64,000 nucleotides of DNA from Zootoca vivipara (Eukaryota): assembly GCF_963506605.1 (NCBI RefSeq), contig NC_083288.1, forward strand, positions 28,830,001-28,894,000, given 5' to 3'. The notes beneath the pieces were generated by a model. The model ran no database searches and had not been told where the DNA came from. It worked only from the letters and a program-made list of their open reading frames with translations. The position numbers were made by a program, and so were the translations under genes. Positions 1 to 64,000 of the stretch are shown one piece after another (positions within the stretch are counted from its first letter, which is position 1; the number at the start of each line of letters is the position of its first letter).

Positions 1-1
1 G

Positions 2-931
2 AAGAATAAAGGAAGGAATGGAACAAAAGTGATGGAATTCATTCTTCTTGGCTTCCCGGGATCTCAGTATTTACAGATGTCCATCTTCATGCTCTTTCTT
101 ATCATGTACATCTTGTCACTTCTGGGAAATGCGTCCATCATTGTTCTCGTAATAGCAAATCATCGTCTCCATACTCCCATGTACTTCTTCCTATGCAATC
201 TCTCCTTCCTAGAAATATGGTACACAACAGCTTCTATCCCTAAGAGTCTTGCCATCTTTCTGGGGAGGGGCAGAAGCATCTCTTTCACTGGCTGCATCAT
301 TCAGCTGTACTTTGTGTTTGCCTTAGGGTGCACAGAATACTTCCTCCTGTCTGTCATGGCTTATGACCGATATTTGGCCATATGTTACCCTCTGCGTTAC
401 AGCAGTATCATGGATAGCCAGCTTTCTTTGCAGCTGGCAGCTGGCTCTTGGCTTTGTGCATTCCTCATTATTCTTATACCAGCCACCTTAATCACAAGAT
501 TGACTTTCTGTGGTTCCAATGAGATCAATCACTTCTACTGCAACATTGATTCATGGATAGCTATTTCATGCACCAACACCTTCGAGGTTGAGATGGCAGA
601 GTTTGTTATATCCATTGTTGTCATATTGGGTCCCTGTGTGATCACCTTTCTTTCCTATATATTCATTATCAAAACCATCCTGCACATTCCTTCTGCACAA
701 AGACAGCAAAAGGCTTTCTCCACCTGTTCCTCCCATCTTGCTGTAGTGCTCATTTGGTATGGAGCCACCATCTTTCTCTTTATCAAACCATCTAATCAGA
801 TCTCTTCGGATATGAACAAAATAGTCAGCATCTTGAGCACAATTGTGACTCCATTGCTGAATCCTTTCATTTATACACTAAGAAATAAAGAGGTGAAGGA
901 CACAATTAGAAGTTCATTGCACTGGGGTTGA
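2..931 (+). CDS. Olfactory receptor OR-1 (class II, family 6/OR6F1-like); the N-terminal start lies just left of the window
   Basis: OR motifs LHTPMYFFLCNLS, MAYDRYLAICYPLRY, KAFSTCSSHL and PLLNPFIYTLRN. The frame is open from base 2 (KNKGRNGTKVMEF) and matches the N-terminus of the paralog at 25170 (MGKNNEGSQNGTKVMEF). TGA at 929-931. Confidence 0.95.
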   Translation, partial: KNKGRNGTKVMEFILLGFPGSQYLQMSIFMLFLIMYILSLLGNASIIVLVIANHRLHTPMYFFLCNLSFLEIWYTTASIPKSLAIFLGRGRSISFTGCIIQLYFVFALGCTEYFLLSVMAYDRYLAICYPLRYSSIMDSQLSLQLAAGSWLCAFLIILIPATLITRLTFCGSNEINHFYCNIDSWIAISCTNTFEVEMAEFVISIVVILGPCVITFLSYIFIIKTILHIPSAQRQQKAFSTCSSHLAVVLIWYGATIFLFIKPSNQISSDMNKIVSILSTIVTPLLNPFIYTLRNKEVKDTIRSSLHWG

Positions 932-2275
932 ACCCCACCCCACATGAGTTATGCAATTCAAAAAGGGTATAAAATAGTTTGTCGCAAACATGTGTATAGA
1001 CCAGTGGTGGGGATCTTTCAAGGGCCATGTTAGAACGATGGTACACCTTCCAATCCGGCCCATGGTCTCCAAACCTCTGTCCCACCCCACATGAAATTTT
1101 GGCTGTAAAGGGTGAGTGATTTTCTTGAGTGTTGCAGCTGGGAAGTAAAGGGTTAATGAGGATGCACTGATATTAGGGGAGAGAGTCCAATTCATGTAAA
1201 TGAGACTTTATTATAAGTTTACTTGCTGCCAAATGGGGGGAGGGTTACCCCTCATCTCAACAAATACAACCATATGCAGCAAATATGCTTTAAAATTGTC
1301 TGATTCATTATGCTGCTGTGGAGGGCAGTTTAGGGTAAGGAAGGTTATCAAACTTTTGCTTTTCAACAGTGCCACTTTCCTGAAAATGATCCAATGGCTA
1401 TTAGGCTTGCAGAAAATAGTACTGTACTTAATTGTACTGATTAGGGGAGGGAATAGGGTATGGAAGAATATGAAGGGATGAGAGAGAGAGAAGGGTCAAG
1501 TCCGTGTTAAGTATAGTGGTTAAAATAACATGGAAATGAGAATGCCAAAATATGTATTGGTGAAAAGGTTTAAAATTGGGTTTTAAAGCCAGGGAGAGCA
1601 CTCTGAGCTCTTGCTGAGTTAATGATTGTTATCTGGAAACTAATATGTGAGTGTTGTAACCTTAGATAATGTGATGAAGGTATTAGGTTACAAATCTTCA
1701 TTTTGAACGGAGTTGCTTTTGTGTCTTTCATCTCAAGGCTTTGTGAAGTCAGGACATGCAAAAGACCCTCTCTGACTGAGCAAACATACCTAGGCTAAAA
1801 TGAATGTTGTGGGAAGAGACAGACCTTTGTTCCTAGGTCTGTAGGAATTATTTCATATTTCAAAAGCTGCTGAGCCTGTGCTGGAAGCACAACACATTGT
1901 AAGGATGTTTGGATGTATAATTTACTGTATTCTGTTTTGTTTCTGAAGAGTTCTGCTAATAAAATTTGAGTAAGATTTTCATGGGTCTGGACAATGTTTC
2001 ATTTCCAAAAGGAAATCAGTGCATGAAATCCAAAAAAAAATTCATGCATCCAGTCACTTCAATCTGTACAATATTAATATTTGCAACAGTCTGTTTCTGC
2101 CAGCCAAGCAACTCCATGTCTAGAAGCTGTTGTGGCCAGCTTAGGATGGGGCAAGTTCAGGCTGCCTGGTGTGCAGGGCCACATACTTTATAGGTATTGT
2201 CTGTGCCTCTCAGCATAGCATCAAAGGAAACCAATTATCACATATCAAAGCAAGCAGATAAATATATGCACGTCT

Positions 2276-2428
2276 GGGAGAAGATAGCTCCATCAGTAGA
2301 GCATGAGATTCTTAATGTCAGGGTTGTGGGTTCGAGCCCCATGTTGGGCAAAAGATTCTTGCATTGCAGGGGGGTTGGGATAGATTACCCTTATGGTCCC
2401 TTCCATCTCTACAATTCTGGGATTCTCA
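2276..2428 (+). mobile_element. tRNA-Lys-derived SINE with CR1-type 3' tail (POM/Squam2-like)
   Basis: tRNA-like head (TAGCTCCATCAGTAGAGCATGAGATTCTTAAT...GGTTCGAGCCCC) followed by a CR1-like tail GGGGGTTGG...GGTCCCTTCCATCTCTACAATTCT. A second copy lies at 56770-56914. Confidence 0.75.
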
Positions 2429-2930
2429 CAGCAGATACCAATTAGTCCCAGGATTATATCAAATATAGAAGTGGTGTTTACAGGCCTTCCGGGACATTTT
2501 CACCATTTGGTTCTACACAGCTGGAAAGGGTGCAGTAACAACTCTCCTGATGTTGGTAGGTAGGAAGTTGCAGGGGAACAACATCTGGAAGGTCACATGC
2601 TTCCTATCCCTGGTCTGAATATTGTAAAGGAAACCAATTGTGCTCAGGCAACCTCACTGTGAAGCAGGTGATATTTTTTCTATTTCCAACAAACAGAGAA
2701 TCTCTGACATCAGGGAGGTATTTATCTACTCAGTAATTATGAAAAGCACTATTATTCATTTCATTAGTCTGCATCAACAAGAATAACAAGATATATATAA
2801 TAAGGAGCCTAAATGTTGAGCTCACATGAGAACTGGTTCCAATGTGGCACATAGGGTGGGATGGTCTATGCAAAAAGGATAGGGATAAATTTACTATCTA
2901 CTGCTACTGCTGTGAGTGCAGTGAAACATT

Positions 2931-4684
2931 ATGTTCTGCAAGTGTGGCATGGGTAGGCATGTCTATAAATGCAGACACTTGCTGTTGCCACTATTGTTGC
3001 AGCTGCAGCTCTCTCCTTTTGCCTTTACAGAAATGACAGGAAAATGCAGAAATACCCAAGAGCATTTGTATAAGCCTGGAGAAGGAATCATCGGTGGCGT
3101 TCTTTCTCTAATACAACCTTTGGAGTATTCACCCAATTTTACAGCTGTTCCCGATAGCAATCATGATGGTGCTGTGTAAGATTTGTACAGTTGTTACTAC
3201 GGCAGTAATAATTTTTGCCACATGGTATTAGATTTCTCAACAATTTAAACTGCTGAACTTCAAGAAGTGCTTTTTCATATTGTATTACTGGAGTTAATGG
3301 GAAAGCTGTAGCATTAAAATTTGTTCTTGTAATAGATTTATCAAAGGTCCAGGAGATACCAAAGATCTTTGAAGTGCTACCCACTCAAACACCTTAAACC
3401 AGGCATCCCCAAACTGCGGCCCTCCAGATGTTTTGTGCTACAACTCCCATGATCCCTAGCTAACAGGACAAGTGCTTGGGGAAGATGGGAATCGTAGTCC
3501 AAAACATCTGGAGGGCCGAAGTTTGGGGGTGCCTGCCTTAAACTATAGATCAAAAGCCTGTCCCTCATTTTCCTAAAGAAATGAAATGTTCACTGTATTC
3601 CTACTATATGATAAACATAATAAGCATGGGACTGGGGTGGGAGAGAGAAAGCAGTGCAGGGTTCATGAAGAAAGTATTCTGCCCAGCTCCAATCCCCTCA
3701 TCCCAATATGAGAGTTCCATATCTACTGTTACAAATTTTAACTCCAGCTGATCCCAAGGACAGAGTGCTGAAATTTGGCTGCATCTGCCCCAGAACAAAA
3801 TATTCTCCCCCTTCCCCTCAATTGAACATCTCTACTCACACATGCTGATTCAAAATACCCCCACCCCCCACTCACACTTATTTTTTGATCTTAACCCTCG
3901 TTTATCAAGCTAGAGTGTTTTGTTTGGCTTTGCTTTTTGGAGGCTATCTTTTATATACTTGTGCTACTAATTGTAATTTATGTTCTCTCTAATTGATGTT
4001 TCTAAGTCTCACTGTGGACCTCTTTGCAGCGTAAAGTTAAAATATTATCAACATGTCTTTGCCTTGATTTTTGCCATTCATGAGATCAATGGCAACCCAC
4101 GGCTCCTGCCCAATATCACACTGGGGTTCGATCTCTATGACAACCTGTTTAACTTCAGAAGAACATACAAGGTCATCCTGGATCTACTCTTCAAGCAGAG
4201 AAAGAATATGCCCAACTACAAGTGTGATAGGAAAGATGTATTGTCTGTTATTGGGGGATTCAGTTCAGAATATTCTATGCAGATGGCCATCATCTTAAGT
4301 AACTACAAGTTTCCACAGGTATGTGCATATCAATATATGTACGAATGAATTCAGCAGTGTTTAGTTTGCTTTTCATTGTTAGTATGTTAGTGTTGTTAAT
4401 ATTGCTTTGTGGATTATAAGTGCTGTAAAGCTTTGTGAATGTTATAATATGACTTTTCTTGCGGTTGTTTTATCTGTTTAATTTAGTATTAAAGTTGTTC
4501 TGTTAATAATGTTTTATAAAAGGTGCTTATTTTATTTATAATTTGTTAATTGTTTTACAGTCGTACCTCAGTTTAAGTAGAGATAAACAAATAAAGTAAA
4601 AACCAACTATTTACATATGTACAAAATACAAATTTTGTAGAATATTCAATACTTAGATTTATCCAATAGAGAAATGCTACCTAT

Positions 4685-4720
<36 letters not shown>

Positions 4721-7700
4721 AATGCAGCCTTTATTTGGGACCTATATATGGCACTCATCCTGTGGAATGCGCTCCCATCAGATGTCAGGGAGATTAAGAA
4801 CCACACAACTTTTAGAAGAAATCTTAAGGCAGCTGTGTATTGGGAATTTTTAAATGTTTGATGTTTTATTAGAGAGAGAGTGTGTGTGTGTGTGTGTGTG
4901 TGAAGTCACCCAGAGTGGCTGGCACAACCCAGCCAGATTTTTTTTTGGGGGGGGGGGAGTATAAAGAAAATTATTATTACGTTTATATATTGGTTAGAGT
5001 AGATCCATTTACCCAATGCACTTTCATTATTTCATTGATTTCAATGGATCTACTCTGAGTATGGCTAAAACTGGATATGACCCATTCATTTTACAGACAA
5101 AGAATTAAAAAAAAATAAGCTAATATATTTATGGAACCCTACAACAAATACCTTCGGCTATTTGTCAAGAAGCATAAGAAATACTAAATATAAGAGATAA
5201 GCTCCAGATTGTTAGCTTTTGGTACAGTTTCCTATAATTGCAGGGTGGGTTTATTATTTTCATTCTTTAGAGTTTTAAAATGATATACCTCTGTTTCTTA
5301 GCTCACTTTTGGTTCATTTGAAGCTACAGTAAGAGGCAAAAGTGATTTCCCTTTTTTGTACCGGATGGCAGCAAGAGAAACCACATATCATATGGGGATC
5401 ATTCAGCTTCTTCTGCATTTCAGATGGACATGGATTGGCCTGGTTGTATCTGAGGATGATGCTGGGGAAAACTTCGTGCAGAAACTGACTCCTTTGTTTG
5501 CCCAGAACAAAATATGTGTTGCGTTCTTGCAAAAGGGTACAGCAAATGACCTTGTTCTTAAACATAAAATTAAAAGAATCGTAATGATAGCACAAACACT
5601 TATTTTAACTCATGCCAATGTAATTATTCTCGCAATGGACTCTCTCTTATTTCATATATTAGTGTTGTCCTTAGAAGGCATTGAATTAAAGAAGAGAGTC
5701 CTAATAGGAAAGGTTTGGATCATGCCACCTCAGTGGTATTTCAGTACCACTTCCAATAAAGAATTGATTGGCAGGAACATTTTATTTGGTGCCTTTTCTT
5801 TCTCAGTCCACACAAATGTGGTGTCAGGATTCCAAGAGTTTCTTCTGAACATAAAGTTTGATAAAACACTAAAGGCATTCCTCTGTTTAGTCTGGCAATT
5901 TCCAATAAATCAGTGTGAAAACTGTAGAGTGGAGAATCTGGAGGATCATCCTTCAGATGTTTTTGAGATGGATATGTCTGGTGAGAGCCACGGTATCTAC
6001 AATGCTGTCTATGCTGTGGCACATGCTTTGCATGCTGCATATTTTTCCAGACAAAGAATAATGTTGGATAAAGGCAAAGGGGAACGTGTGAATTTTCACC
6101 CATGGAAGGTAAATAAATCACTCTGGGGCGGAATTGGCTATACTTCATGGGATAATGGGCATATTTTGAATTTTGAGAATGAGTCTTGGCCACCAGTCAC
6201 AATACGATTTCCATGGCTATTATAGGACATACTTTTGGGTTCAATGGCATCCACAGGTGCAATTTTGGCTCTCCTACCAGTACTCCAGAGAATGTCCTTG
6301 TGTAGTTGTCTGAAGCTTCTGGGGGGGTGTCTATTATTATTTTTTAGCAAATTGTTATGGGGAAAGTCTCTTAAGATGTTAAGTAAAGTATTGGGGGGGG
6401 GGTAGAATATATTTTTCTCCCTCCTCAACCTGATGAAAGAGCTTTGGAGAATATGGAATTTGCTGACTATTTTGTGACATTTTAGTTGCCCTATCAATTT
6501 TGGATTTGCTTTTGCGTGGACAGGCGGAGTCTCCCAAACCCCAGGAGACCCCTGAGCGGAATAATGACTCAAGACAACTTGCTATGGGATTAAAATTGGC
6601 CACAACTTTATTAAGATTCAGATGTAGGCAGACCTTGGCTCAGCCATTGGGCGTTTATCCTTCCCAGTCCCCAACTAGGAATCTGGGAGACTTCAGGGTT
6701 ATCCAGAATGTGTGAGAATTGGGCTGGCTCTGGAGAACATATGTTCAAGCAGAGAGCCCCCCCCCCCGTTCGCTGCCGTTGGAGGGGAGAGCAATGACAA
6801 CCTTTTGGTGTATGGACAATGCCTCCCCTCAAGACCCCTTTAACGGGGACCCTGATATTGCCATCAAAAAGGGGGCGTGGGACACAGCTCCATGCCCCCT
6901 CCCCATTTAGGAAGATAGACTAAAGGATTCCGCCCAAGGCCTGAAACCGCCAACATTGTGACATTTTGCTACGGGAAAGGCAAAACCTGCCAATGCAGGA
7001 TAATTCCTTTCCAGCCCTTCAACAGCAACCCTGACGTAGCAGTGCCCGCATACTTGTGGGAAAGTGGTTAACCTGCAAAAGAGGACTTAAATGAGGGTGT
7101 GGAGGGTGGGAGAAGCTCTGAAGCCGACTGCTGGTTCTCAGGTAAGATTCACCTCTATTGTGTGTGCTGCATGATCCCTCCCCTTACCTGGCCAATCCCC
7201 TGGCAACACCTCCCCAGGCTGGATTGGCCAATTAGTTGAGGTAGGCGGAGTCCCCAGGTATCCAGCTTGGGGAGGATGCAGCCAATCCAAACTACCAGGT
7301 AGCCACTCTGGGATCGAGAACACGCAAAGGTTGCCCACCATTTAATGTGGGGAGCGGTCATTGTAGGCCAAGGTGACTACCTTTATTTTATAAATAAAAT
7401 AAAAACCAAATAACTAACACCAATGAATTCAAACTGAGAGGTTGTAAATTGATAGGGAACTAAGGAAAATATTATTTCCCATGTTAACAGTAGTTTGTCT
7501 GTAGATATCTGAATGGATGAGAGTAATAAAATTCACTCCAGTTGATAATAATTGTAGTTTCTCCCAATCAAGTTACACAACTAATTCACATTGTTATTCC
7601 CCTTTTTGTGGAGATAAAGTGATAGAAATCTTCTGAATTTGTGCTTTGGGTCCAGTTTTAAAATGCTTGTACATTGCAGAATTGAACAGGCAGAAACAAT

Positions 7701-10700
7701 GGGTTCCATTTTATAAAATTTATTGCATTGTCTCCAAAACTAGCTCCACCCTTATCTGGAAAACATCCACTTTAACAATGGAGCTGCCCAAGAAGTCTTG
7801 TTTGAGAACAAAGAATTGAGCACTGGATATGATATCATCAACTGGGTCACTTTCCCCAATCAGTCCTACCAAAAAGTCATGGTTGGAAGGGTTTCATCAA
7901 GTCAAATGTTCAGCATTATCAATGATGCTATTGTGTGGAATAGAAGATTAAAGGAGGTAGGAACATGTTCCGTATCTTAATAGAATGGTGCTAGTCTCTG
8001 GGTTATCTGCATTGCTGCTGTGAAATCTTCAGTCCATAATTTGTCTTGAATGATCATAGACTGGTGCACTATATCTAGATAAGTTGTGTTGCGATACCGC
8101 GAACTCTCCCTGGAATAAAGAAAGACACAGGACACATTGCATAAGGTTAATGGGCGTAGAAGGCCACAACTTTATTGATTACGGATGTAGAGACGTATTG
8201 GCTTAGGCATTGGATCTAACTGTCTATATCCGACTCCAGCCCGCTCTGTTGGCAGTCTGTGAAGGGTTAACCACCATTGGGTGAGCCCTGCGATGCAGAT
8301 CAACTAGGAACTCACCCCGGGGCCACCACTAGGGGCGTGCCTTAGGCCCTCACCTACCACGGCTTCGGATATGGCCATGCTCCGGACTCCTTAAGGGAGT
8401 ACCCTTCAGCATTTTGGGGGAGGTGATGGCAGCAACCTCCCCCCCCCACCTGTAACCTTTCAGAGATAATCCAATGCCTACTGCCAAAACCAAAGTTGTG
8501 ACAAGTTGCTACGAGGTAGACGAAAACCATCAGGCCAGAGCCAATTTGCCAAGTGGAAAAATTCCAACCAGGCCCCTCAACGGCGACCAGCTGAGGTCCA
8601 TAGCAATGTTGGAAGGAGAGACCTGCCTAGTGGGAGGGTGGGCGGGAAAACACAGCAGCTGGGGGTCCTGCGAGAGAAAACAGGCCGATTCCTTGCCACA
8701 CGCTCGCTTAAATCAGTGAAACACGGCCCCTGGTGCGTCCTGATCGGATGCGCCAAGGGAGCGCCGCGGCAGGGAGCCGGCCAATGGGCTGGGGGGGGGG
8801 AGGGCAACCATTCCCCCACCACGTGTAGGCTTCGTGGTGCCCACAATCTCCCCTCCTCCTACAGCGGTAGGGACCTTCCAATAAGGTGTTTCTCTGCAAC
8901 AGACCATGTTGAATTCTAGGCAAGCCATGTGGCAGGGAATTCTTTGGGTCCCTGGCTAGTGGTGCTGGCAGTATTTGAGTCTCTGTTGACCCTGGGAGAC
9001 AATCAGCACCCATGGCTGACTCCTAGAGGCAGAGATGGGGCATAGGCCTGATGGAAAACTGCACTTCCTTAGTTCGTACCATGACTGTAAAAAAAGAAGA
9101 AGCCTAGGCTGTGATAGCTTAAGTCCTGCTGTCATTCACACACACACACACACCTACCTTTATCACAGCAAGGCTTTAATTCATAAGCCTGACTCACATA
9201 TGTCACAACTCAGCCAGGGAGGAAATTGGGCAGAGTCTCCCAAACTGGTATTGTTTGAGGCATAGAGCTGGAAAACAAATGTCACACACTTAGGTTCCTG
9301 TGGGACCCATCTGATTCTGCTCTATTAGTCATATACCCTTTTGACTGAAGGGACACAGGTGGCACTGTGGTCTAAACCACTGAGTCTCTTGGGCTTGCCG
9401 ATCGGAAGGTCGGCGGTTTGAATCTGTGCAATGGTGGTGACCTCAGCTTCTGCCAATCTAGTAGTTACAAAACATACCAGTGCAAGTATATTAATAGGTA
9501 CCACTGCAGTGGGAAGGTAAATTGCATTTCTGTGCACTCTGGCACTCATCATGGTGCCCTGTTGCACCAGAAGTGGTATAGTCATGCTGGCTACATGGCC
9601 CAGAAAGCTGTCTGTGGACAAACACCGGCTCCTTCAGCCTGAAAAGTGAGATGAGCGCCACACCCCATAGTCACCTTTGATTGGACTTAACTGTCCAGAG
9701 GTCCTTTACCTTTTACATTTTTACCCTTTTGATAAATACACTTCCTTCCTTTCTCAATGAACTGCAAGGTAAATCAGTACAGGAATGCATTTCTTAATGT
9801 ATATGCACACATAATAAGTGCTGCAGTTTGTTTGGCCACTGTAAAGTACACTATGATGAGAGGTGGTGGATGGGTGACCCAGGCAAGCTGCACAGGGCCA
9901 GTGGAAATAGGCTACAGAAGCCTCCCAAAAGCAGCTCTGCTTATTTGCCTCATCTACCTGCTCCGGGATTCCGAAGCAGCAGCACAGGGAAGAGAAAGCG
10001 GTGGCCAGCCAACCAATCACAGCTACCTTCTGCATGGGCCAAACTAACTCTTCAGCACTACCACTGAAAAGGACCTGTCTGGTTTCATGCAATGATATGA
10101 TATAAAGGGCAGCCTCTGAAGCTGATGGTAAGTGGTGGGTCTACAACTCTCATGTGATTGGTCAGGGTTCTGAGGTGAGAAATTATATGTTTTTATGAAC
10201 AGATGCCACCACGGTCCACATGTGTCAAAAGCTGCCATACTGGACACAGCAAAATTGTTCAAGAAGGAAAACCAGCCTGTTGCTACGACTGCACTCCGTG
10301 CTCAGAAAGCATGATTTCTAACAAGAAGGGTATGTAGCAATATAAAGATATGCACAGGGAAATTTCTGCATAGTGGTGTACTTGGTATGGAACACAGCAC
10401 AGCAACAAATGGGTTAAAAATTGCTCCTTGTACAGTATATTCCTAATCCTAATCGGGAGGACCCCCAAGAAATTCATGATTTTAAAGGATTCACATATAG
10501 CGGTACCTCTAGTTGCGGACATGATCCATTCCGGGGTGCCGTTCGCACCCCGGAAAGTCCGTAACTAGAGCGGCGCTTCTGTGCAAGCGTGGAGTGCAAT
10601 AGAGTGCTTCTGCACATGCGTGAAGTGCGCAGAACGCTTCTGCGATTGCATGCGTGGTGAAACCCAGAAGTATACACTTCCAGGTTTGCTGTGTTTGCAA

Positions 10701-12936
10701 TCTGAAAATCCACAACATGAAGCGAACACATCTAGAGGTATGACTGTACTGCAAGTCTGTGCTTATATACACTTTCTGTGAGGTGTTAGACCCATTGCTT
10801 TCAAAATAGGTATTGTTCCATCCTGAGACTTCTCTGGATCAGGGCCGTCTTAAGTATATTTGGCGCCCTGGCGCCACGGTGCGACGGATCCCTCCGGCAC
10901 CCCCGCCCCGCCCGGTTTCCCAGGGCGGCGGGCGGCCAGAGCTGCGCGGGCGGAGCTGTGCGGGCGGGCACAGCACACAGCACGGCTGCCAGGGGCGTAG
11001 CTCCGTGGCGGGCGGGCAGGCGGGCACAGCTCCGCGGCGGGCGGGTGGGCGCCCTGGCGCCCTGTGCCACCCAGCCTGGCCGTAGGGCCGGCCCTGATCT
11101 GGATATTATGAACAAAACTCCACAAAGCTCTAGAACATGCATTTTATTGAAGTTCACAAGGCACATGTAGAAATATTTACTCATACTCCAGTGTAGGCTG
11201 TTCTTTTGTTTGAATGAATGTAGTTAGGAAGCTCTTCATTAAGTTCTTTATGGTGTTTTCTATGTAGTTCTTTTTGGAGTTCTGTAAAAACGAGTGAATT
11301 TGCATCTCTTCCTGGGCTTGCAAGAACTAAACTGAACTAGGATGCAAAGGACAGAGGGATGTTTTTCCTGATCTGGGCAGAGCCAATAGAAATTAAAATA
11401 CTCCTGTGCCTGCATTTCCCAGCCTACTTTGGGGGAATGCAGTACCTTTTCTTAAAGGGACAACATTATTCCTTTTACTAATACTAATACACTGATTTGC
11501 TATCACTAAATACAGTGGTACCTCGGTTTAAGTACACAATTGGTTCCGGAAGTCTGTACTTAACCTGAAGCGTCCTTAACCTGAAGTGTCCTTAACCTGA
11601 AGCGAACTTTCCCATTGAAAGTAATGGAAAGTGAATCAATCCATTCCAGACGGTCCGCGGAGTACTTAACCTGAAGCGTACTTAACCTGAAGCGAACTTT
11701 CCCTTTGAAAGTAATGGAAAGTGGATTAATCCATTCCAGACGGTCCGCGGAGTACTTAACCTGAAGCGTACTTAACCTGAAGCGAACTTTCCCATTGAAA
11801 GTAATGGAAAGTGGATTAATCTGTTCCAGGCGGTCCACAGAGTACTTAAACTGAAAGTACTCAAACTGAAGCATACGTAAACCGAGTTATGACTGTAATT
11901 GAACCTGGGATTGGGGGGGGGGGCAGAACAGATATTTCTGTGAATAAATGGACTAAAGGGAAATAAATGTATTGAGACAATTTTGCCCAACACTAATTGT
12001 GTGCATATACTGTATACATACTATATTGCAGATGCAGCTTATTGTATCAAGTGCCCAGAAGATCACTATCTAAATGAGAACCATGACCACTGTATCCCTA
12101 AGGTTACATCTTTCCTATCCTACCAAGAGCCCTTGGGCATTGTTTTGGTTAGTGTTGCTCTTTCCTTTGCTGTGATCACTTGTTTTGTGATACAAACCTT
12201 CCTAAAGAATTGGAACACCCCCATTGTCAAAGCCAATAACCAGAACCTCAGCTGTGTTCTTCTCATTTCCATCCTGTTGTGCTATCTTTCTTGTTTGCTC
12301 TTCATTGGCAAACCGGGGAAGGTATCCTGCCTTCTCCGACAAATGACTTTTGGCATCATTTTCTCTGTGGCAGTTTCTTGTGTGTTGGCAAAAACAATCC
12401 TTGTGGTCCTGGCCTTCATGGCCACAAAGCCAGGCAACAGGATGAGGACATGGCTGGGCCAAAAAGTGGCTATTTCTATTGTTCTTTCCTGCTCCCTCCA
12501 ACAAGTGTGTATTTGTATTGCATGGTTCTTGACCTCACCACCATTCCCAGATGTTGACATGTACTCACAGACTGGGAAGATCATACTGGAATGCAATGAA
12601 GGTTCCATCACCATGTTCTACTCTATGTTGGGCTGCATTGGCTTTCTGGCCCTCATCAGCTTCATTGTAGCTTTCTTAGCCAGAAGCTTGCCTGACACCT
12701 TCAATGAAGCCAAGTTTATCACCTTCAGCATGTTGGTGTTTTGCAGTGTTTGGATCTCCTTTATTCCAGGTTATCTGAGCACCAAGGGGAAACACATTGT
12801 GGTGGTGGAGCTTTTTGCCATCTTGGCCTCCAATACCGGACTGTTGGCTTGCATCTTCTTCCCCAAGTGTTACATCATTGTTTTCAGGGCTGATCTCAAC
12901 ACAAAGAACCTGCTAACTGGGAAAAGGATGGGCTGA
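2931..12936 (+). CDS. Vomeronasal type-2 receptor V2R-A (class C GPCR), intact, 6 exons, ~861 aa
   Basis: Exons 2931(or 2949)-3175, 4030-4318, 5302-6108, 7744-7956, 10203-10329 and 12032-12936. All junctions are GT-AG with consistent phases 2,0,0,0,1. Signal peptide then [10 protein letters not shown]; [20 protein letters not shown]; HFRWTWIGL; [12 protein letters not shown]; Cys-rich CCYDCTPC; 7TM with TPIVKANN and [22 protein letters not shown]. Confidence 0.93.
3400..3535. mobile_element. Non-autonomous hAT-type MITE (palindromic)
   Basis: TIRs CAGGCATCCCCAAACT...AGTTTGGGGGTGCCTG, with a perfect 8-bp TSD CCTTAAAC (3392-3399 / 3536-3543). Confidence 0.85.
4750..4980 (+). mobile_element. 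L2-type LINE 3' end remnant
   Basis: CTGTGGAATGCGCTCCCATCAGATGTCAGGGAG...CTTAAGGCAGC...GTGAAGTCACCCAGAGTGGCTGG resembles squamate L2 3' ends. Contains a (TG)n tract. Confidence 0.5.
6513..7362 (-). mobile_element. GC-rich LTR-like or DIRS/Ngaro-like non-autonomous element in V2R-A intron 3
   Basis: Minus-strand AATAAAGTTGTGGCC near 6597-6611. Shares blocks with the 8087-8901 element (GGCCACAACTTTATT; TTGTGACA..TTGCTACG..AAAACC..TGCCAA..AATTCC..CCCTCAAC; GGAGGGTGGG). Its last ~225 bp recur at 61126-61364. No TSD is evident. Confidence 0.5.
8087..8901 (-). mobile_element. Solo-LTR-like or DIRS/Ngaro-like element in V2R-A intron 4
   Basis: TG...CA ends with short IR TGTTGC...GCAACA. CpG-rich. 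Minus-strand AATAAAGTTGTGGCC at ~8163-8177. No TSD visible. Confidence 0.55.
9350..9725 (+). mobile_element. Sauria (Squam1) SINE
   Basis: Head GGGACACAGGTGGCACTGTGGTCTAAACCACTGAG...GAAGGTCGGCGGTTTGAATC, body AATAGGTACCACTGCAGTGGGAAGGTAA, and (ACCTTT)-type tail. Confidence 0.85.
10498..10746. mobile_element. Tc1/mariner (pogo/Tigger-like) MITE
   Basis: TIR-like ends TAGCGGTACCTCTAG...CTAGAGGTATGACTG flanked by TA, with an internally palindromic body. Confidence 0.7.
10840..11096. mobile_element. GC-rich hAT-type MITE
   Basis: TIRs CAGGGCCG...CGGCCCTG and 8-bp TSD CTCTGGAT/ATCTGGAT (7/8 match). Explains the cluster of spurious GC-rich ORFs here. Confidence 0.8.
11513..11895. mobile_element. 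Tc1/mariner-type MITE with three internal 90-bp tandem units
   Basis: TA-CAGTGGTACCTCGG...CCGAGTTATGACTG-TA. The unit CTGAAGCGAACTTTCCC...GTACTTAAC starts at 11597, 11687 and 11777. Confidence 0.85.
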
Positions 12937-13104
12937 TTTTGCATGTTAATATCTCCATTCATTTGTCTAAATATGTAATTCCTGCAATCTGCTCACATTT
13001 GTGGTGTGTTGCTTTTAAACAGTTTTCTAGTGAAGCAAGTGTTAGTAAAGAATTAATTAGGGCTGGTAAAATAGTTGACTTTGGAATGTCAGGTTGAATG
13101 TTGG

Positions 13105-13295
13105 AACCACACTGGCACACAATGAAGACTCCATCATCACGTCCTACAGTCGGGTTTCTGGTCATCTGCAGCTTCAATTTTGCTTTTCTAGCTTGGACAT
13201 CACTTGACATGTTCATTCACACTGAACTCCTCATCTTAGGCATGTTGGCTTTTTGTAGTGTTTGGATTTATTTGATACCTACTCATGTGAGCACA
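13105..13295 (+). pseudogene. Degenerate V2R exon-6 fragment (TM5-TM6 region)
   Basis: Translates VGFLVICSFNFAFLAWTSLDMFIHTELLILGMLAFCSVWIYLIPTHVST, colinear with V2[51 protein letters not shown]. Confidence 0.75.
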
Positions 13296-14256
13296 ATAAT
13301 AATATACTAATGCTATTTAAATGAGTTTGTGGGAGAGGGTAATTAGTAGTTGCAGAATAGGGTGAACTGCACCAAAGATTGGAAGGATGAGACACACAAG
13401 GATATAAAAATAGAGAGATTTGTTCTTTCCTTCTCCCATGTAATGGATTATAGTATTGCCACCTTAATTAGTCATATTTAGGTTGAAAAGCCTCACTTAT
13501 ATAAATGGAAACTGAATGCAACATAATTATTTACCTAATACCACACACTGGGAACCATTGATATAGCCATGTTTCTGAAATATAATTTCAGCACACTGTC
13601 CCTTACTCATATTGGCTCTCAAAGCTCATCATTAAACTAGTTACAGACTATATTCTCTAGTGCCTTCTGTCTCTACAGAAATAATCTCTGGTGAATCTTG
13701 CTTTAAAAAAAAACCCACAGAGAATGAAAGACGTGCAAACTGACTGACAGAATCTAAAAGAATTAAAGGCATTTAGATAAATCCACCCAGACAACAGGAA
13801 CAAATATCAGGAGTGTAGGAGTGTATGAAGGAAGATTCTTAAAAGCCATTTCTGAGATGGAAATATTGAGTCATATTTGAGTGAGATGGACAAATATGAC
13901 AAAAGTTTGACTTAAGAATCCCTTACTCCCCCCCCCCAAAAAAAACCCCAGAAGATACCCAAATATAATCATGTGAATGAAACACATCAGAAGAAACGCC
14001 CGAATGTGCAGAAGCCAGTTGAGAAAACTAAACAGAAAAGGTAAGGTTTGTTACATATCCCTTGTCCACTCTCTTCACTTCAAATGTAATTGTTTGAGTC
14101 ACAACCCATAACCAAATTTCATACATAATTTCATACAAGGAAAGAAGACAAAATGAATACTTAACAGCAAACACAAAAAATGAATTCACACCCCATGATC
14201 AACAATTCAGTAAACTATCTTTTGGAGATTTTTTTAAATGGCTGTTTCCAAAAGCA

Positions 14257-14375
14257 TAGCTGTATTAGTCACTTGCAGCAAAACTGGCAGTCTTCTGGCA
14301 TTTTGAATGCCAACAGATTTTAAAAACATATTCCGTAATAAATTTCTTGGTATTGAGTAAGGTGCCACAAGACTG
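14257..14375. mobile_element. Degenerate palindromic Penelope/Neptune-derived non-autonomous element
   Basis: Inverted arms CAGTCTTCTGGCA / TGCCACAAGACTG (12/13), plus AATAAATTT...TAAGGTGCCACAAG. Resembles reptile Penelope-derived repeats; the centre is deleted. Confidence 0.45.
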
Positions 14376-14494
14376 TCATATTTGTATTTTTCACAATGGT
14401 GAACGATCTACTCACTTTCACACATAATTTTGTGATTAAACATTTCTGTATGATTGTTTAAAATACTTCTCTCTCCCATAATTAGGATTACCTG

Positions 14495-15451
14495 ATGGAA
14501 ATTTTTATGCAGCAAAACAGAACAACAACAATGAATCTATTAATTCTCCATGGCTTTGGGGACCTCCAGGAACTTCAGTTTTTTGTTTTTCCACTGTTTT
14601 TAGGAATTTATGGAATAACAATGGTCGGGAATTTTCTTATTTTAATATCTGTATCAGTTGATAAGAAACTTCACACTCCCATGTATTTCTTTATTGGCAA
14701 TTTATCATTCTTGGAACTCTGGTATACCTCAAACATTAGCCCAAAAATGTTGGTGGATTTACTGAGCAAGGACAAGACCATTTCAGTGACAGGCTGCATC
14801 ATACAGCTATACATTTTCTGTGCCCTGGGAACTGTTGAATGCTTTCTCTTGTTGCTCATGTCATATGATCGTTATCTTGCCATCTGTAATCCACTGCACT
14901 ATGCCAAATCAATGAATTGGAATTGTTGCCTTAAATTAACTGCTGGCACATGGTTATGGGGCTTCCTATTAGCTGCTGGGCTGAACATCATTGTCTCCAC
15001 GTCTTTAACACTTTGTGGCCCCAATCAGGTCGATCATTTCTTTTGTGACTTGACACCCTTGTTGAAGTTGTCCTGTTCTGATATCCACCTAGCAGAAGTG
15101 GCCATCTTCGTAGCATGTTTTGCTGTGTCATTGGTTCCTTTTCTTTTAACCATCACATCATACGTCTCTATCATACTGACCATTTTCAAAATTCCATCAT
15201 CATCTGGAAAGAAGAAAGCCTTTTCCACTTGTAGCTCTCATCTAATTGTAGTAAGCTCCTTCTACGGAACTCTGGGCATCACATATGCGGTCTCTATAGG
15301 GACACAGTCAGTAGAATTAAACAAAATTCTTTCCTTGTTGTATACTGTTCTGACTCCTATGTTTAATCCCATTGTATACAGTCTGAGGAATAAGGAGGTT
15401 AAAGAAACACTAAGAATGTTGTTGAGTAAAGCTTCAGCTTTCATAAACTGA
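14495..15451 (+). CDS. Olfactory receptor OR-2 (class II, family 11/6-like), intact
   Basis: 318-aa ORF with NRT glycosylation site, LHTPMYFFIGNLS, MSYDRYLAICNPLHY, KAFSTCSSHL and PMFNPIVYSLRN. Acceptor AG at ~14484-14485 and candidate 5'UTR donor AAG|GTAAG at 14040/14041. Confidence 0.95.
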   Translation: MEIFMQQNRTTTMNLLILHGFGDLQELQFFVFPLFLGIYGITMVGNFLILISVSVDKKLHTPMYFFIGNLSFLELWYTSNISPKMLVDLLSKDKTISVTGCIIQLYIFCALGTVECFLLLLMSYDRYLAICNPLHYAKSMNWNCCLKLTAGTWLWGFLLAAGLNIIVSTSLTLCGPNQVDHFFCDLTPLLKLSCSDIHLAEVAIFVACFAVSLVPFLLTITSYVSIILTIFKIPSSSGKKKAFSTCSSHLIVVSSFYGTLGITYAVSIGTQSVELNKILSLLYTVLTPMFNPIVYSLRNKEVKETLRMLLSKASAFIN

Positions 15452-16134
15452 TCAAATGCTATGCAACAATTTTGATAATATTTCAAAAAATAAAATAAAA
15501 TGTTGAGGTTGGATTTACTATAAGTAAACTCTGCAGCAAAAGGCAGCAACATAGGGCTTGAGACACTGTGTACCAGCACCACGGGACACATCATACTACA
15601 GATGTGGTAAAATCTTCCAGTTCCTTCTAGTCTACCTAAATACTTTAGCCTTCCTTAAACAGAAGGGAACTAGCAAATCTGCTTTGAAAATCCCATCACC
15701 TGAAATCTTATGACAAAAATCTGGAAGCTCCCTGATAAATTCTCATAGTCCTATTGAAATTCTGTGCTCGTATTTTCATTATTTCAAATTATAATGCACT
15801 CATCATGATAAATATTTCTAGGTCAGTTTATAGGGTGTTGCCACAGCACTAGCTTCTCAACAGCGCTGCTGTTGCTGCTGTTGCTGCTGCTGCTGACCAG
15901 CAGGTTGACGAGTGAGGTGACAAGGTCTGCAGGATGTGGTTGAAGTGATGTGAGTGCAGGGTTGGCTCCACCTGTGTGCCTGCCCCATGCTAACCTCTCT
16001 GGACCCCTTTTCCTCCTGGTAAGTGGCAGCAACAACACTGCTGGGAAGCTAGCATTGCAGTTCCACCCCAGAGGGCAAGTTGCTTTTGACTCTTCCTTTC
16101 TTTCTCACATGATGTATCTAAAATAGCAAGTTTG

Positions 16135-16137
<3 letters not shown>

Positions 16138-16183
<46 letters not shown>
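16138..16183. repeat. (TA)n microsatellite
   Basis: Direct reading. Other microsatellites: (ATTT)n ~4682-4718, (TG)n ~19565-19588, (CTA)n ~23638-23666, (ATATA)n ~25052-25100, (CCTT)n ~29767-29838, (GTT)n ~36305-36336, (TA)n ~41336-41379, (TG)n ~44229-44265, (TA)n ~49326-49375. Confidence 0.9.
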
Positions 16184-16188
<5 letters not shown>

Positions 16189-16785
16189 TTGTAATTTATT
16201 TTGAAGTACCGAGAGAAATGAATAACAAACTTACCTTCCCAATGGATGCATTTGGGATATGGTATAAATTGCAGAGCTCTTGATTTACTGGTAATTACCA
16301 AATTTTGTTTCTTTGAAGTATACACTATTGTTTTGACAGCAATAATATTCTGGTTTTTTATGTGTTTTAAAATTTAATAAAGTTCCCCACCTCTCTTCTC
16401 CCCCAAACTTATACTGTATACAACATAAATGTCTCACATTGAATGTAACTGATTTGTAGAAAAGACTCTACAACCTGAAAATAGTTACAATACAGTACTT
16501 TTGTAACCCAGGAAAATATTTAATAAAACTTAAATAAATAGATACAAAGAACAAAGATTAATTTGAGACACAGGAGCCTTTGCATTTAACTCAAAACATC
16601 TGTAGGCAGGAGAATGTATTGAAAGCCACACAAAGTTTATTTGGCTCATCACAGAGAGGTCAGTGACAATTGTTATTGTTCTCTGGTAACTCAAATGTGG
16701 TGTTTTAGCCTTAGATCATATGAGAGGTATTGAGTTGTAAATTGGAAGGTTGGTGGCTAAGTCTTTGATCTCAGGTTCTGTGGAA

Positions 16786-17095
16786 GTAAAGGTAAAGGTA
16801 AAGGGACTGCTGATCTCACTTTACTGGCCGAGGGAGCTGGCGTACAGCTTCCGGGTCATGTGGCCAGCATGACTAAGCCACTTCTGGCGAAGCAGAGCAG
16901 TGCACGGAAATGCCTTTTACCTTCCTGCCAAAACAGTACCTATTTATCTACTTACACTTTGACGTGCTTTCGAACTGCTAGGTGGGCGGCAGCAGGGACC
17001 AAGCAATGGGAGCTTACCCCGTCGTGGGGATTTGAACCACTGACCTTCTGATCAGCAAGCCCTAGGCTCTGTGGTTTAGACCACAGCACCACCCA
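16786..17095 (-). mobile_element. Sauria (Squam1) SINE
   Basis: Reverse-complement copy: (GGTAAA)n tail at the left end and head CCCTAGGCTCTGTGGTTTAGACCACAGCACCACCC at the right end. Confidence 0.85.
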
Positions 17096-18154
17096 CTTGG
17101 AAGTAAGGATGTATAAATGACCCCCTCCAGTGGGTGAATACAGCTGCAAGAAAAATGGAGACTGTAAGGAGAGACAGACCTCTGATTTTAGATCTGTTAG
17201 GAGTATTTAATATTTTATTGCTGAGATGCTGAGCCTGTGCGGGACAATATAGTCTATGGAAATATTTGGATTCATCTTTGATGTTTTTGCTCTGTTTTGA
17301 GGCAAATTCTGCAAGTAAAGCTTTAATTAAACTCACGGACCTTGACAATGTTTTATTTTCAAAAGGAGTGAGTTTTTATGCACCCTGTCACTTCAAACTG
17401 TTCAATATTAATATCGGAAATAAAGCCACCACCCAGAGTACCCTGACTGCTCTTTGGGCCCATCAATACTTTATATTGATCTGTTCTATGCTCAGCTTGT
17501 TAATTCCCCCAGGTTTGAAAGCTCTTCACACTGTTCTGCAGCCATTTGTTGCTTGCAAGATTCTGAACTTGCCAGATGCACAGAATATTCAAATAAAGAA
17601 TTACCCCACTGGAAGAGATCATGAACAGTTTTCTTTGACTTTTCCATGGATCTGTAAGCAGGGGTAGTCTCCTTTGATCTCCTCCATTTCTCTCCATGCC
17701 TCTCCCCACCAATGGTAAGTTTTCCATACTTTCAGGTTCCGACTGCTTAACATGCATGGTTCCATACTGTCTGAGACCCAATATTTCCTGTTATGTGGAA
17801 CAATATTCACTTAGAAATATCCTCATCCAGAAATCCATAATGAATGCACAAGAAAGCACAAAAATCAATGGAAGGGGCAAAACAATGCACAATTTCAGGG
17901 CTGGGATGTGGGAAGTGTCCACTCTCTACATACTGACTATTAATGGGAATGACTAAACTTTGAATACAGCCGATAACACAATGAGGTGGTGGTGGGCTGG
18001 GGTGTGTGTGCCTCCCTCCCACTTCTGTTCCCAGCAGCAGCACCCTCTCCCCCATCTCTCAGTGTGACTTATTCTTCACTTCAGGGCCATGTAGGAATCT
18101 TTGGCAGATCCACCTCTGAGTGGGTTGGTTTTTTCACCTACCACATATTGAATA

Positions 18155-18432
18155 CAATGGTACCTCAGTTTAAGTACACAATTGGTTCTGGAAGTCTGTA
18201 CTTAACCTGAAGCATACTTAACCTGAAGCGAACTTTCCCATTGAAAGTAATGGAAAGTGGATTAATCCGCTCCAGACGGTCTGCGGAGTACTGAAACAGA
18301 AGCGTACGTAACCTGAAGCGAACTTTCCCATTGAAAGTAATGGAAAGTGGATGAATCCGTTCCAGACAGGTCCGCGGAATACTTAAACTGAAAGTACTCA
18401 AACTGAAGCGTACTTAAACTGAGGTATGACTG
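18155..18432. mobile_element. Tc1/mariner-type MITE (same family as 11513; two internal units)
   Basis: TA-CAATGGTACCTCAG...CTGAGGTATGACTG-TA, with near-identical internal repeats. Confidence 0.85.
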
Positions 18433-19190
18433 TAGCTGGGTCATGGGCATTAGATGGTTTGCTGTACTGTTAAATAAGTTAACCTGGTATTTTATTCATT
18501 CGTTTTTGGCAGGAAATGGAGTCGTTGTGTTTCAGTCTGGTCACCCCCTTAAGGCAGGTGCCACAGAAAGAATGTAGTTGTTCAAGGGAGCCTTGGATTC
18601 AAAAAGGTTGAAAACTTCCCCCCTAGAGCTTGCAATTTGTTCAAGTTTGCTCCTGTACCAATAGTGTTTTCCCTCTGCAAGGATTTTTAATAGTACACCA
18701 GGGAATTATATGCAATTCACTCAAATTGGATCTTCAAGATGTATTAAAAAAAAGTCCACTCCAATGGATATGAATTATACCTTAAGTGACAGATTGCTTA
18801 GAATTGGTCCCAGATACTCGTTCTGTCCTTCAAATCCCTTGGTGTATTCCTCGACTCTCTATGTTGAAGGATCTGTGGGAACACAGCAATAGAAAGGGAA
18901 TAGAACACGTAAAAGCTTAAGTTATCCAAGGGATTTCTTTTTCCTCCATACGTGTTTAAGACCTGATAAGGGTATATTTTCAAAGCTGAGGTGAAATCGG
19001 AAAGGAGCCGTGCCTTTTAATAAGATAAATATTGCTTATTCAACTCCATTAATGTCAGTTACAAACAGTTGTGCAGGACAACAGCCTTACCTGAATTTTT
19101 CACTGGGTGAGTAGAAAGAATAAGACAGCCAATTAGTAGTTGGAAATAGTAAGAGTGGGAGAATAGTATATATTATAAGAAAATGGATAC

Positions 19191-19280
19191 CATAGCTGCC
19201 AAGTTTTCCCTTTTCTCATGAGGAAGCCTATTCAGCATAATGGAATTTCCCTTTAAAAAAGGGATAACTTGGCAGCTATG
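19191..19280. mobile_element. 90-bp hAT-type MITE
   Basis: TIRs CATAGCTGCCAAGT...ACTTGGCAGCTATG, with a perfect 8-bp TSD ATGGATAC. Confidence 0.85.
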
Positions 19281-21934
19281 ATGGATACAAAGAGAGCAGT
19301 AAATACTTGGTAAGTGGCTCTATTTTCCAGTGTGTTTCGGAATATAAACTTTGAGAGAATTCAACTTTATGTATCCTCCTGAAGCAGTTCCAGCTTCCTG
19401 ATAAGGTGATAGACCATTAAAGGGAACAAAGGATGTGGATCTGTACGAGACAGCAAATGGGGCCCCTTCCCCATTTAGAAAGACAAAGTATTTGATTAGA
19501 AGTGATGTGAGGTAGAAGTGATGTGAATGTGAATGGCATGAACCCTTCCACTGTAGGCTCAAGTTGTGTGTGTGTGTGTGTGTGTGTGACACTAATGCAT
19601 TAAAAATTAATAAGTGAAATTGAACATATCATTTTTTGATGGATAAGTAAACAGTATGTTATGAATGTCAGTTTGTATATTAGGGTGATGGCTTTTTTTT
19701 TACAACCTCATTTCCCTGTATGAAAATTTGATGAGCTTTCATTAAAGATTAGATAGAATCTTACTTTCAAAGAGATTTGATTAAAAAACCTCATGCACAA
19801 AATTATTTTTAAAAAATTATTTATCAGTTTTTGGACCATTTTTGAATGGTCTGCAAGCAGATATAAAACTGAACCCAAGCTTTAGAGTCACATATATACA
19901 ACATTATATAGGATCATCACACACACGAGGAAGCTTTTTTTAGCTGCAGGAACACTATAGACGCCACTAGAGGACAATGTTTTGCTACCTCTCCTGTAGG
20001 TTCTTTTCCCAGCATGTCTGGCAGGGTCTGCTGGCTGAGTTTTGATGTCCCCAAAAGCGGCTTTTACCTTGCGCAGGTGTGACATTTGTATACCCTATGT
20101 TGCTAAGATCACTCCCCATTGTGGAATGTCGTGTTGTGTTCAAATTTGATACAGAATATATATATAATTGTTAATACAATTTTATGAAATGGTAAAACGG
20201 CATACAAAAAAAAATCAAAAATGGTTTGTGCGTAAACTTTTTTTAATATTTCAATGGAATATAGCTCATTTTAGTCATCAATAGGGAAAAGTTCATTCAT
20301 TTGTGCTACAGGAAATAATTTATACTGTATCATATTATGGCAGAAACACATTTCCCCCTCCCTCCAATACTACTTTACAGTAATTTAAGCAATGGGAAAT
20401 TTTTTATTCTAGAATGTCATTCACATGCTTTCTTTTTTTCCCCAAGACCTTGTAAGATTTTTTTTTAAGTTCCTGTGGCATTGTTGGTGGTTTTATTGTG
20501 CACATTTTGGTTCTGTGCTGCATGCGGTGTTTTGTAGTGTGTTTGTTTGTGTGTTTGGAGGGGGAGTGATCTCACTTTCATGATACTTTGTGCTTTAAAG
20601 CTTATTATAGATTTTATTTATTGTTCTATAGTTTTATTATTTTACTTCGTGGACAACATCATATATGTGATGATGTACCTTATAAATAGAATCAAACATT
20701 ATATTCTTTCCTTCTTCTTAGAAGCATATGCATACTGTTGAAATCTTGGTTGATATAGGCTTTAAAAAAGTCTAATTCTAGTTTACTTTATTTAATCTAT
20801 CATTTGGAAGGAAAAGGCATGTATCCTGAGGTCCTCCATGCAGCTCAGGTGGCTTCAGTGGTTTGGCAGGTATAGTACAGCTGGTTTGCTGGCTATCACC
20901 ATTTGTAGATTGGAATAACCTAGGAATAATTATCCCTGCCCATGTAACCTCCTAAATGGAGTATTGTGACTCACTCCATATGGGACTGCCCTTGAAGATA
21001 GTCCAGAAGATGCAACTGGTGGAGCAAGTAGCCACTAGTGTCCTAAGCAAAATGAGACCCAAACACCTGAAGAGAACCTGCCCCTGTATTAACCTTCCAG
21101 TGGCTAAAGTCCAATGGGAAGGCTATTTTTGTTGTCTCACCAATGGTTTAGGCTCACAATATAGTAACATGGAAAACAACCTTATCTATAGTGATAACCC
21201 ACTTAGGGAACACACACACTATTGGTCTGTTTGATGATATTGACAAAAACAGGTAGATAAAGTGAGGTCTAAAAAGAAGTCAAAAGCAAGTAATAAATAA
21301 ATCAGTAAGGGTACTGGGTGAGCGTCCATTTGGAAAGTATTTCGTTAGCCGATAGCCACAATGAAGAAGGATCTTTCCACTTTACAAGATAGTGAGAGTC
21401 AGTGGTATTTTTCTAGAAAAAGAGGTGCTGGAATTTACCATAAATGCCTCCCCCATTCTCTTAGAATGGCTATGGTGATCTTAATACTATTATGTATATA
21501 GTACATTAACTCATTTACCTCATGAAATAATAAAATATTCAGGAACATTGTTCCCCCAGTGGGAGGGGAGAACAAGACATGTTTGATTCAAGGAGTCTCC
21601 AAAGGGGGAAAAAAACAGTATGGAATAATGTCCTCCTAGTGAGAGAGGGAGGGCAGGATCCATACCGGGGCCAGAATTTAAAGGGAATAAAAATTTAGAT
21701 AGTGCTGAGAGGTGGAAAGATACCTTGGTGGTATCGTGCTACAGTTAGAAAACTGGGAGGGGGGGCAAGCAGGTAAAGATGGGAGAGTGGTGGATAGGTG
21801 GCGAAAGAGTAGGAGTGGGATGAGGAGTAAAAATGGGTTATTTTCTGACTGATTAAGGTGGTCTGAACTGGAATGACTTATGGAGCTGGCTGATGCATCT
21901 GGGAGACCAAGGGAAAGGGGGGGGAGAGAATTAG

Positions 21935-23222
21935 CAAACGGTCTGTGAGCACCTAGAAAGGAAAGCTGTGATCACTATAAGTCAGCATGGGTTTCTGAAA
22001 AATAGGTCATGTCATACTAATCTGATCTCATTTTTTGACAGAATTACAAGCCTGGTAGATGAAGGGAATGCTGTGGATATAGCCTATCTTGATTTCAGCA
22101 AGGCCTTTGACAAGGTGTCCCGTGATAGTCTTATAAGGAAGCTGGTAAAATGTGGGCTAGACAATGCTACCATTCAGTGGATTTGTAACTGGCTGGCTGA
22201 CTGAACCCAAAGGGTGCTCATCAATGGCTCCTTCTCATCCTGGAGAGAAGTGACTAGTGGGGTGCCACAGAGTGGGGTGTCTTGGGCCCAGTCTTATTCA
22301 ACATCTTTATCAATGACTTGGATGATGGGCTTGAGGGCATCCTGAGCAAGTTTGCAGATTACACAAAATGGGGAGGGGTGGCTAATACCCCAGAGGACAG
22401 GATCACACTTCAAAATGACCTTAACAGATTAGACAACTGGGCCATAGCAAACAAGATGAATTTTAACAGGGAGAAATGTAAAGTACTACACTTGGGCAAA
22501 ATAAATGAAAGGCACAAATACAGGATGGGTGACACCTGGCTTGAGAGCAGTACATGTGAAAAGGATCTAGCAGTCTTGGTAGACCACAAACTTGACATGA
22601 GTCAACAGTGTGATGCAGCAGCTAAAAAAGCCAATGCAATTCTGGGCTGCATCAATAGGAGTATAGCATCTAGATCAAGGGAAGTAATAGTACCACTGTA
22701 TTCCGCTCTGGTCAGACCTCACCTGGAGTACTGTGTCCAGTTCTGGGCACCACAGTTCTAGAAGGATACTGACAAGCTGGAACGTGTTCAGAGGAGGGCA
22801 GCCAAAATGGGCAAAGGCCTGGAAACAATGCCTTATGAGGAATGGCTTAGGGAGCTGGGTATGTTTAGCCTGGAGAAGAGAAGGTTAAGGGGTGATATGA
22901 TAGCCATATTCAAATATATAAAAGGATGTCATATCAAAGAGGGTGAAAGGTTGTTTTCTGCTGCTCCAGAAAAGCGGACACAGAGCAATGGATTCAAGCT
23001 ACAAGAAACATGATTCCACCTAAACATTAGGAAGACACTAAGAGCTGTTCGACAGTGCAATTTGCTGCCAAGGAGTGTGGTGGAGTCTCCTTCTTTGGAG
23101 GTATTTAAGCGAAGGCTTGACAGCCATCTGTCAGGAATGCTTTGATGGTGTTTCCTGCTTGGCAGGGGGTTGGACTGGATGGCCCTTGTGGTCTCTTCCA
23201 ACTCTATGATTCTGTGATTCTA
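21935..23222 (+). mobile_element. CR1 LINE, 5'-truncated, decayed ORF2 reverse transcriptase
   Basis: Peptides SQHGFLKNRSCHTNLISFFD, YLDFSKAFDKV, GPVLFNIFINDLD, KFADYTK and LVRPHLEYCVQFWAP, interrupted by stops at ~22202, 22759 and 23011. 3' end CTATGATTCTGTGATTCTA is the CR1 octamer tail. Confidence 0.93.
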
Positions 23223-23636
23223 GATAGAAGTGGTTAAAGGTTATTATGATAGAAGAAATAATATTTGAATGTATTTTTTAAAAAATTGGGGTAGAAACTT
23301 TGAGGCTAAGGGAAGAAACAGAGATGGGTGGAAAAATAAATTTAGATTGGGATTATTTAATGAATTAATAGTTTGAGGATAGTTGATGTTCTGTTTTAGA
23401 TTAGAATAGGTTGTGAGATAATGGAAAAAAATGTGAAAAAATGATTTAAGATGATAAAGGAAAATTGCCTAATTTAGATTTAAAATTGGACCTAGTGTGG
23501 GGGGAATCGAGGAAGTCCACAATATTAATTCAATGTAAGAATTAATATGTCTCCCCCCATTTTTTTCTTTTTATGTTTTATTTTTTTTGTTTCGGTTTTT
23601 GTTTTTGCCAACTTTTGTATTTTGAATTGTTTGAAA

Positions 23637-23667
<31 letters not shown>

Positions 23668-23708
23668 ATAATAATATATTCATATTACATCTGGAACTCA
23701 GCTCCTGG

Positions 23709-24601
23709 GTGAGGAGTTAAAGGCTGTATATCATCTGGAAGAAGGATTGATGGGGACAGAGCGATAAGGGAAGTGAGTCTTTTTTTATTTTTATTTTCAT
23801 ATGAGTTACTTCGTACCTTCCCAGACGTGATGTCCTGGCTTGTTTGGAGTGAAAGAGAAGCAAAAGACTGTGTGAGTTGAACTTTATAAACTTGTTATTG
23901 AGCATATTTTTTGAAGATGAGGAGTTGCTGACGAGAAAAGCCCCCCTCTAGCTGGACGGAAGGAGTGCCTGGACGCATTCGGAGGATTTATGAGTTGTGA
24001 CGCACTTTGAATTGGAGCAGCGACCTGAAGCTAAGTTCAGCTATAGGGCAAGGAGATCCATTAATTTACCAAGAGTCAATGCATGGTGTGAGATCTGGCT
24101 CTTCTGCCCGGAAAAGCTGTAAATTTTATAAAGATCGTTTAATCTACATGGTTATGAGAGAAAACGAAAGTGATTTGAGTTTTTTTAAGATGGCGCTGCT
24201 TCGTGTTGAGAGTCGACGCAATGACCAAGAAGATTTATGGGGTGGCTGGACTGATTAACTCACACAGGAGAAAGAACATTTGTGAAACTTTGTTTGACAT
24301 TTATCTCAGCAGCTGGGAAATAATCGGTTGAAAGAGGAAAACATCTATGTGACTGTAAAGGGAAAGATCTGGATTATTATGGATTTGGAGAGACGATTTG
24401 AACTTTAGAAAAAAGACGACAGTGGACGGTTGCGAGGAATCCCCAATTTCTTGAAGTATGGGAACCCTAAAAAATTCTTTTTAGATGATTTGGCATAATA
24501 TTCGGTTTGATTGATATATATGTGTATAATTTGAAATAATGAATGTGATATAATTGGTTTTAATTGGAAAAATTAATAAAAATATATTTTAAAAAAAAAA
24601 A
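23709..24601 (+). mobile_element. Poly(A)-tailed retro-insert (L1-type non-autonomous element or processed RNA)
   Basis: 17-bp TSD TGGAACTCAGCTCCTGG (23692-23708 / 24602-24618). AATAAA followed by an A-tract at the 3' end. No long ORF. Confidence 0.7.
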
Positions 24602-24739
24602 TGGAACTCAGCTCCTGGATGCTGTTCTGGTCCAATCAGCATTTCTTCCCACAGAGGGGCTTAATCATGTAGCTGTACCCTGAAGACTACGCAGGATACA
24701 ATCAATAGTTTAGAGAAATGGCCAAATCTTTCCCTATAT

Positions 24740-24756
24740 AAATTACTCCCAAGGGA
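24740..24756 (+). promoter_or_regulatory. Adjacent homeodomain-like (AAATTA) and O/E(EBF) site TCCCAAGGGA upstream of OR-3
   Basis: Perfect TCCCNNGGGA about 65 bp before a candidate 5'UTR donor GTGAGT (24822) and about 420 bp before the ATG. Confidence 0.45.
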
Positions 24757-25169
24757 AGATCAGAAACTGGCCCTCTAATGTTCTATTTGCAAATAGATTT
24801 GATGTTGCTTCTGTCAATTATGTGAGTGATTGTAAAGAAAAAGACTGCTTTTGGAATTCATTTGTTTGCTTGCTCATTGTGGAGCAGTTGCCCTTGGTGA
24901 TATATTTCTGTGTGACTTTGTTTCATTTGTTGAGGAACTCAGTTCCGACAAGTTCCAGCTGAAAAAATGCCCCAGTCAGAGTATTTGGGTGGGAAAGTCC
25001 CAACAGATAAGAGGTTGATGGGAATGTTGTAGGGGCAGGTTTATGTTGGGGATATAATATAATATAATATAATATAATATAATATAATATAATATAATAT
25101 TGTATCATTTCCTGGTGGATAATGAATCTGTTAATTCAGCTCTTTGTTTCAGCAGTTAAAAGAAGATTG

Positions 25170-26123
25170 ATGGGAAAGAACAATGAAGGATCACAAAATG
25201 GGACAAAAGTGATGGAATTCATCCTTCTTGGCTTCCCAGGATCTCAGTATTTGCAGGTGTCCATCTTCATGCTCTTTCTTATCATGTATGTGATGTCACT
25301 GCTGGGAAATGTGGCCATCATCATTCTGGTAATAGCAAATTGTCGTCTCCATACACCCATGTACTTCTTCCTATGTAATCTCTCGTTCCTAGAAATATGG
25401 TACACTACAGCTTCTATCCCTAAGACTCTGGCCATCTTTCTGGGGAGGAGCAGAAGCATCTCTTTCACTGGCTGCATCCTTCAGATTTATTTTGTGTTTG
25501 CCTTTGGATGCACAGAATACTTCCTGCTTTCTGTCATGGCTTATGACCGATATTTGGCCATATGTGATCCCCTGCACTATAGCACCATCATGGACAAGCA
25601 GCTCTGCAGGAAGCTGGCAGCTGGCTCCTGGCTATGTGGTTTCCTCATTATTTTTATACCGGCTTTTCTAATCTCAAGATTGTCTTTCTGTGGGCCCAGT
25701 GTGATCAATCACTTCTACTGCAACATTGATTCCTGGATAGTTCTTTCCTGTAGCAATACTTATGACATTGAGATGGCAGCTTTTGTAATATCCATCATTG
25801 TCATATTGGGCTCCTGTGTGGTCACCTTTCTTTCCTACATATGCATTATCACCACTATTCTGCGCATCCCTTCTGTGCAAGGTCAACAAAAAGCCTTCTC
25901 CACATGCTCCTCCCATCTTGCAGTAGTGCTCATTTGGTATGGCTCCACCATATTTCTTTTTGTGAAACCTTCTAAACGGACATCCCTAGAAATGACCAAA
26001 ATTATCAACATATTGAACACAATTGTAACTCCATTGCTGAATCCGTTCATCTACACACTACGAAATAAAGATGTGAAGGATGCAATCAGAAGTTCATTAG
26101 GATTCTGGTCCCAACTGCCTTAA
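25170..26123 (+). CDS. Olfactory receptor OR-3 (OR6F1-like paralog of OR-1), intact
   Basis: All OR motifs present. The likely ATG at 25170 follows the acceptor TTTCAGCAG (the ORF extends upstream to 25122). NGT glycosylation site. Very similar to OR-1. Confidence 0.95.
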   Translation: MGKNNEGSQNGTKVMEFILLGFPGSQYLQVSIFMLFLIMYVMSLLGNVAIIILVIANCRLHTPMYFFLCNLSFLEIWYTTASIPKTLAIFLGRSRSISFTGCILQIYFVFAFGCTEYFLLSVMAYDRYLAICDPLHYSTIMDKQLCRKLAAGSWLCGFLIIFIPAFLISRLSFCGPSVINHFYCNIDSWIVLSCSNTYDIEMAAFVISIIVILGSCVVTFLSYICIITTILRIPSVQGQQKAFSTCSSHLAVVLIWYGSTIFLFVKPSKRTSLEMTKIINILNTIVTPLLNPFIYTLRNKDVKDAIRSSLGFWSQLP

Positions 26124-27145
26124 TGGAGGCATCCTCCATAACAGCAGGGGATAGTCAGAAAATGAAAAACAAGGATGACAGAGGGTAAACTACCCTTGCA
26201 AATACCATCCAGGGATGGGGGCGGGCGGGGAATGGGCTTCACTTGCAGTTCATCTTGGTACCTGGCTGTCGCTCCAGCATGGGATGGGGGGGGGGGGTAG
26301 GGAGGCGCTGAGTGCAAAAGCATTTTGCTTGGCTAAAACCCTCCTACTCCGCCATTAAGAAGCAGAGGTTTTGTGTGCATGACATTCTCTGTCTCTGTTT
26401 TGAACTCTGTTTGGGGTGCCTCAGGCTCTGTTTTGGGCTCTGGCATGAGTGGTTCTGGGTCTGTTTTGGATTCTAGCATTGGCAGGCTTGGTGGAGGCTT
26501 GATGTGGGCCTCAGAGTACAGGCACGGGTGGCTTGGCAGCAGTGGATAGCTAGGACGAGTGTAGGCAATTCCCCCCCCCCATCTCAACCCTAAATATGAG
26601 AGCTGTGGTACCCACGTGGTATCGGCCTTTGTAACAAAGGCCATGAAAGCCAGGGAAAGATTTCTGGATGACAAAGACAAACCCCTTCATCGTCTGTTTA
26701 ACTCGTTGCTGTTTTTTCTTCTTCCTGTTTTGTGGGATTAAAGTTTTGTTGGGATAGTATGTAATGAATTTTAATATATATATTTTTATTGTCATGTAGA
26801 TATTTGTGTAAAGGCATGGTCCTCACAATGAACGGATATGATGAGATGAGACAGCTATGGATAAATATTTTAACACTGCCCTTCCTGTTTACTATGATTA
26901 GGCTTCAGTGTGTTTAGTTACGGGACATAAGAACAAGAAGGTTGGCTCAAACTACACCGATCCTGGCCTGACTGCACTGACAGTCAGTTAGTTTCTGGGC
27001 CCAATTCAAAGTGCTGTTTTTGCCCTATGACGCCTGAAGCAGCTCAGGACTACCATACCTCGAGGACTGCCTCTCTCCATTTGAACTTACCTGGACCCTG
27101 AGATCATAATCTGAGGCCCATTTTCACGTGCCTCCTCCCCCTTGA

Positions 27146-27207
27146 CAGGGGGTTGGACTGGATGGCCCTTGTGGTCTCTTCCAACTCTATGATTCTACGA
27201 TTCTATG
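27146..27207 (+). mobile_element. Short CR1 3' tail inserted in an L2-like remnant (~26970-27235)
   Basis: CAGGGGGTTGGACTGGATGGCCCTTGTGGTCTCTTCCAACTCTATGATTCT is identical to the end of the CR1 at ~23163-23213. Confidence 0.75.
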
Positions 27208-28061
27208 AAAGAGTGGCAACACAAAAACAGGCCATTGGGTTGTTTAATGGGACCAACATTAAAGTAGATTGATAAGGTGAGGTCTAATAAATAAATTAGA
27301 AAGAATGTTGGGTGAGATACTCTCCACTGGGAGAGTAGTTTGTTAGCAGAGAATCACAATGAAGAAAGCTCTTTCCATAGCAGCTACCCACCTTACAAGA
27401 TAGAGAGTGTATTTTGGGCAAAAGGCCTTGCACATAGCACGTTGATGGGACAGGTTTACATAGATTATACAGAGTTGGAGGGGACCTAAGAGGGAAAAAA
27501 TCTACTATACATCAACCAGTGGGCACTCTGGTTGATTACTATATACACATCCTATGCCCAAACCTGCAAAAAAAAATCATCAATCAAGTTGTGGCCTTAT
27601 TTGACCCCAGCACAGTCTTGGGGCATATTTTATGTATTCACTGTGTGTTCACCACACGCCCTCATAGCTTCACTGTGCCTGGGCCCACAATTTAAATGCA
27701 GATAGATTGATACCCCCTTTTTAATATTTCAACAGGGAGGGATCTCACAGCTAGTTTCTCATTCTTATTATTTGTTTTGGCAGGGGTATCTGAATGCCAT
27801 TTGCTATTCAGGGAAGCAAAATTGTAATATGATACACTGGTTTGATGTTATTAATCTATTCTGCAACTCTGTCATTACTTTCCCCGTTACTAGCTTTTTG
27901 CATCCACATGTTTTTGTATAACAATAAAAAAAATTAGTATTGTGAATCAGGTTAATATAAAGCTGATGAAGATGAGAGAAATTTTATAAATCTGCTCTCC
28001 CACAAATACAAAACACACACTTAAAATGTATAGCAAAGAACTTAAAACCAGTGCTTTATTA

Positions 28062-31000
28062 TTATTTTCTTCTTATTAGTATTTCCCTGTTGTTCAAGTC
28101 AGGTCTTAACACAATAATATAACAAATAGGGAAAAAAATGCAACCTAACAATCCAGTGCTAGAGGCTAAGATACAAAAGATCTCCACAGCTACCATATAT
28201 TTCCCTTTAGTGCTCAAGTAACTTGGAACAAAAGACAACCAAACACTACAAAACACCAACATGCTGAAAGTTATAAACTTGGCTTCATTGAAACTGTCAG
28301 GTAACTTCCTGGCAAGAAAAGCCACTGTGAAACTCACAGCTGCCAGGAAGCCCATGTAGCCAACAGCAGAGTAAAACATAGTCACAGAGCCCTCGTTACA
28401 TTCTAGTATAATTTCTTTAGTCAGGGAATGCATGTCAACATCTGGGAATGGGGGAGATGTTGCCAGCCACACAGCACATATGCCTGCTTGAATAAGGGAG
28501 CAGGAAAGAACAACTGAGTTGGTCAGTCTTTTCCCCACATACTTCCTCATCCTGGAACCTGGTTTGGTGGCCATGAAAGCTAGAACCACAGTAATGGTCT
28601 TTGCCAGCACACAAGAAACAGCCACTGAGAAGATTATGCCAAAAGCAGTTTGTCGGAGGAGACACGTCACCATCTGAGGTTGGCCAATGAACAATAAAGC
28701 ACAAAGGAAACAGAGCAGCAGCGAGATGAGAAGAGTGTAGGTGAGGTTTTGGTTGTTGGCTTTGATGATGGGAGTGTTGTGGTTCTTCAGAATTATTCCC
28801 AGCACCAGTGCTGTGATCAAAGCAAAGGTAAGAGCAAGGAAGGCTAAACTGATGCCCAAAGGCTCTCCATAAGACAAGAAGCTTATATCCTTGGGAATGC
28901 ATGTATCTTTCCTCTTGTTAGGATAGTTTTTATCTAAGCATTTATTACAGTCATTCATATCTGGAAAAAGAAAGATGTCCTCTGAACTCCCATAGTTACC
29001 ATCTATATCAACAGCATGATGTAACTGCTACCCTTACACAGAGCTGTTCAAATAAGATGATAGAGGAAGCCTTGATATGATAAAAAGTGTGCATGGGTGA
29101 AGGTCTATCAGGCATGGCCAAACTTGGCCTTCCAGCTCTTTCGGGACTACAACTCCAATTATCCCTAGCTAACAGGACCAGTGGTCAGGGATGGTGGGAA
29201 CTGTAGTCCCAAAATAGCGCCATGCCTGGTCTACATGGATCTAAGGAAGCATCATAGTACGGGACAATGCAGGGATAAAAATGATGTGGTAAACTATTTG
29301 GGATCATGTATGCTAAATCTGGTAGTGATGACATTCAATAACAAATCTGCAACAGTGTTTCAATAGACTTTCAATGGTGTTCCTACCATAAAAAATGAAT
29401 CATTTGAATTGTGTAATTTGATGTGCATGTTCATATGGATTATAGCAGGCATCCCCAAACTGCGGTCCTCCAGATGTTTTGGCCTACAGCTCCCATGATC
29501 CCCAGCTAACAGGATCAGTTGTCAGGGATGATGGGAATTTTAGTCCAAAACATCTGGAGGGCCGAAGTTTGGGGGTGCCTGGATTGCAGACTTTCTGTTT
29601 CATAACTCAGTAGCATTTATGTTCGATGCAGACTGACTGAAATACAAGCAGGCCTTAAATCAGCCTGCTTGTTATCTGGAATTTCACTTATGTAAATAAA
29701 AGGAATACGAATAATTCTCAAAGCTTGCAATATACTCCTCAGATTCAGATATCTGAACAGCCAGTTTCCTCCTTCCTTCCTTCCTTCCTTCCTTCCTTCC
29801 TTCCTTCCTTCCTTCCTTCCTTCCTTCCTTCCTTCCTTATTGTGCTTTGCTAGTCGGTGGCCACCATTTTGAGGCATAAACCGTGCAGAGAGGGAAGGGG
29901 AGCTAGATTGGACTAATCAGAGAGCAGGAGAGATCAGACAAATAAGTTTTTCCTTTCTCTCTTTTGCTGGTTGGCTGCAGCCATCATAGGAACAAATCAT
30001 GGCAGAAAGAGGAAACAGATCACTGATTCCCATAAGAAATGCTTGCCAAATGTATGATTTCCAGGGAACACTAGTGGATGGTAAGTAGGACCTGCATTTA
30101 CACTAACGTTTCTTACATTTATTTCAATGGAAACTAAGTGCAAATAACTGAGAGTGGATTGAGAGTTATATGTTTATCTCTTACCCTCCTTGTTTGACAT
30201 CTTCCCCTCTGGACATGGGATGCAATCATAGCAGCAAAATGCCTCCCCTTCCTTCACTTTTTTGCTGGAACCAGGATGGCAACTCTCAGTACACACAGAA
30301 AGAGGCTGAACCTAATCCATAAATGAAAGAGCAGAATGATAATGAAGAGAACAATGATAGGTGAATCCTTCAGGTTCTGGGTCCACTAATTTGGGGAGAG
30401 ATAGACAATACCTAGCATGATATACTATATATTGATAAAGCAGTTTTAGGGATACACCCATTTCCAGTTCCAGCAGCCACTACCATAGGAGGATGATCAT
30501 GTTTAGGAATGTTTGATGAATTCAGTCTTTTTGAATCCCAGTACAATATGTCCTGATCAGCATCTAGTGGACTAATACATATGTTTTGAGATTCCTTAAA
30601 GATTGCAGTACAGATTAAAATAGGGATTTAAATATGCATTCTGCATATTTATCTTAATTCATATTGAAATGTTATTATTTTAAAAATCAGATTTATGGGG
30701 AAATGGAGCCGAACCCACCTGTGGCTTAAAATATGCACATGTGACAAAAACTGGCAAGAGAAATTAGTTCCATGGATAGTATACAAATGTAGTTAATACA
30801 GTGGAACCTCAGTTTATGAACACCTCGGTTTATGAATTTTCGGTTTATGAACACCGCGGACCCATCTGGAACGGATTAATTCACTTTCCATTACTTTTAA
30901 TGGGAAAGTTCGCTTCAGTTTATGAACGCTTCAGTTTATGAACAGACTTCCGGAACCAATTACACCCATGTTTCAGTTTATGAACGCTTCAGTTTAAGTA

Positions 31001-34000
31001 CTTCACGGACCCGTCTGGAACGGATTAATCCACTTTCCATTACTTTCAATGGAAAAGTTCGCTTCAGTTTATGAACGGTTACTCCGCGGACCGTCTGGAA
31101 CGGATTAATCCACGTTCCATTACTTTCAATGGGAAAGTTCGCTTCACTTTATGAACGCTTCAGTTTATGAACAGACTTCCAGAACCAATTGTGTTCATAA
31201 ACCGAGGTACCACTGTAATGGAAAAATAAGCAGTACAATTAAAACCAGAAATAGTGGGGAGGGCTGTCAAATATCAGTAATTCTGGCAATGCTTTCACTG
31301 TTGCTTATTGGATGAGACAGTGGGAGATGGTGGAAAAGTTGCCCCAAGCAACACACCCTTTGCCAGCGCATTTACAGTGCACTGACCTTTCTGCTGTATT
31401 ACCCCTCCTCCTATCCCACCCAGTAATGCTGTAATATTCCTGTTGGGAGGCCAGCTGTGCTGTGCCACCTTTTCCTGCCAACCACTCCTGTAGGAATGAT
31501 ACAGTATATTCCACATCTCCTGCTCAAGCCCCTCCACCTCTTCTCTTTCTTTCTTTCTCCTCTTCTTTTGCTCCTCTAAAAACAACCTGATCATGTCTGC
31601 TCTCAGCTGGCCGTTTTATTCTTCACCCCTTTATTGCACATCAATCTGGATAGAATTCATAAATGGTAATCTTCTTTCAATCAAAAATATTTTTGTGGGT
31701 GGTGCATGATTACCACAATGAAATCAGTTTTAGGCATAAGGAGAGATCAACAGTGCTCATTCAATCCCAGAAAACCTTTGAAATAGCTGACGGACTGTAC
31801 CTGGTTAAATAAGCTGGGCCACATGATGACACCCTCATCAATGGTAAATGGTTGATCTGGAGAACCCTGTGGATCCATCCTTCCAACTCTCACTCTCTGA
31901 AAGGATTGATTGGATAATATTACATAGTTGATAATATCCAAGCCAAATAGTACCTCCCCATTTTGGTTGAAGGAAATCTCATCCTCTGCGGTGTTGTTAA
32001 ATGAGATACTTCTCAGAAATTGGTGGAGCTAGGTTGGAAAAAGAAAATCAGTAGTTTTAGAAAAAAGGTAAGAGATGGTGAAACTTGTTTTCAGGAAAGG
32101 GTTTTGATACATAGGAAAACTCTTAAGCCTCGTCAGATGGTGAGTGCAGATTCCAGTGCCAATGGAGCATGGTAGTTATGTCAGATGGGAGTAGAGTCAT
32201 AGCCCAAAGTGGACAGAATCAACTGATTTTTTCACACGACATCTTTTCCTGTTCTCCCCACCACCACCACAACCACGACTTCCTTCTCGGGAGTGATGTG
32301 GGAACACTTTCTTTGAGAAAGGATCTGGTGGATGGGGGATGCTAAGAGAATGGGGCAGATGCCTCTAGCCATTATCGTCTCCTGGTTGTTATTAGTTTGG
32401 CATCTCAGCTGGTTTTGTGGGAACTTGCATACAAACACTTTGTCATGAAAAACAGGATGCTTTCTGCGTGAACAATCCCATGACCATATTCTTTTTTCTC
32501 TGGAAAGTGCCACCTTTGTAGAGCCAGAATTTGCAGGCATCAGAATATGTCACAAATCAACCAGACTACCATAACTAATTCTCCCCCTCCTCCTTTGTGT
32601 GGAAAGTCATGATTCAGCATTGGTTTTTCTCATCCTCTTTGTAAAATTAAGCTGTAAAGAGCAGGCTAGAAGCATGGAGGAAGACCAGATGTCAGGAGGA
32701 AGCAACACGCAATGTGTTTTGCTCTGCCACTTGAGGATCTTCAACTCCTTACCTTCCAGAACATGTGGTTCTGATTCTTCTGCCTCATTTGGTGCACCAT
32801 TGCTCTCTGTTCATGCTTGACAGAATACATCTCATGTAAAGCATGGGCCACAGCATAAACAGCATTGTAAATACTGTAACTATGGCCTGTCATGCTCTTT
32901 TCAAAAAAATCTGCAGGGAGGCTCTCCAGCTTCTCTTCCCCAGTGCAAGCATCCCCTTCCACCTTACCAGCCATGGAATCTGGGAATTTGCAGCCAAAGG
33001 CCTGTTCCCAGAAGTGCTTGATAAAACCATCTCCATCTGTAATGGATGGTTTTCTGCTCTTAACATATAAATTAAATCCTTCTGGGTCCTTCAAGTGAAT
33101 TGTGAAAGAAATAGAGCCATGGAACATTTCTGAATTCCAATTCCGCTGAAATGCAAATGAAGTGAATTCAACCTGGGCTGTTGTTATCCATACTTTGCCG
33201 TTCATGTTCGGCGTCATCTGCTCACGTTCTGATAGAAAGGGAAGCCATCTAAACAATACCATGGAATAAGATTCTCCATAAACCACCACTACATTAGCTT
33301 CACTGTCCATAATTGTATCATGTATTTTTGCCCCCTGTTGTACCATGTCATAACTTTCACTGGCATAACTATATTTGGGGAATCTTTCTAGAAAGGCAAA
33401 GCAGACACCACTCTTCATAAACATTGGGAGCACTGTTTGCACAAATCTTTCTCCATTGTCATTATCTACCACAATGACCCCAATCCATGTCCATCTGAAA
33501 TGTAGAAGCAAAGAGAGAATTCCTGCAAACTGGTGGCGTTCCTGGGGGTCCATCTGGTAGAAGAAAAGTCCTGAGGTCTTATCATTCACCACTGGAGCAG
33601 GGCCATATGTGAGCTAAAGAGAGATTGGAGAAAGTGTGAAAGCTATTATAAATTATACAACAGATCAAACTAGTTATAGCCATTCACATATGTTACTATG
33701 GGAATATTTAGAAGATCCCTGAAAGGCATTTGAACTTTACAATTGCCAGGCTCTGGCATGGAAAACAGGTGCTGGAATTTGGGATTGGGTGATGATGTAC
33801 ACTTGTATTTATTTATTTCAGGATCTTGGAGAAAGGCTGTATTTTAAATGGGCTTGAGAGAACGGTCTAGGTCATCAGCTTTCAGTGCGCATTTGTTATC
33901 ACATATGCCATGACATTATGCATGGTCTTCAGGAGCTGAGCATCCTTTGTCTTTTGTACCTGGGGTCTGCCAGGGCCTTGCCCTTTTGGGCAAGATGGAA

Positions 34001-35623
34001 GAGGCTGCCTGCCAGGCAGGGGACTCAAACTAAAGTATGTCAAGAAAATTGGTTTCATCTAAGAGTACAAGCAAATTGTTGCATTTGTGACCAGAGGGTC
34101 ACTGCTATAAACACAGGAAACTTTGAAGCTCCCTTATACTGAGTCAGACATGAATCTCACTTATATTGCTGAAACATTGTGTTCCAATTATAATGTCTTC
34201 CCTCTTTCATGAATGAGTTGTAAGAAGGGTTTTTATTAGCCTGAGTATGAGAGGGAGAGAGAAAATAATTGCTGATCTGATTATTTCTAATGCGTCTAAT
34301 TCTCCTTCCAACACACACACACACACACACACAAAATCTGGAAAGAGCATTGAAGTATGAAAATGGCATTGGATTCTCATACTCCACATGAAAACAGTCA
34401 AGAGTTTCCTACCTGTGGAATCTTATGAATATGCAAAATAGTTCCCACATGAAGCGAGATTTCAGAGTCAAGCCCCCCAATGACAGCTGTCAGATTATTC
34501 TGGATGTCACATATATAATTGGGGACAAATTTCTCCAGTGTTGATAAAAGTAGCATTGTGGCATGATAAGTCTTCTTTGCATTGTCATTGCTGTCATAGA
34601 TGTGGAAGCCCAAGGTGTGATTGGGTAAGATGTGAGGGTTTTCGTTGATCTCCTTTATTGCAAATGCCAAGGCCAGGATGTGCTGGTAAGCCTTAGGCAC
34701 CACCCTAGAACAAGAGTTGCAATCTGTGTCAAAATACTTCATACTGGAAAGCCCCTTACATTTCAACTCAGAAGTTAATCAGTTTGCATTCAGTGGGATT
34801 TACTCCAATGAAAGTGATTGTGCGGTAAGTGCTGCATCTTCTGGAGGCTCTGGAGGAGAATCCTGCAAGTGAAGCAATGTCATCAATGATTAACTCTCAT
34901 GAGTGATGATACATATGAGATGGATAGTGTGGGTACTGCACTCTGAATTTAATAATATGGGGTTCAGTAGGGTTTATAAGTGGGAATAAGATTTTCAGGA
35001 AGTTAAAATGACCATAAATGGTCTGGCTGTTGTTGTTTTTTAAAAAAATATTTTAGTTTAAAAAAACAATAACAGCTATTTAAAGATGGTATTTCAGATA
35101 CACAAAATGGATATTCCTTTCGATGAAGCATTATTTCTCCTGTGGAGAAATGGGAGATTATTTTCTTCATTATTTCTTTAAAAACATTAATTTAAAAGCA
35201 CACACTTCTCCATTTTCAGTCAGAAATGGATCATATCATTCAAAGGGAGCTGTTTCCAAATAAGAGTGCATATGTTTGCAGCCTCAGCGGGTGTTTTCAG
35301 GCTGATAATTCAAGTGACATGAGAAATATAAATAAAAAACCAAACGACAATTATTAGTATATGTGCTGCCGAAGCGAGCACACCCAACAACAATTATGTT
35401 CTTACAGAAGCTCTTCAGGCAATGCTGGTGGGGGGTTTTCAGTGAAGGCTGTTGGACTGGAGTAGAAACCACCATGAGCAACTATGCCACCAATAATAAA
35501 ATCTCCTGACTGATGATATGTGTGAACTGGATGGTGTGGATCCTGCACCCTGCATTTTGCCACGCGGGCATTGCATATCTTGTTAGGAAACATTGCCAGC
35601 AGCAACATTACCAAATCCGCCAT
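28062..35623 (-). CDS. Vomeronasal type-2 receptor V2R-B, intact, 6 exons, 874 aa
   Basis: Minus-strand exons 35623-35406, 34704-34413, 33613-32753, 32028-31801, 30311-30185 and 28960-28062 (218/292/861/228/127/899 bp). GT-AG junctions, frame open throughout, V2R motifs as in V2R-A. Confidence 0.94.
29109..29228. mobile_element. hAT-type MITE, internally deleted
   Basis: Ends CAGGCATGGC...GCCATGCCTG; the core GGACTACAACTCC..ATCCCTAGCTAACAGGACCAGTGG is shared with the 3400 copy. Confidence 0.7.
29446..29581. mobile_element. hAT-type MITE (same family as 3400-3535)
   Basis: Near-identical to the 3400 copy; TSD GATTATAG/GATTGCAG. Confidence 0.85.
30799..31215. mobile_element. Tc1/mariner-type MITE with internal tandem units (TTTATGAAC subfamily)
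   Basis: TA-CAGTGGAACCTC...GAGGTACCACTG-TA. Internal repeats are the reverse complement of those at 11513. Confidence 0.85.
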
Positions 35624-36304
35624 CCTTAGAACAAGGGGAAATCTTCCTTATGCACAAATATTTCCTTATTCTCTTCTAGAATACTCTCATTACTTTTACA
35701 CTGTCTCTCTTGAATCTAGGAGCACCCAACACCCTAGTGGATCCCGTACCTTTTAAATGGTACTGGGTATGCTTATAACATGTTCCACAGGTTTTGCTGT
35801 GAGTTTTGCCAGTGTTCACTTCAACTCCATAGGGGCTTTGGGAAGCAGCAGAATTAATCACAGTACTTTTGATCATGAAACAGGAAGATAATTATTGAGT
35901 CAGAATGGGAGATTCCCTGCAGAACTGCTGTTACATTTCCAATAGTATCATTTTGAATTCTCTTCTTTTAGATAATATGGGAACAAGGGTGTAGTAGTGA
36001 ATTTTGATGTTAGGCGCTCATTTTAACAGCCGCTGTAGCCAAAAGGGACTCCCTAATGGAGAGTGGTGTACACAGAATGTTCGAATTAGGCTGCGGAGAC
36101 CTGGGTTCACATCACCAATAAGCCATAAGACATTACTACAATGCTGTTCATAATAGTTGTCTGGGAGTAAGGTCCACTGAATTCAGTGGTTCTTATCTCA
36201 GCATAGTTTTACACATTTCAACATGCAAAGCACAATTATTTTTTTAAGAAAAGATCTTTAGTGAGCTAAAATGTGATCTTAAGGTTTTATTTAAAAATGC
36301 AAAC

Positions 36305-36338
<34 letters not shown>

Positions 36339-36821
36339 AAGTTACTCCATAAACTGCTAGTATAAAGGAGGAATGCTATTGAAGGAAATGATACATTCTC
36401 TGCTTGATTGTTATCCTTAGTTTGTGATGCTTGCTCCTTCACAAGGAACAGTAAAAGCTGAAAGGCTCATTATATTCTCATTATCACAGAGACTGTGTTG
36501 TTACCTTTGTACTGTAGCAGGTGATGATATCAATTGTGTTCTGAAACACACACATCCAGAGCTGACCTCTGTTGGTTTCTGAACCTATTCCCCATGACAA
36601 AGAATAACTGGGATTGGGATGATGATTCAAGTCCAAGAAAAGAAAACCAGAAATAATAAGAGGACAAATGTGGATCAGCAAAAAAATATTGTAGGGGTTA
36701 AATTCTGATGCATTATAAACGGATCAAGTGTGACTGTCCCGATAAAAACAAGAGCACAAATAGCCATGAATACACAAGGTTCAAGAGAAGCTTTGAGAGT
36801 GTTTTTTTAAAATATAATGTA

Positions 36822-37158
36822 CAGTGGAACCTCGGTTTATGAACACCTCGGTTTATGAATTTTCGGTTTATGAACGCCGCGGACCCATCTGGAACGGATT
36901 AATTCATTTTCCATTAATTTCAATGGGAAAGTTCGCTTCAGTTTATGAACGCTTCAGTTTATGAACAGACTTCTGGAACCAATTACACCCATGCTTCAGT
37001 TTATGAACGCTTCAGTTTAAGTACTCTGCGGACCCATCTGGAACGGATTAATCCACTTTCCATTACTTTCAATGGGAAACTTCGCTTCAGTTTATGAACG
37101 CTTCAGTTTATGAACAGACTTCCGGAACCAATTGTGTTCATAAACCGAGGTACCACTG
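36822..37158. mobile_element. Tc1/mariner-type MITE (TTTATGAAC subfamily)
   Basis: TA-CAGTGGAACCTCGG...CCGAGGTACCACTG-TA. Nearly identical to the 30799 copy with one fewer unit. Confidence 0.85.
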
Positions 37159-38425
37159 TACATACTGTAAACCTGAGGGCAAGGACTTTTTTACTGCTGA
37201 TCTTTGCTAACTATTATGGGAGCCTTGTTGATGAAAAAGAAAGCTTTAAATGCTTCTATTATAAAACAAACACACATGTGAAGATTCCACTAGAACTACT
37301 GCTTCATTTATTTAAAAAGAGAAAAAAAACAGATATTTAATTCTTCATTTTGTTAATGCTTGTTATCTGTTCCCTATTATTCAGCTCAGGCCTCAACAAA
37401 ATAATATAACATTTGGGGGAAAAGATGCAACCTAATAGACCAGCACTGGAGGCTAAGATAGAGAAGATCTCCACAGCTACAGTGTATTTCCCCTTGGTAC
37501 TCAGGTAGGATGGAACAAAGGACAACCAAACACTGCAAAATACCAACATGCTGAAAGTGATAAACTTTGCTTCATTGAAAATGTCTGGTAATTTCCTGGC
37601 AAGGAAAGCCACTGTGAAACTGATTATTGCTAGAAGGCCCATGTAACTAAGGACACAGTAAAACATAATCACAGTCCCCACATTACATTCTAGTATAATT
37701 TCCTCAGGCATTGAGTGCTTGTCAACATCGGGGAATGGGGGAGAGATTGCCAACCACAGTGTACAGATGCCTGTTTGAATAAGGGAGCAGCAAATGACAA
37801 TGGAGTTGGCCAGCCTTCTCCCTACCCACATTCTCATCCTGGATCCTGGTTTTGTGGCCGTGAAAGCCAGAATCACAGTGACTGTTTTTGCCAGTACACA
37901 GGAAACAGCCACTGAAAAGATGATGCCAAAAGCAGCTTGTTGCAGAAGACATGTCATCTTCTTAGGCTGGCCAATGAACAGTAAAGCACAAAGAAAGCAT
38001 AGCAAGAGGGTGACAAGGAGAGTATAGGTGATATTCTGGTTGTTGGCTTTGACAATGGGAGTCTTGTGGTTCTTCAGAAATGTTCCCAGTACCAGAGTTG
38101 TGATGAAAGCAAAAGAAAGCGCAAATATAGCTAAACTGCTGCCTAAAGGTTCTTCATACGACAAGAAGCTGATGCCTTTAGGAATACATATATCTCGTTC
38201 CTTGCTTGGATAGTTTTCATCTGAGCATTTTGTACAGTCATTCATATCTGGGAAAAGAAAAGTATTAACCTTAGCTTACATACACTGTATATAATATCAG
38301 TCCCAGAAACATCCTCACACTCAGAAAAAAAGAACAATGTATCTATCCAAATTGGAAAACTCTATGAATTGTTGTAGGGACTTGTTTAATTGCTTTGGAG
38401 CTATGTTGTGCTAGAATATGATAGT

Positions 38426-38754
38426 GTAGAAATTGGAGTTCTTGGTGAAGTCCAGAAATAAACAGTAAATTGCAAGAACTCGGGCCAGGAGGAAGATGAA
38501 TTTCAAGTAAGTCTTCAAAAGGTTTTATTTATGTAATGATAAGATGAATTCAAATAGGAATCAATTCCAGTATGATAGTGAGGCAAATAAAAATAAATTC
38601 CAGCGAAAAAAATCCCAGGACTAGGCCCTGTTTCGACAATTCTTCATCAGCAATGTTTTAATGGTCAGAGTGTACCAAGGCAAACATTTTCGTTGACCTT
38701 GCACAGAAGGGAATTCATCTTATCATTACATAAATAAAACCTTTTGAAGACTTA
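38426..38754 (-). mobile_element. Penelope-like (pLTR) insertion with inverted 45-bp end and hammerhead core
   Basis: 15-bp direct repeat CTAGAATATGATAGT (38411-38425 / 38755-38769). Perfect 45-bp inverted repeat 38507-38551 / 38711-38755 containing AATAAA. Minus-strand CTGATGA...GAAA core. Confidence 0.7.
38619..38650 (-). ncRNA. Minimal type I hammerhead ribozyme core (possibly degenerate)
   Basis: Minus strand reads CTGATGA-AGAATTGTC-GAAA-CAGGGCCTAG-TC: both catalytic boxes, a very short stem II, a near-palindromic stem III and a GUC triplet. Stem I pairing is poor. Confidence 0.55.
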
Positions 38755-40178
38755 CTAGAATATGATAGTAGGCTATAATGGCAAGGGTGTGGTAAGCCAG
38801 ATGAGGTTTGCAAAAAGCATCCCATGACTGTGATGAGGGAGTAGTGGCTGGTGCAAAATTGACCATATTCTCAGTTTTGTGAGAAAGAGGGAGAGGGAAA
38901 CCTGCCCTTAGCTTTCAGAATAAGGAAGCAGCAGCGGAAGATAGATGGTATTATCACAGAACTGAAGAACAAGTAGAAAAAGCTGAATAGTGTGAAAATA
39001 CCTTGTTCAATGGTGGTGTATACATCAGCACTTTGTAACCAATCAGCATGTAACATGATATACCCTCCTGATGGCAACATGCATAAAAATAATTCCTGGG
39101 CACCCATGAGGTGTACAGCCTTTGGAATCCATTCCCCAGTACCATCTTACTGCAGTCTGAATAAAATATTTCTTTTTTCCATCCTGGTGTGATTATTGGC
39201 TCTGGTCAGCACAGCATCAGACTCTTATCTATAGAGTATCCCCTTTGAAAGTAGCTTGTTAGCTATGACTAGATATAGATCCCCTTCATTTATGAGGGAA
39301 CTAAGTGCAATTAACTGTGCAATCATCTATGTCTCTTACCTTCCTGGTTTGAAATCTTGCCCTCTGGACATAAGATGCAGTCATAACAGCAAAATGGCTT
39401 CCCTTCTTTCACTTTCTTGCTAGATCCGGGTTGGCAACTTTCAGTGCAGGCCGAAAGAGGACAGGCCTAATCCATAAATGAAAGAGCCGAATGATAATAA
39501 TAAAAACAACGCATTTGGAATCCCTCAGGTTCTGGACCCAGCTTGGTGTTACTAAAGTGACACAGCATTTCAGTAGGATATGAATTGGCTCCATTGGCTC
39601 CACTGGACACTGTAGAAGCAATTGCCAGCCCTAGTCTCAACAGCCACTATCTGAGGAGGAGGAAGTCATTTGGGGACATTTGATGAATTCATTCTCTATA
39701 TATTCCAATACAAAATGTCCTGATCCATACCATCAGAATGTGAAGTTAACTATCCCACATATTGTGCTTCTTTGATCAAAATATGTAATTAAATTTGTAT
39801 TCTGGGAGAAAATATGCATATTAAGTAAACATGTTCATCAAGCCAGTTTTGTTTTTTAAAAGGAGCTTAACTGGGCTATTCATAAAAATATGCATCAATA
39901 ACAGTGGGAAGATAGCTTAGTTGTACAGACAGTATACAAAAGTAATATGTAAATAAATAAGGAAAACGGCAGTAAATATCAGTGTGTGCCATGACTCCTG
40001 CACCAGTCTCTTCACCTCATCACTGTCCTTCCCTTCCTCCACTATCTCCACTTCCACTACCGCCCATCCCTTTCTGTCTTCTACAGCTCCCCAATGAACT
40101 TCAGTTGTCTCCTCTATACTTCCTGCTGTCAACTCTCAGTTTCTCCCTCTGGCCTCATTTCATCCCCTGTTGCCTTTG

Positions 40179-40967
40179 TGTCATGATATATCAGGACACC
40201 GAGGAAGGGGAAGAGGATCCTGGCAAGGAGTCTTAGCCACAACGGGTACAAATTGAAGATTGGACAGGTTAGTGACTTAGGAGGTGCTCACAGGACAGTA
40301 GGGGATGTTGAAGGGGCAGCTGACAGTCCATGGGAGCCAGGGGGAAAGGACACATCACTATAACCAGAGATGCCTCCATCTCTATGGACACAGGTGGCAT
40401 CTCTGAGGCATCAGGAGCAGTGGGAAACACACTCTAGAAGACTGAGACAGGCAAGGGAACATAGCCCAGCTCACTAATTGACCGGATGAACATCATGAGG
40501 CTTGTTAGTTCTGGGAGGAGGTTTGTGGTCACTCAGATGGATGAGGCTCAGGGCAGGTGGGGATCACATGCCTCATCAAGTGGAGAGACACAATTGCTTA
40601 GCTGGAGAAAACCCAGATCATCAACCAAGATCGGAAGGGATGAAAGGGAAGCAAGGAAGATGCACTATGTTAATGAAACATGGCTGGCTGGCTGTAGACT
40701 TTTGATTTCAGGACTGACTCTCGGTTTTCTGACCCTGAATCTGCTGCAGAGGCAGGAACCTGGCCTTACTGTTATTGACTCTGGACTTTTCTTGTTGTAT
40801 TGGACCTGGACCAGTATTGGACCTTTTGTACTGTCTAGCATTGCCCTTGGGACTGTTTGCACTGTCTGTGTACTCGGCGTGGGGGAGGAACGACCCCCCA
40901 GGCATAACGCAGGAATCTTTCCAGCCGTCTCCCCAATTTCTTCATGACCCATGCCTTGTTGTTGACA
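40179..40967. mobile_element. Probable solo LTR in V2R-C intron 4
   Basis: TGTCA...TGACA ends. GC-richer block absent from the homologous intron of V2R-B. TSD not convincing. Confidence 0.4.
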
Positions 40968-41332
40968 CTGGGCACATGCTCCATAAATCTTGCAGAGTAA
41001 AAACACAGAAGAGTGAGGCAGAGGTTTGTGCACTAAGCTACTTTATTGCTAAGAATTAAGCAGAACAAAAGAAAGCATGTCTCATCTCGGAGAGAGAAAT
41101 CCGGAGAAGAAAACAACAACAAATGGAAACAGAATACAGCAACATTCGCTCCCAGGTCTCTTCTGGAATGTGTAAACACAGTCTTGTGACTGCCTAACTG
41201 CACAGTGAGAGGAAATAGAAACCTAATATGCACCAGTAGAGCTTACCTCCAGGAATGCAGGGGTTCAGGACATTCCTCCACCCACTCACTCATATCCTTT
41301 GCCTCACCCTTTCAGTCACATCTTATCCTATC

Positions 41333-41381
<49 letters not shown>

Positions 41382-42417
41382 TTTTTTGGTCCACACTATA
41401 TCCTCTTTTCAAAATAAAGCAAAGTGTTCGTAGTTTTAAATGAAATCAGTTTTAAACTTCAGGATAAAACATCAGGGTTCCTTTATTATTGGACCTTTTG
41501 CTAAATGCCTGTCACTTGGATTCTACCTGGTTAAACCAGCTGTGCCAAGTTATTACATCTTTATCAATGGTGAATGCTTGATCTGAAGAAGCTTCAGGAT
41601 CCATCCTTCCGACCCTCACTCTATGAAGGGATTGATTGGAGAATATAATCCAATTGATAATATCCAAGCTAGATGCTACCTCCCCATTCTTGTTGAAGGA
41701 TACCACATCTCCTGCACTGTTGTTAAATGAGATACTTCTCAGAAAGTGGTGGAGCTAAATTGAAAACAGAAAAGATGGGTGTTTAGAAAAGGCTGCAGTC
41801 TAATACAGGTCTGAGCAATCTTTTTTTCCCTGTGGCCAGAACCTACAGTGCATAGAGTCAGGGTCAAGCATGTACAGAGCCAACCAATTTTCTCTCACAT
41901 AAATGTTTTCCTCTTATTCTTTCTGTCAGGCTTCTCTCTCCTTGCTCCATACCTCAGACAGAAGAGTGGTGTGTGACCACTTGCTCGAAGGAAAATTTTT
42001 GCAGGCTGTCAAGGGTGTTTCACAGCCAAAGGAATGCGCATGACAGGTAATTATTTATTGTCAAACATATCACTTGCAGTCGCTTCTACAGCTCTGGATG
42101 CCTATGCACAACAATATAGCAGCTACGCAGCTACTCCCAGGTTTGCACTCTATGGCGCAGTTGCCACAACAACGGAAATAGCAAGAATGCTGCGCATCTC
42201 TGTTGACTATTACCACAGCTTCCTGACTGTTAGTGAAATGACATCTCAATGGGCCACAAAACATCTCCTATGCAAATGCTTTATCATGTACACAGTGGTT
42301 TCTGCTCAAAGAAAGATACAGCCATCATCTGTCCACAAAATTATAGATTCAGTTCCTCTTCCTATTTCATATGCCCAATTTTTTTTAACCCTGAGAGGAA
42401 GGAGCAAGCTGACAGTA

Positions 42418-42849
42418 CAGTAGTACCACACAAGACGAATGCCTCGCACAACGGAAAACTCACAAGACAAACGAGTTTTGCGTTGCGCGAGGGACTCGCA
42501 AGACGGCAAGGTTTTCTATGGCCACCGCTTTGTCTTGCGAAGCACGGCCATAGAATGTAGCACAGGAAGGCGGCAAAGGAAGATCAGCTGTCAGCGCGGG
42601 AAGCTGACAGCTGATCTTCCTTTGCCTTCTTCCCGTGCTACAGCTGGTGGCGGCAGCCCCAGTAAGGAGCGCCCGCCGAGCTTTGGCTCCATCCCCGGGG
42701 GACGGAGCCGAAGCACGGCGGTACGGGGGCTGCCACGCATGATTAAGTTTCAATGCATTCCTATGGGAAACCGCAACTCGCATGACGAATTTTTCGTAGG
42801 ATGTATTGAGTACTGGAACGAATTAAATTAGTCTTGCAAGGCACCACTG
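42418..42849. mobile_element. Tc1/mariner-type MITE
   Basis: TA-CAGTAGTACCACACAAGAC...GTCTTGCAAGGCACCACTG-TA. CpG-rich, with internal palindrome GGAAGATCAGCTGTCAGC...GCTGACAGCTGATCTTCC. Confidence 0.75.
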
Positions 42850-43788
42850 TACTTTGGAAACCCATACATTGTGAGGGAGTAACGGTGCTCTTCCATGTTG
42901 AGGATGTTCAACCCGTTACCTGCCAAAACAGTTGATTCTGATTCTTCACTCTCCCTCCATATGCCATTCCTCTGTGTCTGAGTCTGGATGTGGACATAGC
43001 ATGCAAAGCATGAGCCATGGCATAGACTTCACCATGGATACTGTAACTGTGGCCTGTCATACTCATTTCAAAAAATGATCCTGGAAGGTTCTCCAACTTC
43101 TCTTCTCCTGTGCAAATGTTTCCCTCCACCTTGTCTGCAGTGCCATCTGGGAATACACAATCAAAAGCCTGTTGCCAGAAGTCCCTGATAAAGCCATCCC
43201 CATCTGTGTTGGAAGGGTTTCTGTGCTCAACATATTGATGAAATCCTGGTAGGTCACTGAAGTGAATTTCAAAAGATATAGCACCATTGAATAGTCCTGA
43301 ATCCCAGTTTCTTTGAAAGACAAATGAAGTGAATTCAATCTCAGTTGTTATTATCCAAACTTTACTTTTTACAGTGCCATGGAATAAAAGTCTCCATTGG
43401 CCACCACTACATTAGCTTTGCTGCTCATTATATTATCATGTATTTTTGCCCCCTGTTGTAGCATGTCATTAATTTCAGGGATGAAACTATAATTAGGAAT
43501 TCTTTCTATGAAGGCAAAACAGATGCCCTTTGGAGAAAACAATTGAACTACTGTATGTACAAATCTTTCCCCGTTGTCATTGTCCATTGCAGTGACCCCA
43601 ATCCATGTCCACTTGAAATGCAGAAGCAGAGAGATAATTCCCTCATATTGAAGGTCTTCCTGGGCTGTCAACTGGTAGAAGGCAAGCCCTGGGGTTTTAT
43701 CATTCATCACGGGAGCAGAGCCATAAATGAGCTAAAGAGGAAAGGGAGGAAGGGAAAAGGCACAATATAATTTCCAGTGTTATTTCCA

Positions 43789-44045
43789 GAGAGCCAGTGT
43801 AGTGTAGTGGTTAAGAGCAGTAGACTCGTAATCTGGGGACCCGGGTTCGCGTCTCTGCTCCTCCACATGCAGCTGCTGGGTGACCTTGGGCTAGTCACTT
43901 CTCTAAAGTTTCTCAGCCCCACTCACCTCACAGAGTGTTTGTTGTGGGGGAGGAATGGGAAAGGAGAATGTTAACCGCTTTGAGACTCCTTAGGGTAGTG
44001 ATAAAGTGGGATATCAAATCCAAACTCTTATTATTATTATTATTT
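43789..44045 (+). mobile_element. tRNA-derived SINE (Squam3-like)
   Basis: Head GAGAGCCAGTGTAGTGTAGTGGTTAAGAGC...GGGTTCGCGTCTC, CORE-like GGGTGACCTTGGGCTAGTCAC, and (TTA)n tail. Lies ~55 bp from the V2R-C exon-3 acceptor. Confidence 0.75.
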
Positions 44046-44227
44046 CAAACTATTTATGTACATTATATGATGAATTCCATTGGCTGCATGCTATCTTTCA
44101 TTTATACAAAATGCACACATTCATATGAGCTGAAAACTGGGATAATTTCCCATTCCTGCTTGTTAAACATTTGATCTGATGAGTGGGGATAGGCACTGTG
44201 TCTATTTATTTATTTATTTAGGTAGGG

Positions 44228-44266
<39 letters not shown>

Positions 44267-47200
44267 ATTGCTGAATTTGGTAGGTCTTGTGGGTTGAATA
44301 AAATTGATGGGAGGGGCACACCAGGCCCCAATAAGAGTATTAGCTACCCTTGCATAAGATACTATTTAGCTATGTCAGAATTGTAAGTTGGGGAATTTAT
44401 TTTTCTAGAGCCTCTCCTTTTTTCTTCATGATGCACAGACGACCCAGCCCAGAGCAAAACTGAGATTTCTGCTTCCTTTTTCCAAGATTCCTCACACTTC
44501 TTTTTGAACCCTTATTTCAATTGTGAACCAGCTGCTCACTACTATTACTCCTTTCCTGCAAAGCTTGATTGTTTCTGCTACTTAGCACAACTTCATTATG
44601 TGTTTAATTTTTCCCAAACCCATTGCTTTTGGGGCATGGTGTGGTGAGGAGGGAGAAGGATGTTAGCGCCAGTTACCTGTGTGTAAGCTCTCCCCCCCCC
44701 CAACATATACACACTGAATGCACATGCCTTCCTCACTAAGTAGAAAATGCTGTATACTCAAACATAGGTGGTAAGAGAGAAGTCCATTATTCCACCAGTG
44801 GACCTTGGGATATCAGTTTCCTGCAAAGGGGAGGGAGTTGAAATAGAGAATGTATTATTCTCCCCTCCCATGCAAATTTACTGCAAAGCAATGTTTTCAT
44901 TGAAGAGCATAGTAGAAATGAAAGGGTGGATGCTAGAAAGCTCCCTCTCCTACAAGGAATGCTTGATAACAGAGTTATTGCTGGAGTGGGGGACCTACAC
45001 CCTGAATTGGTGCTGGGTACCTAGCCTCTTCTTTTCCTCTATGCAATCTAAAAAAGGTATTGCACATAAATGTCCTACCTGTGGAATCTTATAGATATCC
45101 AAAATTGTTGCCACATAAAAGGAGATTTCCGAGTCGATTCCCCCAATAACCCCTGTCAGATTATTTTCAATATCACATACATAGTTGGGGACACATTTTT
45201 CCAGTTTGGATAAAAGTATCAGTGTGGCAAGATACGTCTTCCTTGCATTAATATAGCTGTCATAGATATGGAAGCCCAAGGTGATATTGGGCAAAATGTG
45301 GGAGCATCCATTGATCTCCTTAACTGCAAATGCCAAAGCCAGGATGTGCTGATAAGCCTTGGGTACCACCCTAGAATGAGAGTTGCAGATTGTTTCAGAA
45401 GCATCTTCAACACTTGGACCATTTAAATGTCTGCATAGAAATTAATCATATTGAATTCAGCTGGGTTTACTACTGCGCTACTAGACTGTTAATCCATACA
45501 CCTCGACCAAGAACTAAACCTAAAAGAGCACAATGGAACTTATTTTCAATTGTGGGATCAGTATATTTTCACTGTATTTAATATTCCTTAGTATATATCC
45601 CATAAATGGGAGCTTCTGTGTTATTCCCTTTATTCACAGCTGATTCATGTTAGTTTTCAGATCAGTGTGTTTTATTTAAATCAAAGGTAACAGAGTTGAC
45701 ATTTGCAGCATCAGCCATTGTTCTGAAGCTGCAGCTCTGGGATTGTTCATGAGAGGCTGAGTTCTTACACAAGCTCTTCAGGCTGTACTGGTGGAGGTTC
45801 CTCCATGAATGTTGCTGAAGTGGATAAGAAGGCACCATGGGAAACAATGCCACCGATGATGAAATCTCCTGGCTGATGATACATGTGAAGTGGACGATGA
45901 GGACCTTGGAGCCTACATTTTGCTATGTGAGCCTTACATACCATGTAAGGAAACAGCTCCAGCAGGAAGATTGGTAAAACAACCATCCTTAATACAATAT
46001 AATCTTCATTCTACACAGAAACCACTGTTTTTCTGGCAATACTATGAATGGCATCTCCAAGATGAAAATTGTCTGATTTGAATGGTAATTTAGTTTCCTG
46101 AGAGACTGCAATTTGGGCGTCTGCAAGCTCAGACCTGTGAATCCCAGACCCTATCTATTCTGATTAGATTTATAGTATCCTTTGACAGTTATCACTGAAA
46201 ATCAAAAAGGATTTTTGAGAAGCAGCAGCTTTAATTATAGTCCTCTTAATAATCAAACAGGAAAGTAGTTATTCATCAAGTGCAAGGTATTCCCTGTGGA
46301 AATGCTTAAGAAAATGTGTTTGTCACATATTCAGAACTGTCACTTTTTAATTCCCTTTAATTCCCTTTAGTTAGATAATAAGGGACCAGTGGTGTAGTGG
46401 TGAATTTTGAAGTTAGGAGCTCATCATAACAAACCCTATAACCAATTGGGACTAAAAAATGTAGTATGGTGCAGTTAGGATCTTGGGAATTGTCTGAGAA
46501 GACCTGGATCTATATTCCTGATCAGCCATGTGTCATGACTACAATCCTATGCACAATACTTACTTGGGAGTAAGCTCTGATGACTTCCATGAGCTTATCT
46601 CTAATTGCATAGTTGTACAAGACTTGTAAAAAATATAAAGGAGACAATACCATTAAAGGAAAAGAAAATGCTGTCTCTATTATCACCCCACATCTTCGAA
46701 TTCCACTATACTAATGACAAACAGCAGTGAAACTTGGAAGCTTAGTTACTGCTTCATTAACTTCCGTTAGCATGGAGCATCTTGTGCTCTGGGAGATGGT
46801 GACAAATCTGCTGTTGTATAGCACAGCAAGGGAGAATAGAGTTTGGAATTACCCAAGACAAGGGAAACCAACAAGCAAAGAAACCACAAGAAATAGTATA
46901 TGACATTTTTTTTATTAAAAAATATTTCAAGATCCCTCTCCACACAGTGCTCTTCTCTCCCTCACACAGTCAACATTCTGATAATACTTCTTGCATTCTT
47001 GATCAACCCACAGATTAAGAAAAAGTGGACACTTCAAGACTGAGAGTAAAATGCACGTGCTTTGTAAGGGGAAGAGCCTTGTTTTGATTTCCAGTACCTC
47101 TAGTCAAAATGAAGTCAGGGAGCCTCAGTTTCAAATCCTTGCCAGAGTAACTAATGCTGGGTTAGGTGGTCCACTCCATTACATACAACTCATCACACTC

Positions 47201-47451
47201 AAGTTGAATGAAGGGCTGCCTATAAGGATCACTTATGAGCATTATAGATTACCATTGGTTGTAAAACAACAGAAATGAGATAACTAAACCTTTCAAAATT
47301 GGATTTTGTAAAGAAATAAATGGTGCTTATATAAGTATGTTGAAAATATCCTACATCTCTATATATCTGCCAAATATGGTAGACATCATTTTAAAAAACA
47401 AATTAGCAGAAACTTTGTGGTTCCCCACATTCAAAGGGTGTGTCAAAGTTT

Positions 47452-48401
47452 TCATTCACATGCCAGTGCAGGATTTCTAGTCAACAGTTTTCTCAATGCA
47501 TTCTGGACATCCTTGTTCCTCAGGCTATATATAATAGGATTGACCATCGGTGTCCCAACTATATAGAGCACAGAAAAGACTTTGCTTAAGTTGGGATACC
47601 AAGTTGTCGTAGGTACACCATACACCACCATCAGTGTCCCATAGAACACTGTAACCACAATGAGATGTGAGGAGCAGGTGGAAAAGGCTTTCTGTTTGCT
47701 TTTGGCAGATGGGATCTTGAGGATGGTGGAGATGATTTTACAGTATGACAGAATGGTAAGAAGGAATGGAGAGAAGGATACAAGAGAAGCAATAATGAAA
47801 GAAAGGATTCTCACCAGTCGTGTGTCTCCACAGGCAAGTTTAACCACAGGTGCCAAATCACAGAAGAAATGATCAATCTTATTAGAGGCACAGAAAGGCA
47901 GCACAGAAACCATTGGCATGGTGACAAATAAGGAAATAAACCCACCAACCCATGACCCTATCGCTAGCTGAATGCAAACTCTGAAGTTCATTAAGTTTCC
48001 ATAATGCAGTGGTTGGCATATGGCTACGTAGCGATCATAGGACATTGCTGCTAGAAGAAAACACTCGGTAACTGCCAGGGAGCCAAAGATGTAAAACTGG
48101 AGGAGACAAGCTGAGAAGGAAATGGCCTCATGGGCAGTCAGTAATGTTTTCAGCATTTTTGGAACCACACTAGTGGTGTACCATATTTCCAAGAAAGAGA
48201 GGTTTCCCAGGAAGAAGTACATGGGGGTATGAAGGCTGTGGTCAGTCAACACAACCACTGTGATCATTATATTCCCCATTAATGTTACTATGTAGACCAC
48301 AAGAAATATCACAAATGTAGGGGTTCTTAGCTTACGAAGGTTCCCAAATCCCAGGAGAATAAATTCTGTGATCACTGTTTGATTTGGACTTGCATTTCCA
48401 C
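47452..48401 (-). CDS. Olfactory receptor OR-4 (family 11/6-like); 7TM body intact but the apparent start codons are 1 nt out of frame (possible recent pseudogene or assembly indel)
   Basis: NQTVITEFILLGF, LHTPMYFFLGNLS, MSYDRYVAICQPLHY, KAFSTCSSHL and PMVNPIIYSLRN. Acceptor TTTTTCAG at 48402. The ATG at 48395 is out of frame, and the ORF-track start at 48510 is an intronic TTG. Confidence 0.85.
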
Positions 48402-48849
48402 CTGAAAAATAGACACACAGTTGATGAGGAAGAGGAAGACAAGCAGAGCAGGGTATCTGTTTAACATAATCTGAATAATTTGGCTCCCTATAATCAAATG
48501 GAATGTACAATCATATTGAGCAATATGAAAACTTCTTTCCTGTTAACTCTCTTCATAAGCCATTTGCACATTTAGTTATGTAGGGAACTCACCTCCATTG
48601 TTCTTCTGGTGAGTGTCAGCTGGGCTACTTCTAAGAAGTATTTCCTAGTATGAATTTTGCACATTTGTACATTCTGCAAAATTTAAATATTTGAATATGT
48701 AGAGCAGGGGTAGCCAACATGGTGCTTTCTGCTGTTGTTGGATCACAACTCCCATCATCCTGACCACTGACCATCCTGGCAGGGGGTGATAGCAAATTAG
48801 CTATCCTTAATATAGAGGCTATAATCTTTGATTCCTCAAACTTTCCCAG

Positions 48850-49305
48850 AACCATTGGACAAAATTCATAGACTGGATAGTATCCCAAGGGTCATGTAGT
48901 CCAGCCCCTCACAATGCAGGAATCTCAACTAAAGCATCCATGACAGATGGTCATCCAACCTCTGCTTTAAAATCTCAAATGAAAGAAAGTCTACCACTTT
49001 CCAAGAGAGTCTGTTCCTGTGTCAAACAGCTCTTACCATCAGAAAGTTATTCCTTATATTTAGTCGAAATCTCATTTTTTTGGAACTTGAAGTCATTGGT
49101 TTTGGTCCTACTCTGTGGAGCAGGGGAAAATGAGCTTCTCCACCTTCCATGTGGCAACCTTTGAGATACTTGAGGATGGCTATCATATCTCCTCTCTGTC
49201 TCCTCTTTTCCAGGTTAAACATATCCAACTCCCTCAAGCATTCGTCATAAGGCTTGGTTTCCAGACCCTTGATCTTCTTAGTTGCCCTCCTCTGCACATG
49301 TTCTA
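48850..49305 (-). mobile_element. CR1 LINE 3' fragment
   Basis: Minus-strand peptide QRRATKKIKGLETKPYDECLRELDMFNLEKRRQRGDMIAILKYLKG is the CR1 ORF2 C-terminus, followed by CR1 3'UTR. Confidence 0.85.
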
Positions 49306-49322
49306 ATTGTTATACTGTATTA

Positions 49323-49377
<55 letters not shown>

Positions 49378-51041
49378 CTAAAACCAAGTCTCTGGTGCTC
49401 TGTCATTCAAACGGAAACTAGACCTGATTGTGCAGGGAACTTGCTGCTCTCCTGATGTTGTGGATCCACTCACGGTGACCGCTTCCCAGACCAGATTTCA
49501 ATGGCTCTACTTAGCATGACTAGGGGAACAATTCTATGCACAGGAAGCTTGTGTGAAGCAAGCCAAAAAAGTACTTCAGATCCAAACTCTGTTCAGGGGC
49601 AGGGCTACCTCTGGCTGAGCCAGCCTAAATATGACAGGAGGGAAAGACGCCTTTAAAATGTGTTTTGATTTATACCGCCCATTTTGCTGGCTTGCTGGCT
49701 TAACGTACACATGACTGAGCTGAAAGGGTTTAAAATCCAGCCTAAGTCTCCCTTCCCTCTGGTCCTCCCCCCCATCTGTTTCAGAGCTCATGCCAATTTA
49801 AGATTCGCCAGGCTCAACTCTGATGACTGGATCCCAGCTTAGATGAGATAAGGAGGGGGAGATAAGCTGGTGTAGCCTGGCTGTTCTGGGAACCTCCCAG
49901 CTCAACCAGAGATCTGCTGGATCCTAACTCCACTCATGCTGGTGGATCTTGCTGTAGAATTGAGTCTGGATCCAACTTAAAGTTTGTCTTTTTAAAATAT
50001 TTAAAGGAAAGGCAGCTAAATAAATGAATTTTGTTTTACCTTTCAACACATTGTCTTCTAAATGCATCTTGCAGGTCTTGGTTATATATCTATCACAGGG
50101 TATTTCAGATTCCCATATATATATATCCCCCAATTGGGGAAAACTAGTTCCCGTGGTGCTTTATTCTGAGAGAGTAGCTAAAATAATGTCTTCTTGGCAA
50201 ACCAATAAATAAGCAAATTGTTGAACTAATTAGTAGCAAAATATTTATATTTAGCAGTGCCGTAATAATTTGATTGCATGAACAATAGGGATTAATTTGT
50301 ATCAATAGCCTATTTCCAGTTGGGAATATTTGCTTATGAGTCAGGTCAAAGTTCTGGTAGCTAAAAAATAAGAGAGAACAAAATGGACCCCCCCCCCTTT
50401 TGAAATGGCACAGTCAACATTGTGACAATCAGAGAGCATAATTGCCTTTAAATCTGTAGCTATACAGTTTTAACGTATGGTATTTGTATATAAGCGTGAA
50501 GACATATTGGAATGTTGTTATTCCTATATCTGCATTTGATAAAAGCAGACACACACACACACACCAACAACCTAGAATTCACTAGGTTGAAGCAATGAGC
50601 AGACACACTGAGTGAGCTTTGACACCTAAGAAGTTGGTGGGTCATCTCAGATATGAATGGAACAGAGAGTAAGAGAACAATCCTTACCACCTTTTGGATG
50701 GTTTGGATAAATCTTATTTATTATAGTAACAGGGCACAGCTGTTGCATTACTTTGCAACAGCCTTGGCAGACATATAAAATATGTGAGAATGGTATGATT
50801 TTTGTAGTTATATTAATATTTTAAATGCATCCCCATTTTAGCTTCTTTTCAGCTTATTTCCTATATTTGTAGTTCTTCTGTGAAATATATATCTTAATAA
50901 ACAAATAAATACATTCATCTGTCTCCAGACTGAGGCCTTGTATTTCTGGTGTCTGATCCTTCCTGTAAGTCCCCAGAAACATTTACATTCTATAATTTCC
51001 TATCAAACTAGGTGCACAAGGGGAAAAATACCCCTTTTAGT

Positions 51042-51237
51042 TGTGGCAAACATGTTTTCTTGTGCAATTTCTCAGGGAATTCCCAATTTTGAATTTTTGA
51101 TGCCATTCATTATCATGAGCAGTGCAATTAGTTGTTGCATTGTCAAAAATAAAAAGCAAACGAACAAGCCAAAAATTCATCTATGTAGTTGTAGTTACAT
51201 TTATTATCATGATGAGTATTATAATTAACTGCTGCTT
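51042..51237 (+). promoter_or_regulatory. Conserved V2R upstream module (O/E-like TTCTCAGGGAAT plus TAATTA-CTGCTGCTT)
   Basis: Homologous blocks lie upstream of V2R-B (35843-35928), V2R-C (46220-46328) and at the window end (63948-63998). Confidence 0.55.
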
Positions 51238-51488
51238 GACAAAACAAAAAACAAAAAAGGAACTTAGCTGTGGCAGATGCCATAAGTATATCCCCTAGCA
51301 CTTAGAGGAAGGGCTAGCAACTAAAACGAGGCATTTATTCATCAGTATGATCCTCAGGTCCTTCTGTTTGCAATTGCAGACTTAAGGACTGTTTGAATGT
51401 TCAAATTAGGCCATTGTAATCTTGCAGCATGTTTATAGACATCAAGAATCTGCATGTAGACGGGAAAAATGAACTTGTGCTGGGGATA

Positions 51489-54400
51489 ATGGTTCTGTTG
51501 GTGTTATGGATGCTCATACTGCTCCCTCACATGACATGCAAGGCCCACACTCTTAAATGCAAGGTCTGGTATCCGCACCCTCCATTCCACAAGTATCATC
51601 AGTCAGGAGACCTCCTCATTGGTGCTGTTGTTTCCCATGGTGGCTTCATCTCCTTCTCACCAGATTTCATGAAGGAACCTCCACAGCCACTGAAGGAAGA
51701 ATTTTTGTAAGGGTTTACTTTTTTACTTACCCGTAATATTGGCTTCATTTATCTTAGAAGTAGAATGATTGGTGGTAAGCAAGCCTGATGCCCTTTTAAA
51801 GGGTGTTGTGGGAGGAGGGATTATTTGGTTGTCTTTGGTTTTGGTTTTCTTATGTATTCTGGGCTTTTTTAACATTGTGATTATATGTGATATTGATGAT
51901 AAATTGTAGAATATCCTTCTGATACAAAATGGAACTCTCATTCTAGAGTGTTGCCTAAGAATTACCAGCATATTGTGGCCTTGGTCTTCGCAGTGAAGGA
52001 GATTAATGAAAACTCTCAGATCTTACCCAATGTTACCTTGGGCTTCCACATCTATGACAACTATTACAATGCTATGTGGACCTACTATTCTACAATGCTG
52101 CTCATATACAGTTTGGAGAGATTTTCCCCAAACTACAACTGTGATCTACGTAATAAGCTAACTGCAGTAATTGGTGGTCTGGATTCCCAAATTTCTTCAA
52201 ATATGGCCATTTTCTTGGATATGCACAAGATTCCACAGGTACGATATGCAAATAAGGGTATGACAAGTTTGCAATTCCTTCACAACTCCTTAGTCGTAGT
52301 CAGGTGCAATGGATGCGTTTGAAGGAAACAAATGAACCTTATCTTACGTGTTAGTGTCATCTGTGAAAGAGGGGTGTTATAGTTTTATTTAATTTTTCTT
52401 CTCATTTTTATTGTGCATTTTGTGTTTTGTACATGTATTTTTATGCAGTGAACCAGCCTGAGAGCTTCAGATGAAGGGTGGCATACAAATTTAAATCAAC
52501 ATCACTCTAATCATTTCTAGGTGCTAGCCCTATTCTATGGATGAGAGCAAGTTTGCTACTCTCTTTCTCTTTTATTATGGAAATAATTGGAGTCTTCCTT
52601 CTGGAAGAAGTGACTAAGCAGGATTTCACATGGCAAAAGGGGCCAATCAGATTGGGAAGGTTCCACCCCCCCCCCATTTTAATGGCAGTGCCATCTGCAA
52701 CCTCTTATTTTTAAAATCTTCATGCTATTTACCTTCCTACTGTTTGGCAATATGGGACTAGGCATTTGACTATACAGGGTATAAACTGGAATTTCTGGGG
52801 TATTGTTAAATTGACGTTAGGTTTTTGTTTGCTTGTTTTTGCCTACTCCACATTACCCTCTACAGATACAGATTAGCTTTATGAATTTGTCTGTTTCATT
52901 TCCTAAACTGGTAAGTGGATTTGATCCATCATTAAGCACGGGACGCAGGTGGCGCTTTGGGTTAAACCACAGAGCCTAGGGCTTGCCAATCAGAAGGTAG
53001 GCAGTACGAATCCTCGCAACGGGGCGAGCTCCCATTGTTTGGCCCCAGCTCCTGCCAACCTAGCAATTCGAAAGCACGTCAAAGTGCAAGTAGATAAATA
53101 GGTACCATTACAGCGGGAAGGTAAATGGTGTTTCCGTGCGCTGCTCTGGTTTTGCCAGAAGCGGCTTTATCATGATGGCCACATGACCTGGAAGTTGTAC
53201 ACCGGCTCCCTCGGCCAATAACGCGAGATGAGTGCCGCAACCCCAGAGTCGGTCACGACTGGACCTAATTGTCAGGGGTCCCTTTACCCTTTACCTTTAA
53301 GCACCCTATGTTTCTATGTTTAGGTATGAGCACTTCTTCCACTGCCAACCAGCTTAGAAGCCTTTGTAACATGTATCAACAGCGGTGGGGTACACCAGTC
53401 AAGTCACAAACTCCCAAGGATCCCATTTAATGAGAGATGGGAAACTGCTTCATCCCATGCCATCAAACTGATGTAGTTCAGCTGGGGTGGTTTTGAACAG
53501 GTTGGTGTTTTCACCAGTCTGCAAAGATTCAACTTGGCTGCACTTAATTATGTTTGGTTATATTTAATAAATATAACCAAAACTGGCCTCCTGATTCTCC
53601 CTTCAGGTGTGCAGGAAAACACAGTCTGTATGGCCCTTTCATAGCCTATAAATGCCACATTCTCATTGACTATTAGTACAGTATTTTAAAAGTTCAAAGT
53701 ACTTAATTACTCTGTTTCACCCTGAGAATGTTTACTGTGAATTGATTCATGAATCTCAAGATTCTTCAGGACTACATTTTATCATAGTGCACCCCGCTCT
53801 GTGAATAGCTCTAGGAAAAAAGTAATTTAGGAAACTTCCAAACCAGCTGTTTATTGAGCAGTGATTATTATATATTTGCAGAAAACCTGCATGGAGCTTA
53901 TACAACATTGCCTGTATTAGAAATATTTATCTCTCATCCTTCTTCATATCACTGAATAAAACTCTGATAATTATTCTAAAAATGCATCACTTGCAGACAG
54001 ATCATAAAACAACTTTAAATTTGAGACACCTTCATACAGTTCACTAACTTTGCAAGTAACATGGCTGCCAGAGTAGAAATGACATGTGCAAATAGTGCCA
54101 ATTTCTCTAGCACTAATGGGTAATGAATGGGAGTTTAAACCACCAAAGGTGATTGTTTATCTTCAACCTCATCTTCATATGTATCCTTAGCTAACATACA
54201 GCCCTGCTCCGGAGATGAACTATAAAACCCCAGGCCTTTTCTTCTACCAGATGGTCCCTAAGGAAGACCTACAGTATGATGGGATTCTTCATCTGCTTCT
54301 GCACTTCAGGTGGACATGGATTGGGACCGTTGTTATGGATACTGACAATGGAGAAAGATTTGTGCAAACTGTGCTTCCAACATTTCCCCAGAAAGGTGTC

Positions 54401-57400
54401 TGTATTGCCTTCATGGAAAGAATCCCGATTCCAACTTTTATTTCGGAGATTACCAGCATGGTGGCTCGTGGAAAAGAAATAAATGATAAAATAAGAAACA
54501 GCAAAGCCAATGTAATTGTGGCTTGCGGGGAGTCTTATTCCTTTCCATTTTTTAGATGGTTGTCATTTCTGTCAAGTGTAGACCACATGGCAAAGAAACC
54601 CAAAGGCAAAGTGTGGATAACAACAGCCCAGATAGAGCTCAATTCATTCTCCTATCAAAGGAATTGGGATGTAGAAACTTTCAATGGTGCAATAACCTTC
54701 TCATATCAGTTCAATCATGTGTCAGAATTTCAGCAGTTTGCTGAGGGCAGAAACCCTTTCAGCACTTCTAGAGATGGTTTCATCAGGGACTTCTGGCAAC
54801 ATGCTTTTGACTGTGCTTTTCCAAATACAACAGTGGATGAGGTGCCTGAGAATATTTGCACAGGAGAGGAGAAGCTGGCAGACCTTCCATTCATCTATTT
54901 TGAAATGAGCATGACTGGCCATAGCTACAGTGTCTACAATGCTGTTTATGTTGTGGCTTATGCATTACATGCCATGTCTTCATCAAGACTGAAAAACAAA
55001 GCAATGCTGGATGAAGGGGATCTGAAGCTTCAAAATCAACCATATTGGAAGGTAGTTAGCTGAACATCCTCATGGGTTATAGCTAGACTAATTTGAGAAG
55101 TAAGCTGCCTCCCTATACTCTTCCAGTCCTTATGGTTGTATCTTCTTTAGCTGTCCTAAAAGCTAGAACCATCGTTTTTAATTTAGCCATCTCTACTTTC
55201 TTTTTCGTTGTGTATGTGCTGAGCCCTTAAAGCTTTGTAACCAGTACAGAAACCCACATTTAGAAGCAACGTCTTGTATATTAGAAAAGTTTGCTCCTCC
55301 ATCTGGCTGCAAAAGTGGTCCAGGCAGGATTGCTTTTGTGTGGGGACAGAAAGACTGGCATGTAGGCACTCCAGTTTCTGATGCTGGAAAATTTCAGCAA
55401 AGGGAGAGGGGCAGAGGTATTTAAGGTGATGCTTTCTGCCTCTTTGTTCTCTTTATTTCTGAGCACAGGATTCAACCTGCCCTTCCAGTGTGAGTTTAAC
55501 TGGTTGCCTTATTTGGGGGCAAGAAGAATTTTTTGTCCTTTTCTGTGATTGGCTTACAGGCATTTTCCCCCTCCTATTCTATACTGTCATGCCAAGCTGC
55601 AACAGTTAGTGGTGCATACTGGATATTTATGTTGACAGGTTATGTTGATGATGGGTGGGAAAGGTAGAGACTTGTGGTAGGTAGGGTCTGGAACCTGTGT
55701 CTCTCACTCTTGAGGGGGCATGAATGGGTTTCTAAAAAAACTCAATACCTGTGCAAAACAAATTAACAAATGCCCGAATTATGAGACAAATGCAATTTCA
55801 TGACCCACTTGCAGCATTTTTATAAACCTTTATATTTTCATTCTAGCTCCATCACTTTCTGAGACATACCTCATTTAACAACAGTGCTGGACAGAAGATT
55901 TCCTTTGACCAAAATGGGAAGTTAGCAGCTGGATTTGATATCATCAACTATTTATGTGTTTCAAATATATCTAAAGTAAAGATTGGGAAGGTTGATCCTA
56001 GGGCCCCTTCAGAACAAAAAATAACCATCAATGAGGATGCCATCACATGGCACAACTGGTTTAACCAGGTAGGATCCAGTTAATAGCAGTTTAGGAATTA
56101 CTTGTTCCTTGAAGTACTGAATGTCAGTAATGATAGACAAAATTAATTTCCCGAGGTATTGCTCAAATGAAGATACTTTATATAAATTTGTAGAAGTTTA
56201 TATACTTCATAACATTATGCTTGGCATGGAGAAAATGGATAGAGAACAGTTTTTCCGCCTCTCACATAACATTAGAACCTGTGGATGAAACTGAAGATTC
56301 AAGACAGATAAAATAAAGTAATTCACACAGTGCATACTTAGACTATGGAACTAATTCCCACAGGATGGTCACCAACTTGGATGGTTTCAAAGTGGATTGG
56401 ACAAATTCTTGGAGGTTCAGGCTAAGAATGGCTATTAGTTATGATGACGATGTTCTGCCTCCACAGTCTGAGGCATCTTAATAGCATGGGGTGGAGTGAA
56501 AAGTGTTCCTGTTCTCAGGTCCCCCTTGCAGGTTTCCTACAGGTCATTGTGAGAACAGATGCTAGATTAGATGTGCCATTGGCCTGATCCAGCAGGCTCT
56601 TCTTATGTTCCTATGTGTTTACTTGAGAAATCTTGCATCACGGATGTTTCTTTTCCCTTCTTCTCAAGCACATTTCAAAACATCTCCCCCTCTTTTGTTT
56701 AACCATATATAAAGAGAGCCAACTCAGAGTTCTGAGGTAAAAAAATACAGTGAGCCTGTAGATAGAATAATAGAATCACAGAATTGTACAGTTGGAATGC
56801 ACCACAAGGGTCATCTAGTCCAACCCCCTGCAATGCAGGAATCTTTTGCCCAATGTGGGGTTTGAAGCCATGACCCTGAGATTAAGCATGTCATGTTGTA
56901 CTGACTGAGCTATCCACAAGGGCGATTAAAAGTTACATCATGAGTCAAAAACTATAAACAAAAATGGTGGAATTAAACCGATTTCAACTCATATTTTCAT
57001 TATTTATCTTAACAATTCTATCAGGTCATGTTCAACAATCCAAACATGAAGCATTAAATCCCAGGAATAACTAGGCAGCCTGTTTAAGACCATAATAACT
57101 TGCAAAACTCATTTAACTCTTAACTGATACATTAAGCACTAGATGGCATTATAACCAATATATATATATTCCTCTAATATACACCCACATTCCTGGTACG
57201 TTTTACTACTTTTTACTACTTTCCAGCATATTTCCAGCATATTCCAGTCCATTGGTGTAGAAGAAGGACACCACTAGTGGTAATGGTTGAAAGACTGGAC
57301 AGAGATGGGTAGAACAAGATGAATTTCAAATGTTAATCCTAATTTTCCAGTTTAATAGTGATAATTGGGCATGCTTTTGTGGGACTGGAGTCACATAACA

Positions 57401-60400
57401 TGGTCCCAAGACTTCAAAAGTATGTTAGCATATGATGGAACCATGCAGCCATTCTGATAAATCTGAAAATGAAAAGCCCACCCCAAAGGTTTAAAGGTCA
57501 TCAAAGTGAAGGTTATTATTTTTTGTCCTATTTGCTTTATGAATTAGACACAACCTATTTCTGAATGCGTGGAAAGATGCCGTCCAGGTTCTAGCAAGAA
57601 AGTGAAGGAAGGGAAGCCATTTTGCTGCTACGATTGCATCTCATGTCCAGAAGGAAAGATTTCACATGAGGAGGGTAAGGCCTATATTGTATAGGTTTAT
57701 TGATAAAATCAATGCAGTCTAGAGGGATAGGTTTGTAAAGACCACTTTAGGTAGAGATAGATAGATTTTCTATATTGCACTTCACCATATGGCTGCAGGG
57801 CCATGTAAAATATAATGAAATATGTCAATACAGACTTCTAGAAATCAGTTAAAATGTTAATGCAAAATAAACTCACCATAAACTAAAACAACAGTGGATA
57901 ATCTAAGATAACTAAAGGTACAACAAATTGAACTAACTCTCCCCCCCCAAAAAAAAACCCACCTAGAAGAATAGTCATAAGCACATCAGCATTATTTCTC
58001 TACATTTTTTTCCCAAAAATTTTTTTCCCAAAAAAATGTTGGCATATTTTGGTAGGGGTTGGTGCTGCACAGGACAGCACTGAAAAGGTATGAATTGACA
58101 TATGATATTTAAATATATGTGCAATAATTTGACCTTGTGTCTGGCGAGACTCACCACCACGAGGTCTGGTGAGACCTGCTGCCACCACAAGATTCTGTTA
58201 GGGTTGATGCTGCCGCGAAGCCCGACAAAACCACTGGCATACATCTGGAAGCCTACGCCACACTGGAAGTGCAGTGGAAGTGTAGCCTGGTTCCTTACGC
58301 ATGTCAGTGGCCACAGCATGCTTCCAGGCCTTGGCAGAGGCCCTGCAGATGTGGTGGTGGAAGAAGCAGGACATCACAGATTGACATAAGAAGCCGGAGC
58401 CGCTTCTGTCAACCAGTGTCATCCCATACAAATTGGGACTGTTGGTGGATGTGTCATGTTGGTCTCCTACTAAAAGTGAACCAGAAAATATCACTCTTGG
58501 GTCTGGAGAAAACATATGTTCTTCTGCTGTTTTTTCTTGAATGTGATAACATCATAATCTTTGGTTTGTTTGTTTACACAAAGTAACTTGAAACAACTTA
58601 CAACAACAATGCCACTTCCACACTTGAGTGGGGGCAAATTTCCCACACTCCATGTCCCCCAGGAAAGGAGACTCAAGTGATCTCTTCCTGGAGAGGAATT
58701 GTGGGTGGCCCATCTTAATGTGTGGAACAATCTTAGAGATGGGGAACAGGCTTTTAAGCCTTGATCCTCCCTGAATGCTGCAGATTTCTCTTTGGAGAGA
58801 CCCACCCCCCTTCCCATTGCAGTGTAGGCTTGGGTTAGGTGGTCATTTCAGAGCTGATTAGGAATTTGGGAGTGAGCCCATACTTCACCTTGATTTTTCT
58901 CTATTTTGCCTACTTCATACTGTTTAGTTTAGTTTAGTTTAATTGTCTGTTAGTCCAGGCAGAAAATACAAGTCAAGAGAGGTGGGATAATTGAGGAAGC
59001 CTTGGGTTAAGGGCACTCTTGAGTCACTTTATGCTGCCTTGATTGGGGTCATTGGGTGTGCCCTTTAGGCTGGCATGCACACTGGGGTAAATGCTAACCT
59101 GATGGGGCAAGTGTGTGCTTCTCGGATCACCTACCAAAGATTATTAGAGTTTTCTTTCCAATCTTTTGCTCCAAGCTAACAGGTGTCTCCTGTAGACATA
59201 TGAAGGAGTAGGAAGTGTCATGTTTCCTTCTGTCTTAGGAAACTTTTCCTCTCAAACTATATTTTGGTTTTGCTAGCTTTAATTTGGTTTTTAGATATAT
59301 AATCTCAGATAATTCTGCATCCTGAGTCTTCCTTTGGGTATATAGGCAAATACATAATACATAGCTGCCAAGTCTCCCGCTGAAAAATGCGGGATCAGCA
59401 GTGGCGCGGCACCAGAAATCGCTTCTACTCGCTTCTACACATGTACAGACATGCGTAGTAGCGACTTTCGGTGCCGCGCTACCCATGTATGAGCACCAGA
59501 AATCGGGTGGTGCCAGGGCCCAAAATGGAGCCTCCCTGGCAGGTGAGAAATCCAGGGGATTTACGGGATTATTTTTTTCAATCCAGGCTGCCAGCAGGAA
59601 ACTTTAAAATATGGGGTTTCCCGCGAAAAACGGGAGACTTGGCAGCTATGACATAACACCTCCCTTAAAATCATAACACCTCCCTTAAAATCAGCATTTA
59701 ACTATGAGTAAAATCTAAAATGTAGGCACCATGAGTATGGAGCTGGCTAAGTGGATCACTGTCCTTAGTCATGAACAATATTTGATGCTTTGTTCCAGAT
59801 GTATGCAACTATCACAGACAAATCATTATTTGATGTACATTTAATACCTCTGAGAGGAACAGCCATAGATATGTTTATGAGATGAATATAAGATTGACAG
59901 AGACTCATTTCTTTTTCAGACATGGGTGACTGCTTTAAATGCCCTGATGAATATTATCCAAACAAAAACCAGGTTGCATGTATCCCCAAGGACATAAATT
60001 TCTTGTCTTATGAAGAACTATTGGGGGTCATTTTAGCTTCTTTTTCTCTCTTCTCTTCAATTATCACAACTCTGGTATTAGGAATCTTTATAAAGCACCA
60101 TGACACTCCCATTGTCAAAGCCAACAACCGGGATTTGACCTACATTCTCCTCATCTCCCTCCTGCTCTGCTTTCTTTCTGCCTTGCTATTCATTGGTGAA
60201 CCTCAGAAGGTGACATGTCTCCTTCGGCAAACTGCTTTTGGCATCATCTTCTCAGTGGCTGTTTCTTCAGTTTTGGGAAAGACTATTATTGTGGTTCTGG
60301 CTTTTATGGCCACCAGACCAGGATCAATAATGAAAAAATGGGTGGGGAAAGGACTGGCCTACTCTGTTGTCGTTTCCTGCTCCTTTATTCAAGCAGGCAT

Positions 60401-60824
60401 CTGTACTATCTGGCTGGCAACTTATCCCCCATTCCCAGATGTTGACATGCACTCAATGACAGAAGAAATCATACTAGAATGCAATGAGGGGTCTGTGGCA
60501 ATGTTCTACTCAGTCATTGGCTACATGGGTTTCCTGGCCACGGTTAGTTTCACAGTGGCTTTCTTTGCCAGGAAGTTACCTGACAGTTTCAATGAAGCCA
60601 AGTTCATCACTTTCAGCATGTTGGTCTTCTGCAGTGTTTGGTTATCCTTCATTCCTTCTTATATGAGCACCAAAGGAAAATACATGGTGGCTGTGGAGGT
60701 TTTCTGTATCTTAGCATCCAGTGCTGGGTTGCTGGGCTGTATCTTTTCCCCAAAATGTTATCTAATTTTGTTGAGGCCAGAGCTGAACAATAGGGAACAG
60801 CTAATAAGACAAAATGTTTGTTGA
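51489..60824 (+). CDS. Vomeronasal type-2 receptor V2R-D, intact, 6 exons, 874 aa
   Basis: Exons 51489-51706, 51947-52238, 54191-55051, 55847-56068, 57548-57674 and 59920-60824 (218/292/861/222/127/905 bp). GT-AG junctions, frame open throughout. An in-frame upstream ATG also exists at 51429. Confidence 0.94.
52940..53296 (+). mobile_element. Sauria (Squam1) SINE, full length
   Basis: Head GGGACGCAGGTGGCGC, BovB-like tail AGAGTCGGTCACGACT plus (ACCTTT)n, TSD TTAAGCAC (52932-52939 / 53297-53304). Confidence 0.9.
56225..56612 (+). mobile_element. Old CR1-clade LINE 3' remnant
   Basis: ATGGAGAAAATGGATAGAGAA...CTATGGAACTAATTCCCACAGG...GGATTGGACAAATTCTTGGAGG...GGCCTGATCCAGCAGGCTCTTCTTATGTTC. Confidence 0.5.
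56770..56914 (-). mobile_element. tRNA-Lys-derived SINE with CR1 tail (copy of the 2276 family)
   Basis: Reverse complement of the 2276 element: AGAATCACAGAATTG...GTCCAACCCCCTGCAATGCAGGAATCTTTTGCCCAATGTGGGG...CTGACTGAGCTATCC. Confidence 0.75.
59360..59650. mobile_element. hAT-type MITE (same TIRs as 19191)
   Basis: TIRs CATAGCTGCCAAGTCTCCCG...CGGGAGACTTGGCAGCTATG; TSD ACATAATA/ACATAACA. Confidence 0.85.
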
Positions 60825-61125
60825 ATGTGTCCATGAAATCTTCTGTAATCTGCAGTGCCCAGCACAATATGTGTATGTTCTAGAATATTTCTAGATTTTT
60901 TCCTTGCAGCATTTGTTGTATGTAAATTTTCTTTGCAGCTCTCCAAACACACTCTAACAGTTTGTTACTGGATCTTGTCATATGTACATCCATGCCCATG
61001 AACCCATATCTGAGATGCATAAAACCTTTATTCTTTTTAGTGTGCGTTGTTGTTTCCTTTATTGTGGGTTATGGCTTGTTCCAGTAGTTATATAGAAAGA
61101 ACATGTGATGAACCTCTTTCTCGTG

Positions 61126-61364
61126 CAGGTAAGATTCACATTCTATTGTCTGAGCTTGACAGTCCCTCCCCTTACCTGGCTAGTTCCCTGGCAACACCTC
61201 CCCAGGCGGGATTAGATGATTGGCTGGGGTAGGCGGAGACCACAGGTATCCAGCCTGGGAAGGTAGTGCCACTTCTGAACTACCAGGGAGTCACTCTGGG
61301 GATCCAGGGGGCTGTGTGCAACCACGCAAAAGTCGTCCCCCATTTAATGTGGGGAGCGGTCATT
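61126..61364. repeat. Second copy of the ~230-bp CAGGTAAG...CTTACCTG module
   Basis: Colinear with 7139-7362 and has the same start and end points. Confidence 0.75.
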
Positions 61365-61664
61365 TTGAACAACCTTCTGAGAGGCATGTATCAGTCCCTC
61401 TCTGTCCATCCAAGGAATGAAGAAGCACTGTCAAACTTCAAGGAAACATTTCAGACAGGTAAAACCACCCAAGGAATGTGTAAAGCAATACTGGTATATG
61501 ATGTGGCCAAGGGAAAGCCTTAATAGAGAGGAGTAGAGGGATCACCCTTAGCCCTCAGGTCTGAGGTGCACCACCCCTGTTCTAAGAAGTCATCCATAAT
61601 TTGTAATAGCCAGGTGAACTTTGCTTGCCTTTTGTGCTCATTGTCACAACTACAAAGATGAATA

Positions 61665-61949
61665 CAGTGGTGCCTTGACTTACAAATTTAATCCGTTCCG
61701 AAGGCACCTTCGTAGGTCGAAAAATTCGTAAGTCGAAAAGCGCCATTGGAAATGTGATTTCCCATAGGAATGCATTGGAAACGGAAAAATTCGTAAGTTG
61801 AAGCAACCCTATCTAAAAATTCATAAGTCGAAAAAAACCGCCACAGCTTCTGTTCGGATATCTAGGAATTCATAAGCGTGCGGCCATTTGCCCCATTCGT
61901 AAGTCAAAAAATTTGGTTGTCGAGTCATTCGTAAGTCGAGGTATCACTG
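61665..61949. mobile_element. Tc1/mariner-type MITE
   Basis: TA-CAGTGGTGCCTTGACTTAC...GTAAGTCGAGGTATCACTG-TA, with internal TTCGTAAGTCGA repeats. Confidence 0.8.
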
Positions 61950-62289
61950 TAATACAATTCATAGGATCCCCAAATATTCACTAGCAAGGAAGTTTCTTGG
62001 ACAACCCATTTGGCTGTAATTTATATTGTAACAGTTGCTTATTGAGCCAATAAACTAATTCCAATATCTGACAGAACTTGCATGCTTTTTGGTAACCTCT
62101 TCTAAATCAAGGTAGCAAGATGTGATGCATTTCCCCTTCCTATTCCCTGGCTAAGTTTCACCACCAGATGTGGCCAAAGCATCTACAATTCTAAAACTGA
62201 ACTATAGGCAGTTATTGCCTGTCTATAAAACAATAAACAGGGTGGCAATACAATGATTACTGCAATTGAAACAAGATAATACCACCAAC

Positions 62290-63430
62290 CAATTATGGAG
62301 AAAGCTAGAGAGTTCCAGAAAAACGTCTACTTCTGCTTCATTGACTATGCAAAAGCCTTTGACTGTGTCGACCACAACAAACTATGGCAAGTTCTTAAAG
62401 AAATGGGAGTGCCTGATCACCTCATCTGTCTCCTGAGAAATCTCTATGTAGGGCAAGAAGCTACAGTTAGAACTGGATATGGAACAACTGATTGGTTCAA
62501 AATTGGGAAAGGAGTACGACAAGGTTGTATATTGTCTCCCTGCTTATTTAACTTATATGCAGAATTCATCATGCGAAAGGCTGGACTAGATGAATCCCAA
62601 GCCGGATTTAAGATTGCCGGAAGAAATATCAACAACCTCAGATATGCAGATGACACAACCTTGATGGCAGAAAGCGAGGAGGAATTAAAGAACCTTTTAA
62701 TGAGGGTGAAAGAGGAGAGCGCAAAATATGGTCTGAAGCTCAACATCAAAAAAACCAAGATCATGGCCACTGGTCCCATCACCTCCTGGCAAATGGAAGG
62801 GGAAGAAATGGAGACAGTGAGAGATTTTACTTTCTTGGGCTCCTTGATCACTGCAGATGGTGACAGCAGTCACGAAATTAAAAGACGCCTGCTTCTTGGG
62901 AGAAAAGCAATGACAAACCTAGACAGCATCTTAAAAAGCAGAGACATCACTTTGCCAACAAAGGTCCGTATAGTTAAAGCTATGGTTTTCCCAGTAGTGA
63001 TGTATGGAAGTGAGAGCTGGACCATAAAGAAGGCTGATCGTCGAAGAATTGATGCTTTTGAATTATGGTGCTGGAGGAGACTCTTGAGAGTCCCATGGAC
63101 TGCTAGAAGATCAAACCTATCCATTCTTAAGGAAATCAGCCCTGAGTGCTCCTTGGAAGGACAGATCGTGAAGCTGAGGCTCCAATACTTTGGCCACCTC
63201 ATGAGAAGAGAAGAATCCTTGGAAAAGACCCTGATGTTGGGAAAGATTGAGGGCACTAGGAGAAGGGGACGACAGAGGACAAGATGGTTGGACAGTGTTC
63301 TCGAAGCTACGAACATGAGTTTGACCAAACTGCGGGAGGCAGTGCAAGACAGGAGTGCCTGGCGTGCTATGGTCCATGGAGTCACGAAGAGTCGGACACG
63401 ACTAAACGACTAAACAACAACAACAACAAC
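62290..63430 (+). mobile_element. RTE-BovB LINE, 5'-truncated, with an uninterrupted 372-aa RT C-terminal ORF (62295-63413)
   Basis: FIDYAKAFDCV, GVRQGCILSP, LRYADDTTL, ELWCWRRLLRVPW and HGVTKSRTRL. (CAA)n tail. TSD AATACCACCAAC (62278-62289 / 63431-63442). Confidence 0.95.
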
Positions 63431-64000
63431 AATACCACCAACAATGGTGCAGTAAATAAAGAGTTCACTTGTAATTGTTCAAGATATAATCTATTTTGGA
63501 AAGAAAAGAAATGAACAGTGAACCACTGATATATTACGAGTACAAGTGAACTCTGTATTTAAAGAAACTACTTTTGTCATTTTTATGAAGGTTTCTGGTT
63601 TGTTTACAGATTACTGCCTATCTAGCATGTTTTATTTATGTATGGAAATGCTTTTACCTTATGCTGGTCTAGGACCATAATAAAGATTTGGAATTTGGAA
63701 TGTACAGTTCTTGTATGTTACTTTAAGTGATGTATGCATTCATATGAACACTTTCCCCTAGTATAAAACAACTGGAGAAATGTGAATTTCAAATGGTGGC
63801 TATATTTTAATTTGTGTATTGTTTTGGAAAGTGCAAATTTTGCAAATTTGCCTTAAAATGTGATGTGAAAACTTCTCCAGTCAGGCATTTAAAAGCTCAA
63901 GTGCATATTCCTAATCTGATAAATAGAAAAGAAAACTTCTATTCAGATGTGATAAACATGTTTTCTTTTGCAATTCCACGGGGAATTCCCACATTTGACT

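What the first reader, a model, noticed from the sequence alone, without database searches (positions are those of the whole stretch)
51042..51237. Conserved V2R promoter module with O/E-like and homeodomain motifs
Seen in gene orientation, ~220-450 bp upstream of the ATGs. Block 1: D TGTGGCAAACATGTTTTCTTGTGCAATTTCTCAGGGAATTCCC; C TGTGACAAACACATTTTCTTAAGCATTTCCACAGGGAATACC (46328-46286); B GCAGTTCTGCAGGGAATCTCCC (35928-35907). Block 2: D TAATTAACTGCTGCTT; C TAATTAAAGCTGCTGCTT; B ATTAATTCTGCTGCTT. These blocks persist while the spacer varies in length and sequence. Block 1 is one mismatch from TCCCNNGGGA in C and D, and block 2 contains a TAATT homeodomain core. Inference: squamate V2Rs may use the EBF + homeodomain code known from ORs, which would explain why the two families can co-cluster.
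Basis: partly seen in the sequence, partly recalled or inferred. Interest (0 to 1): 0.7.

Follow-up and report, generated by a model that had tools for sequence, protein, structure and literature searches.

The report
Shared promoter of lizard V2R genes
Nearly all sampled vomeronasal type-2 receptor genes of this lizard carry the same inherited ~200-base stretch just upstream, likely their promoter and likely read through fixed-spaced AATT (homeodomain-type) sites and a TATA-like box, whereas the proposed EBF site is imperfect and confined to one branch of the family.

Summary
The blocks are real but are two pieces of one collinear ~200-bp module. It lies upstream of 174 of 179 sampled V2R first exons and 9 of 11 held-out ones. 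It is absent from 43 OR upstream regions and from the single-copy family-C-like gene. What recurs across clades is an array of AATT(A) cores, spaced 16+18 bp in the two largest clades, followed by a TATA-like box. The EBF half is weak. Block 1's O/E-like site is never perfect (0 of 47), has A at the critical fourth base (32 of 47), has two mismatches in gene D rather than one, and is missing from other clades (0 of 29, 1 of 17, 0 of 4). Gene D's 'variable spacer' is an internal duplication. The co-clustering inference is unsupported. Against strong constraint, the average module base diverges about as fast as synonymous sites. Start site and binding are untested. I found no V2R promoter description in ten literature searches and no earlier scan note on it.

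The parts
51033..51144 (+). Gene D module, 5' part (profile positions 8-126): block 1 plus first copy of the AATTA region
   Evidence: nhmmer E 4.7e-18
51046..51057 (+). AAAC/AAACATGTTT element, 5' half of block 1; forkhead-like (motif name recalled)
   Evidence: RYAAAYA in 35 of 47 D-clade modules vs 31% of flanks; AAAC columns are among the slowest; seen by eye in two C2 genes
51066..51078 (+). AATT core plus O/E-like site 1 (TTCTCAGGGA in D, 6 of 8 matches); the AATTCC left part is conserved, the GGGA half is average
51088..51148 (+). First copy of D-specific internal duplication (ATTAT and CAATTA cores)
   Evidence: pairwise alignment; split profile hit
51182..51244 (+). Second copy of the duplication, containing block 2
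51222..51227 (+). TAATTA, third homeodomain-type core; with the overlapping AATTAA the slowest 6-mers of the module
   Evidence: site rates 0.65-0.66 vs mean 1.16
51281..51288 (+). TATA-like box position (CATAAG in D; TATAAA in the clade consensus); start site predicted near 51310
   Evidence: alignment columns 402-407; start site inferred
51489..60824 (+). V2R gene D; six coding exons with open frames
   Evidence: ORFs; exon 3 is Pfam ANF_receptor
46159..46345 (-). Module of V2R gene C (ATG 45986; C has a frame break in exon 3)
   Evidence: E 3.7e-34
35752..35930 (-). Module of V2R gene B (ATG 35623); 5' half of block 1 deleted
   Evidence: E 1.6e-41
2693..2763 (+).
   Evidence: E 0.0037; clade A recovered 4 of 4 by a model trained without it
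63932..64000 (+). Start of the module of the next V2R gene, whose exon 1 lies just beyond the window
   Evidence: E 4.5e-15

Best explanation
The two blocks are parts of one inherited ~200-bp module upstream of nearly all sampled non-C V2R genes of this lizard; it is likely their proximal promoter, likely bound by homeodomain factors at the fixed-spaced AATT(A) cores and by TBP at the TATA-like box about 80 bp downstream. Shown: collinearity across clades, position and orientation, slow AATT cores, 16+18 bp spacing in the two largest clades, and absence from ORs and from the family-C-like gene. Inferred: transcription start about 30 bp after the TATA box; Lhx2/Emx2-type binding, by analogy with mouse ORs and because Emx2 and Lhx2 are reported in snake vomeronasal tissue. 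Block 1's palindrome is a D-clade feature. The clades carry GGGA-containing, O/E-like sites at different positions, which would act as weak clade-specific tuners. That EBF binds them I rate at about 0.3.
For: 174 of 179 loci hit at E<0.01 in sense; 158 kb of downstream control gives one hit, the next gene's promoter. Leave-one-clade-out recovery is 41/100, 32/35, 4/4, 10/10 and 2/20, with 0 in controls, although exon-1 proteins of different clades are only 23-43% identical. Held-out loci from other clusters and chromosomes: 9 of 11. Four clade consensuses are collinear from the block-1 region to the TATA box. AATT lies at -116/-100/-82 (D) and -113/-97/-79 (c2) from the TATA box. A pattern for the first two cores has 21 genome matches vs 6 for the reversed control; 19 lie in V2R arrays and 13 lie 278-448 bp upstream of a listed exon 1. 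In clade S, shared sequence peaks at the module 400-900 bp from the ATG, above the intervening DNA. Intron 1 of the same 42 genes barely aligns. Mouse V2R nanoCAGE tag clusters map close to the annotated 5' ends (PMC3927265, passages).
Against: Per-base constraint is modest. Module tree length is 11.4, vs 10.1 for exon-1 third positions and 14.8 for the 5' leader. Clade-wide identity is 0.59 vs 0.655 at exon-1 fourfold sites. In the 96-gene alignment only the third core and AATTCC are clearly slow; cores 1 and 2 (1.04, 1.10) and TATA (0.98) are near the mean of 1.16. Clade S keeps only one clean AATT in its consensus (P 0.52 vs shuffles; clade M P 0.07) and is poorly recovered when left out (2 of 20). 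TATAAA is exact in only 18 of 47 D-clade modules. AATT is generic in AT-rich DNA. There are no start-site, expression or binding data, and no second species was compared.
Confidence: 0.75

Rival explanations
1. One reading: V2Rs use the same EBF + homeodomain code as ORs, with block 1 a functional O/E site, and this allows co-clustering.
For: Sites within one mismatch of TCCCNNGGGA occur in 13 of 47 D-clade and 3 of 11 'misc' modules, vs 10% and 3% of flanks. The D and M consensuses each hold a 7-of-8 site at non-homologous positions (P about 0.04 each vs shuffles). GGGA halves are well kept in M (8-9 of 9) and S (11-14 of 15). O/E-like sites occur in all 39 mouse V1R promoters, and O/E proteins are expressed in the VNO (PMC3247230, parts 1-2 of 6 read).
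Against: 0 of 47 sites are perfect in D; 0 of 29 (c2), 1 of 17 (S) and 0 of 4 (A) are within one mismatch. The fourth base is A in 35 of 44; the GGGA half evolves at the mean rate; site 2 ranks 198 of 206 windows. With D set aside as the discovery set, only 1 of the 3 other consensuses reaches 7 of 8, which is unremarkable. No adjacent HD+O/E composite in 47 D, 11 misc or 4 A modules. The module is absent from OR upstream DNA, and most carriers lie away from the listed ORs.
Confidence: 0.2
2. Mostly neutral inheritance or gene conversion: paralogous upstream DNA is alignable only because duplicates share ancestry, and the motifs are AT-rich coincidences.
For: Average module divergence is about equal to synonymous divergence. 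B and C align for about 600 bp upstream at 65%.
Against: Introns and far-upstream DNA of the same genes have lost alignability. Spacing is kept between clades at 36% exon-1 protein identity. Two T columns are invariant among 42 genes at a tree length near 11. Conservation peaks away from the coding exon in clade S.
Confidence: 0.1
3. A factor other than EBF reads block 1. The D-clade consensus holds the 12-mer AATTCCACAGGG and its exact inverted copy on either side of the AATTA array, which would be a paired site for one protein (AP-2-like CCNNNGG core, Rel/NFAT-like GGAA, or a zinc finger; names recalled).
For: 12-bp inverted repeat at profile positions 41 and 133; 1 of 300 shuffles reaches this. 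Both copies share the same non-canonical base. AP-2e is required in mouse V2R neurons (PMC9525060, passages).
Against: Found post hoc. The second copy is among the fastest windows (rate 1.29-1.40) and is deleted in gene D. The repeat is absent from other clades. GCCNNNGGC occurs in only 2 of 47.
Confidence: 0.2
4. The module is a transposon remnant co-opted or merely carried along.
For: Inverted 12-mers flank about 100 bp in the D consensus; SINE-like remnants (recognised from memory) lie just upstream in B and C.
Against: A DNA search with B's module gives 6 of 6 hits upstream of V2R exon 1 (the search skips common words). The pattern search gives 19 of 21 in V2R arrays. No Rfam match in 35000-52000.
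Confidence: 0.05

Closest known systems
Mouse V1R subfamily-conserved promoters (Stewart and Lane 2007, PMC1955453, passages; Dietschi 2022, PMC9668312, passages)
   Same: A block of upstream non-coding DNA conserved among paralogs of a vomeronasal receptor family, more than surrounding non-coding DNA.
   Different: V1R promoters are ~1 kb, show no evident cross-subfamily homology and usually lie kilobases from the coding exon. Here ~200 bp are collinear across clades at 23-43% exon-1 identity and lie 100-900 bp from the ATG.
Mouse OR proximal promoters: O/E + homeodomain + occasional TATA (Young 2011, PMC3247239, passages; review PMC12547500, passages)
   Same: Homeodomain-type cores and a TATA-like box in AT-rich DNA; degenerate O/E-like sites in some clades.
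   Different: O/E is the strongest signal in OR promoters (6- to 7-fold enriched) but the weakest here. OR promoters are not alignable among paralogs (also my 43 lizard OR regions), whereas these are, with fixed spacing.
Greek Island Lhx2/Ebf composite motif (Monahan 2017, PMC5608512, passages)
   Same: Rigid spacing of sites as a design principle.
   Different: The composite is an adjacent HD+O/E pair in intergenic enhancers. It is absent here (0 of 47, 1 of 29, 1 of 17, 0 of 11, 0 of 4); this module is one per gene.

Membership tests
OR-type O/E + homeodomain promoter | O/E site enriched near the start | tested here: inconclusive
   Near-matches enriched in D (13 of 47) and misc (3 of 11), not in c2 (0 of 29), S (1 of 17) or A (0 of 4); one perfect site in 108 modules
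OR-type O/E + homeodomain promoter | Homeodomain-type cores | tested here: met
   AATTAY in 44/47, 28/29, 15/17, 9/11 and 4/4 vs 27-42% of flanks; slowest 6-mers
OR-type O/E + homeodomain promoter | TATA box in at least a subset | tested here: met
   Aligned TATA-like column in all four clade consensuses; exact TATAAA in 18/47, 10/29 and 11/17
OR-type O/E + homeodomain promoter | Lies within a few hundred bp of the mapped start site | not testable with these tools
   No usable RNA reads
OR-type O/E + homeodomain promoter | Bound by EBF and Lhx2/Emx2 | not testable with these tools
   Needs EMSA or CUT&RUN
V1R-type conserved promoter | Conserved within subfamily above non-coding background | tested here: met
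V1R-type conserved promoter | No evident homology across subfamilies | tested here: not met
   Cross-clade collinearity and leave-clade-out hits
V1R-type conserved promoter | Carries the V1R motifs of Michaloski 2011 (CNTCTGG group) | not tested
   Not scanned
Greek Island composite enhancer | Adjacent HD and O/E sites | tested here: not met
   2 of 108 modules
Transposon-derived element | Dispersed copies unlinked to V2R genes | tested here: not met
   (DNA search skips common words)

The most novel reading that the evidence does not exclude
All singly chosen (non-C) squamate V2Rs descend with one ancestral promoter whose rigidly spaced AATTA array is the cis-element for one-receptor choice. 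It is absent from the broadly expressed family-C gene and from ORs, and clade-specific GGGA-type sites (in the D clade an inverted pair) tune how often a gene is chosen.
Probability: 0.35. Interest if true: 0.75.

Novelty: new variant of a known kind. Interest (0 to 1): 0.55.

Why it matters
How V2R genes are chosen is stated to be unknown (PMC12710957 and PMC5318403, passages). Non-C snake V2Rs are mutually exclusive while family C is broad (PMC3590772, passages), and mouse family C escapes a choice defect that hits families A, B and D. A 200-bp module that is shared by hundreds of non-C genes, missing at the family-C-like gene and varied naturally (deleted half-blocks, D's duplication, shifted GGGA sites) gives a compact substrate for reporter, footprint and sequence-versus-expression tests. 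It does not explain why ORs and V2Rs share clusters.

Tried and rejected
RNA: no RNA holder listed. Three raw RNA runs gave 0 reads on 50700-52400, which is no test. A second lay, meant to check D's duplication and C's break in independent DNA, returned no data, so both rest on this assembly alone. Direction of change at the O/E-like bases was not determined; only extant column counts and site rates were used. An in-genome O/E matrix from OR promoters could not be built: 43 OR upstream regions share no alignable promoter and hold 6 strict O/E sites in 269 kb (about 3.5 expected by my hand estimate), with no excess near the ATG (0.91 vs 1.01 per kb). YYYCARRRR (recalled) is uninformative: 43% of D modules vs 47% of shuffles. 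TGACA, CAGATG and GCCNNNGGC (recalled) were not consistently enriched. Intron and upstream tree lengths (27-29) are inflated by forced alignment and were not used as the neutral rate. Rows dropped: 5 of 47 representatives before the rate test (L095, L084, L093, L029, L070); 4 of 100 D-clade genes before (L001, L093, L029 and one further gene failing the hit filter); 8 duplicate loci. Scan look-ups gave three unrelated notes and none. Searches were input slips, rerun.

Full report
SETTING. The window (G000:C13:28830001-28894000) mixes four odorant-receptor ORFs (three confirmed as Pfam 7tm_4) with V2R genes A (+, ATG 2949), B (-, 35623), C (-, 45986) and D (+, 51489); 7tm_3 and ANF_receptor domains were confirmed for exons of A, B and D. 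A, B and D have six open coding exons; C has a frame break in exon 3. The genome has 727 candidate 7tm_3 exons (150 scored). I gathered 179 distinct exon-1 loci with 1.5 kb of upstream DNA, about a quarter of the family and biased to relatives of my queries. I grouped them by an exon-1 tree into D (100), c2 (35), S (20), A (4) and misc (20, including a group M of 10).

OBSERVATION. The strings are present. D's O/E-like site matches TCCCNNGGGA at 6 of 8 positions, C's at 7, B's at 6, so 'one mismatch in C and D' is wrong for D. The spacer is 48 bp in B and C; D's 137 bp arises from an internal duplication (51088-51148 ~ 51182-51244). Fourfold-site identity over five exons is 0.55 (D-C, 184 sites), 0.56 (D-B, 216) and 0.68 (C-B, 199). 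Against this, block 1 scores 0.77/0.65/0.70, the spacer 0.48/0.57/0.64 and block 2 1.00/0.94/0.83. Promoters align at z 5.5-25, introns mostly not at all. B and C also align far upstream, so only comparisons with D test constraint.

WHAT IT IS. Aligning 47 dereplicated D-clade promoters shows one continuous ~216-bp module. In order it holds an AAAC element, AATTCC plus the O/E-like site, three AATTA cores, CTGCTGC, a second O/E-like site and a TATA-like box. A profile of it hits 99 of 100 D-clade genes (47 were training) and five places in the window: the V2R genes A-D and the next gene. It hits no OR. Clades c2, S (TATA median 627 bp from the ATG) and M have their own conserved blocks, and the four consensuses are collinear. 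Overall, 174 of 179 loci hit at E<0.01; misses are L029, L106, L129, L144 and L146. In 158 kb of downstream control the single hit is the next gene's promoter. Models trained without a clade recover 41/100 (D), 32/35 (c2), 4/4 (A), 10/10 (M) but only 2/20 (S) at E<0.05, with 0 in controls. Of 11 exon-1-like loci from unsampled clusters (C2, C6, other parts of C13), 7 are hit by the pan model at E<0.01 and 9 by some model; L252 and L266 are missed. A single V2R-like gene beside the GMPS exon on C5 matches the syntenic single-copy V2R of PMC12400810 (passages) and is inferred to be family C; it has no hit in 5 kb (best E 0.27). In 43 OR upstream regions (269 kb) the only hit is an embedded V2R promoter. 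Genome-wide, a pattern for the first two cores gives 21 matches vs 6 for the reversed control: 19 in V2R arrays, of which 13 lie 278-448 bp upstream of a listed exon 1. A DNA search gives 6 of 6 hits at V2R promoters.

WHICH BASES MATTER. AATTAY occurs in 44/47, 28/29, 15/17, 9/11 and 4/4 dereplicated modules vs 27-42% of flanks; TAATTA in 39/47, 17/29, 2/17, 7/11 and 4/4 vs 0-20%. AATT sits at -116/-100/-82 (D) and -113/-97/-79 (c2) from the TATA box, so the 16+18 spacing is identical at 36% exon-1 protein identity. The slowest 6-mers among 96 D-clade genes are the block-2 core (0.65-0.66) and AATTCC (0.74), against a mean of 1.16. The other side: block 1 as a whole (1.10), CTGCTGCTT (1.25), cores 1 and 2 (1.04, 1.10) and TATA (0.98) are near the mean. 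The module's tree length (11.4) is no shorter than that of exon-1 third positions (10.1), and clade-wide identity (0.59) is below exon-1 fourfold identity (0.655). What is conserved is therefore the architecture and a few cores, not most bases.

THE EBF QUESTION. Within one mismatch of TCCCNNGGGA: D 13/47 (none perfect), misc 3/11 (one perfect), c2 0/29, S 1/17, A 0/4. In D the fourth base is A in 32 of 47 and the GGGA half evolves at the mean rate. The best near-O/E site lies upstream of the array in D, downstream of it in M, and directly before core 1 in S and, by eye, in A. Only the D and M consensuses reach 7 of 8 (P about 0.04 each). With D set aside as the discovery set this is 1 of 3, which is not significant. 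The pattern fits turnover of weak sites, or chance. The D consensus also carries a 12-bp inverted repeat spanning both O/E-like sites (1 of 300 shuffles), but the second copy is fast-evolving and deleted in D. Adjacent HD+O/E composites occur in 2 of 108 modules.

CO-CLUSTERING. 85 of 100 D-clade genes lie at 32.4-33.1 and 41.6-42.3 Mb, where none of the listed ORs fall (127 of 838 and 127 of 841 candidates scored, so this is not proof of absence). The module is the same inside and outside mixed regions and is not found at ORs. ORs and V2Rs act in different epithelia, so a shared code would not by itself require linkage (inference).

MECHANISM. Most likely a TATA-containing proximal promoter. 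Homeodomain proteins would occupy the AATTA array about 80-115 bp upstream of TBP, and clade-specific upstream or downstream sites would tune the chance of choice. Emx2 and Lhx2 are listed among snake vomeronasal factors (PMC12400810), and Emx2 is expressed in all mouse VNO neuronal lineages (PMC11630819, passages). The start site, the factors and any role in choice are inferred.

LITERATURE. Ten searches returned V1R and OR promoter studies but no V2R promoter analysis; the library lacks most subscription papers. Seen: PMC3247230, parts 1-2 of 6. Passages only: PMC3927265, PMC9525060, PMC12400810, PMC3247239, PMC5318403, PMC12547500, PMC1955453, PMC5608512, PMC3590772, PMC11630819, PMC5086798 (reference-list hits only), PMC9668312, PMC12710957. 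No supplements were opened. The names forkhead, AP-2, Rel/NFAT, E-box, the YYYCARRRR pattern and the SINE label are recalled and come from no call.

VERDICT. A real, family-wide V2R upstream module, larger and older than reported. The homeodomain/TATA part is supported, the EBF part is doubtful and the co-clustering inference is unsupported. New variant of a known kind; interest 0.55.

Noticed in passing
window 24741-24756 (+): A perfect O/E palindrome (TCCCAAGGGA, 24747-24756) one base after an AATTA core, about 410 bp upstream of the OR at 25170; the only perfect HD+O/E composite in 43 OR upstream regions. Not found in three close OR paralogs by local alignment.
   Followed up: partly
window 43731-42868 (-): Gene C loses its reading frame in exon 3 (stop after about 120 codons), yet keeps an intact promoter module: recent pseudogene or assembly error; not checked in independent DNA.
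   Followed up: partly
window 51469-51489 (+): A six-codon upstream ORF ends in a stop that overlaps gene D's start codon.
   Followed up: no
window 51945-52238, run X1 (organism A): A contig of a related organism covers D exon 2 exactly and continues with letters resembling the start of D exon 5, suggesting a spliced transcript that skips exons 3-4; its 5' end is not exon 1.
   Followed up: no
window ~46620-46340 (-) and ~36230-35950 (-): B and C share about 300 bp of SINE-like remnant (recognised from memory) directly upstream of the module, and B has lost the 5' half of block 1.
   Followed up: no
L033 (G000:C13:28826321) and window 2-928: An A-clade V2R exon 1 with its module lies only 3.5 kb before the OR at the window's start and 6.6 kb before gene A: a truncated V2R, or an OR nested in a V2R intron.
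   Followed up: no
L081/L093 (G000:C13:42255025, 42256039) and L130: Local duplications of promoter plus exon 1 (two modules within about 1 kb or 400 bp), showing that the module duplicates as a unit.
   Followed up: no
clades c2, S and M, about 45-60 bp after the TATA-like box: A further shared element (GGCAGGGCTCTGTCA-like) in the predicted 5' leader.
   Followed up: no
L230, G000:C5 ~21955200-21954900: The family-C-like V2R has a GC/CpG-rich patch (62% GC) 500-900 bp upstream instead of the AT-rich module.
   Followed up: partly
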